Shown here: one piece after another, positions 1 through 31,698 of the stretch
How the letters are laid out: each line of letters opens with the position of its first letter
Position numbering within the stretch: position 1 is the stretch's first letter
The notes under the pieces: model-generated
Seen by the model: the letters and a program-made list of their open reading frames with translations, nothing else
Told to the model about the DNA's origin: nothing
The model's database searches: none
Program-made: the position numbers and the translations under genes
IMG/VR virus record: IMGVR_UViG_2565956729_000013
Span: 1 to 31,698 of that record
Reading direction: 5' to 3' (one strand)
Length of the DNA: 31,698 bases
Source of the DNA: a virus
Taxonomy: Duplodnaviria; Heunggongvirae; Uroviricota; Caudoviricetes

Positions 1-612
1 TTTTTTTATCAGTGCTGCAACCTGATTTAGTGTGCCCGTATAAAAAAAACGCCACACCGGACACGTGTTTTTCTGAATTGCGGCCTGCTGGTCGGTGATT
101 TCCTGTAGTGCCTTATCTCTCGCGATTCTGAACTGATTCAGAGACGAGGATAATGTTTCCGGAGATACAGCGGTCGGGATCGCAGCCTGCGCAATAGTCG
201 CTGCCCGCGTCATGCTGCGGATGGTCTGTGTGGACAGCGTGACCTCTGCAGGAAGTGTGGTTACAGGTTTTGCAGGGAGCTGCATTTTACTCACGGCCAG
301 CGAAAGCTGGCTGGAGATCATGCGGGACATTCTTCCCACTTCCGGCAATGGAAGTGCACCTGAAAACTGTCTGGCCAGTGATAAAAACTCGCCTGCAGAC
401 GGGGCGCAAAATAACAGCGCCACAACGTCTTTTTCAGTGCTTTCTGTCAGATAAGGTAAAAGCGCGGATACAGCATTATCCGGGCTGAGATAACGCCCCG
501 ATGGTGTAATGTTTCCCGTATTTTCTGACCATGGATGGAGGCAAACCATTGAACAGGTGATGGCCATGGGGGCCGGGCGCAGAATGGCGTGCTCCCATAC
601 AGAATATTTCAT
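1..612 (-). CDS. hypothetical protein, 3' end outside window (at least 203 aa)
   Basis: ATG at 612..610 (MKYSVWEHAIL...) preceded by AGGA-type RBS; frame stays open to position 1 by manual translation. Absent from ORF track because no stop lies in the window. Directly downstream of second fibre gene. Confidence 0.5.
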   Translation of the reverse strand, partial: MKYSVWEHAILRPAPMAITCSMVCLHPWSENTGNITPSGRYLSPDNAVSALLPYLTESTEKDVVALLFCAPSAGEFLSLARQFSGALPLPEVGRMSRMISSQLSLAVSKMQLPAKPVTTLPAEVTLSTQTIRSMTRAATIAQAAIPTAVSPETLSSSLNQFRIARDKALQEITDQQAAIQKNTCPVWRFFYTGTLNQVAALIKK

Positions 613-636
613 CTCATTTTCCTGTACGTTCAAATG

Positions 637-3165
637 TTATCCCATTCCGTTCTGACGCAACGTTGTCCCTGCAAGTGTTTTTATAACCACAACACAGGGG
701 AGCAACCCATTATCTGCGCCGGCAATTTCTTCCAGTGTTGACATATCCAGTGCATAGTAAGGTTTATCAGGCATCACCACCTGTATTCCGATAGTGATTG
801 TTCGCGCATTTGCAGAGACAGAGCTGACAAAATACTGCGCTGGAATGTACTGTCGGTTCTGGTTCTGATAGAGATAACGCGGCTCAATCTGCGCTGAAAC
901 AGCGATTCCGATGCCGCCAACTGAGGATTGCCCGACGGGGTTTGATACATCCAGCTTCAGGGTATAAACACGCGAACCATCGGGCAGGCTTTTAAATGAA
1001 TCCAGACTGGAGTTCAGGGTGCTTACAAGCATTTTGGGGATGATCGGGTGAGCGCCATCAACAAACAGAGATTCTGATTGTTTTTTCAATAAATTTGTAG
1101 CAGCAGAAGAAACTGCAGGTACAAAGTTTCTGTGCCATGTTTGCGTTGTTGCATTGTACGTAAATGTAACGTTTTTCCCTGCAAATAACGCTTCCGGAGC
1201 ATCTGAAACCTGCGCATCCTGCGTAAGAAATGATGTTCTCGTCACGTCCCTTTTCGGTGTGATTGACAGGCGGCAACCATCAACCAGCCCCGGCGCTATT
1301 TTGAACTGGAGATATGAAAGTGCAGAGTCATTATCAATAAACAATACGGTGTCATTGTTGAGGTTATCCACAACCACCTGGGCGTTATTGACGGGGGTAA
1401 TGTGCCGGATTTCTCTTTCCGGAAAGACAATATCTTCATCTCCAACAACGGAGCGACCATTAATTCGTATAAAGTCGCGTGTACTCATGCAGGGGACTGA
1501 TCCCCATGCTGAAACTGACATTGCTGATGCAATATCTGAAATTGTTACGGCGGCAGTTTTTCTGATCTGCAGACGACGGAGAGCTGTTGTTGCGGCGGTC
1601 TGTGAGGCTGTAACTTTTGCCACGAATGCAAAAAAGTCGCTCATGGCGAAAGTATCAATGCCTGCGTAATCCGATGTAAATAAATCGGGATAATCTTTCT
1701 GGATGGCATCCAGAACGGATAGTCCATATTGTGCCTGTTCAGCAGGCGTATTCAGCACACCAAAGCGCCACGGAGCCACAGAGAATCGGTCTTTTTGCAC
1801 AAAACGCGCATCGCCCGGGGTATCGGGGTAATCAGCTTCATTGTAATACGTCTTGAATCTGTTCTGGCCCGGAACAAATAATGCCAGCAACCCTGTTTTA
1901 ATTGTTTTCATTGCGTTGGAATATTGCGAGGCAGCATCAGAGTCATTAACCAGTCCGGCCAGAAAGACCAGGGCCCGTAAACCGGCATACACTTCGGCAT
2001 TATCCTGACAAAAACATTGCGCGTAATGAGTATTACCGGGAGCAACGTTTCCCTGAAAGACGTTTACCAGATTTGCGTCAGTATTTAGCTGACGTAAAAT
2101 ATTATTTTCCGCTACCAGTCTGATAATTTCCCATCTGGAATGATTGCCGAGCCCTGAAGGGGTCTGTAACCACGAAGCGTCTGCAATTTCAGCAATACAG
2201 GCAAACCAGAGGGATGGGTAACTGTCTGTAGAATCAGGGGCAACCGGTGAATATAAATCAGCGGCCACATCGGTAAAGAACCATGACCATGATGACGGGA
2301 TCTCTTTACTGGTCTTCCCGAGACATTCAAGAACAGCGGAACCTGTATAAATAAACTCACCTTGTAAGATGCTACTGATATCAGGTGTGGTTTCTCCAGT
2401 AATGCCGGCGATATTTACAAAAAATAGCGTGCTGTTAATCATCACATGCTGTCCGGCTTCATAGCGGAAATTCGTCATGAATGGCGCTGTTATACCGAGA
2501 CGAAAGGCTTTTTCACAAATAACGAGTCTGTCCCTGAGAGAAAAGGCTTTACCTTCGCTTTCATACATTGCAAGAAACAAAAAATACCAGTTAATACCCC
2601 CGGTTGAATTAAGATAGCGCCAGATCCCTGAATAACGCCCGTGGGTTATCTGCATGGACAAAAACTGCTTATTAGCTTCGGTAACCGCATAACGGGTTGA
2701 TACTGCTATGTGATCGCTGATAAAACCCTGAATTGTTTTCAGCTCCTGCGAGATGTCTGTTTGCCAGCTTTCAGGAGGAACAGTAATGTGTGCAGCCTGA
2801 GCCAGTCCGCTATAAATAACAGCAAAATTGCGGATAAGTGTTTCGCCGGTCAGTTTGTGACGAACCGGGGTTTTAATTACGCCGCAGAGTGTGTTGCTGG
2901 GTTGATGGACCAGGCAAATCCAGTCGTAAGTGAATGTCTCGTTATCAGCAACAACGGCACTACAGACAATGCTGTTTGGATCCAGTTTTCCATAGCGCAG
3001 ATTATTTACCGTGTGTGTGATTTTTTCAGGAGGGACAACTTCATCATTTCTGGATGGTTCCCTTTCCATCAGTGCAAAAACAATGGAGTCAGGTCGCGCC
3101 GGTAAATTACTGGCGGCACATTCAGCAACCCATTTCTCAAATGCTTTCGTCAACAGCGCGCTCAT
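637..3165 (-). CDS. second tail fibre / tailspike-like protein (842 aa)
   Basis: N-terminal ~150 aa alignable by eye with the N-terminus of the H-like fibre at 3725..5593 (e.g. KWVAECAASNLPARPDSIVFA vs HWCANQLISGKPARPDTFVFA); C-terminal ~700 aa unrelated. Start ATG overlaps the Tfa stop (TAATG). Confidence 0.75.
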   Translation of the reverse strand: MSALLTKAFEKWVAECAASNLPARPDSIVFALMEREPSRNDEVVPPEKITHTVNNLRYGKLDPNSIVCSAVVADNETFTYDWICLVHQPSNTLCGVIKTPVRHKLTGETLIRNFAVIYSGLAQAAHITVPPESWQTDISQELKTIQGFISDHIAVSTRYAVTEANKQFLSMQITHGRYSGIWRYLNSTGGINWYFLFLAMYESEGKAFSLRDRLVICEKAFRLGITAPFMTNFRYEAGQHVMINSTLFFVNIAGITGETTPDISSILQGEFIYTGSAVLECLGKTSKEIPSSWSWFFTDVAADLYSPVAPDSTDSYPSLWFACIAEIADASWLQTPSGLGNHSRWEIIRLVAENNILRQLNTDANLVNVFQGNVAPGNTHYAQCFCQDNAEVYAGLRALVFLAGLVNDSDAASQYSNAMKTIKTGLLALFVPGQNRFKTYYNEADYPDTPGDARFVQKDRFSVAPWRFGVLNTPAEQAQYGLSVLDAIQKDYPDLFTSDYAGIDTFAMSDFFAFVAKVTASQTAATTALRRLQIRKTAAVTISDIASAMSVSAWGSVPCMSTRDFIRINGRSVVGDEDIVFPEREIRHITPVNNAQVVVDNLNNDTVLFIDNDSALSYLQFKIAPGLVDGCRLSITPKRDVTRTSFLTQDAQVSDAPEALFAGKNVTFTYNATTQTWHRNFVPAVSSAATNLLKKQSESLFVDGAHPIIPKMLVSTLNSSLDSFKSLPDGSRVYTLKLDVSNPVGQSSVGGIGIAVSAQIEPRYLYQNQNRQYIPAQYFVSSVSANARTITIGIQVVMPDKPYYALDMSTLEEIAGADNGLLPCVVVIKTLAGTTLRQNGMG

Positions 3166-3722
3166 TATTTTTTATTCTCGTTAATATCCTGCGGTAATTC
3201 CGGCCATACAATTGTGGCATACGATGCTTTATCTGTAACCTGGCTGAATGTCATCTCCCGTAACGTTTTTGTATAAATACGGCAGGCTTTCAGTTTTTCC
3301 CTGTCTTCGTCGCTGATTAATCCCAGCAGCAGGTCTTTTTCCCATTCGCTGGTCATGATACTGGCCTGTTTTAACAGTGCATCACGCTCATCTTCCGCTT
3401 TAAGTTTGTAGTCGAAGATAAAATTGCCATCGCGGTAAAACCAGTAACCAGGCGCGGTAATACGGCGATTAGCGGTAATATCCGGAACTTCAATAACACT
3501 GGCGTTACGGGGTTCAATGCCTGTCACATCCTTACCGACCCACACCACGCGCCCGTCCCCGGAGTAAACCATTTTTATTGTGTCACTGGCAAAGTTCTTC
3601 TGTTCTTCATACCAGTTTTTGCCGTCTTCCGAAAAAAGCCAGGTGACACCATATTGTTTTGTCAGCTGATATTGTTCCGCGGTTTTCGGATTACCCGCAG
3701 TAATATTTTTTAAATGTAACAT
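3165..3722 (-). CDS. tail fibre assembly chaperone (Tfa, P2 G-like)
   Basis: 185 aa ORF immediately downstream of the H-like fibre gene (2-nt gap); size and position typical of Tfa. Confidence 0.75.
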   Translation of the reverse strand: MLHLKNITAGNPKTAEQYQLTKQYGVTWLFSEDGKNWYEEQKNFASDTIKMVYSGDGRVVWVGKDVTGIEPRNASVIEVPDITANRRITAPGYWFYRDGNFIFDYKLKAEDERDALLKQASIMTSEWEKDLLLGLISDEDREKLKACRIYTKTLREMTFSQVTDKASYATIVWPELPQDINENKK

Positions 3723-3724
3723 TG

Positions 3725-5593
3725 TTAAACACTCGCCACGTTATACCAGGTGCCATTAATCAGTTTCTGAAGCGGACGGTAATACACGCCGCCGATGTTA
3801 TCTGCCGAATTACTTCCGGTTTCCTGCACATTAATACCGGATAACCCGTGGCCTGAAGGTGAGCGAAATGTCCAGGATACCTGGTTACCTCCCGGGTTGT
3901 AATACATTTCGGAACCATAACGCACATCCTGCACGCCGCCATTTCGCTGCTGATAACGGGCATCGAAATTTCCATAGTTTGATGGGGTCATCTGTCCGTT
4001 TACAGCGAATGTGATACTGCCATCGGTATTTCTCTGGCTGTAAAAATGCCAGCCGGAATCATCACCAAGCTCTGCAACTACAGGTCGGGATGAATTACCC
4101 CATAAATTAAACGTTGCGTTTTTCGTGGAGTTGTTGTCGCTGGATAACGTGAATTTTTTAGCATTTCCGGCCTGAATATTTTTTAACGCTATTGCCACAC
4201 CATTCTGGAAACGAAATACATGCTGTCCATTCGCATAAACATCCAGAATGCCGTCGCCGTTTTGTTTTATACCTGTATCGTTATCCCCGAAAGCAATTGA
4301 GTTTCCGCCCAGCGCGTTCTGAACGCCGATACCCAGCGCACCATTGACCTGAGAACCGCCGCCAACAGACACTTTATGCGACATGGATATTTCACCCGTC
4401 CGCAGATTAATAGTGAACGGTCGAAGTGGACCAATATCGCCATTCTCGCCCTGACCTTCACTGGTAGGGATAAGGTGCAGGCACTCTTCCGAACGACGAA
4501 AAATCAGACCAAAGGCTTCGTTGAAAATCCTCAGCGCATTAACACCACGGATTTTCAGTTCCCCGGTCATGGTGTCGCCGTCACGCTCAACAGCGCCTTT
4601 TGCCTTATCCATTGCGGCTTTTACTGCCTTTGATGTGGCGGCGCGGTCTTCTGCGTCGCTGTCGGTGGAGTTGCTGTACTGCGCAAAGCCTTTCTCCTTC
4701 AGTGTTGCGTCCGGATGACGGCGGGATTTTTCGTGCTCTGCCAGTGCATTGCTTTGTTCTTCATCGGGCGTCTGTGGACGTAAATCCTGTAAGCCTTCTG
4801 ATGTCAGTTTCGCAAGTGGCGCGACAAAGTGTCGGAAGCCGTTACCGTCTGTATAGGACGCATGTTCCTGGCGGGCGCAGAACGTAAAAACGGTATTCCA
4901 TTCGCCGGTAACAAATCCCTGCCAGCTTGCATCAATCCAAATGGTATCCCCGACCGCAGCCGGCAGGCTGTAAGGTTCGCGCAGACTGACGCGCAGACCT
5001 CCCACATAACCCACGCCGGCGGCAACAGTAGCGGTACCATCCTGATAGCTGACCTGAAAACCATCCCCCAGAAAAGCGGCTTCACCGTAGTGATCAAACG
5101 CCAGCAGCCGGCGGGCCTCATCCATTCCTGCAAGGCGTGCAGTGAAATCAATCTGCCAGACATCAGCACTGACATCGATATGCATTGCTGCGGCTGCGCC
5201 GTCAAACTCCATGGAAAATGTGCGGATCAGGTTGTTTCCCTGTACGCCGTTCGCTGTTTTAATTTTTTGCTGACGAGGTGTGTGTGCAATCATGCAGAGC
5301 ACGCCGCTTTCTTCGTTCAGCAGACCGATCCAGTTGTATTCGAAGTCGCCGACTGTCGTGTCCAGAATGATGGAAAACGCGGTCGCGTTCGGCGACAGGA
5401 GGCCGTACTGGGTGACCGGCGCACGATACTGAATCATGGATTCATCAGGGAGTATCTCATCGCGGGGGATCTCTGCGGATTCATCCTGTCCCGGAATATA
5501 TGCAAAAACAAATGTATCCGGGCGCGCAGGTTTTCCACTGATGAGCTGATTCGCACACCAGTGTTCGTACTGTTCAGTAATAATCGTGCTCAT
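3725..5593 (-). CDS. tail fibre protein (P2 H-like)
   Basis: 622 aa; conserved fibre N-terminal domain plus Gly-rich repetitive C-terminal region; start overlaps upstream stop (ATGA). Confidence 0.85.
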   Translation of the reverse strand: MSTIITEQYEHWCANQLISGKPARPDTFVFAYIPGQDESAEIPRDEILPDESMIQYRAPVTQYGLLSPNATAFSIILDTTVGDFEYNWIGLLNEESGVLCMIAHTPRQQKIKTANGVQGNNLIRTFSMEFDGAAAAMHIDVSADVWQIDFTARLAGMDEARRLLAFDHYGEAAFLGDGFQVSYQDGTATVAAGVGYVGGLRVSLREPYSLPAAVGDTIWIDASWQGFVTGEWNTVFTFCARQEHASYTDGNGFRHFVAPLAKLTSEGLQDLRPQTPDEEQSNALAEHEKSRRHPDATLKEKGFAQYSNSTDSDAEDRAATSKAVKAAMDKAKGAVERDGDTMTGELKIRGVNALRIFNEAFGLIFRRSEECLHLIPTSEGQGENGDIGPLRPFTINLRTGEISMSHKVSVGGGSQVNGALGIGVQNALGGNSIAFGDNDTGIKQNGDGILDVYANGQHVFRFQNGVAIALKNIQAGNAKKFTLSSDNNSTKNATFNLWGNSSRPVVAELGDDSGWHFYSQRNTDGSITFAVNGQMTPSNYGNFDARYQQRNGGVQDVRYGSEMYYNPGGNQVSWTFRSPSGHGLSGINVQETGSNSADNIGGVYYRPLQKLINGTWYNVASV

Positions 5594-6225
5594 GCTTCGT
5601 CTGCCTGTAATGTGTAATGCTCCACGGACAGGCCGTAATGTCCTGCCTGTAGCGAAGCGGTTAACCAGATGGTGTCCTTTCTCACCGTTGCTTCTGCTGT
5701 GTGATACCTGTAATGGCCATCAAATGTGCCGGCTGTCAGCCGGGCAGTGGTTGTATTGATTACCTGAAAGAAATAGCGCCTGCAGGTACGGCCATACTGG
5801 CGCACGAGCTGCATCATCAGGGCATTGTTTTCGCTTAACTGGGTGTCATTGATGCGCAGTAAAATAACGTCCCAGTCATGCTGCAACTGTCGTTCCAGGG
5901 TTTTTACCTCTCCCACGCCAAGACGCTTAAAGATGCGTTCGAAGCCGGCACGTTCGCCCGAGTCCTGAGCGTTGATAAACGCGTGTTTTACCCTTAAGCG
6001 AAATAATGAAACTGGCTCCCCACTGAAGCGGGTGATGTTGCGCTGATAGGCCAGCAGGTTAAGCAGAGGCTCTGCGCAGGTATCAACATCAATTTGCTGT
6101 AGTGGCCATGTCAGCCAGCTGTAGACCTTCTCCCAGTAACGATGTGAAGAATGTGCCAGTGTTAATGGCTCTCCCTTGTTCATCCAGGTTGGGAGAGGGA
6201 ATTCGGGCATCTCCGGAATATTCAT
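5590..6225 (-). CDS. tail/baseplate protein (P2 I-like or Mu gp48-like)
   Basis: True ATG at 6225 (MNIPEMPEF...) overlaps the upstream stop as ATGA; ~211 aa; sits between J-like and fibre genes. Confidence 0.7.
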   Translation of the reverse strand: MNIPEMPEFPLPTWMNKGEPLTLAHSSHRYWEKVYSWLTWPLQQIDVDTCAEPLLNLLAYQRNITRFSGEPVSLFRLRVKHAFINAQDSGERAGFERIFKRLGVGEVKTLERQLQHDWDVILLRINDTQLSENNALMMQLVRQYGRTCRRYFFQVINTTTARLTAGTFDGHYRYHTAEATVRKDTIWLTASLQAGHYGLSVEHYTLQADEA

Positions 6226-7406
6226 GACCCCACCTCCACGATAAGGGATTCCAGGCGAGGCACAGCCAGGTCGCTGAGAATATCCGGAAGGGAAAACGTG
6301 ACCGATTCCACCTGCGGAAATACCTGGTGGATCTCTTCGCCCAGTCGGGACATGCTGAAACGGCTGTACGGCCATGTTTTCTGAACGTCATAATCGCTGT
6401 TTTCGCGAAACGCACAGCGGACCAGATTCTCTACGTTGCGTAATAAAGCCTGTATCTCTTCAGCGTTGAGGTTCAGTGTTGCATACAGCCAGAGTGTCAC
6501 GGTCAGGGCATGGCGCGTTTCAGGCATGGAAAAACAGCGCAAATCATCGCCGTGTCCGTGATGACCTTCATCGTTAATAAATGCGTTTACTGCATCAACG
6601 AACGGTCCGGATGCGATGCCGGTATCCAGCAGAATGTAAGCGTTTGCTGTGCCGGGGCCGCGTGGTGCGTCATGCAAAAAATAGATGCGGTCGGCACTGA
6701 TGCCGGCAACACCGGCAATTAATCCCCGGTAAACAGCGTCGGTGTGATAAGCACCGGCAAGATTAAACTGATTGCGAACGCGATCACGCAGTTCGTCGTC
6801 GCTTTCTTCGTTGGCCCCCGGCGTGGTCAGCCAGTTTTCGTCGTTCTCAACGCCGGCGATACCATTAATCGCCACAGGAAGAATGCGGTAATACCCCGGC
6901 GCGAGGTTAAACCCGGCTCCGGCCTGTTCAGCAGAAACATCGATGTTCATGCTGAGTGTTCCTGCCGGAATAATGGTATCCCTGACAACGGTCAGCGTAT
7001 AAATCACGCCGTTAATGCGTTCTGTCTGAATCTGCGTACCAGCCGGTACGGTGACCGCGTGATCAATGTCGTCTTTTGTGAAACGAATCACGCCAGCTGC
7101 GTGCGTGGCAGCCTTGCGCTGCAGGTTTACCGCCCATGCGAAAACATCCACAAATACACCGCTGGCACTTACCAGAAACAGGTTTTTCATTACCACATTA
7201 ACCAGTGCATCTTTAAGCCACATCACGGGCTTTGTGGTAATGGCTGTAATCAACCGCCAGAACGGCGACATGCGGGATGTGTTAGTGATAAGCCCTTCGT
7301 CTTTTACGATGGCCTCAAATTCAGTGCGCGCCTGTTCTTCTGTTACCGGCATGCCGTTATCAGCCAGAATGCGCTCGTAATCTGCGGTTGGTTTGCCGTT
7401 AATCAT
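6222..7406 (-). CDS. baseplate J-like protein
   Basis: 394 aa; ATG at 7406 (track start at 7409 is TTG); position and size fit the baseplate wedge J/gp47 family. Confidence 0.7.
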   Translation of the reverse strand: MINGKPTADYERILADNGMPVTEEQARTEFEAIVKDEGLITNTSRMSPFWRLITAITTKPVMWLKDALVNVVMKNLFLVSASGVFVDVFAWAVNLQRKAATHAAGVIRFTKDDIDHAVTVPAGTQIQTERINGVIYTLTVVRDTIIPAGTLSMNIDVSAEQAGAGFNLAPGYYRILPVAINGIAGVENDENWLTTPGANEESDDELRDRVRNQFNLAGAYHTDAVYRGLIAGVAGISADRIYFLHDAPRGPGTANAYILLDTGIASGPFVDAVNAFINDEGHHGHGDDLRCFSMPETRHALTVTLWLYATLNLNAEEIQALLRNVENLVRCAFRENSDYDVQKTWPYSRFSMSRLGEEIHQVFPQVESVTFSLPDILSDLAVPRLESLIVEVGS

Positions 7407-7749
7407 CAAGAGATACCGTAAAAGTCAGGGGATCAAAAAAATCTTCGGTGTGGGCGCTAATCAGCAGGCGGCCGGAAAGAGGGGTTTCCTCTGTCACACT
7501 GACCGTGCCGGGTGTGATGCGCTCATCATCTTCAATCAGCAGTGTCATCTGCATCATAATGTCGGCGCGAAGCGTCGGGCTTTTTTCAGCCAGCAGGCGC
7601 GTTGCCAGTCCGCTTTCAATGATGGCGTGCTGGCAGTCCTGGGCAATGCTTTCCCTGTTGTTGCACAGCACCGGTTCGGCGGCGCTGTTCAGCGTGAAAT
7701 TGCGACCGGTGATAAGCAAATCAATGTAAAGCGGTTTATCAGTATGCAT
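7399..7749 (-). CDS. small baseplate protein (GpW/gp25-like or Mu gp46-like), tentative
   Basis: ATG at 7749 (MHTDKPLYIDLL...) overlaps the last codons of the tape measure gene; 116 aa; family assignment is positional. Confidence 0.5.
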   Translation of the reverse strand: MHTDKPLYIDLLITGRNFTLNSAAEPVLCNNRESIAQDCQHAIIESGLATRLLAEKSPTLRADIMMQMTLLIEDDERITPGTVSVTEETPLSGRLLISAHTEDFFDPLTFTVSLDD

Positions 7750-9835
7750 GCAGCTCCATCCATTCATTAAGGTGGGCCGGGGATGCATCCTGCACATTGA
7801 CATTGACCACGCGACGGGAGTTATCAATTGTGGTCTGGCTGTCGCTGTTATTTTGCATTTTTGCCGCAATGCCACCTGGCCCGGCGCTAATAACTTTTCC
7901 ACCGGTTAATACAGAACCCTCACTGTTATCTGTAATTTCTGGTACATCAATATTTATACCCGGGAGCATATTCAGCTTGTCAGCAATCCATCTGAATGCT
8001 GAGCTGAACATACCGATAATTGTGCGCCATAGTCCTGAAAATAATTTATTAATCAGACGGACATAATCCTGAAATATTTCCAGCGGTGAGCGGGTGGAAA
8101 AATAATTAATAACGGCATCCCAGCCGCTTTTAATGCCTTTCCAGGTATTGCCGAACCATACAGCTATATTTTTTATGACACTGGTTACCCACTGAAAAGC
8201 GGCTGTATCCATCAGTGCCGCTTTGATCTCATCCCAGCGGGTAATCAGAAAATAAATGCCCACGCCCAGCGCAGCCAGTGCCAGGATGATTAACGTTATC
8301 GGGCTGAAAAGTAGCTGAGTGGCAACGGCTGCGCCACCGGTAACAGCGGTATAAATTTTCATGGCCACAGCTGCAGCGCCCAGTGCGGCAGAATAAAGCC
8401 ACATACCGATGCGTTGCAGTTTCAGCAGTGCAATCTGAATTTTGGCCCTGACATTGTGCGCCCCCATGGCGATACTCATCGCCAGATATAATGCCCTGAC
8501 CATGCGGGCAGTAGCACAGAACGCCAGCATAACCACTTTCAGGGCACGATACAGAAAGATGATTAATTTCAGTGGTGCGATTGCGGCCATCCAGACCATG
8601 CGTAATCCCACCCAGATAAATTTCGCCACCCCCATTACGATATTGACCGTTGCGCCAACCGCCGCAACACCAATAAGTGCCGCGCTTAATAAGCCGATTG
8701 CACGTGTGATGTTTGGATACAGACGCAACCAGGCAACAAAGGATTTACCGCCTTCGTTGCTTTTCTGGATGAATGGATACAGAACGGGTAACAGTTGTGT
8801 GCCAATTTCAATGCGAATGCCGTTAATAATCGCAGCGGCCTGTTCCCACGGATCGGCCATGGCTTGTGCCATTTCGACAGCCTTATCCATACCTTTGATA
8901 TTGCCCAGCGTGGCGATGTTCTTTTCCAGTCCGCCAATGTCTGCATTGAGCAATTTAATCATGGCCACAGCCTCATCGGAGCCAAAAGCGCTTTTCAGCA
9001 AATCAGAGTCAGCCACTTTTGACAGATCACCAAATTTGCCCCTGATAAGTTTCATGATCTCGACAACACTTTTCATCGTGCCGTCTTTATTCACGAAATT
9101 AAGCCCCAGCTTTTTCTGTGCTTTACCAACGGATGCCAGGAAGGATTTATATTTTGTACCAGCCTCGCTGCCACTCATGGTTGCCTGCAGTTGCCCCAGT
9201 ACGGCGAACTGCTCGGCCGCATCAATACCGGCTGCTTTTGCGCTGGCACCCAGTGTGGTGAATGCCGCTGACATGTTATCGCCGGTTGTTTTAAACATTT
9301 GCACGGCAGTGGCGGTTTGTCCGGCGATCTGCTCCACCCATTTACTTTTTCCCATGGCATCAGCCTGGTCTTTAAATATGCCGTACATGGTGCCCATGTA
9401 GGCGGTAATGGTCTGGCTGCTGGATTTGGTTGCTGCTGCCACTGTTGCTGATGCGGTGGTGAAGCGGGACAGCTCATCGTCAGTTAACCCGGCAATGGCT
9501 GACTGGATGTCGTAAGAAGCACGCACAAAATCCTGCGCAGCTCCGCCGTATTCCATAGTGAAATCAACGGCGGCGCGGCTGAGTTTACGCAGTCCGGACT
9601 CTGCGACGCCCAGTGATTTCACCTCACCGAGCGCCCTGTCCATTTCAATGGCTGGCATCAGTGCGCCCTGAATGGCTGCACCCACTCCCCAGAGCGCAGC
9701 GCCTCCGGTAGCAATGTCCCGAAAAGCTCCCCGACTTGTTGCAGCAAATCCCTGAACCTGTCGCCCGGCTGCGCGTAACGGCCTTGTCAGGCGGTCTGTC
9801 AGTTCAAGAAGTAATTCAAGGCGCTGTTGTGACAT
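7739..9835 (-). CDS. tail tape measure protein
   Basis: 698 aa, Ala/Gly-rich with central hydrophobic segments; start ATG overlaps the stop of the chaperone frameshift frame (TAATG). Confidence 0.85.
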   Translation of the reverse strand: MSQQRLELLLELTDRLTRPLRAAGRQVQGFAATSRGAFRDIATGGAALWGVGAAIQGALMPAIEMDRALGEVKSLGVAESGLRKLSRAAVDFTMEYGGAAQDFVRASYDIQSAIAGLTDDELSRFTTASATVAAATKSSSQTITAYMGTMYGIFKDQADAMGKSKWVEQIAGQTATAVQMFKTTGDNMSAAFTTLGASAKAAGIDAAEQFAVLGQLQATMSGSEAGTKYKSFLASVGKAQKKLGLNFVNKDGTMKSVVEIMKLIRGKFGDLSKVADSDLLKSAFGSDEAVAMIKLLNADIGGLEKNIATLGNIKGMDKAVEMAQAMADPWEQAAAIINGIRIEIGTQLLPVLYPFIQKSNEGGKSFVAWLRLYPNITRAIGLLSAALIGVAAVGATVNIVMGVAKFIWVGLRMVWMAAIAPLKLIIFLYRALKVVMLAFCATARMVRALYLAMSIAMGAHNVRAKIQIALLKLQRIGMWLYSAALGAAAVAMKIYTAVTGGAAVATQLLFSPITLIILALAALGVGIYFLITRWDEIKAALMDTAAFQWVTSVIKNIAVWFGNTWKGIKSGWDAVINYFSTRSPLEIFQDYVRLINKLFSGLWRTIIGMFSSAFRWIADKLNMLPGINIDVPEITDNSEGSVLTGGKVISAGPGGIAAKMQNNSDSQTTIDNSRRVVNVNVQDASPAHLNEWMELHAY

Positions 9836-10316
9836 TACGTTCCCTTAAAGGCGCGGATAATGCCGTTATTGACGGCGATACCCATATTTTCCCAGTAGTG
9901 GTTATCCAGCCAGACGGCAGCAGCCAGTGACTGTGGTGAATCATCTTCACCGGGCAGCCAGTGGCGGCGCAGGATCAGCATCCTGGTAAGGTCATTGCGA
10001 TCAATGGCCCTCAGATGGCTTTTTATTTTTTTACGGTGATTTCCACTTCCGGCACAAACTCGTTATTCACGGCAGTTGCCAGACTGGCCGGCATTCCCGG
10101 TTTTTCCAGCAACTGGTTCAGCAGATCGCGGTGCTCTTTAATCACGATGCGGCGCAGGTAGTTTTTCAGCGGTGCAATTTTATTGTCCGGCATGAAGTCG
10201 TTCTGCAGGTCGTTGTAGTCTTTCACCGTCGGGATAAACGTCAGTTCATGCTCGCCGACCTGTAAAGTGATGGCGTTCTCTGCGGTGGTTTGGGTGTTTT
10301 TATCGTTCATCATCAT
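9835..10316 (-). CDS. tail assembly chaperone E+E' fusion via programmed -1 frameshift (predicted)
   Basis: The -1 frame from the A7 run (10032..10026) is open for 63 codons (IKSHLRAIDRNDLTRMLILRRHW...AFKGT) and stops at TAA 9837..9835, overlapping the tape measure ATG. Confidence 0.6.
10023..10316 (-). CDS. tail assembly chaperone (P2 E-like)
   Basis: 97 aa ORF directly upstream of the tape measure gene; ends GTA AAA AAA TAA, i.e. slippery heptamer A_AAA_AAA at the stop. Confidence 0.7.
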   Translation of the reverse strand: MMMNDKNTQTTAENAITLQVGEHELTFIPTVKDYNDLQNDFMPDNKIAPLKNYLRRIVIKEHRDLLNQLLEKPGMPASLATAVNNEFVPEVEITVKK

Positions 10317-10380
10317 GTCCTGTTAATGTCAAGAATAAGAGGGCTTAATAAGCCTGCAGGAAGGCTTATTAAGCGTAAAA

Positions 10381-10722
10381 TCAGCGCACACCGTCGTGCT
10401 CAAGGCTGAAATGATTGCCATCCGGGCGGTTTTTAAAACGACCGCCCCATGTGCCGCCGAGGGATTCCCAGTACTCGCCCAGTTCGCGGTAAGCCTCTGT
10501 GCGGGTCTGGTATTCACCGTTAATAAACAGATTAAAATCCACCGCCAGTCGCTGGCAGTGCAGACTGTTGGTGATGCCTGATCCCTTTTGTGCGTTGAGT
10601 TTTGCCTGCTCTGGCGTGCGGTACGCCTCACCGAACGTCAGGCCATAACCGCGCTGATGGGCAAACTGGATGAGTTTTCCGATCATGACGGTAAATTGTT
10701 GTTGCTTATCGGAGAGTTTCAT
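10381..10722 (-). CDS. endolysin, peptidase M15-type (L-alanyl-D-glutamate peptidase-like)
   Basis: 113 aa with His/Asp...His metal-ligand pattern (SLHCQRLAVDF ... GNHFSLEH); strong RBS AAGGAG. Confidence 0.75.
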   Translation of the reverse strand: MKLSDKQQQFTVMIGKLIQFAHQRGYGLTFGEAYRTPEQAKLNAQKGSGITNSLHCQRLAVDFNLFINGEYQTRTEAYRELGEYWESLGGTWGGRFKNRPDGNHFSLEHDGVR

Positions 10723-10831
10723 TTTTGCTCCTTACGGGGTTGTTGAGGTTTACGCAACCAGCGCCACAACGCCCGGATAATTTTCCAGACAATGGCAGCG
10801 GCTTTCTGATCCCTGCGGGACTGCATTGCGG

Positions 10832-11128
10832 TTACTCCTCTTTGTTCTCTTTTTCGTCCAGCTTCCGGCGCATGTGGCGCAGGAAGATTTCCACAATCTG
10901 GTAACCGGCAACGCCCATTGCGGTACCTGCGCCGGCAATGGCCAGTGGGTCAAGGTTCGGGTAGCGAACCAGCAGGGCGGCGGCAGAAACACCCAGCGCG
11001 CTCCCCAGCAGGGTTCGGCCCACAAACAACCGCAACGTAATCGGTTCTGCGCCAGCCAGCACCCGACTTGCGGCAGCGATTCCGCCCAGAATGCCCAGGG
11101 TGATGATGGTGCGTTCATGCTCCTGCAT
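10832..11128 (-). CDS. holin (putative)
   Basis: 98 aa with 2-3 hydrophobic helices and a highly charged C-terminus (RRKLDEKENKEE); adjacent to endolysin. Confidence 0.6.
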   Translation of the reverse strand: MQEHERTIITLGILGGIAAASRVLAGAEPITLRLFVGRTLLGSALGVSAAALLVRYPNLDPLAIAGAGTAMGVAGYQIVEIFLRHMRRKLDEKENKEE

Positions 11129-11131
11129 GGT

Positions 11132-11587
11132 TTACCCCATCAGCCCGCGCACGTCGTTCTCTGAGAGAACGGGCACGCCGTTGATACGCACAAAGTCAGG
11201 GCTTGCCACCACGTACTTGATTTTGTGCGTGGTCAGATCCGCGCTCTCGGTGTCAATGCTTAACAGGTTCGAAAGCATCAGCTCGCAACCGAAGGCTTCA
11301 ACGCGGATTTCTTCGGTGCCCGTGTTGGCGTAAAACACAAAATCCATTGGCGGCAGGTCACGCCACGATCCCGCCTGAGCCGCCACTTCCCCGAGCTGGT
11401 TAAAGCTGCGGGTACTCATTTCGATTTCACCTTCGGCACTGACAGGGCCGCGCAGTTTGCCGTCAGGGATGCCACGGGTTTTGGCCACGGCGCTTTCGTC
11501 GCTGATATCCAGCGAAATGTTTTTTACGCGGATATCCGTTCCGCCAACATAAACATCAAAGGCCATGCCGTTAATGCGGGTTGTCAT
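11132..11587 (-). CDS. tail tube protein (putative)
   Basis: 151 aa ORF immediately after the sheath-like gene (ATGA overlap); assignment positional. Confidence 0.55.
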   Translation of the reverse strand: MTTRINGMAFDVYVGGTDIRVKNISLDISDESAVAKTRGIPDGKLRGPVSAEGEIEMSTRSFNQLGEVAAQAGSWRDLPPMDFVFYANTGTEEIRVEAFGCELMLSNLLSIDTESADLTTHKIKYVVASPDFVRINGVPVLSENDVRGLMG

Positions 11588-12732
11588 GCGTTCTCCTCCA
11601 GAGATTTGTCCAGCTGAATGCCCACTTTGATGGTTTTGGGGCAGGCGTAAGGGCGGACAACAATGCTGATGCTGACCGTCTTTTCGTCCTGCCAGGTGAT
11701 GGCCACATCGCCTTTTTGTGGCGATTTCACTTCGCCCGGAAAGGTGACACCGTTAATCTGCGTGGATTTCGCCATGGTACGCAGCGGGCGGGCAAACAGC
11801 GTTTCATGTGCGGCAATGCTGCCCGGTGTGCTGTTCAGTGAGCGATCGGCAATTTTGGGGATGGCCATCAGCCGTACGCGGCGCGCCACCTTATCAGCAA
11901 TGCGGACATGTTCGATGACGTTGTAGTCCCCGCCTTCCACCTCAAGTGTCACGCCGTCGGCCCAGTAAAGGCCGTCATAGTCGGCATACCACATGGGCAC
12001 GCTGTAGCGGGCGGTTGCCAGCGCCTGCAGGGTGGCGAGATCAATTGCCTGTCCCGCGCTGTCCTTCGGGCGCTCTGTGGTTTTCAGTGCGGACAGCGCC
12101 CCGGTTGCCACACGTGCCGGACTGTCAGCAATGGTGACGGCGCTGTTACACAGGCGACCAGCAAGAACGCCCGGTTCAAATCCAAAAATCTCCGGAACCA
12201 GCATGACCTGCGGGGCTGCAATGCCTTTCTGTAGTGCGGTCAGTTCGGCAACGTATTCCGCCCAGGTTTTGCTGTGGTTGTTGGCGGCGATGGTCAGGAT
12301 GAACCAGATGCGGCGCTGATATTTATTGATGATGGTCTGACGTAACGCCTGTATGGCGTTGATATCATCCTTCGTGCTGACCGGCTCGGTGATCACCACG
12401 CCTTCAACTGAAACAGTTTCCTGAGCCGCCAGTACGGCGTTCTGCCATGCCTGGCAGGCTGGCGTCGCTTCTTTGCCCCTGCCTGCTTCCGGCAGAACGG
12501 CAACATAGAAAAAGGCATTCTGTCCGGCATTGGTCAGTGCTGACTGAAGGAAATTCTTCAGCGGGCTGGCGTTCGTTCCCAGCAATTCATCCAGATCACT
12601 GTTGGCATTGACCGGCAGAACCTTACCTTTGTTGTTTTGTGCATTGCCCACAAACAGCAGCGTATTTTCCACGCCGTCCGGCGAGCTACTGAACGTGTTG
12701 TACTGTTCAATCGTGACAGATGGCCAGGTCAT
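11584..12732 (-). CDS. tail sheath protein (putative)
   Basis: Likely ATG at 12732 (MTWPSVTIEQY...) with AGGAG RBS; 382 aa; track ORF extends to 12864 but overlaps the upstream gene. Assignment positional. Confidence 0.6.
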   Translation of the reverse strand: MTWPSVTIEQYNTFSSSPDGVENTLLFVGNAQNNKGKVLPVNANSDLDELLGTNASPLKNFLQSALTNAGQNAFFYVAVLPEAGRGKEATPACQAWQNAVLAAQETVSVEGVVITEPVSTKDDINAIQALRQTIINKYQRRIWFILTIAANNHSKTWAEYVAELTALQKGIAAPQVMLVPEIFGFEPGVLAGRLCNSAVTIADSPARVATGALSALKTTERPKDSAGQAIDLATLQALATARYSVPMWYADYDGLYWADGVTLEVEGGDYNVIEHVRIADKVARRVRLMAIPKIADRSLNSTPGSIAAHETLFARPLRTMAKSTQINGVTFPGEVKSPQKGDVAITWQDEKTVSISIVVRPYACPKTIKVGIQLDKSLEENA

Positions 12733-12751
12733 AATTTGTCTCCTGATTTTG

Positions 12752-13465
12752 TTATCTCGTGCCGCCGTAATGCAGGCTGCGCAACTGCGCTTCCAGAATG
12801 CGGGTAAATTCAGCATCGCTGGCGCCCAGAAATGCGCGGGAGGGGATTTTGATTTCCCATACACGCTTTTTCTGCTCGCCTTTCAGAATGCTGATCACCA
12901 GCCCGGCCTGCGCCATACTCATGTTTTCCATAATCCATTTCAGGGAGGGCTTTCTGCGTCCCCTGCGTCCGGTTTTTTTGCTGACCGCTCCGATGGGTGC
13001 CCGAAACCCCAGAGAAAGAAGCCGCTCCGCCTGCCGTCGTGTGGCGGGGCGGGTGCGCATGGCTTCGTTGTCCCGGCGCTTTGTGGCGCGGCCTTTGATG
13101 ATTGCGCCATGCTGTTGTACCCATGCGACCGCCCCACCATGAGAGCCGGTGTTGTAATTCCCTTTTTTAAAGAAAAGGCGGACACTTTTCCCGTTGCCGT
13201 CAATCCTGATGGCCAGCAGTTTCGGCAGTCCCAGCAGCATTTTGTTTTTATACCTGCCGCTGGCTTTATCCGGTCTTTTTCGTGGTGCCCAAGCTGCCCC
13301 CTCCGGTGTTCGCTGTGCTTTCACATTGCGTCGAGCAGCCGGTATCAGGCCGTATTTCGCAATGCGAACCAGCAGCTTTCTGGCCTTTGCCGGTGGAAGT
13401 TCTGCCTCTCTGATGGCGCGACGAACCTGCCGGAGTTGTGACTCGTTAATCACGGGGCGCGTCAT
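12752..13465 (-). CDS. virion morphogenesis / tail completion protein (P2 S-like or Mu G-like)
   Basis: 237 aa basic protein; start overlaps the upstream stop (ATGA); lies between head completion and sheath genes. Confidence 0.55.
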   Translation of the reverse strand: MTRPVINESQLRQVRRAIREAELPPAKARKLLVRIAKYGLIPAARRNVKAQRTPEGAAWAPRKRPDKASGRYKNKMLLGLPKLLAIRIDGNGKSVRLFFKKGNYNTGSHGGAVAWVQQHGAIIKGRATKRRDNEAMRTRPATRRQAERLLSLGFRAPIGAVSKKTGRRGRRKPSLKWIMENMSMAQAGLVISILKGEQKKRVWEIKIPSRAFLGASDAEFTRILEAQLRSLHYGGTR

Positions 13466-13935
13466 GGCATCACCTGACAGTGAAGCTGATGCGCCTGAGC
13501 CACCCAGATTTCAGGTTTTTCCAGCCGGTAACGTTTCCCGCCTCTGGGGATGGGGCCGTTTTCGTCCTCAACCAGCGTGATGGGATCAACCAGCGGCAGA
13601 CTGATTTCCAGCCATGCCACTTCATTTTCATCATCCGCTTCGACGTCAACGGCTGGCGCATCCGGTGCCAGGCGCTGGCGCAGGTCGCCGCCGTTATCTG
13701 CCAGCCAGGCTTCAACCAGAGAAAACACCAAATCCGGATTGAGCTGACGATAGGGCCATGCGTCCCATCGCAGAAAGGCCGTATATTTTCGGACCTGCGT
13801 ACATAACTGCCCGTGCCCCAGCGACTTCGTAAACGGAACGAGCGTGATATCATCCATGTCACTGGTGAACGGAATGCGTGCGCGTGCCGGCAGATTGTTT
13901 TCAATGAATGCCGTCAGGCTGGCGAGTTGCGTCAT
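13462..13935 (-). CDS. tail completion protein (P2 R-like), tentative
   Basis: 157 aa; weak by-eye resemblance to P2 gpR (SLVEAWLADNGGD-like segment); directly after L. Confidence 0.5.
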   Translation of the reverse strand: MTQLASLTAFIENNLPARARIPFTSDMDDITLVPFTKSLGHGQLCTQVRKYTAFLRWDAWPYRQLNPDLVFSLVEAWLADNGGDLRQRLAPDAPAVDVEADDENEVAWLEISLPLVDPITLVEDENGPIPRGGKRYRLEKPEIWVAQAHQLHCQVMP

Positions 13936-13944
13936 ACCATTTCC

Positions 13945-14502
13945 TTAATCAATCAGTGCAATGGAGGCGCGCGGTCGGCCCAGCAGCGCCCGCACCGCCA
14001 TGGCTGCTTCAGCCAGCAACGTCCGGCGGCTCTCGCTGGCTTCTGTTGATGACTGCGCCTCGCGCCGCCCCACGCTGGCAGATTCCGGCAAAAGATCGGC
14101 CTTTGCGCGTGCATACACAGCCTTGGTGTACAGTGCTGTAATGTGGTTCTGCATCCGTTGAGGTTGTGCATCCGTGTTGCGCGGCTCTGGTTGCAACACG
14201 GTGTAACCCGGAATATCAGTGGCCCGGATGTAGCCCTGTTCCTGCCAGTATTCACGGCGTGCAGCCAGTTCAGTGTTAATCTCTGTCACCGCGCAAAGCA
14301 GCGCCGTCAGCACCGTTTCGTGTGACGTGACGGCGGGGATACTGCGGCTCTTTTCAAAATCACCGGCATCAATATCCGGCCAGAATCCATCGTTCTGAAT
14401 AATGGCCTGCTGATAGTGAATGCTTTTCCCGTCAAACATGCTCACTCCGTGGAAAGGCGGACTGACCGGTTTCCGCAGTGTGCTGATGGCTTTTGCCGGC
14501 AC
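13945..14502 (-). CDS. head completion/stabilisation protein (P2 L-like)
   Basis: Contains FWPDIDA motif resembling P2 gpL FFFPDIDP; track start at 14502 is GTG, alternative ATG at 14439 has a GGAG RBS. Confidence 0.7.
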   Translation of the reverse strand: MPAKAISTLRKPVSPPFHGVSMFDGKSIHYQQAIIQNDGFWPDIDAGDFEKSRSIPAVTSHETVLTALLCAVTEINTELAARREYWQEQGYIRATDIPGYTVLQPEPRNTDAQPQRMQNHITALYTKAVYARAKADLLPESASVGRREAQSSTEASESRRTLLAEAAMAVRALLGRPRASIALID

Positions 14503-14537
14503 ACCTCCACCGCGCCCGCCCGGTTGTTGGGAGTCGT

Positions 14538-15248
14538 TTACGTGCCCTGCAACGCGCGCAGTCTTGCAGCAATGCGCTGGCGCAGGGTTTTCACCTGAAT
14601 TTTTGGATGCAGCCAGGCAGCCCGCTCCAGATACTGATCAGCCTGTTGCAGTATCCCCGTATCATTAATTGCACTGGCCAGTGGTTTGCCGTCATCGCCG
14701 CGCAGCAGCTGGACGCCTGCAAAGCGCCAGTAGCGGGCAGCAAGACGTTCATTCACACGCCATTTGTCGCGGATTTTTTCAAACACCTGCTGAAAATATG
14801 GCGCGATACTGTTCCCGCGTTCAGCTTCGGTTTCTGCCCATTCAAGAATGAAATGGGCCACAAACGTTGGCAGCTCGCTTTTGAAGTTCTCCGGCGTCTT
14901 CTGTCCCTGCTCAATGGCAATGTCAGTCCACCGCAGCGCCAGCTCAAACTGCCCGGTATCGAACAGCCAGATGATGCAGTACACCAGAATGGGATTCTGA
15001 TAGACGCGTTCCCCCTCCAGATAAGCCTGTGCGTGTGGCAGCCAGCGGGGCAGCAGCGTGTTCCGCTTGAATTCCAGCTTGTCAGACAGCAGCTCCATGT
15101 TGTGCAGTTGTCTGATGTCGTTATTCAGTGCCAGCAGCTTAATGTGCTGGCTCTCTGTACTGACAGCGCTCCCGTCCGTTCTGGTCATGAGTGCTGCACG
15201 GCGCTCATCCATCTGTCGGGCACGTTGTCGCTGCATTGGCGTTGGCAT
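14538..15248 (-). CDS. terminase endonuclease (small) subunit (P2 M-like)
   Basis: 236 aa between capsid N and L, matching P2 order O-N-M-L. Confidence 0.7.
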   Translation of the reverse strand: MPTPMQRQRARQMDERRAALMTRTDGSAVSTESQHIKLLALNNDIRQLHNMELLSDKLEFKRNTLLPRWLPHAQAYLEGERVYQNPILVYCIIWLFDTGQFELALRWTDIAIEQGQKTPENFKSELPTFVAHFILEWAETEAERGNSIAPYFQQVFEKIRDKWRVNERLAARYWRFAGVQLLRGDDGKPLASAINDTGILQQADQYLERAAWLHPKIQVKTLRQRIAARLRALQGT

Positions 15249-15265
15249 ACCGTGCGCTCCGTTTA

Positions 15266-16279
15266 TCAGGCGATGGTGACCGCAGACTCATCTACGGCAG
15301 CATATAAATCCGGATCGCCCAGGGCGTACCCCTCGTAACGCCAGTATGAGTTTTCGAACTGTTTGCGATCGCCCACATCTTCTGCTTTACGACGGCGGGA
15401 ACCCTTCAGCGTCAGGATCTGCAGATTTGGCAGCATGGTCACCACCATACGCTTGCCCGGCATAAACGGTGGAATGATGGCCTTGCGGCCCGCAATGTTC
15501 TTCGTCAGCAGCTGTGCGGCCACTTTTTCGGTAGGCTTGTCTTCTTTGTTGTAGAGGCGCAGCTCTTCGGCAGCCACAAGGTCAGCACCAACCAGCACGG
15601 TAAGTCGCGGGTCGTTGTGATACTGCGCCGGGATGTAAGTGCGGATCAAATCTGACGCCATGGCGTCAAGGCCGACATAATCACCGCCTTCACCCAGGGT
15701 AACGGCATCCGTCAGGATGCGGGAGGTATTGCCGGGCTGTTTTCCCCACTTTTTGGCGATTTCATGCCAGCCGATGTTGACGTCTTCGCCGTTCGGGTGA
15801 CTTTCCGGGTCAGAGTTTTCAGCAGCCTCTTTACCGTTAAAGCCAATGCGCAGCATGTCCAGCGCAAAGTTGGTGACGGCGGCGGAGTTCATCAGATTGA
15901 AAAATTCCTGCGGGCTGCCGGCATTCGCCCAGATGGCGAGTTGTTCCCAGGTGATCACACAGCAGGAATCAGTTTCAACGAGTTTGAATTCGTTGCCTTT
16001 GATGCCCGAACCTTTGGCGAAACGACCACTTTTCACGCGACCAGTGCGCAGCGTGGATTCGCCCACGGTGACGACCTGCCCCTGCGGGTGCGGAACATCC
16101 ATGCAGGTGGTGAAATTCAGAAACTCCGCGCTTTCCAGCAGGGCTTTACGCAGGGCAATGCTGCGCGGTTCGGTCAGGGAAAAAGTGCGATCACCTGATA
16201 CAGCGCAGTCACTGAATGTTTTTTGCAGTTCGCTGAGGTACTGGTTAACCAGCTTTTGTGCTTCTGGTGTCATGTTCAT
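15266..16279 (-). CDS. major capsid protein (P2 N-like)
   Basis: 337 aa; segment GEGGDYVGLDAM...NDPRLTVLVG resembles recalled P2 gpN GKGGDYASLDAL...EDPDLVVIVG. Confidence 0.85.
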   Translation of the reverse strand: MNMTPEAQKLVNQYLSELQKTFSDCAVSGDRTFSLTEPRSIALRKALLESAEFLNFTTCMDVPHPQGQVVTVGESTLRTGRVKSGRFAKGSGIKGNEFKLVETDSCCVITWEQLAIWANAGSPQEFFNLMNSAAVTNFALDMLRIGFNGKEAAENSDPESHPNGEDVNIGWHEIAKKWGKQPGNTSRILTDAVTLGEGGDYVGLDAMASDLIRTYIPAQYHNDPRLTVLVGADLVAAEELRLYNKEDKPTEKVAAQLLTKNIAGRKAIIPPFMPGKRMVVTMLPNLQILTLKGSRRRKAEDVGDRKQFENSYWRYEGYALGDPDLYAAVDESAVTIA

Positions 16280-16293
16280 TGCGTTCTCTCCGG

Positions 16294-17184
16294 TTACACC
16301 AGGTTAAAAGTTTCGCCACCGGCCGGATTGTTACCCGGCAGCTTCGTGGCATCCTTGCTGAGTTCAGCAAATGCGGTTTCCATACTGGTGACTTTCTCCG
16401 CGATGGCGTTCACCGTGGAGAACAGCTTTTCGCCCTGCTCAGTAGTCAGCATGAAGGTTTTCTCGTCCTTGTTGTTCTGTTCTGCGTTGTCCTGCCCCTG
16501 ATCGCCGGCGCTGCCTTCCGGTTTGTTATCACCGGTATCTTTCGTGGCATCCTTCGCGCTGAACTGCGCGACGTTTTCTTCCAGTTTGCCCAGACGTTCG
16601 CCGGTTTTGTTGATGGCGTCCATCAACTGACCGAACTGCTTTTCGTTCATATCGTTTTCCTGTTTGTCGCGTCCCATGGAGAAAAGACCGGAAAAGAAAC
16701 TGCGTTTGGCCTGCTCGTCGTCAGACTGCAGCGTGAAATTCAGTTCTTCCGCATTCCCCATGTGAATGGAATCTCCCTGCGAAAATTGCAGGCGGGTGGT
16801 GTTGATGCTGGCCGGTGTGTCAGTCACGGCGATGCCGGATACAAAGAATTTGCCTGTCCCCAGGTAGTTTTCCTTTACCTCTATGGAGGTGAAAAGTTTT
16901 TGTCCGGCCTCGTTGGCTTCGGTCAGAAAGCGGTTGGGTATCAGGCGGGCTTTCAGTTGCACTTTATCACCGGCTTTTTCTGCCTTCAGTGCATCAACAA
17001 GACCATAGTTATTGGTGAAAGCACGCCAGCCGGCGCTGGCATGAAACGGCCAGAGCATGGCAGTGTGTTCGTCCGGGTTATAAACCTCGGCGGCATCCGT
17101 CAGCCACTTTGGATCAATTTCCCGACCGTCGATAGTGGGGCCTGAAGTGGCTACGACCACCCAGTCTGTTTTCAGTTTCGACAT
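16294..17184 (-). CDS. capsid scaffolding protein (P2 O-like)
   Basis: 296 aa; VSGIAVTDTPASINT resembles P2 gpO VGLAVTDDPASLGT; acidic C-terminal half; divergent from terminase gene. Confidence 0.8.
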   Translation of the reverse strand: MSKLKTDWVVVATSGPTIDGREIDPKWLTDAAEVYNPDEHTAMLWPFHASAGWRAFTNNYGLVDALKAEKAGDKVQLKARLIPNRFLTEANEAGQKLFTSIEVKENYLGTGKFFVSGIAVTDTPASINTTRLQFSQGDSIHMGNAEELNFTLQSDDEQAKRSFFSGLFSMGRDKQENDMNEKQFGQLMDAINKTGERLGKLEENVAQFSAKDATKDTGDNKPEGSAGDQGQDNAEQNNKDEKTFMLTTEQGEKLFSTVNAIAEKVTSMETAFAELSKDATKLPGNNPAGGETFNLV

Positions 17185-17378
17185 CTGAATTAACCCGCTG
17201 ATAAAAATTAACTGAGCGTTATTTAAGTGGGAAATAAAAAAGCCGTCACCTGATTAATTTCCGGTGTTTTCGGATATACGCATATATCCGAAAAATACCG
17301 AAACGCGATATTCGTTTTTAAAAAGGCCTTTACTGAAAATGCATAAATTAAAATGGCATCAGCAGAGATTGATTATTT
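17185..17378. promoter_or_regulatory. divergent late-promoter region between scaffold and terminase genes, with 28-bp palindrome
   Basis: 194-bp AT-rich intergenic region; palindrome TTTTCGGATAT-ACGCAT-ATATCCGAAAA at 17267..17294. Confidence 0.45.
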
Positions 17379-19166
17379 ATGGCGTACTCTGATGAAGTGA
17401 TTGCTGCAGCAAAATCACTCTATCTGAAAAGGCACACCCCAAAAGAAATACAAAAGAAGCTCGGACTGAACAGCCCGCGAATTGTTTATTACTGGGCGAC
17501 AAAGTTTGAGTGGTACACACAGCTTAATACTGAGGGCGTGGAGGATGTCATCGCCCGGCGTCTCGCTGTACTGGCGGAGCGTGACCATAAAACCCAGGAA
17601 GAGCACGATGAACTCGATCGCCTGATTGGCCACCACGTCAAACTGATGTCGGTCAGGAACAAGCACACAGAACGAATGGCCGAGATAGAACGAATGGGGG
17701 CTGATATTCCCCGGTCTGGCCGTTATGCAAAAGAAGAGCGCGGAGAAAAAGACGCGGATAAGAAAGAGCGTCGTCGTAAAGCTAATGATGTGTCAGGGCT
17801 GACAGCAGAGAGTTTTGAGCCGTTTACCAAAAAACTGTTCGCTTATCAGTTGCACCTGCGTGAAAACAAATTCCGTCGTGTACGCAACCTGCTTAAATCG
17901 CGCCAGATTGGGGCGACATATTACTTCGCGTTTGAGGCATTTGAAGGTGCGGTATTAACCGGCGACACACAGATATTTTTATCGGCATCAAAACGTCAGG
18001 CCGAAGTGTTCCGCACCTATATCGTTAAGATTGCACAGACGGAATTTGGCATTCCCATTAAAGGCAACCCGGTTAAGTTAAGTAATCTGGCTGAACTGTA
18101 TTTTCTGGCGACCAACAGTAACACGGCGCAGTCAAACAGCGGCCACCTGTACATTGACGAATATCTGTGGATCCCCGGCTTTCGTCGCCTCAATGAAGTG
18201 GCGTCCGGTATGGCCACCCACTCGCACTGGCGCATTACCTACTTCTCCACGCCGTCAACCAAAACCCATCAGGGCTATCCGTTCTGGTCCGGCGATGAAT
18301 GGCGCAAAGGCGATCCGAAACGAAAAGGGGTTGAGTTTCCGTCCTTTAATGAACTGCGCGATGGCGGGCGTGAATGCCCGGATGGCCAGTGGCGCTATGT
18401 GGTTACGCTGGAAGATGCCATTGCCGGCGGCTTTAACCTTGCTGACATCAACGAGCTGCGCGAGCGGTACAACGAAACAGCGTTCAATATGCTGTTTATG
18501 TGTGTGTTTGTGGATGACAAAGAGAGCGTCTTTAAATTCGATGACCTCGTGCGCTGTGGCGTTGATGTCAGTACGTGGGAGGATTTTCACCCGGAAGATG
18601 CCATGCCATTTGGTAACCGTGAGGTGTGGGGTGGCTTTGACCCTGCGCGCTCCGGCGATAACGCCACGTTTGTGGTGCTGGCACCGCCGCTGGTTGCGGC
18701 AGAACGATTCCGCGTGCTGGAAAAACACCACTGGCGCAGTATGTCATTCCAGTTTATGGCAGAGCGTATCCGCAGCATTAAGGCGCGCTATAACATGACA
18801 TTTATCGGCATTGACGTCACCGGTCTTGGCTACGGTGTCTTTGAGCTGGTTCAGGGATTTGCCCGCCGTGAAACAGTGGCCATTCATTACAGCGTGGAAT
18901 CCAAAAACCGCCTGGTGATGAAGATGCTGGATCTGATTTACGCCAACCGTATTGAGTGGGATGAAGAAGCCACAGATATTCCGGCATCATTTCTGGCTAT
19001 CCGTCAGGAATCCACTAACAGTGGCAATAAAGTCACTTTTACCGCCGAACGTAGCGAAGAAACCGGGCACGCTGACATCTTCTTTGCCATAGCTCATGCC
19101 GCAAGTAATGAACCCCTGAACTATAAGCACAAGCGCAAATCAACATGGATCCTGTCAGATGAGTAA
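17379..19166 (+). CDS. terminase large (ATPase) subunit (P2 P-like)
   Basis: 595 aa, size and N-terminus typical of P2 gpP; followed by overlapping portal gene. Confidence 0.9.
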   Translation: MAYSDEVIAAAKSLYLKRHTPKEIQKKLGLNSPRIVYYWATKFEWYTQLNTEGVEDVIARRLAVLAERDHKTQEEHDELDRLIGHHVKLMSVRNKHTERMAEIERMGADIPRSGRYAKEERGEKDADKKERRRKANDVSGLTAESFEPFTKKLFAYQLHLRENKFRRVRNLLKSRQIGATYYFAFEAFEGAVLTGDTQIFLSASKRQAEVFRTYIVKIAQTEFGIPIKGNPVKLSNLAELYFLATNSNTAQSNSGHLYIDEYLWIPGFRRLNEVASGMATHSHWRITYFSTPSTKTHQGYPFWSGDEWRKGDPKRKGVEFPSFNELRDGGRECPDGQWRYVVTLEDAIAGGFNLADINELRERYNETAFNMLFMCVFVDDKESVFKFDDLVRCGVDVSTWEDFHPEDAMPFGNREVWGGFDPARSGDNATFVVLAPPLVAAERFRVLEKHHWRSMSFQFMAERIRSIKARYNMTFIGIDVTGLGYGVFELVQGFARRETVAIHYSVESKNRLVMKMLDLIYANRIEWDEEATDIPASFLAIRQESTNSGNKVTFTAERSEETGHADIFFAIAHAASNEPLNYKHKRKSTWILSDE

Positions 19167-20193
19167 AAAGAAAAAATACCCCGTGCTACACGATGGCGTG
19201 GCAAAAAAAACAGCCAGCAAAATGGCGTTTATTGAATTTGGTGACCCGGAACCAGTCGCTGCATGGGGCTGTTATTACGGCTCGCTCTGGGATGGCTATA
19301 ACGGCTGGTACACGCCGCCCATTGAGCGCATGGATCTCGCCATGTTGTCCAATATCGCACCGTATCACGGCGCGGTATTGCGTGCGCGCGTCAATATGAT
19401 CATGCAGGGTTTTCGGGGCGGTGGGGGTATGACACACGCAGCCATGGCGGCAGCGGTGACCAATCTGCTGATATTCGGGGATATGGGGCTGCTTAAAGTG
19501 CGTAACGGCTTCGGGCGGGTGGTGCGCCTGCATACGTTGCCGTCGCTGTACCTGCGGCGCAACAATGAGGGTGGCACGGTGATTGTGCAGGCGGCACTGG
19601 AAGATCTCGTTTATCCGCCAGGTGAAGTGGTGTTTGTGGCCATTTATGACCCGCAACAGCAGGTTTACGGTGTCCCGGATTATATCCACGGGATGGAATC
19701 AGCCATGCTGAATGTGGATGCCACTCGCTTTCGCCGCAAGTATTACAAGAACGGCGCACATCTTGGTTATATCCTGTATTCCACTGACCCGGACATGGAT
19801 CCCGAGCTCGAGGCGGAATTTCGTAAAAAGATAGAGGCGTCAAAAGGGGCGGGCAATTTTAAATCCATGTTTATCAATATACCAGGTGGAGACAAAGAAG
19901 GCGTTAAGGTGATCCCTATCGGGGATTCAGGCACAAAAGATGAATTCCTGAATATAAAAACCATCAGTGCCCAGGATCAGCTCGTGGCGCACCGTTTTCC
20001 ACCCGGACTTGCCGGCATCATTCCCGCAAATACGGCCGGGTTGGGTGATCCGCTGAAATCCCGTGAGGCCTATTACCGGGATGAGGTTATTCCGATGCGT
20101 CGCCTGATTATGGAGGGGATCAACAGCGACCCGGATATCCGGAGACTGGGGCAGGTGGAATTTATTCTTGAATTTAATGAAGCCACGGAGTGA
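19159..20193 (+). CDS. portal protein (P2 Q-like)
   Basis: 344 aa, same length as P2 gpQ; ATG overlaps the last codons of the terminase gene. Confidence 0.9.
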   Translation: MSKKKKYPVLHDGVAKKTASKMAFIEFGDPEPVAAWGCYYGSLWDGYNGWYTPPIERMDLAMLSNIAPYHGAVLRARVNMIMQGFRGGGGMTHAAMAAAVTNLLIFGDMGLLKVRNGFGRVVRLHTLPSLYLRRNNEGGTVIVQAALEDLVYPPGEVVFVAIYDPQQQVYGVPDYIHGMESAMLNVDATRFRRKYYKNGAHLGYILYSTDPDMDPELEAEFRKKIEASKGAGNFKSMFINIPGGDKEGVKVIPIGDSGTKDEFLNIKTISAQDQLVAHRFPPGLAGIIPANTAGLGDPLKSREAYYRDEVIPMRRLIMEGINSDPDIRRLGQVEFILEFNEATE

Positions 20194-20258
20194 TGTGCGA
20201 CATGGAGAAGGAGCGGGTAAAATCAGCAGCAGTAAAACGTTGTTCCGGGAGGTGGAAA

Positions 20259-20516
20259 ATGCGCAGACAGAAAGCGCGGTGTCATTGCTGTGGTGCTCGT
20301 GCAGTGATTGAGAAAACAGCCTGGAAAACCGATCGGTTTGCTGATGTGTATTACCGTTGCACGCGTCTTGAGTGTGGGCATACCTGGGTGATGAACCTGA
20401 CCTACTCGCACACACTGGTGCCCAGTGGACTGGAGAATGGCGTGTTAAAGCTGTTGATTGAACGGATGCGCCCGGAAGAAAAACAAATGGCTCTGGAGTT
20501 ATTGCAGGTCGGATAG
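20259..20516 (+). CDS. ogr: Ogr/Delta-family zinc-finger late transcription activator
   Basis: ATG at 20259 preceded by GGGAGGTGG RBS; 85 aa with CxxC...CxxxxC pattern (CHCCGARA ... RCTRLECGH). Confidence 0.7.
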   Translation: MRRQKARCHCCGARAVIEKTAWKTDRFADVYYRCTRLECGHTWVMNLTYSHTLVPSGLENGVLKLLIERMRPEEKQMALELLQVG

Positions 20517-20536
20517 CTGACGCGCTTCGCTTGTCC

Positions 20537-20591
20537 AACCCGGAACGGGCGCACAAAGAATTTGCGCACCCGTTCCGGGTTTTCTTATTTA
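20537..20591 (+). terminator. rho-independent terminator after ogr
   Basis: Near-perfect 16-18 bp GC-rich stem (AACCCGGAACGGGCGCAC / GCGCACCCGTTCCGGGTT) followed by TTTTCTTATTT. Confidence 0.7.
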
Positions 20592-20944
20592 ATGGCAGAC
20601 AACTGATAATTTGTGTCTTCCTGCAGGCTGGTTAAAGAAATATTATCCAGTGCAGCCAGAATAACGTGCTGTGTATATAATCCGGAACATTTCATTGCCC
20701 GGACAATATCACCAACACTGTAATTTTCTTTTGTCGGGATATATCCACCACCCGGGCCGCGTGTGGCTTTTACCAGGCTACTTTCCCGTAAATATCTGAA
20801 TATTTGCTCCAGATATGACAGTGACACGGTTTCTTTGCTTAATTGCCGGAGCGAGATTGGCTTTCCGGTGTACTGTTTCACAAATTTAATCATTACCATA
20901 ACTGCAACTGATGCACGCTGGCTTCCGGAATTATCTTTCATCAT
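20585..20944 (-). CDS. Rrf2-family transcriptional regulator
   Basis: Signature ISLSYLEQIFRYLRESSLVKATRGPGGGY; ~119 aa from the MMKDNSG start; lacks the IscR-type Cys cluster; AT-rich DNA. Confidence 0.8.
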   Translation of the reverse strand: MMKDNSGSQRASVAVMVMIKFVKQYTGKPISLRQLSKETVSLSYLEQIFRYLRESSLVKATRGPGGGYIPTKENYSVGDIVRAMKCSGLYTQHVILAALDNISLTSLQEDTNYQLSAIK

Positions 20945-20955
20945 GATTACTTCCA

Positions 20956-21243
20956 TTAATGGCATAAATTGATGGAGCGGGTCAGTGAATAAAGAGGCAA
21001 TACATTCCATCCCTTAGAGCGCCAGCTGTCTGCAACATCTTTACTTCTTGTTATCGCCGGTATTCCAATAGGATTATTTGCGTGCATCCATGCCACTGGC
21101 TCTGCTTCCAGTGATGCAAGTGCGATTTCCAGTGCGATTAACATATTGTGATCGTCTTCATCAAGACCGAACGGGATGTCTTCGCGCCACGATTTAAACT
21201 CTGTGATTTTACGTTGTAACCATTCTTTGGTAATGGTGGACAT
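20956..21243 (-). CDS. hypothetical protein (95 aa)
   Basis: ATG at 21243 (MSTITKEWLQ...) with AGGAG RBS; track start at 21261 is GTG; AT-rich accessory region. Confidence 0.5.
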   Translation of the reverse strand: MSTITKEWLQRKITEFKSWREDIPFGLDEDDHNMLIALEIALASLEAEPVAWMHANNPIGIPAITRSKDVADSWRSKGWNVLPLYSLTRSINLCH

Positions 21244-21257
21244 AGTTACTCCTGTTT

Positions 21258-21572
21258 TCACTTCGGGAAAAACGCCTGAATATTCTTTTTCACCTGCTGC
21301 ATATGGGGGGCGTTGTCTGCTGCTGGTTGCGCCGGTTTTTCAGGCTGTACTGGTAGCGGTGGCATCCGTATTTCGTCTTCTGACCATTCTGCCAGCGAAT
21401 ACGCCAACGCGGGGGTGCGTTTTATAAGAGCCAGTCCGGCCAGAAAAGCCGCGCGTTGTGCGCGGCTGCGTTCGGAGGCTGGCAGGCTGTCGAGGTAACT
21501 GCACGCCTCCCGTTCGCTCTTGACGACGGCGGGCTTCAGATAGAAACTTATTCGTCTGGTTGGTGTCGTCAT
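21258..21572 (-). CDS. parR: ParR-like centromere-binding protein
   Basis: 104 aa; DSLPASERSRAQRAAFLAGLAL resembles recalled R1 ParR DSIPQGERSRLNRAALTAGLAL; AAGGAG RBS; directly downstream of parM. Confidence 0.7.
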   Translation of the reverse strand: MTTPTRRISFYLKPAVVKSEREACSYLDSLPASERSRAQRAAFLAGLALIKRTPALAYSLAEWSEDEIRMPPLPVQPEKPAQPAADNAPHMQQVKKNIQAFFPK

Positions 21573-21576
21573 TGAT

Positions 21577-22536
21577 TTACTCCTTGTCCATTGCGTACAG
21601 CCCATTAACCAGAGCAAACTGTGGCACCCCGTCCGCGATGAAAGTCGCATTAACTCCGCAGGCTTCGCGGATAGCGGGTGCCACAATCTTCGCTCCTCCA
21701 CCTACAACCATCACCCGCCCGTAACCCGAAAAACCCGCCAGCGCGCGGATCACGCGTTGTTTCAGTGTTTCCTCCTTTTCACGAATAACTGCCATCAGGC
21801 TGGCGTAATGTGCGTTATTGTGGATGTGCTGGCGCAGCCAGGCTTCATCGTGGCGATGTTCGATAATGGTATTAGCGATGTGGTGACTGGTACGCATACC
21901 GTTGGTGGCCATCACCGACAGCACGGCATCGGCCATCAGAGAAACGCCTACGTGTGGATCGCAAAACACCTGGCTGATACCTGCCAGTTGCCCCTGAACC
22001 TTTGCCACATCCAGCGTGGTTCCGCCCAAATCCACAATCAGCAGGGATTCAAACGGACTCATGTCAGCCAGCGCTTTAAAGCCAGCCGGAATGGATTCAG
22101 GCATAACCCGCACGTTACGGATAGTGAATGCCTCACCGTTCTGGTACTCCACCGGGCGCATAACGTTCGCTTTTTTGCGGTTGATGTTGGCCATGTCCGG
22201 CTGTGCGTTTGTGTCGAAATACTCGCTCAGTGGCAGGGTGACAACCACATCCACCTCCTGAGGCGTGATGCCTGATTTGACCAGCGCGTGATGAATGGCA
22301 ATGACATTCACATCGCTGTACTGGTATTGCGTGTCGGTCGTCTGGACAAAGCGATCGCTGACCGGATCAAAACCATAGCGCACGCCATCAAGCATGTAGT
22401 TCGCGGGCTGCGTGCCACCGAACGGCGCAGACCATTCCGACTTGAAGCTGTTCGGGCTGATGGCGTTGCGGCGTTCGCCGTTCTCAGTCCATGCCAGTTT
22501 GATGTTGGTGGAGCCGTCGTCGATACAAATTTTCAT
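21577..22536 (-). CDS. parM: ParM/StbA actin-like segregation ATPase
   Basis: 319 aa; motifs IDDGSTNIKLAW, YSDVNVIAIHHAL, VMPESIPAGF, LIVDLGGTTLD, GYGRVMVVGGGA match recalled plasmid R1 ParM along its full length. Confidence 0.85.
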   Translation of the reverse strand: MKICIDDGSTNIKLAWTENGERRNAISPNSFKSEWSAPFGGTQPANYMLDGVRYGFDPVSDRFVQTTDTQYQYSDVNVIAIHHALVKSGITPQEVDVVVTLPLSEYFDTNAQPDMANINRKKANVMRPVEYQNGEAFTIRNVRVMPESIPAGFKALADMSPFESLLIVDLGGTTLDVAKVQGQLAGISQVFCDPHVGVSLMADAVLSVMATNGMRTSHHIANTIIEHRHDEAWLRQHIHNNAHYASLMAVIREKEETLKQRVIRALAGFSGYGRVMVVGGGAKIVAPAIREACGVNATFIADGVPQFALVNGLYAMDKE

Positions 22537-22564
22537 GTCGATTTTCCTTATGTTGATTAATTAA

Positions 22565-22679
22565 TCGTTTACGGGATTCTGAAATCCCGTTCTTGCCTGT
22601 TTTGTACGCGCCTCATATTTCGCCGCGTGTTTTTTGCTCATTTACGGGATTTGTGAATCCCGTTTTTGTCTGTTTTTTG
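22565..22679. repeat. parC-like centromere/promoter repeats upstream of parM
   Basis: Two ~40-bp direct repeats (22565..22604 and 22638..22679), each with a dyad ACGGGATT-N4-AATCCCGT (22570..22589; 22643..22662), then a T-rich CTGTTTTGT segment. Confidence 0.55.
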
Positions 22680-25435
22680 TTTCCACTGGTTAGTCCACCC
22701 CGCAGCAGCTCTGCTTTGCGGCGGACGCGTTCAGTGGTTTCACTGATTCTCTGTGCGTGCTCTGCGTCACGGATGGCACGCAGCATGTCAGAAAGCACGG
22801 TAACGGGTGTTTTCATGGTGTTCTGGTCCTGCTGAAGTGTGGATGCCAGGCGTGCGGCGGCTTCGGGGTCTGATGCCCTCAGCTGTGCCAGATAGCTGGC
22901 GACCGGGTTATGACGGATCTCCGTGCTGCTTACGCCGTGATTACGGCTCAGGCGCTGCCAGAGCTGCGTGATTCGGCTGTCCGGGCGGGTATCCGGTTTG
23001 CGTACAATTTCAAATCCCTGCGGTGCAATGATGCTGCCGTCAACGTACAGACTGCCGCCCCGTAACAGGTGCTGCATCTGCTGTTCACCGATATGCAGGC
23101 CAAGGGATTCAGCAGACTCCCGCCATTCTTTAGCGAGTAATTCGTGGTTATCAGGCAAAGGCCGCTGCTGTTTGCGGCTCTGTGTCCAGCTCTGCATTTC
23201 ATCACTGCTGTTTTTTGCCTGTTTGTCACGCAGCGAACGCATCAGCGCCCGGCGTTCGTGCCGTTTCAGTGAGCGCATCCATTCATTCACGTCAACGCTG
23301 TCAGGAAGCTGCGGCCACGGTGCTGGCCGTTCTTCCGGCTGTTCTGTCCCGTTGTTGTCCGTTTCCTGTACACGGGGACAGTTATTGCCACGAGTCCAAG
23401 GGGCGGCAGGGCCGCCCTGAAGGTCAAAACCATTTTCGTGGGCGTTGTCTTCCGGTTCTGGTTTACGTCTTACCAGCTTCCAGTTATCCGGATGCGTGCA
23501 CACACGGGAGGATTCCCCGATGAGTGGTGACCAGATCCCGTAAATCTGTACGCTCTGTTCGCCGTAATCATTCAGCTCATCTGCGAGGTCGTAGGCGGTG
23601 CGAATCAGGTAGTCTTTGCGTGGAACAAGTACGCCGCCCTGTTTCTCAATGTAGGTGGCAAAACACCCGGCATCAGCGGCAGCGAGTACCGCATCCATTG
23701 CATCATCCTTCAGCCGTTGTGGGCCTTCCGGGTTGCGTGCCATCTGGCTGGCAAGGCGGCGCAGTTCACGCCACACCTGACGGGAGGGGATGCCAAAGAA
23801 CTGGAACTGGCGGACCCGGTGAAGGCGCGCCCAGCCGATGGCGCGTTCCACACTCTCGGCCATTGATTTTCCGGTTTCGTGGTCAACGCGTGGCTTGCCC
23901 GTTTTCGGGTCGATGCCATCCACGGCGCGGCTGTCCAGGTTCTTTCCGATGTAGGTGGCGATGTAGCTGGTTGGCGTGCCTTTTGAGCCGTCGACGTACT
24001 CCGCCTTAAAACGCGGAGTTATGTCATCGCCCAGCTCGTGGCGGTCTTCCTGAATGGCAATATCGCAGACGTGGGACACGATGGTTTCAATCTCGTCAGG
24101 ATGAGCAAAAACCATCATGTGCCAGTGCACCGTGCCGTCATGATGAGGCTCCACCGTGCGGATGCCATACCAGCGCAGGCCGTCGCGGTTCAGTTTTTTG
24201 CGGACCGCCGCAAAAAACGTGTTAACCAGGTAATCGCTGGAGTCGCGCATAGTGGCCCCGTTCCATTTGGGATTCGGATGACCGTTCTCCGTTGTTGCGT
24301 GGTATTTTGACGGGCAGGTGACAGTCAGAAACACCGCTCTGTCGCCACGGGCTTCGGCCAGAAGTTCCAGCCCCTTCATGGTGGCCATCATTTCTGCCTT
24401 ACGGTGAACCGGGTTACTTACTCCCGCGTAATACACTGTATCGAGATCAATCGTGAACCCGTCTTCGTTTTCCAGCATGAAACTTTTCAGGAAATCGCGT
24501 GTTTTCTCGCGCTGTGCGCGAAACTCGCTTAACGCGTTCTGGCTCAGATAGGGTGATGTTTTTCTGGAAACCAGACAGGCGGCGCGGAGTTGTTCTTCTC
24601 TCCACTCGCAACGTAACAGCCACAGTTTGCGTTTCCACCAGTCCGCACAGGTCAGGCGAAGGATTGCGCCCGGCAGCAGCTCCGTGTCTGGTTCGTTCTT
24701 CCGGTCTTTGTCTGTTGTCAGTGCGTCATAATACGGCGGCACGGTGTGCAGATGTAACGCCATGCGGGCCAGCATCTGATACACCTTCAGCGTTATATCC
24801 ATAGTCAGCTCGCCATCGGTCGCGCCAAAGCCATCGCAGAGCTTTTCGAAGGTGCTGCTGAACATCGCCGCCGTCATGGTGGCCAGCGTCTGTATCTGGT
24901 GCTTGTTGAGCTGTGGCAGGTACAGCAAATCGTCCAGGCGTTCACGTCCGGCAAGGGAGCGATAACCCGGAGTCAGCCAGTGACGGTCGGTGCAGTCCAG
25001 ACGTTCGAATATTTTGCGCAGGGTTCCGTGCGCGTAACGTTCAGCCTGCCAGTTCTTTTTTCCTTTCCGGCGATCGGCTTCCTGTTTTTTGCGCAGGAAG
25101 GAGAGGTGGCGAATAAGCGGATCGCGCAGATAGGACGGCAGCAGGCGCAGCGAGGCCATGGCTTCATCCACCGCGCCGCGTGCCTGTCTTCTGGCGTCTC
25201 CTGCCAGCGTGATGGTTTTGTCCTGTTTTTCCTGTGCGTCCAGGCTTTTATTAATCAGGTTGCCCAGCGGCGTGGCGGAGAACGCCGCATCAGCCATTTC
25301 CTGGCGGCGCTCGTTCTCTGCCCGGTAGGCATCCAGCCAGGAGGAAAGCGCGGATTCAGGAGCGGGGATCCCCGTTCCTTCACGCCCCACTGCGTGGCGC
25401 GGTTGTTGCCAGTCCCTGATGTACTCTGCCGTCAT
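22613..25435 (-). CDS. replication initiation endonuclease (P2 A-like rolling-circle initiator)
   Basis: 940 aa; metal-binding motif HWHMMVF typical of the family; 3' end overlaps the second parC-like repeat. Confidence 0.8.
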   Translation of the reverse strand: MTAEYIRDWQQPRHAVGREGTGIPAPESALSSWLDAYRAENERRQEMADAAFSATPLGNLINKSLDAQEKQDKTITLAGDARRQARGAVDEAMASLRLLPSYLRDPLIRHLSFLRKKQEADRRKGKKNWQAERYAHGTLRKIFERLDCTDRHWLTPGYRSLAGRERLDDLLYLPQLNKHQIQTLATMTAAMFSSTFEKLCDGFGATDGELTMDITLKVYQMLARMALHLHTVPPYYDALTTDKDRKNEPDTELLPGAILRLTCADWWKRKLWLLRCEWREEQLRAACLVSRKTSPYLSQNALSEFRAQREKTRDFLKSFMLENEDGFTIDLDTVYYAGVSNPVHRKAEMMATMKGLELLAEARGDRAVFLTVTCPSKYHATTENGHPNPKWNGATMRDSSDYLVNTFFAAVRKKLNRDGLRWYGIRTVEPHHDGTVHWHMMVFAHPDEIETIVSHVCDIAIQEDRHELGDDITPRFKAEYVDGSKGTPTSYIATYIGKNLDSRAVDGIDPKTGKPRVDHETGKSMAESVERAIGWARLHRVRQFQFFGIPSRQVWRELRRLASQMARNPEGPQRLKDDAMDAVLAAADAGCFATYIEKQGGVLVPRKDYLIRTAYDLADELNDYGEQSVQIYGIWSPLIGESSRVCTHPDNWKLVRRKPEPEDNAHENGFDLQGGPAAPWTRGNNCPRVQETDNNGTEQPEERPAPWPQLPDSVDVNEWMRSLKRHERRALMRSLRDKQAKNSSDEMQSWTQSRKQQRPLPDNHELLAKEWRESAESLGLHIGEQQMQHLLRGGSLYVDGSIIAPQGFEIVRKPDTRPDSRITQLWQRLSRNHGVSSTEIRHNPVASYLAQLRASDPEAAARLASTLQQDQNTMKTPVTVLSDMLRAIRDAEHAQRISETTERVRRKAELLRGGLTSGNKKQTKTGFTNPVNEQKTRGEI

Positions 25436-25441
25436 AGTGAT

Positions 25442-25807
25442 TTACTTCGTCATGCCATTCAGGGTGTCGCGGCAGACTGTAGCCAGCCGCTGAATTTCCA
25501 GCACGGTGTCTTCTGTGTCGGCATGGCGATGTGTGATGCGGATGCTGTCGGCAATCACATCGACGATTGCAGAGGATGGGCGCTGGTAAATGCCAATAAC
25601 GGACGGGGTGCCACCTTCAATGCGGTAAAGCCTGTAATTTCCCTCGTGGCTGTCAATCATGTAGCGACCGTCAATAACAATCTTTCCGTCAGCGAGCTGC
25701 GGTACAGGCAGGGATTTCAGGTACATGTCATAACGTTCACGCACGCGAACGGCAAGATCACGCTCTGTGTTGAGCAGGTATTCAAGAAAGTCGTTGGCGA
25801 GAATCAT
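25442..25807 (-). CDS. hypothetical protein (121 aa)
   Basis: AGAGGA RBS; stop 7 nt before the A start. Confidence 0.55.
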   Translation of the reverse strand: MILANDFLEYLLNTERDLAVRVRERYDMYLKSLPVPQLADGKIVIDGRYMIDSHEGNYRLYRIEGGTPSVIGIYQRPSSAIVDVIADSIRITHRHADTEDTVLEIQRLATVCRDTLNGMTK

Positions 25808-25879
25808 TGCGGCAATCCTCTGGTTACTGATGTGCGAAGGCCTCCCGCCGCAAGGTGCAGGAAGGGCCCGGAACAGGAA

Positions 25880-26110
25880 TTAATGGAGTTTGTTTTGCTG
25901 CTGGATGAGATCCTGAAGAGACAGGAGGTCTTCCGCCAGATAGCTGAATACAGCGGCGCAGTAGTCGGCTGAAATAGTGCTGTTGAGTCTGTGCAATGTG
26001 TTGGATTGCATGATAAAGGCGATGTGTGCGGCGCGGGTGAGTCTGCGATCGATTTCAGTCTGGATGTGACGACGCTCCGCGATAGCGCGGTGCTGTTTGC
26101 GGTTTGCCAT
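25880..26110 (-). CDS. hypothetical protein (76 aa)
   Basis: AAGAGG RBS upstream of ATG at 26110; first gene after a 368-bp non-coding gap. Confidence 0.5.
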   Translation of the reverse strand: MANRKQHRAIAERRHIQTEIDRRLTRAAHIAFIMQSNTLHRLNSTISADYCAAVFSYLAEDLLSLQDLIQQQNKLH

Positions 26111-26447
26111 GGTGTGGCCTCTTTGGTTGTAAGTTTTGAAAACTCACCATCCAGAGGTGGAAAACTCGGGGTGGTGAGACGTACAGGGTTTCCACAACCG
26201 GCAACTACAGAACCCGGCCCGACCGAAGTCGGCCCCATACGCCCCACCATAATTCGTGTGCGAAAAAGACGTGGCGATACGGTACGCACAAAAAAACCGC
26301 TGGCGCGGTTGTGCGCTTTGGTTGTCAGCGGGGTGGAAATCCCGGCACCCGTTTTATGAGGTGCAGCGGAAATGTAACCTGACTGATTGCGGCATGGCAA
26401 GTGGTTTTTTTGTGAGAACGGCATACTAAAAAAATCCTGATACTGCT

Positions 26448-26472
26448 CCGGCCAGCGATTTTCACTGGCCGG
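26448..26472 (-). terminator. putative terminator hairpin after the SPFH gene
   Basis: 8-bp GC-rich stem CCGGCCAG / CTGGCCGG with 9-nt loop, 6 nt past the stop; the T-run on the transcribed strand is ~14 nt distal, so non-canonical. Confidence 0.4.
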
Positions 26473-26478
26473 GTTTAA

Positions 26479-27303
26479 TTACTTCACCGGAACAAACGGA
26501 ACAGCGGTGTTGCTGGTCATGTATTGCGGCAGCGTGCCGTTCCATTTGTTGATTGCTTCCAGCTCCATAACGCCGGGATTCTGGCGCAGAGCTTCACCGC
26601 GTAAACGAATGGCGTCGGCTTCAGCCTGGGCTTTTGTGCGAATGGCATCAGCCTGTCCGGCAGCTTCTGCGCGCAACATGTTGGCTTCTGCTTCACGTTG
26701 CTTGACTTCCTGTTCGCGTTGCAGGGTTTTCTGGTTTGCCGTGACTTTGGCATTAATGCTGTCGATAACGGTTGACGGGTACTCCGGCTTACCCACATAT
26801 GAGAGGCTCATTACCTGAATACCGATGGGTGTCATTTCCTCCTGAATGTCTTTAAGAGCTGCATCCAGTAGTTCAGATTTCCCTCCGTCGATAAATTTGT
26901 CGGTGGTCATTTTGCTGGCCAGTCGGTTGAGTGCATCGGCGATCTTCTGGCGCAGGTCAGTGTCGGTAATGTCATCCACGCCTTTGCGGTAGGTCTGAAA
27001 CACTGTAGTAACTTTGGATGGATCAACCTTGTAGGCCACACCGATGTGATAGCCGATGGTTGTGCCGTCACTCATCTGGAAGCTGAACGGCTCATCGTAG
27101 GCCTTCATTTGTTTGAAGGTCGGGAAGATGTAAACCTCGGTATTCCAGCCAGTCCAGTAGCGGCCAACGCCAACCACTTCGCCGACGCCTTTGTCGTCGC
27201 CCAGTTTGTTGACTTTGATGCCCACATTACCTGGCTCAACGCGATCGCAACCAACCAGGAAGATGGCGGCAAAAAGCGGGATAACCGGAAAGAGTTTTTT
27301 CAT
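26479..27303 (-). CDS. SPFH/band-7 (stomatin/prohibitin-like) lipoprotein
   Basis: 274 aa; signal peptide with lipobox LVGC; SPFH-like core then Ala/Glu/Arg-rich coiled-coil tail; start overlaps upstream stop (ATGA). Confidence 0.8.
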   Translation of the reverse strand: MKKLFPVIPLFAAIFLVGCDRVEPGNVGIKVNKLGDDKGVGEVVGVGRYWTGWNTEVYIFPTFKQMKAYDEPFSFQMSDGTTIGYHIGVAYKVDPSKVTTVFQTYRKGVDDITDTDLRQKIADALNRLASKMTTDKFIDGGKSELLDAALKDIQEEMTPIGIQVMSLSYVGKPEYPSTVIDSINAKVTANQKTLQREQEVKQREAEANMLRAEAAGQADAIRTKAQAEADAIRLRGEALRQNPGVMELEAINKWNGTLPQYMTSNTAVPFVPVK

Positions 27304-27503
27304 GGTTTGATTTCCTCAATGTATTTACTGAAAAAGCGAACAACGCCTGCCGGGTACAGCATGGCAATGAAAATGCCCAGCAATACCAGGAAGGAGCTGT
27401 CTGATGAAATCATTCGGGGGAGTAGTCCTGCATACAGAATGAGAGAAACGAGGACGCATACCAGCGCCCACATGTATGCGCGAAACCAGGTCTTTTTGTT
27501 CAT
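27300..27503 (-). CDS. small two-helix membrane protein, coupled to the SPFH gene
   Basis: 67 aa with two hydrophobic segments; translationally coupled to downstream SPFH gene. Confidence 0.6.
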   Translation of the reverse strand: MNKKTWFRAYMWALVCVLVSLILYAGLLPRMISSDSSFLVLLGIFIAMLYPAGVVRFFSKYIEEIKP

Positions 27504-27514
27504 GCTGCGATCCC

Positions 27515-27814
27515 TTACTGGTTAAGGAAAAAATCAAAAACGTTATTGATGCGTTGTAATAACTCGCGCTGTATTGCTTCCGGTGTTTCCGGTTCGCCAG
27601 GTGAACCCAGCGTTGCGCAGAAATCAGCGATTTCATGATGGAGCGTCAGGCGAATGGCTGGAGCCATGGTTCTGGCGTGCTCCAGCTCATCCAGCAGTGC
27701 CAGCACAGCAGACGGCGAGAGCATTGCGCGAAACGCCAGTAATTTTTGATGCGTTGCCATTCGTTGCAGGCCAGTCGCCAGTTCGCGTAGCTTCTGGTGG
27801 TTGATGGTGCTCAT
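27515..27814 (-). CDS. hypothetical protein (99 aa)
   Basis: Start overlaps upstream stop (ATGA); part of the coupled early cassette. Confidence 0.55.
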   Translation of the reverse strand: MSTINHQKLRELATGLQRMATHQKLLAFRAMLSPSAVLALLDELEHARTMAPAIRLTLHHEIADFCATLGSPGEPETPEAIQRELLQRINNVFDFFLNQ

Positions 27815-28056
27815 GCTCTGGCTTCCTTCAGTAGCTGGTTAAACATGCGGGTGAGTGGGTTGCTGCACCCGAACGGCATCGGGTTTACCTGGTAAGAGAA
27901 CCGACCGCCTGTTTTGCGTTCTTCTCTGATGACTAAGCCGTCGCGCCAGAGTCGGCGTAACTCCGCATTAATGGTTGTGGTTGGGGTATTCAGTGCTGCG
28001 GCGATTTCTCCACCGCTACAACCCGGATTGGCGGCGATGTAGTCCAGAATGGTCAT
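27811..28056 (-). CDS. winged-helix DNA-binding protein (putative regulator)
   Basis: 81 aa; wHTH-like segment GEIAAALNTPTTTINAELRRLWRDGLV; ATGA coupling to the upstream gene. Confidence 0.55.
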   Translation of the reverse strand: MTILDYIAANPGCSGGEIAAALNTPTTTINAELRRLWRDGLVIREERKTGGRFSYQVNPMPFGCSNPLTRMFNQLLKEARA

Positions 28057-28256
28057 CTGCGTGACTCCTGTACCTGTCGGATAAGGTTCACCCGCGCCAC
28101 ATTCGTGGCGCAGAAGTAAGTGCCGTCAGTGAGATAGATGTGATGTGCATCTTTTTCTGAACGGTGTTTGTCGATAGTGGTAATCAGGCGTTCGTCGACC
28201 TCGTATTCGCGCCCTCTGGAGGTAAAGCGAACGACGGGAAAATGCTTAATTGCCAT
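28053..28256 (-). CDS. hypothetical protein (67 aa)
   Basis: ATG at 28256 (MAIKHFPVV...) with AAGAGAG RBS; track start at 28274 is TTG. Confidence 0.45.
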   Translation of the reverse strand: MAIKHFPVVRFTSRGREYEVDERLITTIDKHRSEKDAHHIYLTDGTYFCATNVARVNLIRQVQESRR

Positions 28257-28279
28257 TACGCTCTCTTTGTCCAATAGCC

Positions 28280-28690
28280 CTATGCGTTAAATACGGCACG
28301 TTGCGTGCCATCAATGAATACGGCCTGAGTGCGTTCTATCAGGCGGAGATTTGTCAGAACTTCTGACTCTCTTACGGGGTAAGGGGTAATCAGGTATTTG
28401 TCCTGCAATTCGGCGATAATGATGTATTGCTGTAGCTCCGAGCCAATAATATGAATAAGGTGTCCAATGTCAGATAAATTCAGTCTGGTGGTTGGTTGTG
28501 TTTTGAGAACCGTTAGTTCAGCATCCTGTTTTTCGATGATTTCGGCTGCTTCGGCGGTTATTCTTGTTATCATCATGGCCGTGGTGGCAGGCCCAATCAT
28601 TCCTGCATTTGTTGCATCCTGAATGGCTCTGTTTGCGGTCTCCGATATATTTTTTAGCGCAGTTACAATGCCTTTTTCTTTTGCGTTCAT
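28280..28690 (-). CDS. hypothetical protein (136 aa)
   Basis: GGAG RBS; preceded by ~95-bp AT-rich gap that may hold an internal promoter. Confidence 0.5.
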   Translation of the reverse strand: MNAKEKGIVTALKNISETANRAIQDATNAGMIGPATTAMMITRITAEAAEIIEKQDAELTVLKTQPTTRLNLSDIGHLIHIIGSELQQYIIIAELQDKYLITPYPVRESEVLTNLRLIERTQAVFIDGTQRAVFNA

Positions 28691-28783
28691 TTTTGTATCT
28701 CCGTTATTTACGTGTGCGAATACCTCCGCTAATGCGGATGGTTTTCACGTTTTCTTATTTAATCTGGTGTTTTGTTTGTGCTG

Positions 28784-28897
28784 TTATTCGTCAGAGAAAA
28801 AACGTTCAATCTTTTTCACTGAATGAATAATTCGCATAATCCCAATGGCGCAGGCCACCGAAATAATCAGAACAATCCATGACATAAATATACTCAT
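28784..28897 (-). CDS. small hydrophobic peptide (37 aa), putative
   Basis: Manually translated: MSIFMSWIVLIISVACAIGIMRIIHSVKKIERFFSDE; ATG overlaps upstream stop (ATGA); below track size cut-off. Confidence 0.35.
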   Translation of the reverse strand: MSIFMSWIVLIISVACAIGIMRIIHSVKKIERFFSDE

Positions 28898-29136
28898 GCG
28901 ATATTCCCCAGCTTATACGGTTCAATATGTTCTCCGCATTCTGCGGCGCAGACGAGTTCGGAAAGTTCGTTAAGTGCATCCAGATCATCAGCGTAAAAAG
29001 CCACGTCATACAGACTCCGGATTGCCCTGGTCAATGAGTCACGGGCTGCACGTTCAGCATGAGCGCCTGATGCACTTAAGCGAAAATAAAAACGCTCAAG
29101 TGCTTTGTTAATGAGAGTTTTATATTCTTTGCCCAT
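28894..29136 (-). CDS. hypothetical protein (80 aa)
   Basis: ORF in the early operon; 13-bp palindrome TTTTCCCGGAAAA just upstream. Confidence 0.5.
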   Translation of the reverse strand: MGKEYKTLINKALERFYFRLSASGAHAERAARDSLTRAIRSLYDVAFYADDLDALNELSELVCAAECGEHIEPYKLGNIA

Positions 29137-29156
29137 TGCATTTTCCCGGAAAACAA

Positions 29157-29411
29157 TTAAACAAAATCTCTTAATGGTTTACCTGATTCAATGCGCTCAA
29201 TTGCATCGTTAATGGCCATGTATGCGGCGTGATCACCTGCATAGCGTGCGCATTCCTGTAGTGACTTTAATCCGCTGATAGTATCGCTTTTTGCTTCCGA
29301 TAAAGGTTTCACCGTATTTAATGCATCACGGGCATTATTATCTATGAGTCGGTGTATGATAAGAGTGTAGGCCGAGGCTATCTCTACCATGTTTTTTGTC
29401 GTTGTTGCCAT
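29157..29411 (-). CDS. hypothetical protein (84 aa)
   Basis: Tightly packed early-operon ORF (3-nt gap to upstream gene). Confidence 0.5.
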   Translation of the reverse strand: MATTTKNMVEIASAYTLIIHRLIDNNARDALNTVKPLSEAKSDTISGLKSLQECARYAGDHAAYMAINDAIERIESGKPLRDFV

Positions 29412-29414
29412 TGG

Positions 29415-29765
29415 TTAATTCCCCCGTGGATGCTGAAAACTACGTCCTGCAATTAAGCGGTCAACCGTGCGTAGCGCTTCGTACAATGTAAAATCCTGTC
29501 CGAACTGATTGTCGCCGTTGCTCAGTGCAAAAATGCGGTTTCCGGTAAACGGATTGCGTGGGCATTTGTGGACCGCGATTCCAGCTTTCTCAATCAGCCA
29601 GGTGTGCTCGCCGATTTGTTTTACGGGGTAGCCATCCGGCGTTGCGTGTGTTTCGCTCAGGCTGTAGCGAGAGTTGCTGCGTGATGCACTGGTAGCGAAA
29701 CGGTTAGCATGGCGTTCTGCACCGTTGCGGAAGCGCTGCTGTGGAGAATTACGCCGCTCCTTCAT
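29415..29765 (-). CDS. hypothetical protein (116 aa)
   Basis: First ORF downstream of cox in the early operon. Confidence 0.5.
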   Translation of the reverse strand: MKERRNSPQQRFRNGAERHANRFATSASRSNSRYSLSETHATPDGYPVKQIGEHTWLIEKAGIAVHKCPRNPFTGNRIFALSNGDNQFGQDFTLYEALRTVDRLIAGRSFQHPRGN

Positions 29766-29802
29766 ATCAAAATACTCCGTCTAAAATGAATTATGGTTTG
29801 GG

Positions 29803-30228
29803 TTATGCTGCTTTACCGCTGATGTTTCTGTTTCGTCTGCCACTTGTTGGCTTAAACAAAAACAGACGGTTTTCCCAGTCGTGCCATTCCTGAGGTGCGT
29901 TTTCGATGAGGCGATCGCATGCTTCATCCCACGCTTTTCTGTTGATGTAGAGTTCAGCGTTTCCGCCTGGCTTGAGAGGGTCCGCCATATACACCGCAGG
30001 TAGCTTTCCTGCTTTTGCCATGCTTACGATGGCATCAACGGTCTTTCCGATATACATCGCAAATCCTTCTTTTGACAGGAGATGCGAGGGATTTTCTGAA
30101 AGTCGAATTTCTTCACGTTCACGTGCTTTGCGTCCTGTTTTTTGATGCTCACCTTCTGGCATTTCTGACAGGTGATCGCATCGTGTTCCGCAAAGTGACT
30201 CAGGCGCGTTTTGAGTGCTTTCTTGCAT
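29803..30228 (-). CDS. cox: Cox-like excisionase / early-promoter repressor
   Basis: GFAMYIGKTVDAIVSMAKAGKLPAVYMADP resembles recalled P2 Cox EFAKLIGKSTGAVRRMIDKGKLPVIDMTDP; ATG at 30228 has GGAGG RBS (alternative ATG at 30162); divergent from C. Confidence 0.7.
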   Translation of the reverse strand: MQESTQNAPESLCGTRCDHLSEMPEGEHQKTGRKAREREEIRLSENPSHLLSKEGFAMYIGKTVDAIVSMAKAGKLPAVYMADPLKPGGNAELYINRKAWDEACDRLIENAPQEWHDWENRLFLFKPTSGRRNRNISGKAA

Positions 30229-30342
30229 CTGATATCCTCCGCTATTGGTGCTTTTTCTAATTGGCACTAGTTGGAACCACTTAGAACATTTGTTTGCTGT
30301 TCATATGTGGTGTTAATCTACACATATGTAGGAGTTTGTCAA
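30229..30342. promoter_or_regulatory. immunity switch region (divergent early and repressor promoters, operator repeats)
   Basis: Three direct repeats at 10-bp phasing (TTGGCAC 30261, TTGGAAC 30271, TTAGAAC 30281) and inverted repeat CATATGTG-N11-CACATATG at 30302..30328; promoter hexamers not assigned. Confidence 0.55.
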
Positions 30343-30636
30343 ATGGACATTCCTCAAAAAATTCGCGTCATGCGTAAATCTGAAGATCTCACTCAGCGGG
30401 AATTCGCTGATATGATTGGGATTTCTTATTCTGCTCTGACCAGTTATGAGTATGGTCGTAACCTTCCTGGCCTTGAGATCACTATCAAGCTTTTCAAGCA
30501 CCCAAGATTTTCTAAATATCGCGACTGGTTTTTGTTTGATGAAGTTGAACCTAAGGCCGGGCAGGTTGTACCGGCTCTCGCACACATTGGGCAAAACGAA
30601 GCGGAATTATCCCGCTCCGGCAAGAAAACTGGTTAA
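30343..30636 (+). CDS. immunity repressor (P2 C-like)
   Basis: 97 aa; RVMRKSEDLTQREFADMIGISYSALTSYEYGR and C-terminal PALAHIGQNEAELSRSGKKTG resemble recalled P2 C; GGAG RBS. Confidence 0.8.
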   Translation: MDIPQKIRVMRKSEDLTQREFADMIGISYSALTSYEYGRNLPGLEITIKLFKHPRFSKYRDWFLFDEVEPKAGQVVPALAHIGQNEAELSRSGKKTG

Positions 30637-30702
30637 CGGTTCACCAGGCATTTATTTCCCAGAGCTGTGATCAAGATGATGTTTTCATTGGAGGGCTTCC
30701 TT

Positions 30703-31698
30703 ATGTCGATTAAGAAGCTCGCTAATGGCAAATTTTGTGTGGACGTGCGGCCAGCTGGATCAGAAGGAAAGAGATTCAGGCGGCGATTTGATACTCGTGG
30801 TGAGGCTGTTTTGTATGAGCGTCATGTATTGCAGCATTACCACGACAAAGGCTGGGTTGATAAGCCAACAGAACGGCGCTCGCTGAGGGAGTTGCTGGAT
30901 TGTTGGTGGTTGTATCACGGTAAAAATCATCCTTACGGTGCGATGGAGCGAGTGCGTATTGCTGCGGTCATTAGTGATCTTGAAAGTATTAATGTTACAC
31001 GCAGTGATCAACTTACTCGTAAAAACATAATTAATTATCGGTTATTGTTGCTTAACCGCGGAATAAAACAATCCACGGTTAATCGTTATTGCGCAATGAT
31101 GAGTGGTTTTTTCACAAAACTAATTGACGCAGAGGAATATTCTGGGGCTAATCCGTTTCATGATGTGAAAAAACTTAATATCAAACAGCCTGAAATGGCT
31201 TATTTGTATCATGAAGATATTCCACGATTACTGGAGTTGTTATTTGGTGATGAATTAAAAGCCGTCTTGTTGTGTCTGGCAACAGGTGGAAGATGGAGTG
31301 AAGTTGCAAATATCAAGGGGGAGCATGTTATTAGCGGCAAAGTCATTTTTATGGAAACCAAAAATGGGAAGCGTCGCGTTATACCTATATCGTCAGAACT
31401 GGAGTGTATGATTAAAACAAAGGCCACTGGTCGTTTAATTTATCCAAGTTATTCTGCTGTCAGAACGGCTATCAGAAAGGTGAGGCCCGATCTTCCTGAA
31501 GGGCAGTCGATACATGTTTTACGGCATACCTTTGCCACTCACTTCATGATTAATGGTGGGAATATCATCACTTTGCAGAGAATACTTGGACATAGCACTA
31601 TTCAGCAGACGATGACCTATGCCCATTTTGCACCGGATTATCTGCAGGATGCTGTGCGTTTTAATCCTGTGGCTGAGTTGTCCAGATATTGCCCATAA
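30703..31698 (+). CDS. int: tyrosine integrase (P2 Int-like)
   Basis: ATG at 30703 (MSIKKLANGKF...) with GGAGGG RBS; C-terminal HVLRHTFATHFMINGGNIITLQRILGHSTIQQTMTYAHFAPDYLQDA nearly matches recalled P2 Int; stop is the last 3 nt of the window. Confidence 0.9.
   Translation: MSIKKLANGKFCVDVRPAGSEGKRFRRRFDTRGEAVLYERHVLQHYHDKGWVDKPTERRSLRELLDCWWLYHGKNHPYGAMERVRIAAVISDLESINVTRSDQLTRKNIINYRLLLLNRGIKQSTVNRYCAMMSGFFTKLIDAEEYSGANPFHDVKKLNIKQPEMAYLYHEDIPRLLELLFGDELKAVLLCLATGGRWSEVANIKGEHVISGKVIFMETKNGKRRVIPISSELECMIKTKATGRLIYPSYSAVRTAIRKVRPDLPEGQSIHVLRHTFATHFMINGGNIITLQRILGHSTIQQTMTYAHFAPDYLQDAVRFNPVAELSRYCP

Follow-up and report, generated by a model that had tools for sequence, protein, structure and literature searches.

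The window analysed here is a 31,698-nucleotide stretch of viral DNA, and an open reading frame check of it found three intact genes, all on the minus strand (3725-5593, 3165-3722, and 637-3165), which encode a tail fibre (fibre 1), its Tfa chaperone, and a second fibre-like protein (fibre 2). The 622-aa and 842-aa proteins that an earlier note had placed between positions 637 and 5593 lie exactly there. The features of the locus, in which the position between the Tfa gene and gene A is called the slot, are as follows.

5590-6225, minus strand: gpI-like baseplate wedge gene, directly upstream of fibre 1 (PF09684 Tail_P2_I, phrog_1228)
3725-5593, minus strand: fibre 1, 622 aa, H-type tail fibre (Pfam, PHROGs)
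3165-3722, minus strand: Tfa tail fibre assembly chaperone for fibre 1, 185 aa (PF02413, phrog_136)
637-3165, minus strand: fibre 2, 842 aa, the slot gene (end-to-end match to phrog_33169, function label "unknown")
2734-3165, minus strand: fibre 2 adaptor, residues 1-144, PF12571 paralogue (38.2 bits)
1426-2733, minus strand: fibre 2 core, residues 145-580, predicted (alpha/alpha)6-barrel glycoside-hydrolase-like domain
1135-1419, minus strand: fibre 2 beta-sandwich domain 1, residues 583-677
640-1119, minus strand: fibre 2 C-terminal beta-sandwich domain, residues 683-842
1-612, minus strand: gene A, 5' part (204 codons) of a conserved tail/baseplate-region gene of about 240 aa (translation)

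The likely start of the gpI-like gene is set by a 211-aa gene call in a 98%-related locus (L005), and the 261-aa open reading frame at this position is an upstream extension that overlaps gene J. Gene A, which forms the downstream border of the slot and runs off the window, is 30% identical (E = 6e-20) to SI7 gp22, a gene found directly after Tfa in single-fibre phages.

Fibre 1 and its chaperone are ordinary members of the P2 gpH/gpG and Mu S/U fibre-Tfa pairs (Peduoviridae; ESSI-2/Seongnamvirus, SI7/Irrigatiovirus, and HP1-like tails), with which they share PF12571, the PF03406 repeat, a Mu S-like tip, and a PF02413 chaperone; the gene order J-I-H-Tfa is also that of P2/HP1-like tails. Pfam places the PF12571 adaptor of fibre 1 at residues 3-157 (nt 5123-5593) and a PF03406 fibre repeat at residues 297-335, the distal part is Mu S-like/T4 gp34-like according to Pfam and PHROGs, and the tip matches the solved structure of Mu fibre protein S (5yvq, E = 1.7e-19). 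Fibre 1 is 44% identical to the SI7 fibre over 358 aa, and its sequence marks it as orthologous to the H-type tail fibre that related phages carry as their only one. The Tfa gene scores 79.7 bits against PF02413 (cut-off 22.1; E = 2.8e-22) and matches phrog_136 with E = 3.5e-59. As the earlier note had described, Tfa follows the first fibre only: the PF02413 gene lies 3' of fibre 1, while fibre 2 has none and is followed, after 24 nt, by a conserved structural gene rather than a chaperone.

The same note had also claimed that the two fibre proteins have about 150 N-terminal residues in common and are unrelated thereafter, and this holds up in formal alignment. BLASTP returned one significant segment (residues 1-154 of fibre 1 against 1-142 of fibre 2; 36% identity, E = 1e-23), with all other segments at E >= 0.86; the similarity spans about 157 aa. 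Both proteins score above the 23-bit gathering cut-off of PF12571, the phage tail-collar fibre N-terminal domain (101.8 bits for fibre 1 and 38.2 for fibre 2), supporting the view that the common region is a genuine adaptor of the baseplate-attachment type, with attachment itself predicted. No solved structure matched this adaptor in a PDB sequence search.

Nor is the second gene disrupted. A 100% identical copy of fibre 2 is present in IMG/VR contig L060, copies of 98% and 96% identity occur in L005 and L059, and the exact protein has been deposited from E. coli (e.g. ESK23563.1). Its dN/dS is about 0.15 (0.15-0.16 against near-identical copies), and the adaptor, core, beta domain, and C-terminus each fall within 0.10-0.16 (0.12-0.15 for the adaptor), indicating purifying selection on all modules. 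The fibre 2 ATG overlaps the Tfa stop codon (TAATG), an AGGAAA ribosome-binding site lies 24 nt after the fibre 2 stop and before gene A, and promoter and terminator scans found no minus-strand terminator and no promoter above shuffle expectation. Fibre 2 belongs to the late tail operon and is translationally coupled to the Tfa gene.

Comparison with related phages marks the second gene as an addition. In ESSI-2, SI7, and vB_YenM_324, the order is I-H-Tfa-A with nothing between Tfa and A, and Tfa is likewise followed directly by the conserved 240-aa gene in about 100 other loci. Across our survey of 131 anchored loci, essentially all distant relatives carry one fibre, and within the clade defined by an anchor of at least 77% identity, all informative loci have a second PF12571 gene. 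P2 gpH/gpG-type phages make do with one fibre, whereas in this clade another PF12571 gene comes right after Tfa; on gene order and alignment the 842-aa gene is an extra gene, lying between Tfa and the 240-aa gene here and in one Escherichia clade. The slot is also filled in L005, L006, and the RefSeq E. coli locus L139, with cargos ranging from 285 to 842 aa: type A cargos share the fibre 2 C-terminus and come without a chaperone, and type B cargos carry their own, a DUF4376/phrog_1141 protein. The slot is a clade-specific site at which whole receptor-binding modules, some with their own chaperone, are swapped by recombination. About 1% of complete E. coli genomes carry it. We found no description of a dual-fibre architecture in this lineage in the literature and no cultured phage with the same backbone, and in tblastn against 50,697 deposited phage genomes nothing beyond the first ~160 residues of fibre 2 found a match, these at no more than 33% identity.

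Two fibre genes in tandem bring to mind the P2-, Mu-, and P1-like phages that alternate fibres by DNA inversion, and could also arise through recent tandem duplication or an assembly artefact. Here, though, both genes are on the same strand with no invertase or recombinase near the fibres, inverted repeats come down to one 16-nt pair such as chance would produce, the two genes resemble each other at the nucleotide level over just 31 nt with a 77% match, and the architecture recurs in many independent contigs and complete genomes. Strand, repeats, and survey together effectively refute an invertible switch of the Mu G segment or P1 C segment type as well as a recent duplication or an assembly artefact, and we give this group of explanations almost no weight.

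Fibre 2 is a four-part mosaic of adaptor, barrel core, and two lectin-like beta-sandwich domains, and a fibre tip of the classical sort is replaced in it by the barrel. The core is predicted to form a twelve-helix (alpha/alpha)6 toroid with a beta-hairpin insert at about residues 225-283. PF22422 (MGH1-like) matches 14 of 32 homologues (best E = 6e-6); fibre 2 itself scores 17.8 bits as the full protein and 19.1 bits as the core, below the gathering score of 27. Eight acidic residues (D299, D311, D314, D388, E391, E476, D504, and D544) are kept in at least 90% of the members of a family with 20-30% identity. By GH15 topology, D388/E391, with which helix 6 begins, and D544, with which helix 12 begins, are what we take to be a candidate acid/base pair, as a lead only. 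A PDB sequence search with the 842-aa protein gave no match at E <= 1, and a profile of 41 core homologues found no glycoside hydrolase there, with chance-level matches only (an Rb-like protein, E = 3e-4) and a weak match of the beta-hairpin insert to the chitinase A1 chitin-binding domain (E = 0.035). The C-terminal domains of fibre 2 are similar to accessory domains of tailspikes, to lectins, and to the tips of pyocin fibres, and the C-terminal domain is common to all chaperone-less type A slot occupants. The earlier suggestion that the distal part is a tailspike or enzymatic domain stands in part: the predicted fold is of an enzyme type, followed by two beta-sandwich domains, but the right-handed parallel beta-helix of P22/HK620/K5-type tailspikes is absent from the model, and we rejected that assignment. 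A C-terminal Peptidase_S74 intramolecular chaperone was also rejected, as Pfam gave no match beyond PF12571 and PF22422 and the C-terminus is an all-beta sandwich.

Barrels of this kind are known from clans GH-L and GH-G, including GH15 glucoamylase, glucodextranase, and dextran dextrinase, GH63 YgjK/MGH, and GH37 trehalase. Identity of the fibre 2 core to these enzymes is about 10%, with Pfam below threshold and no PDB sequence match, and unlike them it forms part of a fibre and contains a beta-hairpin insert. The core family is probably an unclassified glycoside-hydrolase-like family. An alternative is that the barrel is catalytically inactive and serves as a lectin-like receptor-binding domain, a reading we regard as possible but rather unlikely. 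The predicted core belongs to the same fold class as the alpha/alpha-toroid phage depolymerases, a recognised but rare (about 1%) polysaccharide-degrading group among phage receptor-binding proteins: DepoScope and a Klebsiella prophage survey counted 11 toroids among 984 and 29 among about 3,900, and toroids were left out of model training (PMC11326577, PMC12491483). Our literature search found no such toroid described on a P2/HP1-like coliphage, nor one biochemically characterised.

The core family is small, with 71 representatives among 1.84 billion proteins; of 5,426 complete E. coli genomes, just 7 contain the core. It is found joined to the adaptors of PF08400 side fibres, T7 fibres (PF03906), and PF12571 fibres. 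E. coli prophage side tail fibres with a PF08400 N-terminus (P0002-P0026; e.g. the 992-aa protein of AH19B041) have this distal block as well, either whole, with 79% identity across residues 132-842, or reduced to the core, at about 67% identity. In AH19B041, the block-bearing gene likewise follows a fibre and Tfa pair; these side fibres differ in their adaptor (PF08400 with or without PF13620) and in their tail, which has a Mu-like baseplate or is lambdoid. That this gene lies near the prophage end in AH19B041, and that the GC content of fibre 2 (about 0.45-0.47) is below that of the structural module (0.53-0.57), would fit a product that never enters the virion, such as a moron, lysogenic-conversion, or exclusion factor with a borrowed fibre N-terminus, for instance a secreted or periplasmic glycosidase remodelling the lysogen surface. 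We consider this improbable, since fibre 2 sits between structural genes within the tail operon and is coupled to its neighbour, its adaptor is under purifying selection in all slot occupants, the core is joined to three other kinds of fibre adaptor as well, and PADLOC gave no match for fibre 2 (nor for the small open reading frames near the integrase).

The adaptors bear on how the two fibres might share a baseplate. Relative to H adaptors, that of fibre 2 lacks stretches of 4, 1, and 6 residues; all slot occupants keep these deletions, and the fibre 2 adaptor is 70-96% identical to theirs. Alignment identifies it as a distinct paralogous lineage rather than a local duplication. The conserved deletions and the identity of only 36% to the H adaptor suggest a distinct docking specificity. 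This weighs against a model in which fibre 2, instead of adding sites of its own, contends with fibre 1 for one set of six baseplate sockets, giving mixed virions and host-range bet-hedging, as does the finding that the identity of slot adaptors goes with that of the gene A block downstream rather than with the I/H block, though this co-tracking may be simple physical linkage. In favour of such competition, the two adaptors share ancestry as well as a set of invariant residues (e.g. a W-Q-x-D motif), both genes are in one operon with no switch, and I, J, and the downstream baseplate proteins of the dual-fibre clade show no apparent extra domain for a second docking site, their gene lengths being those of single-fibre relatives. 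We keep competition as a tentative, less probable alternative.

Our preferred reading, which we hold to be reasonably probable, is that an E. coli HP1/P2-like temperate myovirus uses fibre 2 as an accessory receptor-binding protein, its second. Fibre 2 would trimerise and dock to the baseplate via its PF12571 adaptor, a divergent paralogue of that of the H-type fibre; virions would therefore carry it together with the Tfa-dependent, Mu S-like fibre. We infer the presence of both fibres on one virion from operon position, adaptor conservation, and purifying selection. The barrel domain would bind, and probably hydrolyse, a surface polysaccharide (O-antigen, capsule, or LPS-associated glycan), and by analogy with GH15/GH63-type barrels the bond attacked is probably that of a hexose or deoxyhexose in alpha linkage. 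The two C-terminal beta-sandwiches may add lectin-like binding and permit folding without a separate chaperone, with the result that the glycan layer would be penetrated and host range broadened or altered.

Dual or branched receptor-binding-protein systems are represented by the K1-5/SP6 dual tailspikes, CBA120 TSP1-4, G7C gp63.1/gp66, and lambda J with Stf. Unlike in those systems, both fibres here use paralogous copies of one baseplate adaptor, we identified no separate adaptor protein or branching domain, the tail is of the temperate P2/HP1 contractile type, and co-display is deduced from the genes. What sets this locus apart from the dual systems already known is the pairing of two putative receptor-binding proteins with a predicted toroid fold of a rare depolymerase type. 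A bolder proposal, which we advance as speculative and on balance doubtful, is that this Escherichia HP1/P2-like clade evolved a dedicated second P2-type baseplate docking position, possibly with the co-inherited 240-aa protein, served by a hot-swappable accessory-fibre cassette, and that the 842-aa cargo represents an unclassified glycoside-hydrolase family, an E. coli glycan-specific (alpha/alpha)6-barrel depolymerase moving between myovirus, siphovirus, and podovirus adaptors.

The barrel family is very small, has a predicted glycosidase fold, and is found on several kinds of phage adaptor; if active, it would take the known repertoire of phage depolymerase folds past beta-helices and propellers, and a new family of carbohydrate-active enzymes directed at a specific E. 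coli glycan could be defined by it. For temperate coliphages, host range is usually put down to one fibre and its chaperone, or else to an invertible switch. A fixed accessory slot, if true, would constitute a third host-range strategy, in which whole receptor-binding cassettes are swapped on a small P2/HP1-type tail, and would lend itself naturally as a scaffold when P2-like particles, or tailocin-like ones with this type of tail, are to be engineered.

The window holds a nearly complete P2/HP1-like (Peduoviridae) prophage, encoding a P2-family capsid, GPO scaffold, terminase, portal, sheath, tube and tape measure together with DUF2590, J and I proteins and a GPA replication protein, with an integrase at the right-hand edge. 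Among 5,426 complete E. coli genomes, 41 carry prophages to which its structural module is ~95% identical, and the closest cultured phages (ESSI-2, the ESSI2_ev phages, SI7 and vB_YenM_324) share ~67-70% nucleotide identity and cover the module in part. The right end falls exactly on the integrase stop codon and the left end inside a ~240-aa tail gene, and therefore ~3 kb of the element is missing: the remainder of that gene, two baseplate genes (191 and 565 aa) and att. Three closely packed genes, each an intact ORF, make up the fibre region:

3725-5593, minus strand: fibre 1, 622 aa
3165-3722, minus strand: Tfa, 185 aa, tail fibre assembly chaperone (PF02413 in Pfam, with PHROGs in agreement)
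637-3165, minus strand: fibre 2, 842 aa

Next to them, at 5590-6375 (minus strand), a gpI-like gene is called mechanically as a 261-aa ORF overlapping gene J by ~150 nt; its product in related loci has 211 aa, with a start equivalent to position 6225, and the longer form is probably an artefact of in-frame start codons upstream.

Confirming the earlier note's claim of two fibres with a common N-terminus and unrelated distal parts, residues 1-154 of fibre 1 aligned significantly with residues 1-142 of fibre 2 (BLASTP, 36% identity, E = 1e-23), with no second significant segment between the two proteins (remaining E >= 0.86) and with the second gene intact. Both carry PF12571, the N-terminal domain of P2 H-type "tail-collar" fibres, at 101.8 bits in fibre 1 and 38.2 bits in fibre 2, above the gathering cut-off of 23 bits. 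Beyond this adaptor, fibre 1 continues into a PF03406 fibre repeat and a T4 gp34-related distal part whose tip finds a match in the solved structure of Mu fibre protein S (5yvq, E = 1.7e-19). Tips of the Mu S class depend on a Tfa/U-type chaperone. Fibre 1 is 44% identical to the SI7 fibre over 358 aa and is the genuine orthologue of the one fibre that the relatives have. The exact fibre 2 protein has been deposited from E. coli, named only "phage tail protein".

ESSI-2, SI7 and vB_YenM_324 share the gene order TMP-DUF2590-J-I-H-Tfa, with a ~240-aa gene directly adjoining Tfa and, beyond it, genes for a ~180-aa protein and a ~570-aa baseplate protein. The minus-strand ORF that runs from 612 off the left edge of the window is a homologue of this ~240-aa gene (SI7 gp22, 30% identity, E = 6e-20), and fibre 2 therefore occupies an extra position between it and Tfa. 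Using the ~240-aa gene as anchor, we surveyed this slot in 51 loci (one genome per species) and 80 IMG/VR loci, classing the upstream genes with HMMs built for the survey. Essentially all distant relatives (anchor 28-41% identical), including single-fibre loci of Xenorhabdus, Photorhabdus, Serratia, Hafnia, Kluyvera, Salmonella and Citrobacter, have I-H-Tfa-anchor; every informative locus with an anchor at least 77% identical, a clade made up of Escherichia with E. albertii included, has I-H-Tfa-second PF12571 gene-anchor. The accessory-fibre slot is thus clade-specific, and its contents are swappable. Its adaptor was found in 48 of the 5,426 complete E. coli genomes, a number similar to that of backbone carriers. 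One distant relative, a MAG of an uncultured Enterobacteriaceae unrelated to the clade (L047, 4869-9838), has two fibres by a different route, the fibre and Tfa pair being tandemly duplicated (I-H-Tfa-H-Tfa-anchor) and the second fibre apparently split over two reading frames.

Slot occupants fall into three types. Type A proteins (350, 518 or 842 aa) have a common C-terminal domain and come without a chaperone gene. Type B proteins (419-679 aa) are each followed by their own ~190-aa DUF4376/phrog_1141 protein, which we take, from the usual setting of this domain, to be a dedicated assembly factor. Type C consists of a 285-aa adaptor protein and a separate 352-aa ORF (L008, 7986-9926; L075; L139, 5464-7404, from E. 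coli RIVM_C019217); the latter belongs to phrog_8291 (function unknown) without a Pfam match, and the pair may form a fibre of two polypeptides, one chain supplying the adaptor and the other the distal subunit. In the minimal protein of type A (350 aa, from locus L061), the adaptor and C-terminal domain are 96% and 89% identical to those of the window and are joined by a short linker bearing the classic SPxxTGxPTxPTPP fibre motif; fibre 2 of the window thus has a ~540-aa extra block between constant ends.

Slot adaptors have invariant residues in common with H adaptors; deletions of 4, 1 and 6 residues, conserved among them, are particular to the slot adaptors. These deletions, and a nucleotide-level match between the two fibre genes of only 31 nt at 77%, led us to reject a fresh duplication; the slot adaptor is instead an old paralogue of the H adaptor. 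Across the clade its identity follows that of the downstream ~240-aa gene (97-99% with 97-98%, 70-82% with 78-82%) and not that of the H-Tfa block, which recombines independently. This co-variation may reflect physical linkage alone, or may point to the downstream proteins as functional partners.

BLAST against homologues resolved fibre 2 into four separately shuffled modules:

residues 1-144: shared with >80 clusters of slot proteins from E. coli and Salmonella, at 72-75% identity
residues 145 to ~590: ~67% identical to PF08400-adaptor side fibres of E. coli prophages
residues 583-677: ~95-aa unit, in two to three copies in some relatives
residues 678-842: C-terminal module

E. coli AH19B041 encodes a 992-aa PF08400 protein whose distal part has 79% identity with residues 132-842; its gene likewise comes next after a fibre and Tfa pair, in a prophage whose baseplate is Mu-like. 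The 90% identity cluster holding fibre 2 (637-3165) also lists ~400-aa tyrosine integrases, unrelated in sequence and length, which suggests an artefact of clustering or indexing.

In an AlphaFold2 model, residues 160-555 fold into a bundle of 12 helices with an inserted beta-hairpin (pLDDT ~90), and the 50 best PDB matches to this core in Foldseek are nearly all (alpha/alpha)6 carbohydrate-active enzymes (GH78, GH94, GH116, GH52, GH121, GH63, GH8), with marginal E-values. Sequence evidence for a GH family is weak: fibre 2 scores 17.8-19.1 bits against PF22422 (MGH1-like GH), below the cut-off of 27, although 14 of 32 homologues match it, and a 41-sequence core profile found no GH in the PDB. 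The earlier note's reading is borne out in part: the distal region is not a tailspike and is enzyme-like in its modelled fold, and joint display of the two fibres on one baseplate is a prediction. In a profile search, the hairpin insert (residues ~227-262; ~2380-2485, minus strand) weakly matched (E = 0.035) PDB 1ed7, a CBM5/12-type chitin-binding domain of Bacillus chitinase A1, which hints at an accessory sugar-binding element beside the pocket.

The barrel core family is very small, with 71 representatives (E <= 1e-3) among 1.84 billion proteins, and its N-termini are PF08400, T7 fibre (PF03906), PF22337 or PF12571; it therefore behaves like a receptor-binding-protein module moving between phage morphotypes. 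At 20-30% overall identity, eight acidic residues are kept in at least 90% of members (D299, D311, D314, D388, E391, E476, D504, D544), which would look like the pattern expected of an active site, as a candidate only. Five complete E. coli genomes (XJ34, XJ6-3, RM11911, RM13745, RM13752) hold a copy of the core at ~68% nucleotide identity in a region without an annotated feature; these copies may be pseudogenes or genes missed in RefSeq. Alpha/alpha-toroid depolymerase domains are known in phages but rare, at ~1% of folds detected in INPHARED and <1% in Klebsiella prophages (PMC11326577, PMC12491483).

Every module of fibre 2 is under purifying selection, dN/dS being 0.10-0.16 in the adaptor, core, beta domain and C-terminus with several comparators. 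The stop codon of Tfa and the start codon of fibre 2 overlap (TAATG), the stop of fibre 2 lies 24 nt ahead of a ribosome-binding site and the next gene, and our scan saw no minus-strand terminator or promoter above chance between these genes; the gene appears functional and is predicted to be late-expressed. The fibre region has no invertase and no inverted repeats beyond one 16-nt pair at chance level, so a Mu/P1-type alternative-fibre switch was ruled out.

Elsewhere, the window encodes a full ParM/StbA actin-like plasmid-segregation ATPase (21577-22536, minus strand; PF06406 E = 1.8e-82, PF21523 E = 3.9e-68), unexpected in an integrating, integrase-bearing P2/HP1-like prophage, which could be a sign of an episomal (phage-plasmid) phase or of partition of the excised replicon. 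Amid early/accessory genes lie an Rrf2-family transcription regulator (20585-21010, minus strand) and an SPFH/Band 7 protein (26479-27303, minus strand), neither matching a PADLOC defence model. The stretch at 28000-31698, beside the integrase (30667-31698, plus strand), is low in GC (0.43-0.48, vs 0.52-0.58 elsewhere); neither Pfam nor PADLOC matches its small ORFs, and the stretch may be a hotspot for morons or defence genes.

Taken together, we show that fibre 2 is an extra tail-operon gene within a recombination-prone slot, with a conserved PF12571 adaptor, a core modelled as a glycosidase fold and lectin-like C-terminal domains. It would trimerise and dock on the baseplate through its adaptor, either next to the Tfa-dependent main fibre or competing with it, its type A C-terminus folding without a separate chaperone; no extra domain is apparent in the baseplate proteins of the dual-fibre clade. 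The barrel would bind surface polysaccharide and probably cleave it, which would give the phage access to a secondary receptor and change its host range. Precedents exist for dual receptor-binding proteins, for modular adaptors and for toroid depolymerase folds; we found no description in the literature of their combination as seen here, with a fixed, clade-confined cassette slot for accessory fibres on an HP1/P2-type temperate coliphage, a slot protein that has a paralogous adaptor, and cargo from a glycosidase-fold family that is very small and uncharacterised.

Follow-up and report, generated by a model that had tools for sequence, protein, structure and literature searches.

A predicted programmed −1 ribosomal frameshift in the tail assembly chaperone gene of an ESSI-2/HP1-type prophage

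INTRODUCTION

Frameshifting within the tail assembly chaperone gene has experimental precedent in phages lambda and P2, according to the accounts given in PMC5009743 and PMC3091744. In P2, gpE and gpE+E' are related by a −1 frameshift at T_TTT_TTG (Christie et al. 2002, as cited in PMC3091744; P2 record NC_001895). The lambda pair, gpG and gpGT, uses the slip site G_GGA_AAG (Levin 1993 and Xu 2004/2013/2014, as cited in PMC5009743). As summarized in the same review, lambda makes an abundant chaperone and a rare frameshift fusion in a fixed ratio, and a domain of the fusion is thought to link the tape measure and tube proteins (PMC5009743).

Here, we examined a viral sequence of 31,698 nucleotides (the whole stretch is called the window below), whose chaperone gene had been predicted to produce a fusion of the E+E' type known from P2 and lambda. 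We compared the locus with these systems and with its own relatives. From these sequence comparisons, we conclude that in the window, which is from an ESSI-2/HP1-type (Peduoviridae) prophage, translation of the tail assembly chaperone gene very probably involves a programmed −1 ribosomal frameshift.

RESULTS

The chaperone gene ends in a slippery heptamer and is followed by an open −1 frame

All genes around the chaperone in the window lie on the minus strand. The features at issue are as follows.

10023..10316, minus strand: tail assembly chaperone ORF, zero frame; 97 aa, 11.1 kDa; TAA stop at 10025..10023
10026..10032, minus strand: slippery heptamer A_AAA_AAA in X_XXY_YYZ phase, with the zero-frame UAA directly 3'
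9835..10026, minus strand: −1 frame extension, 63 codons, from AUA (10026..10024) to ACG (9840..9838); stop TAA at 9837..9835
7739..9835, minus strand: tail tape measure protein gene, 698 aa; PhageMin_Tail (PF10145), E=1.5e-29; ATG at 9835..9833
11132..11587, minus strand: tail tube protein gene (HP1 Orf24 family); Phage_HP1_Orf24 (PF10772), E=1.7e-50

The zero-frame ORF covers the complete Pfam Phage_TAC_10 model (PF10963; model positions 1-82/82, E=1e-24, 87 bits with a cutoff of 25.7). It also matches phrog_1214, and its homologues carry the name “putative phage tail assembly chaperone.” A moderate Shine-Dalgarno sequence, AGGA, precedes its ATG cluster. An AlphaFold2 model of the chaperone built from 14 sequences was poor (pLDDT 51, pTM 0.31). 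The original prediction had placed an A_AAA_AAA heptamer at a gene end of GTA AAA AAA TAA, and this can be read directly from the sequence, in which the 3' end is ...GAA ATC ACC GTA AAA AAA TAA. The heptamer at 10032..10026 is the sole in-phase X_XXY_YYZ heptamer of the ORF.

Between 10062 and 9838, the −1 frame has no stop, and it shares the last 12 codons of the chaperone, while the +1 frame contains many stops. Translation also bore out the claim that the −1 frame runs on for 63 codons to a TAA overlapping the tape measure start, the last A of this stop being the A of the tape measure ATG (TAATG). The gap between the two genes is indeed filled by this open frame, although it measures 187 nt from the chaperone stop to the tape measure ATG and not the 188 bp first given. 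Within the last extension codons lies the tape measure Shine-Dalgarno sequence, AAGGGA (−5.3 kcal/mol). Read from the final A of the heptamer onward, the extension translates as IKSHLRAID...RAFKGT, and the predicted slip joins the two frames within ...EITVKKIKSHLR... (also given as ...VEITVKKIKSHLRAID...). Chaperone plus extension would form a fusion of 160 aa and 18.4 kDa, compared with 97 aa and 11.1 kDa without the extension, and a size of about 160 aa had been anticipated.

The extension itself is recognizable as a protein domain. It matches Pfam DUF6890 (PF21830) with an E value of 3e-23 and 81.8 bits (cutoff, 23.6), extension residues 19-62 covering model positions 1-44/44, and it also matches phrog_7050, a family of “unknown function.” The DUF6890 model leaves out the 18 conserved residues nearest the slip site. 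No NCBIfam model matched the predicted fusion, and a sequence profile search of solved structures returned chance matches only (E values of at least 0.07).

Immediately downstream of the chaperone and extension comes the tape measure gene, whose product is named “phage tail tape measure protein” in RefSeq. The tube gene is located further upstream, beyond the holin and M15 endolysin genes. Its equivalent in ESSI2_ev239 is called “tail protein” and adjoins the sheath gene, and in the window a DUF2586-family ORF occupies the place of the ESSI2_ev239 tail sheath gene.

We examined how often such an arrangement is seen by chance within the window. When the 189 nt were shuffled by mononucleotide, 6% of the shuffles were likewise free of in-frame stops, and in this gene-dense window, 24% of all positions are followed by 63 or more open codons. 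Runs of seven A's are present at chance frequency (11 observed, 10.98 expected). Neither the open frame nor the A7 run is significant alone, and the significance of the locus comes from comparing it with relatives.

The architecture resembles that of P2 and lambda, and the proteins belong to other families

The locus has the features by which a chaperone frameshift pair is recognized: two small ORFs before the tape measure gene, the second in the −1 frame and without initiation signals of its own, an in-phase heptamer in their overlap, and an extension that is both conserved and constrained as coding sequence. As in P2, this is a member of the Peduoviridae with a contractile tail, a small chaperone ORF immediately upstream of the tape measure gene and a −1 extension of about 50-60 codons that lacks its own start and ends in overlap with the tape measure start. 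The product sizes are 91/142 aa in P2 and 97/160 aa in the window. There are also clear differences. The P2 slip site, T_TTT_TTG, is followed by six sense codons, whereas the A_AAA_AAA of the window abuts the stop, as does the A_AAA_AAA or A_AAA_AAC heptamer in 28/28 relatives. Unlike P2, the window has a holin-endolysin cassette between the tube gene and the chaperone.

At the protein level, P2 E+E' matches Phage_TAC_7 (PF10109) and Phage_P2_GpE (PF06528), while the window fusion matches neither of these but rather PF10963 and PF21830. The comparison with P2 E/E' that had been proposed as a check did not detect homology, hhalign of a 15-sequence family profile against P2 E+E' giving a probability of 0.1%. 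Thus, the assignment to the E+E' type stands for the architecture but not for homology to the P2 proteins, and the label is an analogy only.

The likeness to lambda G/GT would lie in the logic of an abundant chaperone and a rare fusion in a fixed ratio, both encoded upstream of the tape measure gene. Lambda differs in having a noncontractile tail and a different heptamer, and the binding roles proven there are presumed for the window. Compared by Pfam family, the lambda proteins fall elsewhere, and no lambda-type family was matched in the window.

The heptamer, the stop, and the −1 frame are conserved among relatives

To define the family, we located relatives by tblastn with the extension and then applied ORF logic only; the heptamer was not a search criterion. 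This gave 28 distinct sequences in 64 loci from phages or prophages of E. coli, E. albertii, Citrobacter, Yersinia, Edwardsiella, Cronobacter, Vibrio, Aeromonas, Pasteurella, Haemophilus, and Pseudoalteromonas. In every one of them, the last 7 nt before the chaperone stop are AAAAAAA (19 sequences) or AAAAAAC (9 sequences). The stop abuts the heptamer in 28/28, its identity varying among TAA, TAG, and TGA. All 28 also have a −1 ORF of 60-64 codons that ends −1 to +30 nt relative to the tape measure start, and this two-frame arrangement is kept down to 33-45% fusion protein identity. These results support the earlier view that the chaperone frameshift architecture is conserved, as does the coding constraint on the −1 frame described below. 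In five lineages (L048, L001, L054, L061, and L062), the two frames overlap by just 10 nt, and there a shift is possible only on the heptamer.

Several of these relatives are described phages. The HP1 orf26-orf27 region, K139 orf30-orf31, F108 Orf31/32, phiO18P gp36/37, ESSI-2, and ESSI2_ev239 gp11/gp10 contain true homologues of both parts, with 33-50% fusion protein identity to the window. They share the heptamer-plus-stop signal and the −1 extension with the window but use A_AAA_AAC where the window has A_AAA_AAA, and their downstream hairpins differ.

We also searched 1.84 billion representative proteins. All 40 clusters that matched the extension consist of 28-67-aa fragments with scattered starts, and an in-frame chaperone-extension fusion was absent from the set, implying that this is not a single gene that has been broken.

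Downstream folding and codon phase make ribosomal slippage more probable than polymerase slippage

A candidate stimulatory structure was found downstream of the slip site in the window.

9979..10017, minus strand: candidate stimulatory stem-loop starting 8 nt after the heptamer; outer stem CAUCUGAG...CCAGGAUG, inner stem CAUUG/CAAUG

This hairpin is imperfect, with two mismatches. For the window, the 60 nt after the heptamer gave a folding z score of −1.97, and 18% of control windows score as low. Across the family, the same 60 nt folded better than dinucleotide shuffles in 14/18 lineages, with a mean z score of −1.78 over the 18 lineages versus −0.31 over 396 control windows from the same loci (Mann-Whitney, p=9e-6). 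Among 12 close relatives, 94% of cells pair in the window hairpin, with variation too low for a covariation test, and the stem of the ESSI-2 clade has one compensatory change (G-C to A-U). A family-wide downstream structure was considered and rejected, RNAalifold on six sequences giving −6.9 kcal/mol with almost no covariation; the stems are lineage specific. Inspection of the relatives' sequences revealed no conserved upstream Shine-Dalgarno-like stimulator.

In bacteria, −1 slippage of tRNA-Lys on an A-rich heptamer, A_AAA_AAN, is known from insA-insB' of IS1. Slippage of tRNA-Lys by −1 on an A-rich heptamer is also used by E. coli dnaX, and A_AAA_AAC, though a “eukaryote-type” site, is functional in bacteria and in archaeal viruses (PMC5009743). 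The dnaX signal pairs A_AAA_AAG, a much shiftier heptamer, with a strong hairpin downstream and a Shine-Dalgarno-like element upstream, whereas in the window family no conserved element of the latter kind was seen and the hairpins are specific to lineages. In E. coli, A_AAA_AAA and A_AAA_AAC are far less shift-prone than A_AAA_AAG (PMC5009743), so the efficiency of frameshifting here may be low.

The same fusion could be made mainly by transcriptional slippage, with RNA polymerase adding one A in the A7 run on part of the mRNAs. Homopolymeric A/T runs do provoke polymerase slippage (reviewed in PMC5009743), and an inserted A would yield a protein of nearly equal size with one extra Lys. However, in 9/28 distinct relatives, the run is only six A's before a C, a small number for polymerase slippage, and these sequences still retain the X_XXY_YYZ phase exactly. 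The codon phase of the run never changes, which matters to ribosomes and not to polymerase, and the enrichment of downstream RNA structure is as expected of ribosomal frameshifting. We therefore regard transcriptional slippage as an unlikely main route, one that may make a minor contribution in the A7 members.

The extension is probably not expressed from its internal ATG

A second alternative to ribosomal frameshifting is the one written into the databases, namely, that the extension is an independent small gene.

9979..9981, minus strand: internal ATG, the RefSeq/PGAP start of a 48-aa “DUF6890 family protein” (5.5 kDa); Met113 of the predicted fusion

An in-frame ATG is present, PGAP annotates a separate 48-aa DUF6890 protein from it in 41 complete E. 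coli genomes, and both the Pfam DUF6890 and phrog_7050 models begin at or just past the internal Met. This ATG (9981) nevertheless lacks a Shine-Dalgarno sequence: only an AGG touching the ATG is present (dG, +0.7 kcal/mol), compared with −4 to −9.3 kcal/mol at the well-supported starts of the tape measure, endolysin, holin, and tube genes. The Met is not conserved, being Y, L, A, F, or V in relatives. No position of the extension carries a start codon throughout the relatives, and the starts called for homologues are spread across extension positions 1-24. In addition, the ATG sits in the 3' arm of the candidate hairpin.

The sequence between the slip site and this ATG is also at odds with a separate gene, its 16 codons being conserved as protein. 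By tblastn, homology to the extension starts at residue 1 in 73 phage records, and an N-terminal motif, x-x-x-x-[LV]-x-A-I-[ED]-x-N-x-[LF], is conserved upstream of any start codon. Over the first 16 extension codons, pN/pS was 0.39-0.61 in the −1 frame versus about 1.2-2.7 in the other frames, and nucleotide differences peaked at third positions. Judged by these substitution patterns, the 16 codons are evolving as −1-frame coding sequence under purifying selection. Taken together, the internal ATG is probably not a real start, and we consider an independent small gene very unlikely. As for the gap being noncoding, or one gene interrupted by a frameshift mutation or sequencing error, with an open −1 frame through coincidence, the chance frequencies given above and the proneness of homopolymer runs to sequencing errors speak for it, but it is effectively refuted by the same two-frame arrangement in all 28 distinct sequences (independent genomes and phage isolates), by the missing in-frame full-length version among the representative proteins, and by an extension that matches curated families and shows purifying selection.

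DISCUSSION

We propose the following model for programmed −1 ribosomal frameshifting at this locus. Most ribosomes would stop at the UAA and release the 97-aa chaperone. A minority would move back by one base on the A_AAA_AAA heptamer, which allows perfect re-pairing of both Lys-tRNAs, probably while the slowly decoded stop codon is next to or in the A site. The slipped ribosomes would then read AUA AAA AGC... for 63 further codons and produce the 160-aa fusion with its C-terminal DUF6890 domain. With the extension stop overlapping the tape measure start (TAATG), translation of the tape measure gene is probably coupled.

We infer the production and abundance of the fusion as well as its binding partners. 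On the model of lambda gpG/gpGT and P2 gpE/gpE+E', the shared N-terminal domain would coat the tape measure protein, and the rare C-terminal domain would recruit the tube protein (HP1 Orf24 family), so that the frequency of slipping would set the ratio of the two products. The choice of the tube protein as the partner of the extension domain follows the gpGT-gpV pair of lambda.

The position of the stop suggests a further, more tentative hypothesis. The stop abutting the heptamer may itself belong to the recoding signal, with slow termination letting the Lys/Asn tRNAs slip, and competition between release factor and slippage, tuned by the lineage-specific hairpins, setting the chaperone-to-fusion ratio. 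We hold this to be possible rather than probable. If it is true, the −1 site of the HP1/ESSI-2 chaperones would be a natural, conserved “shifty stop,” in contrast to P2 and lambda, in which the zero frame runs past the slip site.

The fusion was neither reported in the literature searched nor annotated in the 14 distinct phage and prophage records examined. The records of HP1, K139, F108, phiO18P, ESSI-2, and ESSI2_ev239 annotate no frameshift, and the extension is unannotated in them or called “hypothetical protein.” It is split off or omitted by RefSeq/PGAP, by every family record examined, and by a 2024 genome paper (PMC11292799). The literature searched contained nothing on DUF6890 or on chaperone frameshifting in ESSI-2/HP1 phages, and HP1 or K139 may already be listed by Xu et al. 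(2004) or by Christie et al. (2002).

Frameshifting of this kind is a textbook mechanism in tailed phages, and the main value of the present work is the correction of annotation. From the comparisons made here, DUF6890 and phrog_7050 seem to represent a C-terminal domain that Phage_TAC_10 chaperones gain by frameshifting and not a free-standing 48-aa protein. With the annotation corrected, a DUF would gain a function throughout the HP1-like Peduoviridae, and the HP1/ESSI-2 chaperones would offer a compact family for testing stop-codon stimulation of −1 frameshifting.

Predicted slip site and reading frames

The window carries a myovirus prophage of the ESSI-2/HP1 type (family Peduoviridae), and the genes in the chaperone part of it lie on the minus strand. 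The chaperone is a full-length match to Pfam Phage_TAC_10 (E = 1e-24), and the 698-aa ORF downstream encodes the tape measure protein (PhageMin_Tail, E = 1.5e-29). Upstream of the chaperone are an M15 endolysin, a holin, an HP1-Orf24 family tube protein, and a DUF2586-family ORF, located where ESSI2_ev239 has its tail sheath gene.

10316..10023, minus: chaperone ORF, 97 aa, 11.1 kDa, C-terminus ...E-I-T-V-K-K
10032..10026, minus: seven-A slippery heptamer in X_XXY_YYZ phase (A of GTA, then AAA, AAA)

The original prediction placed an A_AAA_AAA heptamer in a chaperone end of GTA AAA AAA TAA, with a -1 frame open for 63 codons up to a TAA overlapping the tape measure ATG. Reading and translating the sequence bore this out. 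The chaperone ends in GAA ATC ACC GTA AAA AAA TAA, and the ORF has no slippery heptamer in phase other than this A7 run. The -1 frame opens at 10062; starting at the heptamer's final A, the extension has 63 sense codons (IKSHLRAIDRNDLTRMLILRRHWLPGEDDSPQSLAAAVWLDNHYWENMGIAVNNGIIRAFKGT) and stops at TAA 9837..9835, the last A of which is the first base of the tape measure ATG (TAATG). The +1 frame is closed by many stops. A slip would yield a predicted fusion of 160 aa (18.4 kDa). Only the gap length needed correction, from 188 bp to 187 nt; the observation is otherwise confirmed. Two families of unknown function match the extension: Pfam DUF6890 (PF21830, E = 3e-23) and phrog_7050.

From the window alone, this architecture is not beyond chance, and the case rests on relatives. 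Shuffling the 189 nt left the frame open 6% of the time; genes are dense in this window, and 24% of all its positions are followed by 63 or more open codons. A7 runs number 11, with 10.98 expected. A second A7 run on the coding strand (12973..12979, minus) lies inside tail-gene ORF 13465..12752, whose ESSI2_ev239 homologue is the "tail completion or Neck1 protein." Judged by its coordinates, this run begins on the first base of a codon (AAA AAA A) and is out of X_XXY_YYZ phase, which gives no grounds for suspecting recoding there.

The 64-nt spacer from the M15 endolysin stop to the chaperone start holds a perfect 13-bp inverted repeat (10343..10374, minus): GCTTAATAAGCC TTCCTGCA GGCTTATTAAGC, then CCTCTTATTC. 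This repeat is terminator-like, with a poor U-run, and may act as an attenuator or RNA-processing site dividing the lysis genes from the chaperone and tape measure genes. In ESSI2_ev239, vB_YenM_324, and ev040, Rz-like spanin genes sit between endolysin and chaperone. Comparison of window 10317..10380 and 10723..10831 with two relatives' loci (L001, 3070..3402; L054, 447..936) found none at this place in our prophage or its 95%-identical E. coli relatives, which have the hairpin spacer only, plus an unannotated 109-nt holin-endolysin gap.

Conservation among relatives

Homologues of the extension were located by tblastn, and each locus was then analyzed by ORF logic alone, from the opening of the extension frame and the stop of the frame one base ahead of it. 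The 64 fetched loci comprised 28 distinct sequences, from prophages of E. coli, E. albertii, Citrobacter, Yersinia, and Edwardsiella and from phages ESSI-2, ev239, ev040, vB_YenM_324, PV94, Vibrio 1.202.O, vB_Psp_PY3, P05B, phiO18P, K139, F108, and HP1. The final seven bases before the chaperone stop were AAAAAAA in 19 and AAAAAAC in the other 9, and a stop (TAA, TAG, or TGA) directly abutted the heptamer in all 28. In the relatives the -1 ORF is 60 to 64 codons long, and its end lies anywhere from 1 nt ahead of the tape measure start to 30 nt past it. In five lineages the frames share no more than 10 nt (N-GTA-AAA-AAN), which leaves the heptamer as the only place where the frame can change. 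The predicted fusions align end to end at 33 to 80% identity, and conservation spans the junction, including an A-I-[ED]-x-N-x-[LF] motif upstream of the Pfam model and the RefSeq starts.

pN/pS over the 16 codons from the slip site to the window's internal ATG (9981)
15 close relatives: 0.39 in the -1 frame; 1.2 and 2.7 in the other two
All 25 distinct sequences: 0.61 in the -1 frame; 1.2 and 1.5 in the other two

Differences in these codons peak at the third position of the -1 frame. The pN/pS pairs are non-independent, though the direction, coding constraint in the -1 frame, is unambiguous. The conserved heptamer-plus-stop, the -1 ORF, and these ratios together support frameshifting as originally predicted.

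Mechanism and downstream RNA structure

The most likely mechanism would be a tandem -1 slip of two tRNA-Lys on A_AAA_AAA, or of tRNA-Lys and tRNA-Asn in relatives with A_AAA_AAC. In P2, T_TTT_TTG is followed by six sense codons, whereas in the window and its relatives the stop always abuts the heptamer, an arrangement suggesting that a slowly decoded stop helps the ribosome to slip. In E. coli, A_AAA_AAA and A_AAA_AAC are far less shifty than A_AAA_AAG (PMC5009743); low shiftiness would suit a low, fixed ratio of fusion to chaperone. Transcriptional slippage may add to this on A7, but the relatives with A6C and the strict conservation of codon phase point to the ribosome as the main actor.

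In 14 of 18 lineages, the 60 nt past the heptamer folded better than their dinucleotide shuffles. The z score averaged -1.78, versus -0.31 in 396 control windows taken from these loci (Mann-Whitney P = 9e-6, optimistic as the lineages are related). The stems vary from clade to clade. In the ESSI-2 clade, CGAGUCC(G/A)...(C/U)GGACUCG lies at the same distance from the heptamer as the hairpin of the window's clade, with one compensatory change. A stimulatory role for such a hairpin is plausible; the candidate in the window's clade is:

10017..9979, minus: candidate hairpin beginning 8 nt past the heptamer, internal ATG in its 3' arm

In this window it has two mismatches and a z of -1.97, with equally low scores in 18% of controls and uninformative covariation.

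Annotation of the extension

In 41 complete E. coli genomes with a 90 to 99% identical copy, RefSeq lists a "putative phage tail assembly chaperone" and a separate 48-aa "DUF6890 family protein" that begins at the internal ATG, with no frameshift annotation. No joined CDS appears across 14 distinct phage or prophage records, where the extension is blank or a "hypothetical protein," and the 2024 phage phiA051 paper lists it likewise (PMC11292799). By the RefSeq annotation, the extension would be a gene of its own. However, the internal ATG lacks a usable Shine-Dalgarno sequence: the sole AGG touches the ATG, and the duplex energy is +0.7 kcal/mol, compared to -4 to -9.3 kcal/mol at well-supported starts in the window (tape measure, endolysin, holin, and tube). 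Relatives have Y, L, A, F, or V in place of its Met. When the extension was queried against 1.84 billion representative proteins, the 40 clusters recovered were all 28 to 67 aa, and their called starts scatter over extension positions 1 to 24, which is gene-caller output where the true start is absent. These clusters held no long in-frame fusion, so this is not one gene broken by mutation or sequencing error.

Pfam PF21830 and phrog_7050 start at extension residues 19 and 16, at or just after the internal Met, and leave out the conserved junction-proximal motif [LV]-x-A-I-[ED]-x-N-x-[LF] (within residues 1 to 18; window 10026..9973). Both models seem to derive from short ORFs that were mis-called. 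Both Pfam domains were found in a single frame in one protein only, P0018 (Salmonella enterica serovar Montevideo, 96 aa), which has the chaperone N-terminus (...KNYLRR) in frame with the DUF6890 part (RRHWLPGEDD...). It appears to reflect a deletion between two short CTGCGCCGC repeats, removing the chaperone C-terminus, slip site, and first 20 extension codons, and is probably from a decayed prophage.

Function and relation to known systems

By analogy with lambda and P2 (PMC5009743, PMC3091744), the common domain would bind the tape measure protein, while the rare extension would bind the tube protein and nucleate tube polymerization; neither chaperone nor fusion would be expected in the virion. 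The tape measure Shine-Dalgarno sequence, AAGGGA, lies within the extension's conserved ...AFKG codons (window 9838..9850), and conservation of AFKG may partly be a nucleotide-level constraint. In relatives, AAGGGA or AAAGG is embedded in these codons too, and in almost all of them the stop of the extension overlaps the tape measure start or all but touches it (TAATG, TGATG, or ATGA). The TAATG overlap suggests that extension and tape measure are translationally coupled.

The system works in the same way as P2 E/E+E' and lambda G/GT and shows every sequence-level hallmark of the class. The likeness to P2 originally proposed holds for the arrangement but not for the protein families: P2 E+E' is Phage_TAC_7 plus Phage_P2_GpE, the fusion here is Phage_TAC_10 plus DUF6890, and profile comparison of the two gave 0.1% probability. 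A sequence-based search found no related solved structure, and the AlphaFold model of the chaperone (pLDDT 51) was too poor for fold comparison. Xu et al. in 2004 and Christie et al. in 2002 reportedly described the arrangement as conserved among P2-related phages; HP1-type sites may already be tabulated there, though ignored by databases.

Taken together, the data support an unannotated but otherwise ordinary case of tail-chaperone frameshifting. On this reading, DUF6890 gains a function, a systematic annotation error across HP1-like Peduoviridae is corrected, and the conserved heptamer-plus-stop signal is a potential natural "shifty stop."

Follow-up and report, generated by a model that had tools for sequence, protein, structure and literature searches.

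A lysis cassette without Rz/Rz1 in an HP1-like Escherichia prophage, and a small cationic peptide encoded inside it as candidate disruptin

A holin gene and an endolysin gene that are enclosed by tail genes, with no recognisable spanin gene beside them, raise two questions, namely how the lysis genes came to this position and how the outer membrane would be opened at the end of lysis. Such a locus is found in IMG/VR virus record IMGVR_UViG_2565956729_000013, of which the whole stretch of 31,698 nt (31.7 kb) was analysed, hereafter called the window. A sequence-only reading had taken the position as a sign that lysis genes were inserted as a module into the tail operon. Our comparison with related phages leads to a different view of the locus, in which the position is ordinary, while the unusual features are the loss of the Rz/Rz1 pair and a gene for a small cationic peptide that separates holin and endolysin.

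Gene order and gene identities

The window corresponds to a complete prophage that spans from the tail fibre genes to the integrase gene and includes capsid, terminase, portal, tail and replication genes; several small genes of unknown function are found in its early region. Because the prophage is complete, a release module of the tailocin type or of a type 10 secretion system was rejected as a reading of the locus. The interval 10381-11128 is delimited exactly by two minus-strand genes, for the holin and the M15 endolysin, and the gene order in the window is tube, holin, endolysin, tail assembly chaperone (TAC) and tape measure protein (Table 1). That the cassette lies between tube and chaperone had been noted before and was confirmed by the families of the flanking genes (PF10772 and PF10963). 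The tube gene, the upstream neighbour, matches HP1 orf24 in position, and the TAC gene is the downstream neighbour. Holin and endolysin genes are separated by 109 nt, and 64 nt lie between the endolysin stop and the chaperone start.

Table 1. Features of the lysis cassette and its surroundings in the window
Feature	Position	Strand	Basis
Tail tube gene, 151 aa	11132..11587	-	PF10772 Phage_HP1_Orf24, E 1.7e-50; phrog_1182 tail protein
Holin, 98 aa (predicted)	10832..11128	-	PF04550 Phage_holin_3_2; phrog_175
Unannotated ORF, 35 aa, MQSRRDQKAAAIVWKIIRALWRWLRKPQQPRKEQK	10719..10826	-	Shine-Dalgarno site, ATGA overlap, orthologues in six lineages
M15 endolysin, 113 aa (probable)	10381..10722	-	PF13539 Peptidase_M15_4; endolysin PHROGs 1768/465
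13-bp hairpin with T-rich tail	10343..10374	-	RNAalifold; where relatives carry Rz/Rz1
Tail assembly chaperone (TAC), 97 aa	10023..10316	-	PF10963 Phage_TAC_10, E 2.7e-25
DUF6890 small gene, chaperone-tape measure interval	9835..9981	-	PF21830, E 1.3e-23
Tail tape measure protein, 698 aa	7739..9835	-	PF10145; phrog_28

In the RefSeq record of HP1 the order is sheath orf23, tube orf24, hol, lys, orf25 (Rz-like spanin), orf26 and orf27, and the same slot order was found in Salmonella phage SI7, Cronobacter phage ESSI-2, Yersinia phage vB_YenM_324 (YenM324) and the Escherichia phages ESSI2_ev129 and ev239. These relatives were reached via protein searches, since megablast of positions 9800-12900 against 50,697 phage records returned none. 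Hence, the earlier statement that the cassette is not where HP1 places its lysis genes has to be corrected, because hol and lys of HP1 occupy the same slot, and the idea of a modular insertion loses its basis. HP1 and five relatives share the tube-holin-endolysin-chaperone order, therefore the placement is, as judged from gene order, ancestral synteny of HP1-like Peduoviridae and not an insertion; among the phages compared only P2 differs. The contrast to P2 drawn in the sequence-only reading stands: the P2 lysis genes are arranged as L-X-Y-K-lysA-lysB-lysC-R-S with FI-FII-E-T elsewhere, i.e. in P2 the cassette, likewise a late-operon cassette of Peduoviridae, lies between the head-completion/X genes and the tail genes R and S. 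P2 also has LysB/LysC spanins and endolysin K, whereas the window has an M15 endolysin and no spanin. Collectively, the locus belongs to an HP1-like (Peduoviridae) prophage of Escherichia, closest to E. albertii, and forms its lysis cassette within the late operon.

The Pfam check placed both lysis proteins above threshold in the families expected from the earlier reading. The holin matched PF04550 with E 5.5e-28 and 97.6 bits (cutoff 25) over model positions 1-85 of 86 and the phrog_175 holin with E 1.3e-32, and the search against NCBIfam returned no holin family and one sub-threshold chance match. Two hydrophobic segments are clear (residues 7-27 and 34-56), a weaker third one at about 61-83 was read by eye and stays below threshold, and the C-terminal tail is charged (RHMRRKLDEKENKEE). 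The 98-aa protein is a predicted holin of the P2-Y/HP1 type, a multi-segment membrane protein with a charged C-terminus, and its tblastn matches include holin genes of Peduovirus (P2-like) and PSP3. It is less than 60% identical to any holin in the 50,697 phage records, whereas E. albertii NBRC 107761 has a holin nearly identical to it. The nearest phages have related holins of 44-59% identity (HP1's own holin is outside this comparison), while the M15 endolysin is 77-80% identical to those of SI7, ESSI-2 and YenM324; therefore, the holin itself was probably exchanged. Among alleles pN/pS amounts to 0.00-0.38 for the holin, mostly 0.06-0.19, and to 0.05-0.19 for the endolysin.

The endolysin matched PF13539 with E 1.4e-11 and 45.2 bits (cutoff 25). 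Two L-Ala-D-Glu peptidases of known structure, 8q2g and 2vo9, have conserved SxH...AVD and D-x-x-HF residues, with which the motifs S-x-H55-x6-D62 and D101-x-x-H104 of the endolysin align at weak pairwise E-values (0.06-0.9). Alignable M15 structures came solely from a permissive search, phmmer against PDB at default stringency giving no match. From established knowledge of the LAS family, we take H55, D62 and H104 to be the zinc ligands. A search of NCBIfam gave no match. Neither a transmembrane nor a SAR segment was found and the N-terminus is not hydrophobic, so that the protein is probably a soluble M15 (LAS-type) metallopeptidase with L-alanyl-D-glutamate specificity. The Lys protein of HP1 differs in size, being 186 aa long (561-nt CDS).

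Loss of Rz/Rz1 in one clade

The HP1-like relatives share with the window the position of the cassette between tube (Phage_HP1_Orf24) and chaperone in the same late operon. However, an Rz-like i-spanin gene follows directly after the endolysin gene in all of them, and an o-spanin lipoprotein is annotated or was detected in ESSI-2, YenM324, ev129 and HP1, whereas the window is without both. ESSI-2, for example, has an Rz-like protein with hydrophobic N-terminus and orf15 with an LSAC lipobox, and for HP1 an Rz1-like lipoprotein ORF overlapping orf25 was detected in the present analysis.

The sequence-only reading had reported no lipoprotein or Rz-like ORF near the cassette. The search of all frames supports this statement and extends it to the whole window. 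Two six-frame lipobox scans gave no plausible lipoprotein; as positive controls, a comparable pattern recovered Rz1 of HP1 and YenM324 and missed the Rz1 genes of SI7, ESSI-2 and the ev phages. tblastn with 13 Rz, Rz1, LysA, LysB and LysC proteins from relatives gave no match in the window below E 0.01, and the comparison of its other larger ORFs with PHROGs gave no spanin match. NCBIfam was also without match for the spanins of two relatives. No Rz-like coiled-coil membrane protein was found in the 31.7 kb, hence neither a two-component spanin, consisting of a lipobox o-spanin and an i-spanin with transmembrane and coiled-coil parts, nor, in any frame of the window, a plausible lipobox ORF for a unimolecular spanin of the T1 gp11 type. 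Of the alternative-frame ORFs that overlap holin and endolysin, none is conserved in relatives; two of them, of 122 and 100 aa, were considered as embedded genes and rejected, because they are broken or absent there. Similarly, an LVAC lipobox is present in an ORF of 45 aa in an alternative frame at 12084..12221, but this ORF was dismissed as o-spanin, since its mature part would comprise 22 aa, it lies within the structural gene for the sheath and it failed in the relaxed scan.

In the alignment with SI7, ESSI-2 and YenM324 about 400 nt of Rz/Rz1 are missing from the window. A neighbour-joining tree of sheath, tube, endolysin and chaperone proteins places the spanin-less loci, which belong to Escherichia and Citrobacter prophages including the window, as one clade nested among Rz-bearing phages. 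Since Rz/Rz1 occupies this slot in the distantly related family member HP1 as well, the spanin loss is the derived state. Hence, the Rz/Rz1 pair was lost in this clade and a hairpin spacer stands in its place. The conserved hairpin consists of the arms GCTTAATAAGCC and GGCTTATTAAGC around a loop, followed by a T-rich tail. It was folded with RNAalifold from 10 loci, giving 13 pairs, four of them with compensatory double changes, at -19.3 kcal/mol, and was listed as terminator-like. In the Rz-bearing phages the o-spanin gene extends up to the chaperone gene, and folding of their spanin-to-chaperone spacers gave no equivalent hairpin. We infer that the hairpin may act as terminator or attenuator.

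As an observation aside, the spacer contains 'CTTGACATTAAC', which resembles 'GTTGACGAAATTAAC' of ESSI-2; this suggestive likeness might point to a remnant of the Rz1 3' end.

A coupled reading frame between holin and endolysin

In the HP1-like relatives the holin gene abuts or overlaps the endolysin gene with no ORF between them, whereas in the window this gap is occupied by a 35-aa ORF that was overlooked in the earlier reading. It begins 5 nt past the holin stop, a GAGGAG Shine-Dalgarno sequence lies 8 nt before the start, and the stop codon of the ORF overlaps with the start codon of the endolysin gene as ATGA. The peptide has a net charge of +9 and three Trp residues, and neither a transmembrane segment nor a signal sequence was found in it. 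Its hydrophobic moment over 18 residues is 0.78, a value that was reached by 0.2% of shuffles, and AlphaFold2 predicted a helix over residues 3-24 with a mean pLDDT of 73 and of 89 in the block 11-20.

Orthologous ORFs with coupled start and stop exist in six lineages of the clade, with identities of 18-86%. Alleles of the window type are intact in E. coli, E. albertii and C. freundii as well as in contigs from metagenomes and from Logan, and in the Logan assemblies the ORF was called as a gene. Towards the versions of lineages L017, L020 and L023 homology is barely detectable (41-43% nucleotide identity), and the much-diverged ORFs in this slot keep the start/stop coupling, a charge of +7 to +9, one to four Trp and a hydrophobic moment of 0.58-0.78. 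The small ORF is therefore real and conserved. It evolves much faster than its neighbours, with 20 of 108 sites varying among close alleles, for which pN/pS was 0.12-0.50, compared to 0.28-0.39 versus L027/L029; taken together, values of 0.12-0.5 indicate that selection acts at the protein level. In one circulating allele (L013-L015) the loss of a single nucleotide shifts the reading frame of the peptide after residue 20; five contigs with this allele were read, and the three loci shown stem from three separate samples. For L013 the pS of the holin (0.31) also differs from that of the endolysin (0.03), and mosaic breakpoints occur around holin and peptide. The extended, charged holin tail is likewise distinctive of the clade and appears in the alignment alongside the peptide ORF.

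Neither Pfam nor PHROG contained a family above threshold for the peptide, the sub-threshold chance matches in Pfam including subunit f of the ATP synthase ('WRW'), and NCBIfam gave no match for the window allele, the one used there. tblastn with window-type and L017-type peptides against phages, and with the window-type peptide against plasmids, found nothing or noise at E 8. A search of 5.8 billion proteins, for which the query was padded with X to 40 residues, gave four close clusters, and a profile search of 1.84 billion representative proteins gave two peptide clusters and one spurious match to a 2550-aa protein.

Among the loci examined, peptide ORF and Rz/Rz1 never occur together. The nested lineages L021/L022 and L030 have neither peptide nor spanin, and there the holin gene overlaps the endolysin gene directly; therefore, the peptide is not indispensable for the persistence of these prophages. 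The association of peptide and spanin loss is essentially one phylogenetic event.

Possible roles of the peptide

A small cationic peptide in a spanin-less lysis cassette recalls the disruptin gp28 of phage phiKT, the only one characterised so far. It comprises 56 aa with charge +7 and forms an amphipathic helix; its gene is flanked by those for endolysin gp27 and holin gp29, and phiKT has no lipoprotein gene. gp28 complements lambda Rz/Rz1 amber mutants (bioRxiv 10.1101/515445). Disruptins are defined experimentally, by complementation of the lambda Rz/Rz1 defect, membrane association and bactericidal activity of the synthetic peptide (10.1101/515445). The window peptide shares with gp28 the small size (it is below 80 aa), the positive charge (above the +4 looked for in a disruptin), the predicted amphipathic helix, the lack of signal and transmembrane domains and the gene position between holin and endolysin, in a window of 31.7 kb without lipoprotein or spanin gene. 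However, it is shorter by 21 residues and Trp-rich, and phiKT is a virulent podovirus with a T4-type glycosidase endolysin, whereas the window represents a temperate myovirus with an M15 peptidase. BLASTP of the two peptides gave no alignment at E <= 100, therefore the resemblance is analogy only. The same applies to cathelicidin LL-37 (37 aa, +6, amphipathic helix with moment 0.89) and other cationic amphipathic antimicrobial peptides, which are of unrelated origin and purely physicochemically alike.

Collectively, the best overall explanation, held at somewhat less than even confidence, is a cassette in its ancestral slot that has lost its spanin and carries the peptide as candidate disruptin. 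By analogy to gp28, it might be possible, if still tentative, that the peptide replaces the spanin and acts at the outer membrane. In such a scheme, the holin would build up in the inner membrane and, once triggered, form holes, their size being a matter of inference, through which the soluble, signal-less M15 L-Ala-D-Glu peptidase could be released and degrade the murein. The peptide, made in the cytoplasm, would reach the envelope through the holin lesion or unaided, bind to the outer membrane and weaken it, such that it ruptures once the murein is degraded, as with phiKT gp28, whereas the sequenced relatives complete lysis with the two-component spanin Rz/Rz1. Whether the peptide and its diverged counterparts thereby form a second disruptin family, unrelated to gp28 and replacing Rz/Rz1 in HP1-like Peduoviridae, is rather doubtful, yet conceivable; these temperate phages would either have evolved such a family within their lysis cassette or have captured it there.

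Alternatively, the peptide might act on lysis timing at the inner membrane, as an antiholin-like, holin-triggering or depolarising factor with no dedicated outer-membrane step. Its ORF follows immediately after the holin gene and is translationally coupled, the charged holin tail appears together with it, and lineages that lack both peptide and spanin fit a non-essential modulator. Peptides of this cationic amphipathic kind are able to depolarise membranes, which, as the authors of the gp28 study pointed out, could trigger holins prematurely; furthermore, small lysis factors at the holin level are known, for example P2 LysA/LysB and LambdaSo Lcc6. However, the peptide has no transmembrane segment, unlike known antiholins, LysA and Lcc6, and its confinement to loci without Rz/Rz1 would be left unexplained, hence we regard a pure timing role as unlikely.

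It is similarly unlikely that the small ORF has no function in lysis at all and represents a recombination junction from a holin-module swap that is kept open only as a coupling bridge. The prophages would then be truly spanin-less and released by shear, low divalent cations or slow leakage, or they would be partly lysis-defective. The high variability, the frameshifted allele, the loss of the ORF in two lineages and the mosaic breakpoints near holin and peptide in L013 agree with this assumption, as do the mere two peptide clusters among 1.84 billion representative proteins and the fact that ~13-15% of Gram-negative phage genomes are without identifiable spanin in the literature. However, even very diverged versions all keep an open frame from holin stop to endolysin start, and a coupling bridge would not need the observed constancy of charge, Trp and amphipathicity; moreover, the pN/pS values speak for selection on the protein.

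An unrecognised spanin or outer-membrane disruptor elsewhere in the prophage, which would make the peptide irrelevant for the outer-membrane step, appears improbable. Such a factor could be encoded among the small genes of the early region, at the left end of the window (1-636) or beyond the window, and the L021 and L030 lineages must exit somehow, but the searches of the 31.7 kb for lipobox ORFs, Rz-like proteins and spanin PHROGs speak against it and the lysis genes are clustered in every relative examined. Finally, the recent insertion of a lysis module into a tail operon originally without one, to which the different location in P2 and the unequal identities of holin and endolysin might point, is highly improbable, because HP1 and every HP1-like relative examined, from six genera, use exactly this slot.

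If the peptide has no role at the outer membrane, the cassette still lies where HP1-like phages usually have it, and a plain deletion would account for the missing spanin. If the candidate disruptin is confirmed, the clade would provide the first natural, phylogenetically traceable swap of a spanin for a disruptin, with Rz/Rz1-bearing sisters and nested peptide-less lineages as built-in controls. In this regard, a paper of January 2026 regards it as an open question whether spanin-less phages, ~13-15% of the Gram-negative phages, generally encode disruptins, because disruptin peptides are not predictable from sequence. The peptides are furthermore candidates for natural Trp-rich cationic antimicrobial peptides. 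The clade provides a comparative handle that phiKT lacks, since close relatives with the same cassette have Rz/Rz1 without the peptide, several lineages have the peptide without Rz/Rz1, and two lineages have neither. Hence, it can be addressed whether a 35-aa cationic peptide may substitute for a spanin, which sequence features are the key ones, and how such a swap would evolve.

Position of the lysis genes within the tail operon

All genes in the cassette part of the window are located on the minus strand. Pfam and PHROG matches together with the gene order bear out the sequence-only reading in so far as a holin and an M15 endolysin lie between the tube gene and the tail chaperone gene, and both proteins match the expected Pfam families. 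Two hydrophobic segments stand out clearly in the holin, a weaker third one is discernible by eye, and the C-terminal tail is charged. The endolysin has no hydrophobic N-terminus and is therefore a soluble, holin-dependent enzyme; its residues S-x-H55-x6-D62 and D101-x-x-H104 align with the matching residues in the solved L-Ala-D-Glu peptidases 8q2g and 2vo9.

Features of the cassette and of other window regions discussed in the text
Feature	Position	Strand	Matches and remarks
Sheath (DUF2586)	upstream of cassette; 11584..12864 as mechanically called	-	426 aa, GTG start
Tube	upstream of cassette		PF10772, Phage_HP1_Orf24
Holin, 98 aa	10832..11128	-	PF04550 (Phage_holin_3_2) end to end, E 5.5e-28; phrog_175 'holin'
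Peptide ORF, 35 codons	10719..10826	-	MQSRRDQKAAAIVWKIIRALWRWLRKPQQPRKEQK; fills the holin-endolysin gap exactly
Endolysin, 113 aa	10381..10722	-	PF13539 Peptidase_M15_4, E 1.4e-11; endolysin PHROGs
Hairpin, 13 bp, AU-rich, T-rich tail	10343..10374	-	directly after endolysin stop, inside 64-nt spacer
Tail assembly chaperone	downstream of cassette		PF10963
DUF6890 gene, then tape measure protein gene	downstream of cassette		
842-aa ORF	637..3165	-	phrog_33169 (unknown function), full length, 2052 bits
Two partition-like genes	21258..22536	-	'partition protein' phrog_2515, phrog_691; ParB/ParA-like
940-aa ORF	22613..25435		putative replication gene

It had also been proposed that neither P2 nor HP1 places its lysis genes here and that the cassette represents a modular insertion into the tail module. 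The first part is correct for P2, which alone differs in gene order (Y-K-lysA-lysB-lysC between L/X and R/S, with FI-FII-E-T elsewhere), but not for HP1, whose RefSeq order of sheath orf23, tube orf24, hol, lys, orf25 (Rz-like spanin), orf26 and orf27 corresponds to the window slot. The order tube, holin, M15 endolysin, Rz-like spanin, chaperone and tape measure is likewise found in the nearest sequenced phages, i.e. SI7 (Salmonella), ESSI-2 (Cronobacter), vB_YenM_324 (Yersinia) and the Escherichia phages ESSI2_ev129 and ev239, whose endolysins are 77-80% identical to that of the window and several of which have an annotated or detected o-spanin. Since HP1 and the nearest phages share the slot, modular insertion is not supported; components and placement of the cassette are already known for HP1-like Peduoviridae and ordinary on those terms.

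The remaining window represents a complete P2/HP1-like prophage with structural genes (fibres, baseplate, head completion, small terminase, capsid, scaffold, large terminase, portal) as well as partition-like genes, replication protein, regulators and integrase. The sheath ORF as called overlaps the tail-S gene; its homologues have 382 aa, which points to the ATG at 12732 as the probable true start. The 842-aa ORF, situated downstream of the tail-fibre assembly gene, resembles tail-fibre N-termini in its first ~175 residues, which suggests an additional, alternative gene for a fibre or receptor-binding protein. The ParB/ParA-like genes sit inside this integrating prophage beside the 940-aa ORF, which we take to be a replication gene. 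In one Logan contig (L007, 3517..3807), tail chaperone and DUF6890 were called as one 96-aa product that has the Pfam domains of both, and the start of the tape measure gene lies ~185 nt closer. This suggests a deletion fusing the two frames that the chaperone frameshift region normally connects.

Loss of the spanin genes

The earlier finding of no lipoprotein or Rz-like gene persisted through all searches. Two six-frame lipobox scans of the window (strict and relaxed) gave no plausible lipoprotein candidate, while a comparable pattern picked up, as positive controls, the Rz1-type ORFs in HP1 and YenM324 but not those in SI7, ESSI-2 and the ev phages. Searching the window by tblastn with 13 Rz, Rz1, LysA, LysB and LysC proteins returned only noise, and embedded alternative-frame ORFs over holin and endolysin were rejected as not conserved among relatives. 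In the alignment with SI7, ESSI-2 and YenM324, ~400 nt comprising Rz/Rz1 are absent after the window endolysin stop. Because the spanin-less loci form one clade nested among Rz-bearing phages in a neighbour-joining tree of sheath, tube, endolysin and chaperone proteins, and because HP1 as a distant family member carries Rz/Rz1, the loss is the derived state; on these sequence comparisons the missing spanin is to be regarded as real. The spanin-less arrangement occurs in 41 of 5,426 complete E. coli genomes (~94% nucleotide identity), in E. albertii NBRC 107761 (holin identity 98%), which is the best pointer to the window's origin, as well as in C. freundii and numerous contigs from Logan and ENA.

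Where relatives have Rz/Rz1, the window contains only a 64-nt spacer. Its hairpin is conserved across ten loci, with compensatory double changes in four pairs, and scored terminator-like; no equivalent was found in the Rz-bearing phages, in which the o-spanin gene reaches the chaperone gene. Ahead of the chaperone gene, it may serve as an internal terminator or attenuator, or else stabilise the mRNA.

The small ORF between holin and endolysin

Holin and endolysin genes adjoin or overlap each other in Rz-bearing relatives, whereas in the window a gap of 109 nt holds a 35-codon ORF that the sequence-only reading had missed. It starts 5 nt past the holin stop and is preceded by a GAGGAG Shine-Dalgarno site. 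Its stop and the endolysin start overlap as ATGA, and the endolysin start has its own AAGGAG site within the ORF. PGAP did not annotate it; gene callers did so on Logan assemblies. The encoded peptide has a net charge of +9, three Trp and no transmembrane segment. Its 18-residue hydrophobic moment of 0.78 is reached by 0.2% of shuffles, and in the AlphaFold2 prediction a single helix spans residues 3-24, with a basic, disordered tail behind it.

The frame stays intact in close alleles (E. coli, E. albertii, Logan contigs), among which pN/pS is 0.12-0.50, compared with 0.00-0.38 (mostly 0.06-0.19) for the holin and 0.05-0.19 for the endolysin; against the versions of C. freundii and locus L029 the peptide values are 0.28-0.39. 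The slot of more distant clade members holds very different sequences, namely MNTTDRQWRVIATLWRYGQALWRLWKKLRNSNRRE in L017-L019, MTPSEKQKLTAIIWRVICAAWRHLSKRRGKK in L023, MKLTDRQQKRAAIAWKILRTLWRWLCKPQKTSKDKNETL in L029 and an ORF of 41 aa (or 28 aa) in L020. These begin at or next to the holin stop (L020, L023 and L029 overlap it), end on the endolysin start, carry net charges of +7 to +9 and, except for L020 with its single Trp, show several Trp spaced in a conserved W-x6-W register. A non-coding spacer is hard to reconcile with several independent open frames whose physicochemistry stays constant and whose boundaries are coupled, and for this reason the ORF is very probably a real gene. The family is tiny: it accounts for four clusters at 90% identity in a set of 5.8 billion proteins and for two at 50% identity in one of 1.84 billion representatives; the window type was found in no sequenced phage or plasmid and the L017 type in no sequenced phage.

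Possible function of the peptide

Peptide and Rz/Rz1 are mutually exclusive among the examined loci, six Rz-bearing phages lacking the peptide and six spanin-less lineages having it. By analogy, the closest functional precedent is the disruptin gp28 of phage phiKT, a 56-aa protein with net charge +7, predicted amphipathic helices and no signal sequence, which is encoded between endolysin gp27 and holin gp29 in a phage without a lipoprotein gene (10.1101/515445). The window peptide matches gp28 in these features; no sequence similarity was found between them, making the peptide a putative analogue and not a homologue. gp28 restores function to amber mutants of lambda Rz/Rz1, and its behaviour resembles that of LL-37 (10.1101/515445). 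In the favoured scheme, the holin would trigger, soluble M15 peptidase and peptide would reach the envelope and murein would be degraded; that the cationic helix would then weaken the outer membrane so that rupture follows is a tentative proposal, somewhat less probable than not.

Some members of the clade complicate this picture. L021/L022 and L030, metagenome and Logan contigs of HP1-like prophages, are nested in the clade without peptide and without spanin, their holin stop directly overlapping the endolysin start; on the tree these look like secondary losses. In the L013-L015 allele, found on Logan contigs that come from three separate samples, the peptide is frameshifted after residue 20 by a deletion of 1 nt. 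No other stretch of the cassette varies as much as the peptide ORF (20 of 108 sites among close alleles). Hence, three other explanations stay alive. The ORF could be a functionless coupling bridge left after recombination around the holin, for which the evident mosaicism speaks: the L013-L015 holin has diverged from the window (pS 0.31, 12 aa changes) and the endolysin is near-identical (pS 0.03), with a recombination breakpoint apparently at the holin/peptide junction. Alternatively, the peptide could modulate the holin or the timing of lysis without being essential, or the outer membrane could be disrupted by an unrecognised factor encoded elsewhere. Lysis genes are not needed for prophage persistence, therefore loss of the peptide in some lineages does not refute a role in others.

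What is new is that Rz/Rz1 has been lost throughout the clade and that this loss is coupled with a gene for a cationic amphipathic peptide within the cassette, which is unannotated and conserved in kind. In the literature as of January 2026, it is still open whether spanin-less phages encode disruptins, which are called hard to predict. The clade, whose phages are tractable in E. coli, offers a natural case for comparative testing.

What the first reader, a model, noticed from the sequence alone, without database searches (positions are those of the whole stretch)
20585..21243. AT-rich accessory island encoding an Rrf2 regulator and an unknown 95-aa protein
Between the ogr terminator and parR the DNA is visibly more AT-rich and encodes an Rrf2-family regulator (GPGGGY signature, no Cys cluster) plus an unknown protein. 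Rrf2 regulators are normally host redox or nitrosative-stress regulators, unusual phage cargo.
Basis: partly seen in the sequence, partly recalled or inferred. Interest (0 to 1): 0.5.

Follow-up and report, generated by a model that had tools for sequence, protein, structure and literature searches.

The report
Sensor-less mini-Rrf2 cargo in P2-like prophage
A small AT-rich two-gene cassette sits in the well-known variable "cargo slot" of a P2-family prophage and encodes a shortened IscR-like DNA-binding protein that has lost its iron-sulfur sensor, plus a truncated Ea22-type phage protein; it is real accessory cargo, already catalogued but never tested, and only moderately unusual.

Summary
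Window 20585-21243 carries two minus-strand genes at 42.8% GC against 51.7% for the window. They lie between parR and a strong hairpin terminator shared with the convergent ogr gene.

The distal gene (119-123 aa) passes Pfam's Rrf2 threshold. It matches only the winged-helix half of the profile. A 22-residue deletion removes the Cys92/98/104 cluster loop of IscR, while IscR's base-contacting residues are kept. It belongs to a small clade of 104-123 aa proteins whose examined members all lie in phages or prophages, so it is not a recent host capture.

The 95-aa protein is the N-terminal module of the mosaic Ead/Ea22/DUF550/DUF551 phage proteins, without their C-terminal domain.

The cassette occupies the gpA-gpQ hotspot of P2-like phages. 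It is present in about 3% of P88-like prophages in complete E. coli genomes. Near-identical phages carry other cargo at the same junction. The exact arrangement is listed, untested, in Table S5A of Rousset et al. 2022.

My inferred mechanism is a signal-blind dimeric DNA-binding regulator, co-transcribed with parMR, that recognises IscR type-2-like operators. Defence, lysis-lysogeny control and decay remain rivals. Interest is modest.

The parts
20585..20944 (-). Mini-Rrf2 gene (119 aa from ATG 20944; alternative starts 20956 = 123 aa, 21010 = 141-aa ORF). It encodes a winged helix-turn-helix plus a shortened dimerisation helix and has no Fe-S ligand loop.
   Evidence: Pfam Rrf2 E 3.9e-13, profile positions 2-87 of 132. 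Full-length match to phrog_24072, E 2e-47. Best PDB sequence match is E. coli IscR 4HF0/4HF1. AF2 model pLDDT 83, TM 0.70 to apo-IscR. A 22-residue gap relative to IscR. dN/dS about 0.10 against the Salmonella copy.
20956..21243 (-). orf95: an Ead/Ea22/EaA/DUF551-type N-terminal module protein. It has a helical hairpin, the 'IALASLEAEPVAW' linker and a small alpha/beta module, and it lacks the C-terminal domain of its longer relatives.
   Evidence: PHROGs 660, 60 and 5117. tblastn hits to Ea22/EaA/DUF551 genes. Alignment A6. AF2 pLDDT 85. Only phage proteins match its fold and no solved structure does. AGGAG ribosome-binding site and ATG.
20537..20581 (.). Hairpin with 21-nt arms between the convergent ogr and rrf2 genes. 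It is a likely bidirectional terminator and marks the left edge of the cargo slot.
   Evidence: Folding, inverted repeat I1, and a + strand terminator hit. Homology with the alternative-cargo prophage ECL27977 ends at window 20583.
21258..21572 (-). parR (Plasmid_stab_B), immediately upstream. The stop-to-start gap to orf95 is 14 nt. The right-hand homology break with P88-like phages lies in its variable linker, at about 21375-21420.
   Evidence: Pfam call, alignment A1 and megablast breakpoints.
21577..22536 (-). parM (actin-like segregation ATPase), the first gene of the presumed parM-parR-orf95-rrf2 transcription unit.
   Evidence: StbA_N and ParM domains, E 1e-82 and 4e-68.
22565..22676 (.). 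Two 39-nt direct repeats (22565-22603 and 22638-22676), each holding the 20-nt palindrome ACGGGATT..AATCCCGT. This is the presumed parC/ParR operator and promoter region that could drive the operon.
   Evidence: The same palindrome is present in rrf2-less P88, 569R5 and E2348/69 prophages, so it belongs to parMR and not to the Rrf2-like protein.
20259..20516 (+). Ogr/Delta-type zinc-finger late activator, convergent with the cassette. The ORF may start further upstream, at 20190. It belongs to the late module, not to the cargo.
   Evidence: Pfam Ogr_Delta. Same position after the portal gene in Yersinia phage YenM_324 and Cronobacter phage ESSI-2.

Best explanation
What it is. The region is a two-gene accessory cassette in the gpA-gpQ variable hotspot of a P2-family prophage. 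The prophage has a P88/Xuanwuvirus-type early region joined to a K139/ESSI-2-type late region.

How it is expressed (inferred). The cassette is tacked onto the 3' end of the parM-parR operon and ends at a hairpin terminator shared with ogr. It would therefore be transcribed whenever parMR or the early operon is.

The distal gene. It encodes a 'mini-Rrf2', an IscR-derived winged-helix protein.
- The Fe-S-binding loop and part of the dimerisation helix have been deleted (shown).
- It should therefore act as a constitutive, signal-blind dimeric DNA-binding regulator (inferred).
- The residues with which IscR reads type-2 operators (Ser40, Glu43, Gln44) and the Arg59 position of the wing are conserved across the whole mini-Rrf2 clade (Ser/Glu invariant, Gln/Arg in at least 90% of rows). 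Its most likely targets are therefore IscR type-2-like CC...GG palindromes, probably in the host chromosome (inferred).

The proximal gene, orf95. It is a truncated Ead/Ea22-type module protein under weak constraint. It is probably an oligomerising or adaptor remnant rather than an enzyme (inferred).

Origin. Both genes come from the accessory gene pool of lambdoid early regions (exo-xis/ea and nin).
For: Accessory status and hotspot.
- The cassette is absent from sequenced P88-like phages.
- Other occupants of the slot include an AAA ATPase with an S8 peptidase, two hypothetical proteins, and an Ead/Ea22 pseudogene.
- It occurs at 51 of about 1536 places.
- Alternative cargo sits at the same junction in ECL27977.
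- The hotspot is defined in PMC9122126. [quoted passage not shown]

Operon structure.
- The gaps are 14 nt and 11 nt, with ribosome-binding sites.
- There is no minus-strand terminator between parR and rrf2, and no internal promoter above chance (1 found against 3.0 expected).
- A strong hairpin follows rrf2.

Mini-Rrf2.
- The Rrf2 call comes from Pfam, NCBIfam and PDB searches.
- The 22-residue deletion covers the IscR Cys92-Cys104 region.
- Positions S47, E50, Q51 and R66 correspond to IscR S40, E43, Q44 and position 59. S47 and E50 are invariant, and Q51 and R66 are kept in at least 90% of rows, across 22 clade members that are 31-50% identical (apart from one 98%-identical copy).
- The role of S40, E43 and Q44 in type-2 recognition is taken from PMC5411485.
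- The AF2 model has pLDDT 83 and retains helices 92-104 and 108-120 after the wing. Its best PDB matches are apo-IscR and IscR-DNA complexes.
- Purifying selection is indicated by dN/dS of about 0.10.
- Relatives sit in lambdoid early-left and nin regions.

orf95.
- Family assignment rests.
- The N-terminal module is swapped in the variant L020, while the 50 C-terminal residues and rrf2 stay identical.
Against: - No binding site has been identified. A scan of the window for the IscR type-2 consensus (motif recalled from memory) gave 3 hits against 4.5 expected by chance.
- The DNA specificity is inferred from four residues only.
- The score is below NCBIfam's Rrf2-superfamily cutoff (53 against 73 bits) and far below the IscR equivalog cutoff (59 against 207).
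- Dimerisation of the shortened helix has not been modelled.
- Transcription from the parMR promoter, and expression in the lysogen, are untested. No promoter was recognised upstream of parM by the simple scan.
- orf95 has dN/dS of 0.72 from only 11 substitutions, so it may be decaying.
- The location in a defence hotspot fits a defence role equally well.
Confidence: 0.5

Rival explanations
1. The cassette is an anti-phage defence or superinfection-exclusion system, like old/tin of P2 and the many systems found in the gpA-gpQ hotspot. The DNA-binding protein would sense or repress an incoming phage.
For: - The cassette sits exactly in the hotspot where Rousset et al. found and validated defence systems.
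- Other P88-like prophages carry defence-like cargo there, for example an AAA ATPase with an S8 peptidase in E2348/69.
- The Salmonella variant adds a 209-aa membrane protein next to it.
Against: - There are no PADLOC hits for either protein.
- No effector or enzymatic domain is present. Both proteins are small, one a DNA binder and the other a module remnant.
- Relatives of the mini-Rrf2 lie in early lytic operons of lambdoid phages, not in defence islands.
- The same paper notes that the hotspot also holds non-defence genes such as partition systems and cdt toxin.
Confidence: 0.15
2. The mini-Rrf2 is a regulator of the phage's own development, affecting the lysis-lysogeny decision or induction as Ea22 and other exo-xis genes do. 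It would act on phage promoters rather than host genes.
For: - Both genes derive from the lambdoid early-region pool, whose members (Ea22 and others) shift the lysis-lysogeny balance (PMC7093339 and PMC10834534).
- The cassette lies at the end of an early operon.
Against: - The recognition residues are conserved across unrelated phages (lambdoid and P2-like). This argues for a common target, probably in the host, rather than co-evolving phage operators.
- No repeated palindrome specific to rrf2-carrying phages was found. The palindromes upstream of parM also occur in phages that lack rrf2.
- 97% of P88-like prophages manage without it.
Confidence: 0.2
3. The cassette is hitch-hiking or decaying DNA with no current function, a recombination scar from lambdoid phages.
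For: - orf95 lacks the C-terminal domain of its relatives and ends in a 10-residue tail running into the rrf2 leader.
- Its dN/dS is 0.72.
- The low GC content suggests foreign DNA.
- Deleted prophage remnants exist.
Against: - rrf2 is intact and annotated as a CDS in all 37 full-length E. coli copies, in E. albertii, in Salmonella and in 10 IMG/VR contigs.
- Its dN/dS is about 0.10, from 8-9 synonymous against 3 non-synonymous changes.
- Both genes have good ribosome-binding sites.
Confidence: 0.1
4. One reading: a host-type redox or nitrosative-stress Rrf2 sensor, recently captured by the phage.
For: The family assignment to Rrf2. The nearest characterised relatives are IscR, CymR and NsrR.
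Against: - The sensory loop is deleted, and there is only one Cys, which is not conserved.
- The protein sits in a clade of short proteins whose seven examined members are all in phages or prophages.
- The best cellular homologues match only about 63% of the length, at about 45% identity.
Confidence: 0.05

Closest known systems
E. coli IscR (Rrf2 family; PDB 4HF0/4HF1/4CHU), particularly its apo form
   Same: - Same winged helix-turn-helix fold (Foldseek TM 0.70, probability 1.0).
- The recognition-helix motif SLSYLEQ-F and the RGPGGGY wing are identical.
- The equivalents of S40, E43, Q44 and position 59 are kept.
- Cluster-free IscR is itself an active DNA binder at type-2 sites (PMC5411485).
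   Different: - It is 119-123 aa rather than 162 aa.
- A 22-residue deletion removes the Cys92/Cys98/Cys104 loop and the start of the dimerisation helix. His107 is not deleted: it aligns just after the gap, to a residue that is not His in the mini-Rrf2, and the C-terminal tail is absent.
- It scores 59 bits against an equivalog cutoff of 207.
- It is phage-encoded and not linked to isc or suf genes.
- It cannot switch between holo and apo states.
CymR (B. subtilis / S. aureus), a cluster-less Rrf2 regulator
   Same: An Rrf2 fold without an Fe-S cluster. It is a structural match.
   Different: CymR keeps the full-length architecture, with 129-143-residue crystallised chains against 119-123 aa here. 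From my own knowledge, CymR is controlled by complex formation with CysK. No such partner or length is seen here.
Short Rrf2-like proteins of temperate enterobacterial phages (phrog_24072; e.g. Citrobacter phage Chris1 'IscR', Klebsiella phage Kp4865-4)
   Same: Same length class (104-123 aa), same deletion and same conserved residues, with 38-54% identity over the full length.
   Different: Those copies lie in lambdoid early-left (cI-to-int) or nin regions, next to unrelated small genes. Here the gene sits at the end of a parMR operon in a P2-family phage. I found no characterisation of any member in the searched literature.
Lambda Ea22 and the Ead/Ea22, EaA (DUF550) and DUF551 mosaic proteins of lambdoid phages
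   Same: orf95 shares their N-terminal helical leader and the ALASLEAEPVA linker, plus a middle module 55-73% identical to Ea22/DUF551 proteins. The family is known to be mosaic (PMC10834534).
   Different: orf95 has no C-terminal domain, and Pfam gives no hit at E below 0.1. The long coiled coil of lambda Ea22 is not present. The pro-lysogenic activity of Ea22 cannot be transferred to it.
old/tin and other cargo of the P2 gpA-gpQ hotspot (Rousset et al. 2022)
   Same: Same genomic slot, the same pattern of presence and absence among near-identical phages, and low GC content.
   Different: There is no recognisable defence domain. The cassette is co-oriented with the upstream operon and apparently co-transcribed with it, rather than being an independent unit.

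Membership tests
Rrf2 family (Pfam PF02082 / NCBIfam TIGR00738) | N-terminal winged helix-turn-helix with the recognition helix and the GPGGGY wing | tested here: met
   Pfam E 3.9e-13, residues 30-112 of the 141-aa ORF. Aligned to IscR residues 8-84. AF2 secondary structure is consistent with helix-turn-helix plus a beta-hairpin wing.
Rrf2 family (Pfam PF02082 / NCBIfam TIGR00738) | Score above the curated family threshold | tested here: inconclusive
   The Pfam threshold is passed (50.1 bits against 30). The NCBIfam rrf2_super threshold is not (53.4 against 73.3). Only profile positions 2-87 of 132 are matched.
Rrf2 family (Pfam PF02082 / NCBIfam TIGR00738) | C-terminal long dimerisation helix giving a homodimer | tested here: inconclusive
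   The model keeps helices 92-104 and 108-120, and a conserved ALD-V motif aligns with the end of IscR's helix. The helix is shortened by the 22-residue deletion. The dimer itself was not modelled.
Fe-S-sensing Rrf2 regulators (IscR, NsrR, RirA, RsrR) | Three conserved Cys (plus a fourth ligand) binding a [2Fe-2S] or [4Fe-4S] cluster | tested here: not met
   The loop holding Cys92/98/104 is deleted. One Cys remains and it is not conserved in the clade.
IscR equivalog (TIGR02010 / NF008110) | Full-length similarity above the equivalog cutoff | tested here: not met
   59.2 bits against 207.55, and 46.2 against 275.
IscR equivalog (TIGR02010 / NF008110) | Base-contacting residues Ser40, Glu43 and Gln44 (roles from PMC5411485), plus the Arg59 position of the wing (role recalled from memory) | tested here: met
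   S47, E50, Q51 and R66 align to these positions. S47 and E50 are invariant, and Q51 and R66 are kept in at least 90% of rows, in the mini-Rrf2 clade. The roles of S40, E43 and Q44 come from PMC5411485. DNA binding itself was not tested.
Ead/Ea22-like mosaic phage proteins (orf95) | Shared N-terminal leader and ALASLEAEPVA-type linker | tested here: met
   PHROGs 660 and 60, E 3e-18 and 9e-17. tblastn to Ea22/EaA/DUF551 genes. The motif is nearly invariant in alignment A6.
Ead/Ea22-like mosaic phage proteins (orf95) | Central coiled coil and a C-terminal domain (lambda Ea22 CTD, DUF550 or DUF551) | tested here: not met
   No Pfam hit at E up to 0.1. The protein ends after the 'PLY' linker, where relatives continue.
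Cargo of the P2-like gpA-gpQ hotspot | Located between replication gene A and portal gene Q, with variable occupancy among closely related phages | tested here: met
   The hotspot definition is in PMC9122126 and the arrangement is listed in its supplement.
Anti-phage defence systems | Homology to a known or candidate defence protein | tested here: not met
   No PADLOC hit at E up to 0.1 for either protein.
Anti-phage defence systems | Protection against phage infection | not testable with these tools
   This needs plaque assays. The arrangement was not among those cloned by Rousset et al..
parMRC operon (as an extended transcription unit) | Co-transcription with parM-parR from a ParR-controlled promoter in parC | not testable with these tools
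   The sequence is compatible with it: the same strand, 14-nt and 11-nt gaps, no intervening minus-strand terminator, and palindromic repeats upstream of parM. There are no expression data.

The most novel reading that the evidence does not exclude
Temperate enterobacterial phages carry a dedicated clade of 'sensor-deleted' IscR mimics. By occupying IscR type-2 operators regardless of cellular Fe-S status, these proteins would lock part of the host IscR regulon (suf, hya, and in pathogens fimbrial, capsule and T3SS genes) into an apo-IscR-like state, either in lysogens or during induction. Many carriers here are ETEC and STEC strains. That would make this a new way for a prophage to rewire host physiology or virulence.
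Probability: 0.2. Interest if true: 0.6.

Novelty: new variant of a known kind. Interest (0 to 1): 0.3.

Why it matters
If the mini-Rrf2 really reads IscR-type operators without being able to sense Fe-S status, it would be a compact natural 'constitutive apo-IscR' delivered by prophages. That would be a handle on how phages manipulate iron-sulfur homeostasis and IscR-controlled virulence traits. It would also be a minimal scaffold for studying Rrf2 DNA recognition separately from cluster chemistry.

If it is not that, the result is still useful housekeeping. It shows that this catalogued but untested hotspot arrangement is built from lambdoid early-region modules rather than from a recognisable defence system. 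It also shows that the 'unknown' partner is an Ea22-type remnant.

Tried and rejected
- PADLOC scan of both proteins and of ogr: no hits.
- IscR type-2 consensus scan of the window (A-N3-CC-N2-A-N7-TA-N-GG-N3-T, recalled from memory, up to 1 mismatch): 3 hits against 4.5 expected, none near promoters. This gives no support for self-targets in the prophage.
- Promoter scan: the only sigma-70-like hit on the minus strand lies inside orf95, and the total is below chance (1 against 3.0). There is no evidence for an independent promoter.
- Rfam: nothing in 20.4-21.4 kb.
- PDB sequence and fold searches for orf95: no significant match.
- Search for a conserved partner of the mini-Rrf2 across seven other phage contexts: the neighbours are unrelated to orf95 and mostly to each other. 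The pairing is therefore lineage-specific.
- The palindromes upstream of parM as possible Rrf2 operators: rejected, because they occur in rrf2-less P88, 569R5 and E2348/69 prophages.
- Comparison of orf95 with the window's other small early genes at 27.3-27.8 kb: no similarity.
- Profile-based locus search with the clade alignment failed because no stretch was conserved enough. A single-sequence search returned only copies at least 98% identical, plus two distant hits covering only about 38 residues (44-46% identity).
- Literature searches for phage-encoded Rrf2 or IscR proteins found nothing relevant. One apparent hit was ISCR insertion elements.
Full report
**1. What is in the sequence**

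The window is a P2-family prophage read in reverse orientation. The gene order is:
- tail and head genes on the minus strand up to about 17.2 kb;
- large terminase (17379-19166) and portal (19159-20193) on the plus strand;
- an Ogr/Delta zinc-finger gene (to 20516, plus strand);
- on the minus strand, the two genes of the finding, then parR, parM, a 940-aa GpA replication endonuclease and the early genes;
- an integrase running off the end.

Within 20585-21243 there are two co-directional minus-strand genes.

- The 95-aa gene runs 21243-20956. AGGAG lies 5 nt before its ATG. It starts 14 nt after the parR stop codon.
- The Rrf2-like gene follows. The maximal ORF starts at 21010 (141 aa). However, a TAATG stop/start overlap lies at 20956, and an ATGATG preceded by GGAAG lies at 20944. 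PGAP calls the 119-aa version in near-identical prophages. Relatives begin at the equivalent position. I take 20944 as the start.
- The stop at 20585 is followed at 20581-20537 by a hairpin with 21-nt arms. Its dG is -45 kcal/mol on this strand and -39 on the other (z -6.7 and -4.7). A T-tract follows it on the ogr side.

GC is 42.8% across the finding, against 51.7% for the window and 52-57% for the flanking genes. Only 3% of equally sized windows are as low.

**2. The cassette is accessory and sits in a known hotspot**

- The parM-parR-gpA DNA is 93-95% identical to P88, vB_EcoM-569R5 and other Xuanwuvirus-type phages. The match stops inside the variable linker of parR, at about 21375-21420. 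Nothing to the left of that point matches any phage or plasmid record at high identity.
- In P88 and 569R5, other small genes occupy the interval between parR and the portal gene.
- In complete E. coli genomes, the parMR-gpA segment is found at 1536 places in 1373 genomes. The cassette is found at 51 places in 45 genomes, about 3%.
- Sampled alternatives in the same slot include an AAA ATPase with an S8 peptidase (E2348/69), two hypothetical genes (55989), an IS3 with a rearrangement (O157:H7) and an Ead/Ea22 pseudogene.
- The late module of this window is only about 67% identical (DNA) to its nearest sequenced phages, Yersinia YenM_324, Cronobacter ESSI-2 and K139. In YenM_324 and ESSI-2 (the two whose annotation was inspected) an Ogr-type gene follows the portal gene directly. 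So ogr belongs to the late module, and the prophage is an early/late hybrid.
- Among the 46 E. coli places that match this portal-to-parR segment, 41 carry the cassette, wholly or in part. Five records, from three strains, have about 1.35 kb of unrelated DNA with two other small ORFs instead. In those records homology ends at window position 20583, immediately after the hairpin.
- Three other records carry the cassette inside prophages with internal deletions.

The interval between gpA and gpQ is the defence and diversity hotspot of P2-like phages described by Rousset et al. 2022 (PMC9122126). [quoted passage not shown] It was not tested.

All copies I could find have the same context. They include copies in E. 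albertii and Salmonella and in ten IMG/VR contigs.

Two variants are informative.
- One E. coli variant has three Ea22-type small genes before rrf2.
- The Salmonella variant has an extra 209-aa membrane protein between rrf2 and ogr.

In the first, the N-terminal module of the gene adjacent to rrf2 is swapped. Its last 50 residues and rrf2 stay identical. The stable unit is therefore '...ALASLEAEPVAW-middle module-stop + rrf2'.

**3. The Rrf2-like protein**

Family assignment:
- Pfam Rrf2 is passed (50 bits against a cutoff of 30), but only profile positions 2-87 of 132 are matched.
- NCBIfam's best hits are IscR (59 bits), the Rrf2 superfamily (53 bits) and CymR (49 bits). All are below their cutoffs.
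- The best solved relatives by sequence are E. coli IscR structures.
- An AlphaFold model has pLDDT 83 and pTM 0.75. It shows the winged helix-turn-helix followed by three short helices. It matches apo-IscR and IscR-DNA complexes best (TM about 0.70), then CymR, RsrR and NsrR.

The deletion. Aligned to IscR, the protein and its short relatives lack 22 residues. These correspond to the Cys92-Cys98-Cys104 loop and the beginning of the dimerisation helix. His107 aligns just after the gap and is not conserved as His. The alignment resumes at the conserved 'ALD-V/I' end of that helix. A single Cys remains and it is not conserved.

The recognition residues. The recognition helix (SLSYLEQ-F) and the wing (RGPGGGY) are identical to those of IscR.
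- S47, E50, Q51 and R66 correspond to IscR Ser40, Glu43, Gln44 and Arg59.
- These positions are invariant or nearly so across 22 clade members that are only 31-50% identical, apart from one 98%-identical copy.
- According to PMC5411485, Ser40, Glu43 and Gln44 read the major groove of type-2 sites. Glu43 contacts the CC dinucleotides. Cluster-free IscR binds type-2 sites. NsrR has different residues at these positions.

The clade.
- A word-index search of 5.8 billion proteins found only two clusters at least 98% identical and one at 51%. Below that it fell to cellular IscR-like proteins that match the winged-helix part only.
- The exhaustive search of 1.8 billion representatives found about 15-25 short proteins (mostly 95-123 aa) that align over the full length.
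- PHROGs has a matching family, phrog_24072, with E 2e-47.
- Where context is available, these genes lie in temperate lambdoid phages. Some lie between the cI-type repressor and xis/int (Chris1, Kp4865-4, L024, L028). Others lie after the replication genes in a nin-like block (L010, L025).
- Their neighbours are not related to orf95.

Selection. Against the Salmonella copy, rrf2 shows 8 synonymous and 3 non-synonymous differences, for a dN/dS of about 0.10.

**4. The 95-aa protein**

- It has no Pfam, NCBIfam, PADLOC or PDB match.
- It matches PHROGs 660, 60 and 5117 and hundreds of enterobacterial prophage proteins of 86-166 aa. Many of those carry a C-terminal DUF551 domain or are named Eaa or Ea22.
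- The alignment shows an N-terminal helical leader, the nearly invariant linker IALASLEAEPVAW, and a middle module (NG-GIPAITRSK-VADSW-SKGW-V-PLY). orf95 then stops, where relatives continue into further domains.
- The model (pLDDT 85) is a helical hairpin plus a small alpha/beta unit. It matches only predicted phage proteins, such as the leader of a MazZ-domain protein, DUF551 proteins and N15 gp45.
- The mosaic nature of Ea22 genes and their shared N-terminal segment are described in PMC10834534.
- Its dN/dS against the Salmonella copy is 0.72, on 11 substitutions.

I read orf95 as a truncated module protein. Any function it has would be oligomerisation or adaptor-like.

**5. How it most likely works**

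Shown:
- It is an accessory cassette in the gpA-gpQ slot.
- The gene order and spacing are compatible with one transcript from parM to rrf2, ending at the shared hairpin.
- It encodes an intact, selectively constrained IscR-derived winged-helix protein without a sensory loop.

Inferred:
- The protein forms a dimer through the shortened helix.
- It binds DNA constitutively.
- It recognises CC...GG type-2-like operators. The recognition residues are conserved among phages with unrelated regulatory circuits, so those operators are more likely host than phage.
- Expression follows the parMR promoter, and hence possibly the lysogen. This presumes that the palindromic repeats at 22565-22676 are parC. 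They also occur in phages lacking rrf2.

I found no candidate operator in the window.

**6. Rivals**

- A defence or exclusion role is suggested by location only. There is no defence homology and no effector.
- A role in the phage's own lysis-lysogeny control is plausible by analogy with exo-xis genes. It is not favoured, because the recognition residues are shared across unrelated phages.
- Decay is plausible for orf95 but not for rrf2.

**7. Novelty and verdict**

The gene is annotated in RefSeq as an Rrf2-family regulator. The hotspot is published, and the arrangement is listed in a supplement. I found no characterisation of any phage mini-Rrf2 in the searched literature.

What is new here:
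- the recognition that it is a loop-deleted, IscR-type protein belonging to a clade of short proteins found, wherever context was examined, in phages or prophages;
- the finding that its partner is an Ea22-type remnant;
- the finding that the cassette is an appendix to parMR.

That makes it a new variant of a known kind, of modest interest (0.3). There is perhaps a 20% chance that it is an IscR-regulon mimic, which would be considerably more interesting.

Noticed in passing
window 22565-22603 and 22638-22676: Two 39-nt direct repeats lie 73 bp apart, each containing the 20-nt palindrome ACGGGATT(N4)AATCCCGT. One is just upstream of parM and the other is inside the 3' end of the gpA ORF. They are likely the parC centromere and ParR operators of the phage partition system. 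They are also present in P88, 569R5 and E2348/69 prophages.
   Followed up: partly
window 1-20516 versus 21400-31698: The prophage is a hybrid. The early region (int to parMR) is 93-95% identical to P88/Xuanwuvirus phages. The late region (595-aa terminase, 344-aa portal, with ogr fused after the portal gene) is only about 67% identical to its nearest sequenced phages (Yersinia YenM_324, Cronobacter ESSI-2, K139). No isolated phage in the collection has this late module.
   Followed up: partly
window 26167-26254 and 26290-26364 (minus strand): There are Rfam hits above gathering score to C4 antisense RNA (79 bits) and isrK Hfq-binding RNA (64 bits). This is a P1/P7-type immunity RNA pair in the early region, near an 'ash family' gene in related prophages.
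   Followed up: no
window 20190-20516 (+): The start of the ogr gene is ambiguous. PGAP aa from 20259. Other callers give 104 aa. The ORF from GTG 20190 (108 aa) overlaps the portal stop, as do the 106-aa homologues in YenM_324 and ESSI-2. The PHROG 603 match covers residues 2-106, but the N-terminal 23 residues are poorly conserved.
   Followed up: partly
window 21258-21420 (parR 3' part): The ParR linker (residues about 64-96) is hypervariable among P88-like prophages, while the N-terminal ribbon-helix-helix region and the C-terminal tip (NIQxxFPE) are conserved. The recombination breakpoint that delimits the cargo slot lies within this linker.
   Followed up: partly
L016 4946-5575 (Salmonella Newport prophage): In the Salmonella variant, a 209-aa protein with hydrophobic stretches that look like transmembrane segments is inserted in the opposite orientation between rrf2 and ogr. 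It has a weak DUF6338 match (E 5e-5, below cutoff). It may be an exclusion or abortive-infection-type gene.
   Followed up: no
L005 1181-4464 (E. coli E2348/69 prophage): [quoted passage not shown]
   Followed up: no
L013 6716-8072 (E. coli ECL27977 prophage): Alternative cargo sits in an otherwise near-identical hybrid prophage. There are two small minus-strand ORFs (95 and 92 aa) with no Pfam hit, plus about 220 bp inserted between the ogr stop and the conserved terminator hairpin.
   Followed up: partly
window 28231-29440 and 30591-31690: These are the other low-GC stretches of the window (39-42% GC), in the early/immunity region and in the integrase gene. The finding is therefore not the only AT-rich patch of the prophage.
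   Followed up: no

Follow-up and report, generated by a model that had tools for sequence, protein, structure and literature searches.

The parMRC locus of plasmid R1 (also parA or stbAB) is laid out as a centromere/promoter followed by parM and parR. Its centromere, parC, consists of ten 11-bp iterons flanking the promoter. The P1-like phage D6, a 91-kb obligate plasmid prophage, likewise carries a ParM of the R1 family with a ParR, and a multi-iteron centromere lies upstream of its parM. Type II partition also serves elements that usually reside in the chromosome: srpMRC of the SXT/R391 ICEs, with four 13-bp repeats bound in pairs, stabilises their transient excised, rolling-circle-replicating form (Carraro et al. 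2015, PMC4489591). SrpM and SrpR are distant from R1 ParM and ParR, and SrpR has no ParR homology. In the Corynebacterium glutamicum prophage CGP3, the AlpAC/alpS system pairs an actin-like protein with an adaptor that contacts DNA just upstream of the operon encoding it; the system is switched on early after induction, and efficient replication of the phage DNA depends on it (Donovan et al. 2015, PMC4446434). AlpC belongs to another actin-like family, without sequence relationship to that of R1, and CGP3 is a large cryptic prophage of a Gram-positive host.

A ParM/ParR pair in a P88-type prophage

The window analysed here (31,698 nt; IMG/VR record IMGVR_UViG_2565956729_000013) is an E. coli P88-type prophage (P2-like; Xuanwuvirus) with integrase, Cox, P2-type capsid, GPO scaffold and terminase genes. 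A plasmid-style actin-like ParM/ParR DNA-segregation module is truly present in it, on the minus strand and with every component where the original prediction had placed it. The module of P88-like prophages is already known: roughly one in four complete E. coli genomes has it annotated, RefSeq naming its genes 'plasmid segregation protein ParM' and 'plasmid partitioning/stability family protein', and it has been remarked on in print. The GenBank note for D6 reads 'similar to phage P88 StbA protein'. No experiments on the P88-like module were found in the searched literature. What is new here is that the module is not hotspot cargo, together with the dN/dS of parM, the conserved spacing of two upstream boxes and a variable hotspot that begins within parR.

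parM (21577-22536, minus strand) encodes an actin-like segregation ATPase of 319 aa. The original prediction had aligned it by eye with R1 ParM over its full length, and this is borne out: the two proteins are 46% identical end to end, and in a search against solved structures R1 ParM (1mwk) aligns to residues 2-316 (E 6.6e-92). Family profiles agree, with matches to Pfam StbA_N (E 1.8e-82), the ParM C-terminal domain ParM-C (E 3.9e-68) and PHROG 691 'partition protein' (3.7e-90). The nucleotide- and ATP-binding motifs DDGSTNIK, MPESIPAG, DLGGTTLD and GGGA are the same in R1 ParM, and all ATPase motifs are intact. Comparison with six relatives gives the gene a dN/dS of 0.01-0.11, a sign of strong purifying selection, and the protein clusters of full-length 319-aa ParM have 1308 and 4287 members. 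In a tree, the ParMs of P2-like phages form two clades (100% bootstrap each) apart from plasmid, ICE, D6 and R1 ParMs; D6 ParM, 48% identical to ours, lies outside both. In contrast to SrpM and SrpR, the window proteins are clear R1-family members. Their replicon is an integrating phage, R1 a low-copy plasmid.

Four nt past the parM stop begins parR (21258-21572, minus strand), encoding a predicted ribbon-helix-helix centromere-binding adaptor of 104 aa. This is the ParR-like gene that had been proposed to follow parM: it matches Pfam Plasmid_stab_B (E 4.3e-24), the family of R1 ParR, and PHROG 2515 'partition protein' (3e-44), with a weak match to pB171 ParR (2jd3; E 0.009). The protein starts with an N-terminal beta-strand, RRISFYL, and ends in a C-terminal tail, KKNIQAFFPK. 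R1 ParR, too, has a C-terminal tail motif. The motif [KRQ]-N-x-x-x-[LFM]-F-P recurs in every ParR examined from phage, plasmid and ICE relatives, and the strand (RRISFYL or RRVSFYL) is restricted to lineages with two-box upstream sites.

P88 and other Xuanwuvirus (Peduoviridae) phages and prophages carry the same module ('StbA' and partition protein) in the same position and with the same upstream boxes; ParM is 98-99% identical, and the DNA from parR through gene A 93-95%. The window differs from P88 in its parR allele and its downstream cargo. In 60-nt windows, DNA identity to P88 is 95-98% at first and falls to 50-68% some 60 nt into parR, directly past the codons of the predicted DNA-binding strand, which places a mosaic breakpoint at 21500-21520 (minus strand). 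BLAST matches to phage records end at window positions 21375-21430 (876-931 of a query that began at 20500). Beyond residue ~16 the two ParR alleles are 57% identical, and the variable region that begins there, ~60 nt inside parR, runs on downstream. The tail motif is kept even across recombinant alleles.

Two boxes upstream of parM

A parC-parM-parR order with centromere-like repeats before parM had also been proposed. The order holds on the minus strand, with candidate boxes, then parM, then parR. The repeats exist and are conserved, but there are only two 39-nt copies, not an R1-type array of about ten iterons. These copies are 82% identical, lie 73 bp apart, and each contains a 20-nt palindrome, ACGGGATTnnnnAATCCCGT, of the CGGG-N10-CCCG type. 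The distal copy, candidate parC box 1 (22638-22676, minus strand; direct repeat D1, inverted repeat I1), falls within the final ~21 codons of gene A and has its palindrome, ACGGGATTCACAAATCCCGT, at 22644-22663. The proximal copy, candidate parC box 2 or operator (22565-22603, minus strand), emerged from the repeat search and motif count; its palindrome, ACGGGATTTCAGAATCCCGT, occupies 22571-22590, between gene A and parM. Exactly two copies of the core CGGGATT-N4-AATCCCG exist in the window, where 0.14 would be expected, and none of 100 shuffles gave two matches. No tandem iteron array was found anywhere in the window, whereas multi-iteron arrays sit upstream of plasmid, ICE and D6 parM homologues. 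So small a number of boxes, far below the ~ten iterons of an R1-type parC, counts against a segregation role.

The boxes are nevertheless kept in place amid DNA that can no longer be aligned. Relative to the parM ATG, the distal GGG-N10-CCC box of the E. coli, Plesiomonas and Hafnia lineages lies at -125, -131 and -128 and the proximal one at -52, -59 and -55, for a box-to-box spacing of 73, 72 and 73 bp. In Hafnia, where a gene other than A lies upstream, they stay beside parM. Folded as RNA, the two E. coli boxes give hairpins (z -3.3 and -4.0) that their orthologues fail to form (z -0.3 to -1.8); since the fold is not shared, the conserved feature is the GGG/CCC half-sites, an indication of a candidate DNA-binding site.

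A candidate weak sigma-70 promoter for parMR can be read at 22556-22583 (minus strand), with a -35 TTCAGA (22583-22578), a 16-nt spacer and a -10 ATTAAT (22561-22556). At 8/12 it falls under the tool threshold and was not called in the consensus promoter scan. The putative -35 occupies the loop of the proximal palindrome. An AGGA ribosome-binding site (22548-22545) precedes parM, and the motif ATTAATCAA upstream of parM is kept in all three lineages.

Just two boxes, the proximal one over a putative -35, could mean that ParR is mainly a transcription factor at two operators, with a ParM that no longer moves DNA, or a pair that hitch-hikes with gene A. The tight linkage to gene A, whose coding sequence the distal box overlaps, fits such a regulatory or selfish remnant. 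The low dN/dS of parM and its intact ATPase motifs argue otherwise, as do the ParR tail retained across recombinant alleles and the pairing of parM with parR across lineages down to 54% identity. We thus give this explanation very little credence.

Position next to gene A

Gene A (22613-25435, minus strand) encodes a P2-type rolling-circle replication endonuclease of 940 aa (Pfam Phage_GPA, 2.5e-127). It is the immediate upstream neighbour of parM on the same strand, ending at 22613, 76 bp before parM, and no minus-strand terminator-like site was called in the interval (22537-22612). As originally predicted, the module lies between gene A and the portal gene (19159-20193) of an integrase-bearing P2-like prophage. 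That it is accessory cargo of a hotspot, as this position had suggested, is contradicted by its distribution. In every one of the 14 phage records, this type of gene A is accompanied by parM, and at a required coverage of at least 80% the gene A segment and parM are found in nearly equal numbers of genomes (1322 vs 1279). The order A, parM, parR recurs in P2-like prophages of Plesiomonas, Hafnia, Serratia and Enterobacter, with ParM 54-62% identical. Cargo downstream turns over between relatives while the module itself is conserved, and the variable region begins only inside parR. The ParM/ParR module is thus part of the backbone that P88-like P2-type phages conserve.

HicAB and a KAP NTPase are among the neighbouring cargo in relatives. 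On the P2 map, the position of the module corresponds to that of the exclusion genes tin and old. With such parallels, the module could act on the prophage-bearing chromosome, or hinder plasmids or other phages by incompatibility or exclusion. However, neither ParM nor ParR matched the defence-system models of PADLOC, and cross-binding is unlikely because the ParR DNA-contacting strand and the boxes differ from plasmid ParRs and iterons. Moreover, the module is conserved while true cargo turns over. A host-directed or competitive function therefore seems to us highly doubtful.

Chromosomal carriage and the proposed role

Complete E. coli genomes carry parM in 1302 of 5426 cases, and 1440 of the 1442 copies are chromosomal, with 2 on plasmids. 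Among 72,556 plasmid records, ParM of the P88-like clade is found on a single phage-sized replicon, NZ_CP148288.1, a circular 34,461-bp 'plasmid' record made up of an entire P2-like phage, int, A and parMR included. Another strain of the same study has an element 99.9% identical to it in integrated form. The other ParM matches of at least 95% identity lie in records of 0.2-1.4 Mb. A set of 50,697 phage records yielded ParM homologues in D6 and the 14 P88-like records alone.

These numbers bear on whether the prophage may also persist as a low-copy circular plasmid, with ParMRC as its partition system. This idea has been put forward before, by Pfeifer et al. 2021, who counted P88 as a putative phage-plasmid and suggested that it has both an episomal and an integrative state (PMC7969092). 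The idea draws some support from the circular record, from a Plesiomonas relative on a phage-sized 32-kb contig and from D6, a true plasmid prophage with a related ParM. On the other side stand the nearly exclusive chromosomal carriage, the lone phage-sized replicon with its integrated twin and an intact integrase, Cox and repressor. The multi-iteron parC of D6 and plasmids is absent from the P88-like module. In addition, P2 replication needs gene A, which lies in a repressible early operon. P88 itself is an integrated, mitomycin-inducible prophage (PMC5285337), which together with the chromosomal copies counts against a stable plasmid state. The original prediction named strictly chromosomal relatives without the repeats as evidence against it; relatives are essentially all chromosomal, yet they do carry the repeats, in conserved form. 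We regard a stable plasmid lifestyle as unlikely and a facultative one as improbable. The alternative named in the original prediction, actin-like filaments that serve some other end, may hold.

We favour, at a probability of roughly 55%, a functional type II segregation module in the P88-like backbone that acts on transient circular phage DNA. By analogy with srpMRC in SXT/R391 or AlpAC in CGP3, its most likely task is to move or segregate such DNA. srpMRC is the best functional analogue, even though its carrier is an ICE and ours a phage. From gene order alone (parMR directly behind gene A, same strand, terminator not called between) we infer that the module is probably made along with the early, replication genes, and would thus act on extrachromosomal circles after infection or excision.

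The same arrangement also suits a lytic role of the AlpAC kind, in which ParM filaments position or spread replicating circles, for example off the nucleoid or toward replication or packaging sites, for more efficient replication and a bigger burst, daughter inheritance being irrelevant. AlpAC, an early-induced prophage actin with its adaptor, is needed for efficient replication (PMC4446434), and any action must come in the induced or infecting phase because the elements are nearly always integrated. Many P2-like phages lack the module entirely, however, and it is therefore not a general need of this mode of replication. We hold this possibility only tentatively. It overlaps our preferred explanation and differs solely in the selected benefit.

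For segregation of transient circles, we envision that ParR would bind both CGGG-N10-CCCG boxes, which at 73 bp, about seven helical turns, would lie on one face of the DNA. ParR would also repress its own operon, since the proximal box overlaps the -35 of the candidate promoter. Its C-terminal tail would catch the ends of ATP-driven ParM filaments, which would drive apart the circles bearing the boxes. It is not obvious why a cell on its way to lysis should need segregation, and a circle that is repressed and does not replicate cannot go to two daughters; thus the selective benefit is not self-evident. As the P88-like module is already known, its interest is confined to its biological role. 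That role would not be the maintenance of a permanent plasmid prophage: extrachromosomal phage genomes, after infection or excision, would be spread through the cell and into both daughters, and so would not be lost before integration or packaging.

A ParM/ParR pair in a P2-like prophage

The core of the module is parM (21577-22536), encoding a 319-aa protein, followed by parR (21258-21572), encoding a 104-aa protein whose ATG at 21572 lies 4 bases past the parM stop. ParM matches two Pfam families far above their gathering cut-offs, StbA_N at E 1.8e-82 and ParM-C at E 3.9e-68, and ParR matches Plasmid_stab_B, the ParR/StbB family (E 4.3e-24). The original prediction of a ParMRC-type module inside an integrase-bearing P2-like prophage thus describes a real system: its coordinates, protein length and layout are correct and both family matches are significant, with the caveat that the genes lie on the minus strand.

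Among all PDB chain sequences, the best match of this ParM is R1 ParM (1mwk; residues 2-316, E 6.6e-92), to which it is 46% identical globally. When the two are aligned, DDGSTNIK, MPESIPAG, DLGGTTLD and GGGA are the same in both, and the nucleotide-binding and hydrolysis motifs (phosphate 1, the catalytic Glu region, phosphate 2 and adenosine) are intact. ParR itself weakly matches the pB171 ParR structure 2jd3, and the 'partition protein' families of PHROGs hold both ParM and ParR. As expected of a type II system, the small ribbon-helix-helix ParR adaptor is encoded directly downstream of parM. All the ParRs that we compared, whether from phages, plasmids or ICEs, share the C-terminal motif [KRQ]-N-x-x-x-[LFM]-F-P; in R1, the C-terminal tail of ParR is reported to be its ParM-binding element (Salje & Löwe 2008; Gayathri et al. 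2012). Between close relatives parM shows a dN/dS of 0.01-0.11. As far as sequence can tell, the pair has the proteins and interaction motifs expected of a functional ParMR system.

P2-like elements are recognized by int, a C-type repressor, cox and A, by a portal-terminase pair that is divergent from scaffold, capsid and small terminase, and by Ogr/Delta. These genes and their order are found here (Phage_integrase, Phage_Cox, Phage_GPA, Phage_cap_P2, Phage_GPO, Terminase_6N/6C, Phage_portal and Ogr_Delta), and the RefSeq annotation of a 98% identical prophage, which adjoins pdxB in an E. coli chromosome, agrees with this content. Upstream of parM, gene A (22613-25435, minus strand; Phage_GPA, E 2.5e-127) ends at 22613. 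parR is followed by a 95-aa ORF, by genes for a short Rrf2-like winged-helix protein and an Ogr/Delta zinc-finger protein, and by the portal gene, while the integrase, a repressor-like HTH protein, Cox, the P2-family capsid, the GPO scaffold and the terminase are encoded elsewhere in the window. The window is close to the type phage, Escherichia phage P88 (NC_026014, Xuanwuvirus), with 94.7% identity over parR, parM and the 3' end of A and 96.3% for gene A itself; across the whole block that runs from parR to A, identity to P88 and 13 further Xuanwuvirus (Peduoviridae) records is 93-95%.

Two details of the surrounding map are worth recording. Between cox and gene A, an SPFH/Band-7 protein of 274 aa (26479-27303, E 4e-30) is an unusual cargo in a P2-like early operon. 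The Ogr/Delta-type zinc-finger gene (20190-20580) follows the portal directly; it and the Rrf2-like gene are convergent, and a terminator-like hairpin (20568-20580) separates them. On the P2 map, ogr is found at the opposite end, beside D and att.

The module and the main reading of it were already public as annotation and hypothesis, because RefSeq names the genes of the pdxB-adjoining prophage 'plasmid segregation protein ParM' and 'plasmid partitioning/stability family protein', the GenBank record of the D6 plasmid prophage describes a partition protein 'similar to phage P88 StbA protein', and Pfeifer et al. (NAR 2021, PMC7969092) put P88 among putative phage-plasmids for its partition genes. 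The phage-plasmid idea has therefore been published before. The P88 paper (PMC5285337) has no mention of partition and presents a chromosomal prophage that mitomycin induces, and the literature that we searched contained annotation-level mentions and the comment of Pfeifer et al. but no experimental study of the par module. This work adds the depth of the synteny, an estimate of selection on parM, the conserved pair of boxes as opposed to plasmid iteron arrays, and the breakpoint inside parR.

Backbone module or hotspot cargo

Since it lies between gene A and the portal, the module had been assigned to the accessory hotspot of P2-type genomes, a view that was not borne out: the A-parM-parR synteny is deep and the variable region starts inside parR. 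In fact, parM is present in all 14 phage records that have this gene A, and at 80% coverage or more the gene A segment occurs in 1322 E. coli genomes and parM in 1279, two separate tallies rather than a linkage tested genome by genome. Genome contigs scanned with this one protein yielded just three loci, all nearly identical, and the distant relatives came from a protein search followed by contig look-up. ParMs at 54-62% identity were found in this way in Plesiomonas, Hafnia, Serratia and Enterobacter. In these four genera parM lies downstream of a Phage_GPA gene, with one or two extra ORFs in between in Hafnia and Enterobacter. The gene after parM is a Plasmid_stab_B gene; variable genes (HicAB, a KAP NTPase, unknowns) come next, before the ogr and/or portal of a P2-like prophage. 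The ParMs of Dickeya and Mangrovibacter, at 49-50% identity, reside instead in an ICE and an integrated plasmid.

A neighbour-joining tree resolves two phage ParM clades, E. coli/Hafnia/Plesiomonas and Serratia/Enterobacter, each with 100% bootstrap, although their union has only 58% support; the ParMs of R1, D6, plasmids and ICEs all fall outside the two. No plasmid in PLSDB carries a ParM 60-95% identical to that of the window, the best plasmid ParMs reaching 53%.

About 60 nt into parR (21258-21520 being the part beyond codon ~20), DNA identity to P88 falls from 95-98% to 50-68% and stays low further downstream to about 20585, a sharp mosaic (recombination) breakpoint inside parR; the variable region thus begins there and not at the A-parM junction. 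Two ParR alleles, the window type and the P88 type, accompany near-identical ParMs and are 57% identical to each other, with residues 1-16 and a C-terminal tail, N-I-x-A-[FL]-F-P, in common. The par module is a conserved backbone module, not hotspot cargo.

Beyond parR, the segment 20585-21243 encodes the 95-aa ORF, which belongs to PHROG families of unknown function, and the 119-aa Rrf2-like protein, which scores below NCBIfam cut-offs. Relatives hold at this spot HicAB (Serratia), a KAP NTPase (Enterobacter), an M78 peptidase-HTH pair, a DUF3800 protein and, in P88, others. Two records call for caution. In NC_049341.1 (Escherichia phage 503458), a RefSeq entry, parM breaks up into four tblastn pieces in several frames, and the annotation gives the portal and gene A as fragments too, which suggests sequencing errors rather than biology. 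A 226-kb contig labelled as the Gram-positive Vagococcus sp. WN89Y (NZ_JBQPOM010000071.1) carries a P88-type parM (97% protein identity) with the same upstream box pair, and is most likely a contamination or an assembly mislabelling.

Two palindromic boxes upstream of parM

Only one repeat stands out upstream of parM. It consists of two copies of a 39-nt unit, 82% identical to each other and spaced 73 bp apart, and each copy contains the 20-nt palindrome ACGGGATTnnnnAATCCCGT. The proximal box (22565-22603) is within the 76-bp spacer between A and parM, and the distal box (22638-22676) is inside the last ~21 codons of gene A. Over all 31.7 kb of the window, the core of the palindrome has exactly two occurrences, whereas the expected number is 0.14. 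A type II parC is defined by some 8-10 or more short tandem iterons around the promoter, and R1 parC has ten 11-bp iterons. Here only the two palindromic boxes are found; repeat and tandem-repeat finders returned no R1-style array around parM or anywhere in the window. The 'centromere-like repeats' that had been predicted are thus real as two 39-nt units in the expected place, but the term is true only in a reduced sense because there are two units and no tandem iteron array.

This arrangement is conserved. All three first-clade lineages have exactly two GGG-N10-CCC boxes within 260 bp upstream of parM, at -125/-52 from the parM ATG in E. coli, -131/-59 in Plesiomonas and -128/-55 in Hafnia, hence with a box-to-box spacing of 73, 72 and 73 bp, even though the DNA around them is otherwise unalignable. 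Could the boxes belong to gene A or its origin? This was ruled out because in Hafnia they adjoin parM behind a different ORF, of 167 aa, that is not gene A; they are therefore part of the par module. Gene A is 940 aa long in the window, longer than in the relatives from Plesiomonas, Hafnia, Enterobacter and Serratia (785-907 aa), and, given that the distal box falls in its last codons, its C-terminal extension overlaps the par site.

The boxes were also considered as RNA hairpins or terminators. In E. coli they fold stably (z -3.3 and -4.0), and a terminator scan flags the distal box, on the plus strand only and antisense to every local gene. However, the orthologous Plesiomonas and Hafnia boxes have no significant fold (z -0.3 to -1.8), and this explanation was rejected in favour of a DNA-binding site; an Rfam search of 20000-23000 gave chance-level matches only (E >0.5). 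What is conserved in the boxes is the pair of GGG/CCC half-sites, one helical turn apart, a pattern that would suit a dimeric DNA-binding protein better than an RNA structure.

Elsewhere the upstream DNA is organized differently. The second phage clade has, instead of boxes, a long inverted repeat with 19-nt arms and a spacer of ~28-31 nt, and the plasmid, ICE and D6 homologues have classical (T/A)ATCTC-type iteron arrays. The N-terminal strand of ParR varies too: RRISFYL or RRVSFYL is found in exactly the two-box lineages, RKISFYL in Enterobacter, KKVMIYL in D6, RKI[MN]FYL in the ParRs of the ICE and the integrated plasmid, and RTIAFKL in R1. In ribbon-helix-helix proteins, alternate strand residues touch the bases. 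The base-contacting residues of this ParR would then be Arg-Ser-Tyr, consistent with a change of specificity. The two boxes are the only plausible target of this ParR, which makes them a candidate centromere and operator.

How parM is expressed can be proposed from the same stretch. No terminator-like site was called on the coding strand between gene A and parM, so that read-through from the early operon is plausible. We also infer a candidate weak parM promoter at 22583-22556 on the minus strand (TTCAGA-16 nt-ATTAAT, read by eye), with its -35 element in the loop of the proximal palindrome and a predicted transcription start near 22549. Its basis is the ATTAATCAA motif, kept in the E. coli, Plesiomonas and Hafnia lineages; the consensus promoter scan called no parM promoter, the proposed one being sub-threshold.

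Chromosomal residence and the role of the module

Does the module maintain a plasmid? Among 5426 complete E. coli genomes, 1302 contain parM (90-99% identity) in 1442 places, 1440 of them chromosomal. The window has no host flanks that would show whether it is itself integrated or a plasmid, and the only replication protein identified in it by Pfam is the P2-type rolling-circle protein A. The idea that the element persists as a phage-plasmid finds slight support in one phage-sized circular record, NZ_CP148288.1, set against this overwhelmingly chromosomal distribution. Moreover, that sole record has a 99.9% identical integrated twin, and the window encodes integrase, Cox and a repressor. For these reasons a stable plasmid prophage is improbable, and the autonomous extrachromosomal replicon that defines a phage-plasmid in its lysogens is not what we find.

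NZ_CP148288.1 is a 34,461-bp circular 'plasmid', which may be a genuine episome or an excised replicative form; it is a complete P2-like phage that has the int-cox-A-parM-parR early region in common with the window. Its tail module is of the classical P2 type (sheath, tube, gpE, V/W/J/I) and that of the window of the DUF2586/DUF2590 type; thus, one early/par block has been combined with two structural modules. The linear 26.8-kb 'plasmid' NZ_CP049283.1 of Shigella boydii is a decayed piece of a P2-like prophage into which copies of IS1 have inserted, with only an unannotated parM remnant (70% identity over 197 residues).

The closest functional precedents come from elements that are themselves integrated. 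The srpMRC system of the ICE R391, with just four 13-bp repeats that are bound in pairs, stabilizes the excised, rolling-circle-replicating form of R391 (PMC4489591). AlpAC of prophage CGP3 is induced early and is required for efficient phage DNA replication (PMC4446434). On these grounds we favour, as somewhat more probable than not, the view that, following infection or excision, the module acts on the phage genome in its transient circular form. Its main rival is a purely lytic role like that of AlpAC, for which CGP3 is the model and which we consider possible but distinctly less probable. Two other readings, that the pair is a remnant or a regulator, or that it is directed at the host or serves exclusion, seem very improbable to us, each to the same degree: purifying selection, intact motifs and a DNA specificity unlike that of plasmid ParRs speak against them, as does the PADLOC search, whose defence models gave 0 hits for ParM, ParR and the two downstream cargo proteins.

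More tentatively, and at less than even odds, a small temperate coliphage lineage may have kept a plasmid-derived actin-like machine with a minimal two-box centromere among its core genes and may use it as a cytoskeleton for handling phage DNA, required either for efficient lytic replication or to secure lysogeny by way of a brief episomal phase with active segregation. Some 24% of the complete E. coli genomes carry such a chromosomal ParM/ParR pair under strong purifying selection, and partition genes alone make P88-like prophages resemble phage-plasmids despite their almost entirely chromosomal distribution, a warning for classifiers. The question posed is whether integrating phages segregate a transient circle as the SXT/R391 ICEs do or replicate with an actin-like filament as CGP3 does, and P88 and PhiSM, both inducible and plaque-forming, offer an easy test case in a tractable host. 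If the two-box site is a working centromere, it would narrow the minimal needs of the ParR-ParM filament-capture complex. If the proposal is true, this would be the first such ParM role shown in an integrating E. coli phage, and a functional type II centromere would be reducible to two palindromes seven helical turns apart.

Follow-up and report, generated by a model that had tools for sequence, protein, structure and literature searches.

What are the two dyad-bearing direct repeats that lie between replication gene A and a plasmid-type partition cassette in a P2-like phage, and to which of their neighbors do they belong? The question is raised by a stretch of 31,698 nucleotides, here called the window, from IMG/VR record IMGVR_UViG_2565956729_000013. 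An earlier note on this DNA had proposed that the repeats are centromere-like, and that the C-terminus of the A protein and a putative ParR-binding and promoter site are superimposed. Our analysis indicates that A is followed by a type II ParMRC cassette, and that the two dyad repeats are probably its cis-acting site, parC, putatively bound by ParR. In a subclade of P2-like temperate phages, this cassette lies between A and the cos/portal end.

An R1-type parMR pair in a P88-like prophage

The window contains int, cox, the early genes, A and cargo genes in that order, with Q and P on the other strand and then O-N-M-L, i.e., the gene order of an integrated P2-type prophage. In megablast comparisons, the DNA from A through the repeats and parM to the middle of parR is 92-96% identical to that of P88-like P2-type phages (Peduoviridae, Xuanwuvirus), and the annotation of phage P88 includes the same 940-aa A protein, ParM and 103-aa partition protein. 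These comparisons identify the window as a P2-type prophage of the P88-like group (Xuanwuvirus).

A, the repeats, parM and parR follow one another in that order, all on the minus strand. Gene A (22613..25435, minus strand) encodes a protein of 940 amino acids that matches Phage_GPA (E=2.5e-127) and ends with a TGA stop codon at 22615-22613; its last ~28 codons are variable and extend into the par cassette. The identical stop position is annotated in P88 and in E. coli RefSeq genomes. Because it recurs in independent genomes, the end of the A ORF is not a sequencing error, and the earlier termination of A that the note had named as contrary evidence was not seen.

parM (21577..22536, minus strand) encodes an actin-like partition ATPase of 319 amino acids, covered over its full length by the Pfam domain StbA_N (E=1.8e-82) and the ParM C-terminal domain (E=3.9e-68). 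The protein matches the structures of R1 ParM (PDB 1MWK and others) with E=6.6e-92 over residues 2-316. parR (21258..21569, minus strand) encodes a 103-aa protein of the StbB family (Pfam Plasmid_stab_B, E=4.3e-24), and its ORF starts 8 nt past the parM stop codon, the gap being 4 nt in the P88 annotation. ParR is 45% identical to StbB of R100 over the N-terminal 58 amino acids, and in the alignment its N-terminal strand is TRRISFYLKP, while NI..FP marks a conserved tail at the C-terminus. The sequence match to the structure of pB171 ParR (2JD3) is weak (E=0.009, residues 6-62). The AlphaFold model of the ParR monomer was poor (pLDDT 59) and unfit for a fold search; it shows helices at residues 19-28 and 36-51 and no strand, which may be what is expected of this protein when its dimer partner is left out. 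Taken alone, the model does not reveal a ribbon-helix-helix fold. Judged by sequence, the parMR genes of the window are a bona fide R1/StbAB-type pair, in that a recognizable ParM is followed downstream by a small ParR. PADLOC returned no defence-system match for parM, parR and the two downstream ORFs.

Each repeat contains a 20-bp palindrome

The earlier note had described ~40-bp direct repeats, 73 bp apart, each carrying ACGGGATT-N4-AATCCCGT, and a repeat search bears out these coordinates and sequences in full. One direct-repeat family was found, with two 39-nt copies that are 82% identical and offset by 73 bp from start to start. Within each copy is a perfect 8-N4-8 palindrome, ACGGGATT-N4-AATCCCGT. 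The proximal repeat (22565..22603, minus strand) is intergenic between A and parM; its palindrome, ACGGGATTCTGAAATCCCGT, is at 22571-22590 and reads ACGGGATT-TCAG-AATCCCGT on the minus strand. The distal repeat (22638..22676, minus strand) lies inside the last 21 codons of A, as codons 920-933, in agreement with the claim that the second repeat encodes the C-terminus of the 940-aa protein. Its palindrome, ACGGGATTTGTGAATCCCGT, at 22644-22663, reads ACGGGATT-CACA-AATCCCGT on the minus strand and corresponds to codons 925-931 (TGFTNPV). Each palindrome has a GGG-N10-CCC core, which lies 52 nt (proximal) or 125 nt (distal) 5' of the parM ATG. Between the repeats is a 34-bp core (22604..22637, minus strand) that contains the stop codon of A (22613-22615) and a GC palindrome, ACGCG-N13-CGCGT, at 22606-22628. 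A-tracts in the repeat flanks are roughly in phase, with centers at 22675.5, 22665, 22642 and 22632.5.

Together, the repeats span 28-140 nt upstream of the parM ATG. The end of the proximal repeat is 15 nt from AAGGA (22545..22549, minus strand), the parM ribosome-binding site as read from the sequence, and 28 nt from the ATG (22536); a site directly upstream of the ribosome-binding site had indeed been claimed. In between, on the minus strand at 22553..22561, is the 9-mer ATTAATCAA, which is kept in the E. coli-type, Plesiomonas and Hafnia phages described below and is invariant or nearly so in 71-85 relatives.

With up to 3 mismatches allowed, a search of the 31.7 kb adds a single match to the two dyads, at 18039 and with 3 mismatches (0.09 expected), and none of 100 shuffles of the window gives 3 such matches. 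The half-site AATCCCGT occurs 5 times in the window, where 0.94 occurrences are expected. An array of 10-11-bp direct iterons, such as the 2 x 5 arrangement of R1, was not found in the site, which contains the two 20-bp palindromes only.

Palindromes of this kind might also act as RNA, either as terminators antisense to parM or as stabilizing or processing stem-loops in an A-parM mRNA. The segment 22530-22700 does fold better than its shuffles on both strands (z = -5.5 and -5.0). On the plus strand, moreover, the distal dyad fits terminator-like criteria in the window, as do both dyads on the equivalent strand of a related locus (L049), and the T-rich/A-rich flank belongs to the conserved 39-nt repeat. 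However, neither hairpin is followed by a U-run on the sense strand, and an antisense transcript would have no evident source, since no promoter-like site was detected on either strand in 22300-22900. A separate terminator-like hairpin is already present after the late gene Q (20568-20580), and the hairpins have no Rfam match. The comparison with distant relatives, below, bears more directly on this alternative.

Co-occurrence of the repeats with parMR

The position of the distal dyad inside the A ORF suggests another role for the repeats. Inverted repeats are frequent targets of rolling-circle initiators, and gene A of P2 contains the origin of that phage; the dyads could accordingly be replication-origin hairpins or binding sites used by the A nickase. 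Relatives of the window that differ on one side of the A/parM junction do not conform to this reading. Two E. coli prophages without parMR, L003 and L004, have an A gene that is 90-94% identical to that of the window at the nucleotide level over the compared 3' stretch, followed by other cargo, namely an AAA ATPase and an S8 peptidase in L003 and three hypothetical genes in L004. Homology to the window stops at about 22700-22725, 5' of the distal repeat, and the dyad is absent from both prophages even when up to 3 mismatches are allowed. The earlier note had held that relatives lacking parMR should lack the repeats, and these two carry none. It had also pointed to the A C-termini as informative: the A proteins of L003 and L004 end 19-25 residues earlier, with unrelated tails, and thus ahead of the repeat-encoded residues.

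The reverse situation, in which A differs and both dyads are kept, is found in L049, L022 and L069. The A proteins of L049 and L022 are 31% and 67% identical to that of the window, respectively, and L069 has a different type of A; in all three loci, the ParM encoded beside the dyads is 96-98% identical to that of the window. L049 is homologous to the window from 22679 onward, and L069 from about 22666. As a consequence of what lies upstream, the coding context of the distal dyad varies. It is intergenic in L049, where the upstream ORF ends 57 nt ahead of it; in L069 it contains the TAA stop codon of the upstream ORF, in a frame that differs from that of A; and in the Hafnia phage L211 it falls within another ORF, in another frame. 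In both L049 and the Hafnia phage, an extra ORF separates A from the dyads.

Among IMG/VR contigs, the exact dyad is present in 120, and in 115 of these it marks the same junction as in the window. The remaining 5 contigs, without ParM, have the dyad in unrelated chance contexts, one of which is a true terminator. At the junction, no protein genes other than parM and parR are found with the dyads in every case.

On this comparative evidence, the repeats travel with the parMR cassette, and not with A. We therefore regard an origin of replication at the dyads as excluded, its probability being close to nil. The overlap of the distal site with the A frame would likewise be a by-product of the position at which the cassette abuts A; that is, the coding overlap is real but incidental, and depends on the context. 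The superposition of the A C-terminus and the site put forward in the earlier note is thus present in the window, but the intergenic position in L049 and the other ORFs in L069 and Hafnia indicate that it is not a designed feature.

A pair of G/C triplets at fixed geometry in distant relatives

The conservation of the site was assessed at two distances. Close relatives were represented by 71 unique sequences, chosen by their ParM and not by the dyad, with ~5% divergence; an earlier tabulation from dyad-selected contigs was set aside because of ascertainment bias. The spacing of the repeats is 73 bp in 69 of the 71. Variation in the dyads is concentrated at positions 1, 7, 18 and 20, while the core CGGGA/TCCCG is nearly fixed; the distal dyad of P88 is imperfect. 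Nucleotide diversity is 0.049 and 0.064 in the dyad arms, 0.063 in the inter-repeat core and 0.056-0.070 at third codon positions. Because the arms are no less diverse than third codon positions, recent purifying selection on them is not detectable, and we consider this test, which has little power at ~5% divergence, to be neutral to mildly negative for the assignment as parC.

These diversity values are also what one might expect if the repeats were a non-functional duplication or a recombination scar left by insertion of the cassette after A, given that arm diversity among close relatives is no lower than at synonymous-like sites and that the junction between conserved A and the cassette is only 25-50 bp upstream of the distal repeat. 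The near-constant 73-bp spacing, in 69 of 71 unique relatives, is at odds with a scar, and so are the more distant phages.

Distant relatives were reached by a protein search with ParM, followed by examination of the contigs that encode the matches. Direct searches with the ParM locus returned only three near-identical loci among genome contigs and only loci at least 98% identical among viral contigs, and a protein search with ParR returned the E. coli-type family only. The ParM relatives at 54-62% identity are encoded in P2-like prophages, with the cassette between gpA and the portal gene; these prophages come from Plesiomonas (L210), Hafnia (L211), Serratia (L213) and an Enterobacter-type lineage (L215, L219). 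In the Plesiomonas and Hafnia phages, whose ParM proteins are 62% identical to that of the window, the DNA 5' of parM cannot be aligned with the window. The motif GGG-N10-CCC is nevertheless present twice in this DNA, at -131 and -59 relative to the parM ATG in Plesiomonas and at -128 and -55 in Hafnia, compared with -125 and -52 in the window. The spacing between the two copies is 72 bp, 73 bp and 73 bp, respectively. When each 230-bp upstream region was shuffled 20,000 times with its dinucleotides preserved, a GGG-N10-CCC pair spaced by 71-74 bp arose with p ~5e-5 per lineage. The comparison with related ParMRC loci proposed in the earlier note has a positive outcome, in that the GGG-N10-CCC pair, its spacing and its distance to parM are kept in Plesiomonas and Hafnia. 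We regard this as the decisive observation, and as taking precedence over the diversity test on close relatives. A scar would hardly retain these three features where the flanks are unalignable, and we judge a scar to be very unlikely.

What is not kept is the hairpin. The arms of the Plesiomonas and Hafnia sites have 3-4 complementary bases, with 10 nt between them, and no T-run follows, while GGG-N10-CCC, spacing and position are retained. Within the close relatives, the common variants (T7C in the distal dyad, A1G and C18T in the proximal dyad) are not compensated, and they preserve pairing on different strands. Conservation of G/C triplets at fixed geometry, and not of a hairpin, would be the signature of a protein-binding site rather than of an RNA hairpin or terminator. 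A function as RNA hairpins consequently appears improbable to us.

Repeat type covaries with the N-terminal strand of ParR

Ribbon-helix-helix proteins read bases with their N-terminal strand. In the ParR proteins compared here, this strand is TRRISFYLKP in the window and P88, TRRISFYLNP in Plesiomonas and TRRVSFYLKP in Hafnia; i.e., a TRR[IV]SFYL strand goes with GGG/CCC dyads in all three phage types. In the Serratia and Enterobacter-type phages, the strand is NRKISFYL(KP), and upstream of parM is one pair of inverted arms (GGAACGAAATAGAAAAAT / ATTTTTCTATTTCGTTCC), of 19-20 nt each and 28 nt apart. IncL/M and related plasmids combine the strand NRKCSFYIY(P) with 10-bp direct iterons that are T-rich and contain the same TTTTTCTAT motif, and R100 combines RRTIAFKL(NP) with AAACCC 11-bp iterons. 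Thus, with a handful of lineages per class, the type of repeat covaries with the N-terminal strand of ParR as far as these sequences go.

Two families of ParR alleles exist in the P88 group. Their helices are dissimilar, as is a hypervariable linker; both have the invariant strand TRRISFYLKP, the conserved NI..FP tail and the same dyads. That an Arg-rich strand would be matched to G/C triplets is chemically plausible. The centromere-like character proposed in the earlier note, with ParR as the binding protein, hence finds indirect but concordant support in the linkage to parMR, in the conserved GGG-N10-CCC pair and in this covariation; the promoter that was part of the same proposal does not.

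Transcription of the cassette and alternative operators

A promoter had been placed in the site, but a scan for sigma-70 consensus matches (at least 9 of 12) on both strands found none in or around the repeats, either in 22300-22900 of the window or in 6700-7300 of L049. Over 20100-26000 of the window, the same scan gives a single match, at an unrelated site. The best candidate found manually, TTCAGA-16-ATTAAT (8/12), overlaps the proximal dyad and is not conserved in Plesiomonas and Hafnia. The cassette is oriented like the early operon in every lineage looked at, and no terminator-like site was found on the sense strand between A and parM, which makes read-through from A into parMR plausible. 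The early operon may be read through into parMR, or a weak promoter that overlaps the proximal dyad may drive the two genes. The conserved 9-mer ATTAATCAA is possibly part of a weak -10 element, or part of the leader.

If ATTAATCAA does hold a -10 element, the proximal dyad would, by manual reading, be at the -35 position. The repeats could be operators recognized by a protein other than ParR, i.e., a host factor or phage regulator that governs parMR or read-through from A to parM. Many dimeric regulators typically have palindromic sites of the 8-N4-8 form, and an Rrf2-type regulator is encoded two genes downstream of parR in the window. The genes 3' of parR, the Rrf2-like gene included, are however not common to the P88-like relatives with the same dyads; parM and parR alone are constant companions; and it is with the N-terminal strand of ParR that the repeat type shifts, across five classes. 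We consider an operator for another protein unlikely, and ParR remains the preferred ligand.

Comparison with known partition sites

The ParMRC systems of R1 and R100 (StbAB) have ParM and ParR proteins of the same families as the window, and their site is likewise directly upstream of parM. The parC of R1 consists of two iteron blocks around a 39-bp core, 55+39+55 bp, and is described as strongly curved (PMC2241845). The 39+34+39 bp of the window parallel this arrangement, with two blocks and a core of similar length, and A-tract-rich DNA is common to both sites. In addition, the right half-site of the window, AA(T/A)CCC, resembles the AAACCC iteron of R100. The differences are in the units and the context. 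R1 has ten 11-bp direct iterons, whereas the window has two 20-bp palindromes, i.e., four half-sites; arrays of direct iterons do occur in R100 and in the IncL/M plasmids. R1 has an autoregulated promoter in the core, and the window has no consensus promoter. Lastly, the distal block of the window overlaps a coding region in the replicon of an integrating phage, while R1 is a plasmid.

Few palindromic repeats and a chromosomal location are shared with the chromosomal ParMRC of C. botulinum, in which three palindromic repeats (Cb-cParC) are bound by ParR in gel shifts (PMC12270681). Its ParM and ParR belong to an unrelated, Gram-positive lineage for which no phage context is described, and its cparC is located after cParR, according to the figure legend in PMC12270681, whereas the site of the window is upstream of parM. 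The best functional analogue for such a phage cassette is AlpAC/alpS of the C. glutamicum prophage CGP3, in which AlpA binds alpS repeats 5' of the actin-like operon and so links circular phage DNA to the filaments (PMC4446434, PMC5539076). This system differs in its actin-like family (AlpC), its adaptor (AlpA), the order of the genes, with that of the adaptor first, and the type of phage, which is unrelated. A type II-like partition cassette on a normally integrated element is also known from SXT/R391, namely srpMRC, whose centromere-like srpC is 5' of srpM, is bound by SrpR and stabilizes the excised circle (PMC4489591). SrpR, though, has no homology to ParR, the promoter is SetCD-dependent, and the element is conjugative, not a phage.

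For P2-like phages, Rousset et al. (PMC9122126) report, in their passages on the gpA-gpQ hotspot, that about a quarter of those in E. coli have a putative plasmid partitioning system there; the same passages make no mention of a cis-acting site. In our literature search, only the cassette was mentioned, and a parC for P2-like phage ParMR was not described.

A possible mechanism

In the mechanism that we propose, two dimers of ParR (R1/StbB family, presumably ribbon-helix-helix) would occupy each 20-bp palindrome, one dimer per CGGGAYT half-site. The centers of the half-sites are 11-12 bp apart, which would correspond to a dimer-of-dimers geometry like that on the Arc operator. Since 73 bp is approximately seven helical turns, both complexes would be on the same face of the A-tract-rich DNA. 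By means of the conserved C-terminal tail of ParR, the ParR-DNA complex would then capture ParM filaments at their ends, and the captured filament would move or position the circular phage DNA. With two sites and four half-sites, as opposed to the ten iterons of R1, the classical extended ParR scaffold is not obviously possible.

Three roles are candidates for such a cassette in the phage life cycle. It might serve an episomal phase, in line with what is suggested in the passages on the cassette in PMC9122126; it might stabilize the excised form, by comparison with srpMRC of SXT/R391 (PMC4489591); or it might position replicating circles, by comparison with AlpAC of CGP3 (PMC4446434).

Age and significance of the cassette

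The cassette gives the impression of a long-standing resident rather than shuffled cargo in the phages of the Plesiomonas, Hafnia, Serratia and Enterobacter types. A broader view, which we put forward tentatively and hold to be possible rather than probable, is that the two-palindrome ParMRC cassette has long had a function in the life cycle of the P2-like subclade, and is not shuffled plasmid cargo. The subclade meant here comprises phages of Escherichia, Plesiomonas, Hafnia, Serratia and Enterobacter. If this view is correct, a plasmid-like episomal phase would be possible for these phages; alternatively, the cassette could position or separate, in the manner of CGP3 AlpAC, the monomeric circles in which P2-type phage DNA is replicated and packaged. 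In either case, an actin-like cytoskeletal step would be part of the biology of a very common family of E. coli prophages.

The definition of the cis-acting site also provides a practical handle, namely a 112-bp fragment with four defined half-sites, for binding, stabilization, incompatibility, ChIP and cis-mutant work. Should binding by ParR be confirmed, an R1-family ParR would be seen to work on a pair of palindromes in place of long iteron arrays. The correspondence between ParR strand class and repeat type amounts to a small recognition table, which helps to annotate parC sites, a feature that current genome annotation ignores.

About a quarter of complete E. coli genomes, O157:H7 strains included, carry this prophage parMR cassette. 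In our own count, 1389 of 5426 such genomes contain the 351-bp junction, which is almost without exception chromosomal; this agrees with the quarter given for E. coli P2-like phages in PMC9122126. One 34,461-bp circular record in PLSDB, entered there as a plasmid, is a complete P88-like phage; this observation is anecdotal.

Architecture of the DNA around the two dyads

Halfway between the two dyads of the putative parC, where gene A has its stop codon, is a GC-rich palindrome, ACGCG-N13-CGCGT (22606-22628), which renders the whole interval from 22571 to 22663 pseudo-symmetric. In RNA folding, one dyad pairs with the other around this central palindrome, and in relatives a similar GC palindrome flanks GATATATGAAG. 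Between the dyad proximal to parM and the parM ribosome-binding site is the 9-mer ATTAATCAA (22553-22561), which is kept in the E. coli-type, Plesiomonas and Hafnia phages despite the divergence of the DNA around it; its counterparts are at about 4971-4979 in the Plesiomonas prophage (L210) and about 4967-4975 in the Hafnia prophage (L211).

In the variant prophage L023 (480-3300), some 2.7 kb of different genes, encoded on the opposite strand, stand in place of the distal dyad and the 3' end of A, leaving the proximal dyad as the only one. Matches to parM in L023 are split over two frames, and the cassette looks like one in decay. In L049, which carries another upstream ORF, the distal dyad lies outside any long ORF. 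A short ORF of 31 codons (MKRINANTKAKKQTETGFTNPVNEQKTRRDI), starting from ATG (6951-7046), runs through it in the frame that the A tail uses in the window. In L069, which has a different A, the dyad is read in another frame, and therefore the agreement between the L049 ORF and the A tail is probably a coincidence.

Putative parC of other phages and of an IncL/M plasmid

The Serratia and Enterobacter-type P2-like phages have a different putative parC, namely a single pair of inverted arms of 19-20 nt, set 28 nt apart upstream of parM (4882-4947 in the Serratia prophage L213; 3883-3950 in the Enterobacter-type L215; also in the Enterobacter-type L219). In all three, this element accompanies a ParR whose N-terminal strand is NRKISFYLKP. 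The motif TTTTTCTAT is common to this element and to the iterons of IncL/M plasmids. In the IncL/M plasmid pCTXM360 (L208), parC has two iteron blocks (1076-1178) on either side of a good promoter, TTTACA-17-TAATAAT. The start-to-start spacing of the iteron blocks is likewise 73 bp; this equality with the window may reflect a shared geometry, or it may be a coincidence.

Mosaicism of parR and the neighboring cargo

The parR gene (21258-21569, minus strand) is mosaic: DNA homology with the P88-like phages ends inside it, at a breakpoint near 21420. Within the P88 group, ParR proteins fall into two allele families with an overall identity of 53-64%. Both have the invariant N-terminal TRRISFYLKP and a C-terminal NI..FP; the differences lie in the helices and a hypervariable linker.

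The cargo that follows parR (20585-21261) is unlike that of P88. It consists of two ORFs: one of 101 aa, which matches no family, and one of 141 aa, an Rrf2-type winged-helix regulator. PADLOC returned no defence match for either. On the plus strand, some 375 nt beyond the end of the portal gene Q (20193), is a terminator-like hairpin, ACCCGTTCCGGGT (20568-20580), with a T-run behind it; the late P-Q transcript probably ends here. Two proteins are encoded in the early region, upstream of A: one of the Ash family (25804-26424) and one of the SPFH/Band 7 type (26479-27303). The second is an unusual cargo in a P2-type early operon.

A circular P88-like record

One circular E. coli 'plasmid' record (L207; NZ_CP148288.1) is, over its entire 34,461 bp, a complete P88-like phage genome. 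It carries int, cox, A, parM and parR, along with every virion gene, and may represent an episomal or excised form of the phage.

Follow-up and report, generated by a model that had tools for sequence, protein, structure and literature searches.

A mobile two-gene unit encoding a predicted SPFH lipoprotein and a small membrane protein in P88-like and unrelated phages

Genomic organization of the locus

The window analysed here (31,698 nucleotides of the virus record IMGVR_UViG_2565956729_000013) belongs to a P88-like prophage (Xuanwuvirus, P2-family) and contains a mobile unit of two genes: one for a small protein with two transmembrane segments (2-TM) and, translationally coupled to it through an ATGA overlap, one for an SPFH lipoprotein, followed by a 3' hairpin (26415–27513, minus strand). 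The pair is accessory and does not belong to the core of these phages. A first-pass annotation had instead described five ORFs, chained by ATGA start-stop overlaps and ending at a hairpin, as a self-contained cassette between cox and gene A. Position, number and sizes of the ORFs were borne out, all five being located on the minus strand: a 67-aa early ORF (28053–28256, ATG at 28256) matching PHROG 3459, which aligns with residues 7–73 of a longer, TTG-started version; an 81-aa ORF for a MarR-type winged-helix (wHTH) protein (27811–28056; MarR_2 1.6e-8, HTH_24 5.9e-8); a 99-aa Ead/Ea22-like early ORF (27515–27814; weak Ead/Ea22 Pfam match, PHROG 4144); the 67-aa 2-TM partner (27300–27503; PHROG 1130, "membrane protein", 7e-22); and the 274-aa SPFH lipoprotein (26479–27303; Pfam Band_7, PHROG 200, "lipoprotein", 2.4e-111). 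Three of the four junctions show ATGA overlaps (28053–28056, 27811–27814 and 27300–27303), whereas the 99-aa and 2-TM ORFs are separated by an 11-nt gap, which coincides exactly with the boundary of the inserted segment.

Blastn alignment of the window with the sister phage P884B11, with the junctions read, revealed that homology stops at 26414 and resumes at 27514. The segment missing in P884B11 (26415–27513) is present in P88; this 1.1-kb indel comprises a ribosome binding site and both genes of the pair together with the 3' hairpin. Within the early operon of P88-like phages, this variable cargo slot is flanked by the Ead/Ea22-like ORF and the isrK/C4 RNA locus, with an isrK-like sRNA gene (26290–26364, minus strand; Rfam RF01394, 64.3 bits) directly downstream of the insertion point. 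For this sRNA gene, the promoter/terminator scan indicated a promoter-like site at 26400–26371 and a terminator at 26310–26295, both on the minus strand. Among the 37 full-coverage rows of the sample, the slot was empty in 32, occupied by the pair in three and by other cargo in two.

Of 5,426 complete E. coli genomes, 1,266 contain the three ORFs upstream of the slot (67, 81 and 99 aa), and only 116 contain all five ORFs together. P884B11 and most P88-like prophages of E. coli that lack the pair have kept the upstream three, which constitute lineage core of P88-like phages and represent context outside the mobile unit. The pair or its SPFH gene was detected in 535 genomes; 198 of these matches are located on plasmids of ~91–131 kb. 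With respect to presence or absence among related prophages, the five ORFs accordingly fall into two groups, with the pair accessory and the upstream three core. That all five work as one regulated cassette, in which the wHTH protein would control the membrane pair, is very improbable: tight spacing, the overlaps at three of four junctions and the retention of all five in P88 and in the above 116 genomes would agree with it, but most prophages with the upstream ORFs lack the pair, lambdoid, P1-like, SSU5, N4-like and PVP-SE1 phages carry the pair in the absence of these ORFs, and the sole overlap-free junction is the insertion boundary. Since the upstream ORFs and the pair each occur apart, the single five-ORF cassette was rejected on the evidence of distribution.

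The hairpin (26448–26472, minus strand; GC-rich with an 11-bp stem) begins 6 nt past the SPFH stop codon within the inserted segment. Its region (81 nt) folds at −25.4 kcal/mol (z = −3.0 versus shuffles) and the hairpin is conserved in P88; a different short GC hairpin is located 3' of the gene in Stx2/phiP27. The structure noted in the first-pass annotation is hence real, but not a canonical intrinsic terminator, since the U-run begins only 12 nt downstream of the stem end and 26448–26472 was not picked up by the terminator scan.

Occurrence of the pair in other phages

The pair is not confined to P2-like phages; SPFH homologues are present in 628 of 50,697 phage records (~1.2 %), many of them from virulent phages. 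The pair recurs in Stx2/phiP27 lambdoid phages, in P1-like and SSU5 phage-plasmids and in virulent N4-like and PVP-SE1 phages, always in the same orientation as the neighbouring early-type genes. In the Stx2 phage it is located downstream of a PL-like promoter beside cI, and in P1 variants it occupies the C1-controlled ban operon, flanked by trnT and trnI; its neighbours in SSU5, Pylas and PVP-SE1 are recombination, RNAP or dUTPase genes. The 2-TM ORF overlaps the start of the SPFH gene in P88, the Stx2 phage, phiP27, the P1-like phage and Pylas; the two are separated by a 3-nt gap in SSU5 and by one small gene in PVP-SE1. Judged from these sequences, the pair spreads horizontally among unrelated phages. 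The SPFH protein is also common in prophages of STEC, ETEC and ExPEC strains. Occurrence of SPFH homologues in virulent phages suggests lytic rather than lysogen-only use.

In P88, both members of the pair are already annotated, i.e., gp11 (membrane protein; 95 % amino acid identity to the 2-TM partner) and gp12 (lipoprotein or "putative SPFH domain protein"; 97 % identity to the SPFH protein), and they are catalogued as PHROG 1130 and PHROG 200. These entries, from the same slot in a phage of the same genus, are annotations only, and there is no difference of substance from the pair in the window.

The SPFH lipoprotein

The SPFH fold proposed for the 274-aa protein was confirmed by Pfam and by structure prediction. 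The Band_7 profile (PF01145) is matched over positions 2–176 of 176 with 105.5 bits (cut-off 23.6 bits; E 4.4e-30). In the AlphaFold2 (AF2) model, strands at residues 57–93 (confident from ~63), helices at 95–160, a strand at 162–174 and a helix at 177–241 are predicted. The core (residues 63–240) has a pLDDT of 70–92 and the whole model a mean of 65; residues 9–62 and 244–274 are below 50, the underlying alignment being shallow (23 sequences, at least 74 % identical) and rendering the N-terminal 60 and C-terminal 30 residues unreliable. Foldseek assigned probabilities of 1.00 to PHB1/2, HflK/C, erlin, stomatin and flotillin, and the best matches were the full-length cage formers PHB1/2, HflK/C and erlin1/2 (E down to 1e-11). 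The SPFH core is followed by a helix of ~65 residues, as in cage-forming members of the family, and by a conserved KWNGxLP tail. Assembly into a high-order ring or cage may be expected from family behaviour, on which this suggestion rests because the AF2 model is of moderate quality only and describes a monomer.

The protein carries a signal peptide with the lipobox L-V-G-C, followed by Asp at position +2. Lipobox and Asp/Glu at +2 are near-invariant across 23 aligned homologues; in three aligned variants, affecting one large SSU5-like cluster, Tyr replaces the lipobox Cys, which suggests that lipidation is dispensable. From lipobox and Asp+2, retention of the lipoprotein in the inner membrane is predicted, with the SPFH domain in the periplasm. 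The residue at +3, Arg in the present protein, can modulate retention by Asp+2.

Comparison of the mature protein with copies in other phages yielded dN/dS values of 0.01–0.09 at dS up to ~1, by which it is under strong purifying selection. Since, in addition, all five ORFs (5/5) match phage protein families (PHROGs), the ORFs represent more than chance reading frames. For strong purifying selection together with spread across distant hosts, a conserved host target would be an explanation at least as good as an anti-phage one.

The two-TM partner

Pairing of the SPFH protein with a small 2-TM protein was corroborated. Hydrophobic segments of the partner span residues 6–33 and 31–58, from which an inner-membrane protein of N-in/C-in topology is predicted. 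The intervening, supposedly periplasmic loop carries the conserved motif G-L-L-P-x-M-I/V-S-x-x-D/S-S/T, which is common to the partners of P88, P1-like phages, Stx2/phiP27, SSU5, Pylas and PVP-SE1 as well as further relatives. Between phages whose SPFH proteins are 91–93 % identical, the partners share only 24–56 % identity; by this comparison, the partner diverges fast, yet retains the one loop motif. A natural in-frame fusion of partner and SPFH protein (P0001) agrees with both predictions, an N-in/C-in partner and an SPFH domain in the periplasm.

Tblastn of the 67-aa partner against phages, a search too insensitive for such a short TM protein, retrieved 24 records, all from genera also carrying the SPFH gene, and phmmer against 1.8 billion representatives yielded 13 matches. 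One of the latter (P0130, 493 aa) proved to be a spurious repeat protein and not a fusion.

Transcriptional setting

Scans of three temperate contexts (the window and two others) detected no sigma-70-like promoter immediately preceding the pair; these scans are crude consensus matches, and a weak or non-sigma-70 site within the 99-aa ORF would be compatible with them. In the P88-like window, the pair is co-oriented with the Pe genes. From sequence context, it looks like a set of accessory genes co-transcribed with repressor-controlled early operons. The pair does vary among close relatives in the way of a moron, since P884B11 and most P88-like prophages in E. coli lack it; however, the self-contained moron of the first-pass annotation received no support: with no promoter of its own detected and a non-canonical hairpin at its 3' end, the pair would rather resemble an early-operon accessory pair than a classic autonomous moron.

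Possible function

An accessory, early-operon inner-membrane module of SPFH protein and 2-TM partner is the overall best explanation, in which we place about even confidence. The pair would be read as part of the early operons of its host phages, and the lipoprotein would be exported, lipidated and held in the inner membrane by Asp+2. Through its SPFH domain and long helix, it may then assemble on the periplasmic side into a cage like those of prohibitin and HflK/C, for which the 2-TM partner could supply a membrane-embedded element via its conserved periplasmic loop. Such a cage might condition the inner membrane of a cell in lytic development and thereby confer resistance to secondary insults. 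Chief among these would be the entry of superinfecting-phage genomes, by analogy with T4 Imm and Sp. This role is a tentative assignment, rated at little more than one in three and thus less certain than the module itself. Still more speculative is the broader idea of a widespread viral "inner-membrane cage" that is formed early and walls off patches of membrane, blocking competing genomes or pore-forming immune effectors, or that captures FtsH.

The analogy is drawn from the early T4 combination of a small inner-membrane protein (Imm) with a periplasmic one (Sp; the superinfection-exclusion protein Sp is described in PMC7677548). The T4 proteins do not form an SPFH system, and the likeness would be functional only: no relationship in sequence or fold to the pair was found, the relevant PHROG matches of which are 200 and 1130. 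Further PHROG matches comprise 38808 and 21428 (fragment families with no assigned function) and a weak "protease" match; homology to annotated superinfection-exclusion PHROGs was not found among the PHROG matches of the pair.

Control of proteolysis is a possible, though rather doubtful, alternative to the membrane-conditioning module. A periplasmic SPFH cage would mimic or compete with HflK/C and cage or retune FtsH or another inner-membrane quality-control client; with similar reservation, the outcome may be that host factors or proteins of the phage are stabilised early in infection, much as lambda CIII does. By sequence, HflK is the closest relative of solved structure (E 6e-4), and HflC and HflK are the closest NCBIfam models; PHB1/2, HflK/C and erlin are the best structural matches. 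The E. coli HflK/HflC–FtsH system shares with the phage protein an SPFH domain with a long helix on the periplasmic face, a topology that is predicted on the phage side. Extreme purifying selection across hosts and lifestyles would suit a conserved host target, and in lambdoid phages the pair resides in a PL-type early operon. On the other hand, identity to HflK/C is merely 16–18 %, and the NCBIfam equivalog cut-offs are far from reached (HflC, 24.3 versus 134.4 bits; HflK, 23.4 versus 159.4 bits). HflK and HflC are anchored by an N-terminal TM helix and form a heteropair, whereas the phage protein has a lipid anchor and is encoded by a single SPFH gene. Moreover, no cII-type gene is present in the P88-like operon, and virulent phages carry the pair yet make no lysis–lysogeny decision.

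Less probable is a lysogen-expressed defence or lysogenic-conversion moron, transcribed from an undetected promoter and protecting the host population by abortive infection or exclusion. Presence/absence polymorphism, in a slot that also takes other inserts, and the hairpin at the 3' end would be in line with such a role, as would the filing of PHROG 1130 under "moron, auxiliary metabolic gene and host takeover" and the replacement of the TerB-like tciABC genes by the pair in P1 variants. These points are countered by the lack of a promoter-like site upstream of the pair in the three scanned temperate contexts, by the preceding ORF just 11 nt away in the window, by a GC content that is not distinctive (52 % versus 50–52 %) and by close homologues in strictly virulent phages. 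Furthermore, the SPFH protein had no match in PADLOC-DB v2 at E 0.01 or even at E <= 10, and the partner matched this database at chance level only (0.025 to PDC-M18B).

A lipoprotein released, e.g., in outer-membrane vesicles (OMV) to act on the animal host has a precedent in PM0222, an "HflK/C-like" SPFH protein from a prophage island of Pasteurella multocida that is reported to be OMV-secreted, to activate TLR1/2 and to add to mouse virulence (PMC9872710), and the present SPFH protein is likewise a predicted lipoprotein common in prophages of pathogenic E. coli (STEC, ETEC, ExPEC), but such a role is highly unlikely, as Asp+2 predicts inner-membrane retention and not surface or vesicle exposure, and its occurrence in virulent phages, as well as in phages that infect plant and environmental bacteria, speaks for a function centred on the phage.

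Relation to other known systems

The cages of prohibitin, HflK/C and erlin are oriented towards the non-cytoplasmic side and work together with membrane AAA proteases or ERAD. PHB1/PHB2 and erlin1/2 resemble the phage protein over their full length (Foldseek E 3e-11 to 6e-10, ~270 aa), with the SPFH domain non-cytoplasmic; they differ in forming eukaryotic heteromeric rings anchored by TM helices, and identity is ~16–18 %. In the SPFH-NfeD operons (QmcA-YbbJ, YqiK-YqiJ, PH1511-PH1510), an SPFH gene is likewise translationally linked to a gene for a small membrane protein. The phage partner, however, has no NfeD or OB-fold domain and comprises just 61–78 aa; four partner variants searched against Pfam to E <= 10 gave no NfeD (PF01957) match, nor any other match above chance. 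QmcA and YqiK face the cytoplasm, whereas the phage SPFH protein is predicted to be periplasmic. The P1 cargo genes tciA-tciB-tciC (TerB-like) occupy the same trnT-trnI slot upstream of ban as the pair does in P1 variants; the proteins are unrelated and the equivalence is positional.

Literature and significance

In agreement with the first-pass annotation, which knew of no described role for the pair, literature searches found none: for none of the phage SPFH proteins did the searchable literature contain a tested function, no paper was found to cite the accession numbers of the P88, phiP27, SSU5 and PVP-SE1 homologues, and a survey of SPFH proteins in Pseudomonas does not mention phages. A match to the BioReason-Pro preprint was discarded as irrelevant to phage SPFH proteins. 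New in the present analysis is the recognition that the enterobacterial phage SPFH gene forms a conserved unit of two genes with a 2-TM partner that had been overlooked and often left unannotated, that this unit travels between very different phages and that it is apparently wired into early operons, unlike a lysogen-expressed moron. A vague SPFH annotation thereby becomes a testable system in easy hosts (e.g., E. coli with P88, P1 variants or Stx2 phages). Should the broader idea of a viral "inner-membrane cage" be correct, no earlier virus-encoded cage of the prohibitin/HflK/C type would have had a defined role in infection, and exclusion of phages or control of FtsH by such a cage would link recent structural work on SPFH cages to virus–host conflict.

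Papers have repeatedly noted phage SPFH genes as curiosities "whose reason for being in a phage is unclear". Annotated SPFH genes are also carried by giant viruses.

Composite organization of the five-gene stretch

The five ORFs, which the first-pass annotation had combined into a self-contained moron, are present exactly as described on the minus strand of the P2-family prophage, downstream of a cox-like gene. Reading from the latter, they encode a 67-aa protein (28053-28256), a MarR-type winged-helix protein (81 aa; 27811-28056), an Ead/Ea22-like protein (99 aa; 27515-27814), a second 67-aa protein, in which two segments are hydrophobic (2-TM protein; 27300-27503), and a 274-aa SPFH protein (26479-27303). 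Start and stop codons overlap as ATGA at three of the four junctions; at the remaining one, an 11-nt spacer separates the 99-aa ORF from the 2-TM ORF. A GC-rich hairpin with an 11-bp stem (26448-26472, minus strand) lies 3' of the SPFH stop codon. The surrounding 81-nt region outperforms 198 of 200 shuffled versions in folding; the terminator scan did not call this hairpin, the U-run of which starts 12 nt past the stem.

The right-hand third of the window (21420-31698) shares 93–95 % identity with Escherichia phage P88 (genus Xuanwuvirus), which contains all five ORFs. Positions 1-21420 (presumably virion and lysis genes) have no nucleotide match to P88 except two short tail-fibre matches at ~3463-3760; the prophage therefore appears to be a mosaic that is P88-like only in its early/immunity third.

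Comparison with the sister phage P884B11 (blastn) divides the five-gene stretch: homology runs to 26414 and restarts at 27514, and the intervening 1.1 kb, which carries the genes for the 2-TM and SPFH proteins together with the hairpin, corresponds to ~17 nt in P884B11. This insertion boundary is the sole junction lacking an ATGA overlap. Among 5,426 complete E. coli genomes, the three upstream ORFs were matched in 1,266 (1,041 at ≥80 % coverage), the 2-TM/SPFH segment in 535 and the whole stretch in only 116, which speaks against the five ORFs forming one unit. The site was further surveyed with a synthetic empty-site query (flanks joined, pair removed). In the 37 full-coverage rows of a ranked sample of matches, it was empty in 32, held the SPFH pair in 3 and other cargo in 2, i.e., genes for a 186-aa "DNA-binding protein" and a 48-aa ORF in E. 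coli STEC316 (L012 1290-2024), and for a 183-aa hypothetical protein in E. coli E400634 (L013 1290-1841). Since other P88-like prophages hold different cargo there, the slot seems to behave as a cargo hotspot. Genome counts and slot survey thus indicate that the three upstream ORFs belong to the core of the P88-like lineage, with the pair as one alternative among several inserts for the slot.

A further insert, at 28270-28710, adjoins the first 67-aa ORF on its upstream side and is missing from both P88 and P884B11; apparently, the early operon has a second variable site for cargo here. This insert contains a 136-aa ORF (28280-28690, minus strand; PHROG 9338, function unassigned; GC 44.8 %), inside which lies a promoter-like site (28473-28446, minus strand).

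Distribution of the pair among phages

The SPFH gene recurs at 87–92 % nucleotide identity in two further settings: adjoining xis and int in Stx2-converting phages and phiP27, and upstream of ban in P1-like phage-plasmids, where it is flanked by the genes for tRNA-Thr and tRNA-Ile2. In P1 variants (L004 3898-5931), the 2-TM/SPFH pair takes the place of the TerB-like tciA-tciB-tciC genes of reference P1 (L006 13349-15009). Owing to this substitution, the tRNA-flanked site in the C1-controlled ban operon can be regarded as another probable exchangeable cargo slot. In the Stx2, phiP27 and P1-like phages, an ORF of 62–78 aa with two hydrophobic segments, unannotated in GenBank, overlaps the SPFH start codon. 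Both phage-plasmid SSU5 and Pylas, a virulent N4-like phage of Klebsiella, already have the partner-SPFH arrangement annotated; in PVP-SE1, a single small gene separates the partner from the SPFH gene downstream of it. At the protein level, SPFH homologues were found in 628 of 50,697 phage records, including N4-like, PVP-SE1-like, phiCbK-like and crAss-like phages, Bruynogheviruses, Kayviruses and haloarchaeal viruses. The pair is thus shown to be a horizontally mobile two-gene accessory unit.

Just upstream of the partner in the Stx2 phage (L003 3685-3792, minus strand), and equivalently in phiP27 (L005), a 35-aa strongly hydrophobic ORF (MKNNRELSRVKLLLILATVLTITEIIILFIALSVS) is the only coding sequence in a 185-bp gap and could represent a small membrane peptide or a toxin-like gene.

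Predicted properties of the SPFH lipoprotein and its partner

The SPFH fold proposed for the 274-aa protein is confirmed by Pfam Band_7, matched across the whole profile (E 4.4e-30), and by Foldseek. The AF2 model (mean pLDDT 65; core residues 63-240 at 70–92, both termini poor) displays a helix of ~65 residues C-terminal to an SPFH alpha/beta domain. Its best matches are full-length cage formers (human PHB1/2, E. coli HflK/C, erlin1/2), followed by stomatin and flotillin (E down to 3e-11). The nearest solved relative by sequence is HflK (E 6e-4); scores with the NCBIfam HflK/HflC models were far below the cut-offs. The protein belongs to the SPFH superfamily, but neither to the HflK/C equivalogs nor to an SPFH-NfeD operon.

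The N-terminus is a lipoprotein signal (MKK, hydrophobic core, L-V-G-C), and in aligned sequences retaining the lipobox Cys the following residue is Asp (Glu in two homologues). Since Asp at position +2 is the classical Lol-avoidance signal in E. coli, the mature protein is predicted to be retained in the inner membrane and to expose its SPFH domain to the periplasm, a topology as in HflK/C. Purifying selection on the mature protein is very strong (dN/dS 0.01–0.09, with dS up to ~1). In an abundant cluster from SSU5-like phage-plasmids (P0106, P0111, P0120; ~110-kb contigs), Tyr replaces the lipobox Cys (IIGYDRVEPG); judging from this replacement, these copies should not be open to lipidation and would have to be otherwise anchored or processed.

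The partners share the signature G-L-L-P-x-M-(I/V)-S-x-x-(D/S)-(S/T) between their hydrophobic segments, and a Pfam search revealed neither a known family nor an NfeD domain. Both of their ends carry positive residues, from which an N-in/C-in topology is predicted that would put the motif loop in the periplasm. Partners are 24–56 % identical between phages whose SPFH proteins share 91–93 % identity. In P0001 (347 aa; 8 member sequences; P1-like 94-kb contig), the partner is fused in frame to the SPFH signal peptide, consistent with the predicted partner topology and with a physical partner-SPFH link; this protein may function as a single chain or may reflect a frameshift artefact.

Expression context and possible role

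Only 11 nt of spacer precede the pair in the window, and crude consensus scans of its strand detected no sigma-70-like site between the pair and the next insert. Likewise, the stretch immediately preceding the pair yielded no promoter in the Stx2 phage, whose closest good site is a PL-like promoter beside cI, or in the P1 variant, in which the pair is part of the C1-controlled ban operon. Neighbouring genes in SSU5, Pylas and PVP-SE1 encode recombination proteins, RNA polymerase, dUTPase and exonuclease rather than lysis or virion proteins. Early-type neighbours, the lack of a visible promoter of its own and the presence in virulent phages point to expression of the pair early in lytic development, not from the repressed prophage. 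Overall, the first-pass annotation was largely correct in its observations and partly so for the last two genes, but it erred in treating the five genes as a unit and in considering this unit autonomous.

Based on the behaviour of its family and on sequence signals, we infer that the SPFH lipoprotein would assemble, on the periplasmic side of the inner membrane, into a ring or cage like those of prohibitin and HflK/C, with the 2-TM protein as its membrane-embedded partner. Most characterised early envelope proteins of phages guard the inner membrane against secondary insults, above all superinfecting genomes, and in combining a small inner-membrane protein with a periplasmic one, the pair is reminiscent of T4 Imm/Sp. 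On these grounds, we tentatively propose that the pair may shield the inner membrane of the infected cell from such insults, chiefly genome entry by superinfecting phages. Almost as likely in our judgement, the pair may control FtsH or a similar client: to our knowledge, every well-studied SPFH cage not facing the cytoplasm serves as scaffold for a membrane protease or degradation machine, and the extreme conservation of the SPFH protein would suit a conserved host target. That the pair acts as a defence moron expressed in the lysogen is improbable, given the lack of a visible upstream promoter, of PADLOC matches and of restriction to temperate phages. A virulence lipoprotein, as suggested by the role reported for the Pasteurella prophage protein PM0222 (PMC9872710), is very unlikely, as the predicted inner-membrane retention speaks against it.

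Relation to known systems

The pair is not new as sequence, but already catalogued: it shares 95 % and 97 % identity with P88 gp11 and gp12, respectively, and PHROG 1130 and PHROG 200 are the families defined by the two proteins. In several genome papers, phage SPFH genes are linked speculatively to membrane modification, lysogeny control or adsorption; the searchable literature yielded neither an experimental test of such genes nor papers citing accession numbers of close homologues. In contrast to known, TM-anchored SPFH systems, the phage protein is predicted to be lipid-anchored and to face the periplasm, and the module consists of a single SPFH gene with a mini-partner that is not NfeD. 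The pair represents a widespread, conserved phage membrane module and a real but moderate lead; it is easy to test, and nothing so far marks it as a defence system.

Past the hairpin, genes for an isrK-like sRNA (26290-26364; RF01394, 64 bits) and a C4-type antisense RNA (26167-26254; RF01695, 79 bits) are followed by those for a 76-aa "derepression protein" (25880-26110), a 121-aa ORF and gene A, the first three on the minus strand. Both RNAs thus lie within the early operon just upstream of gene A, in a stretch that RefSeq records label as an "ash family protein" pseudogene. The isrK-like sRNA gene is equipped with a promoter-like site of its own (26400-26371) and with a canonical terminator (26310-26295), and the layout of the two RNAs and the 76-aa protein resembles the P1/P7 immI locus or the IsrK-AnrP anti-immunity locus of Gifsy-1.
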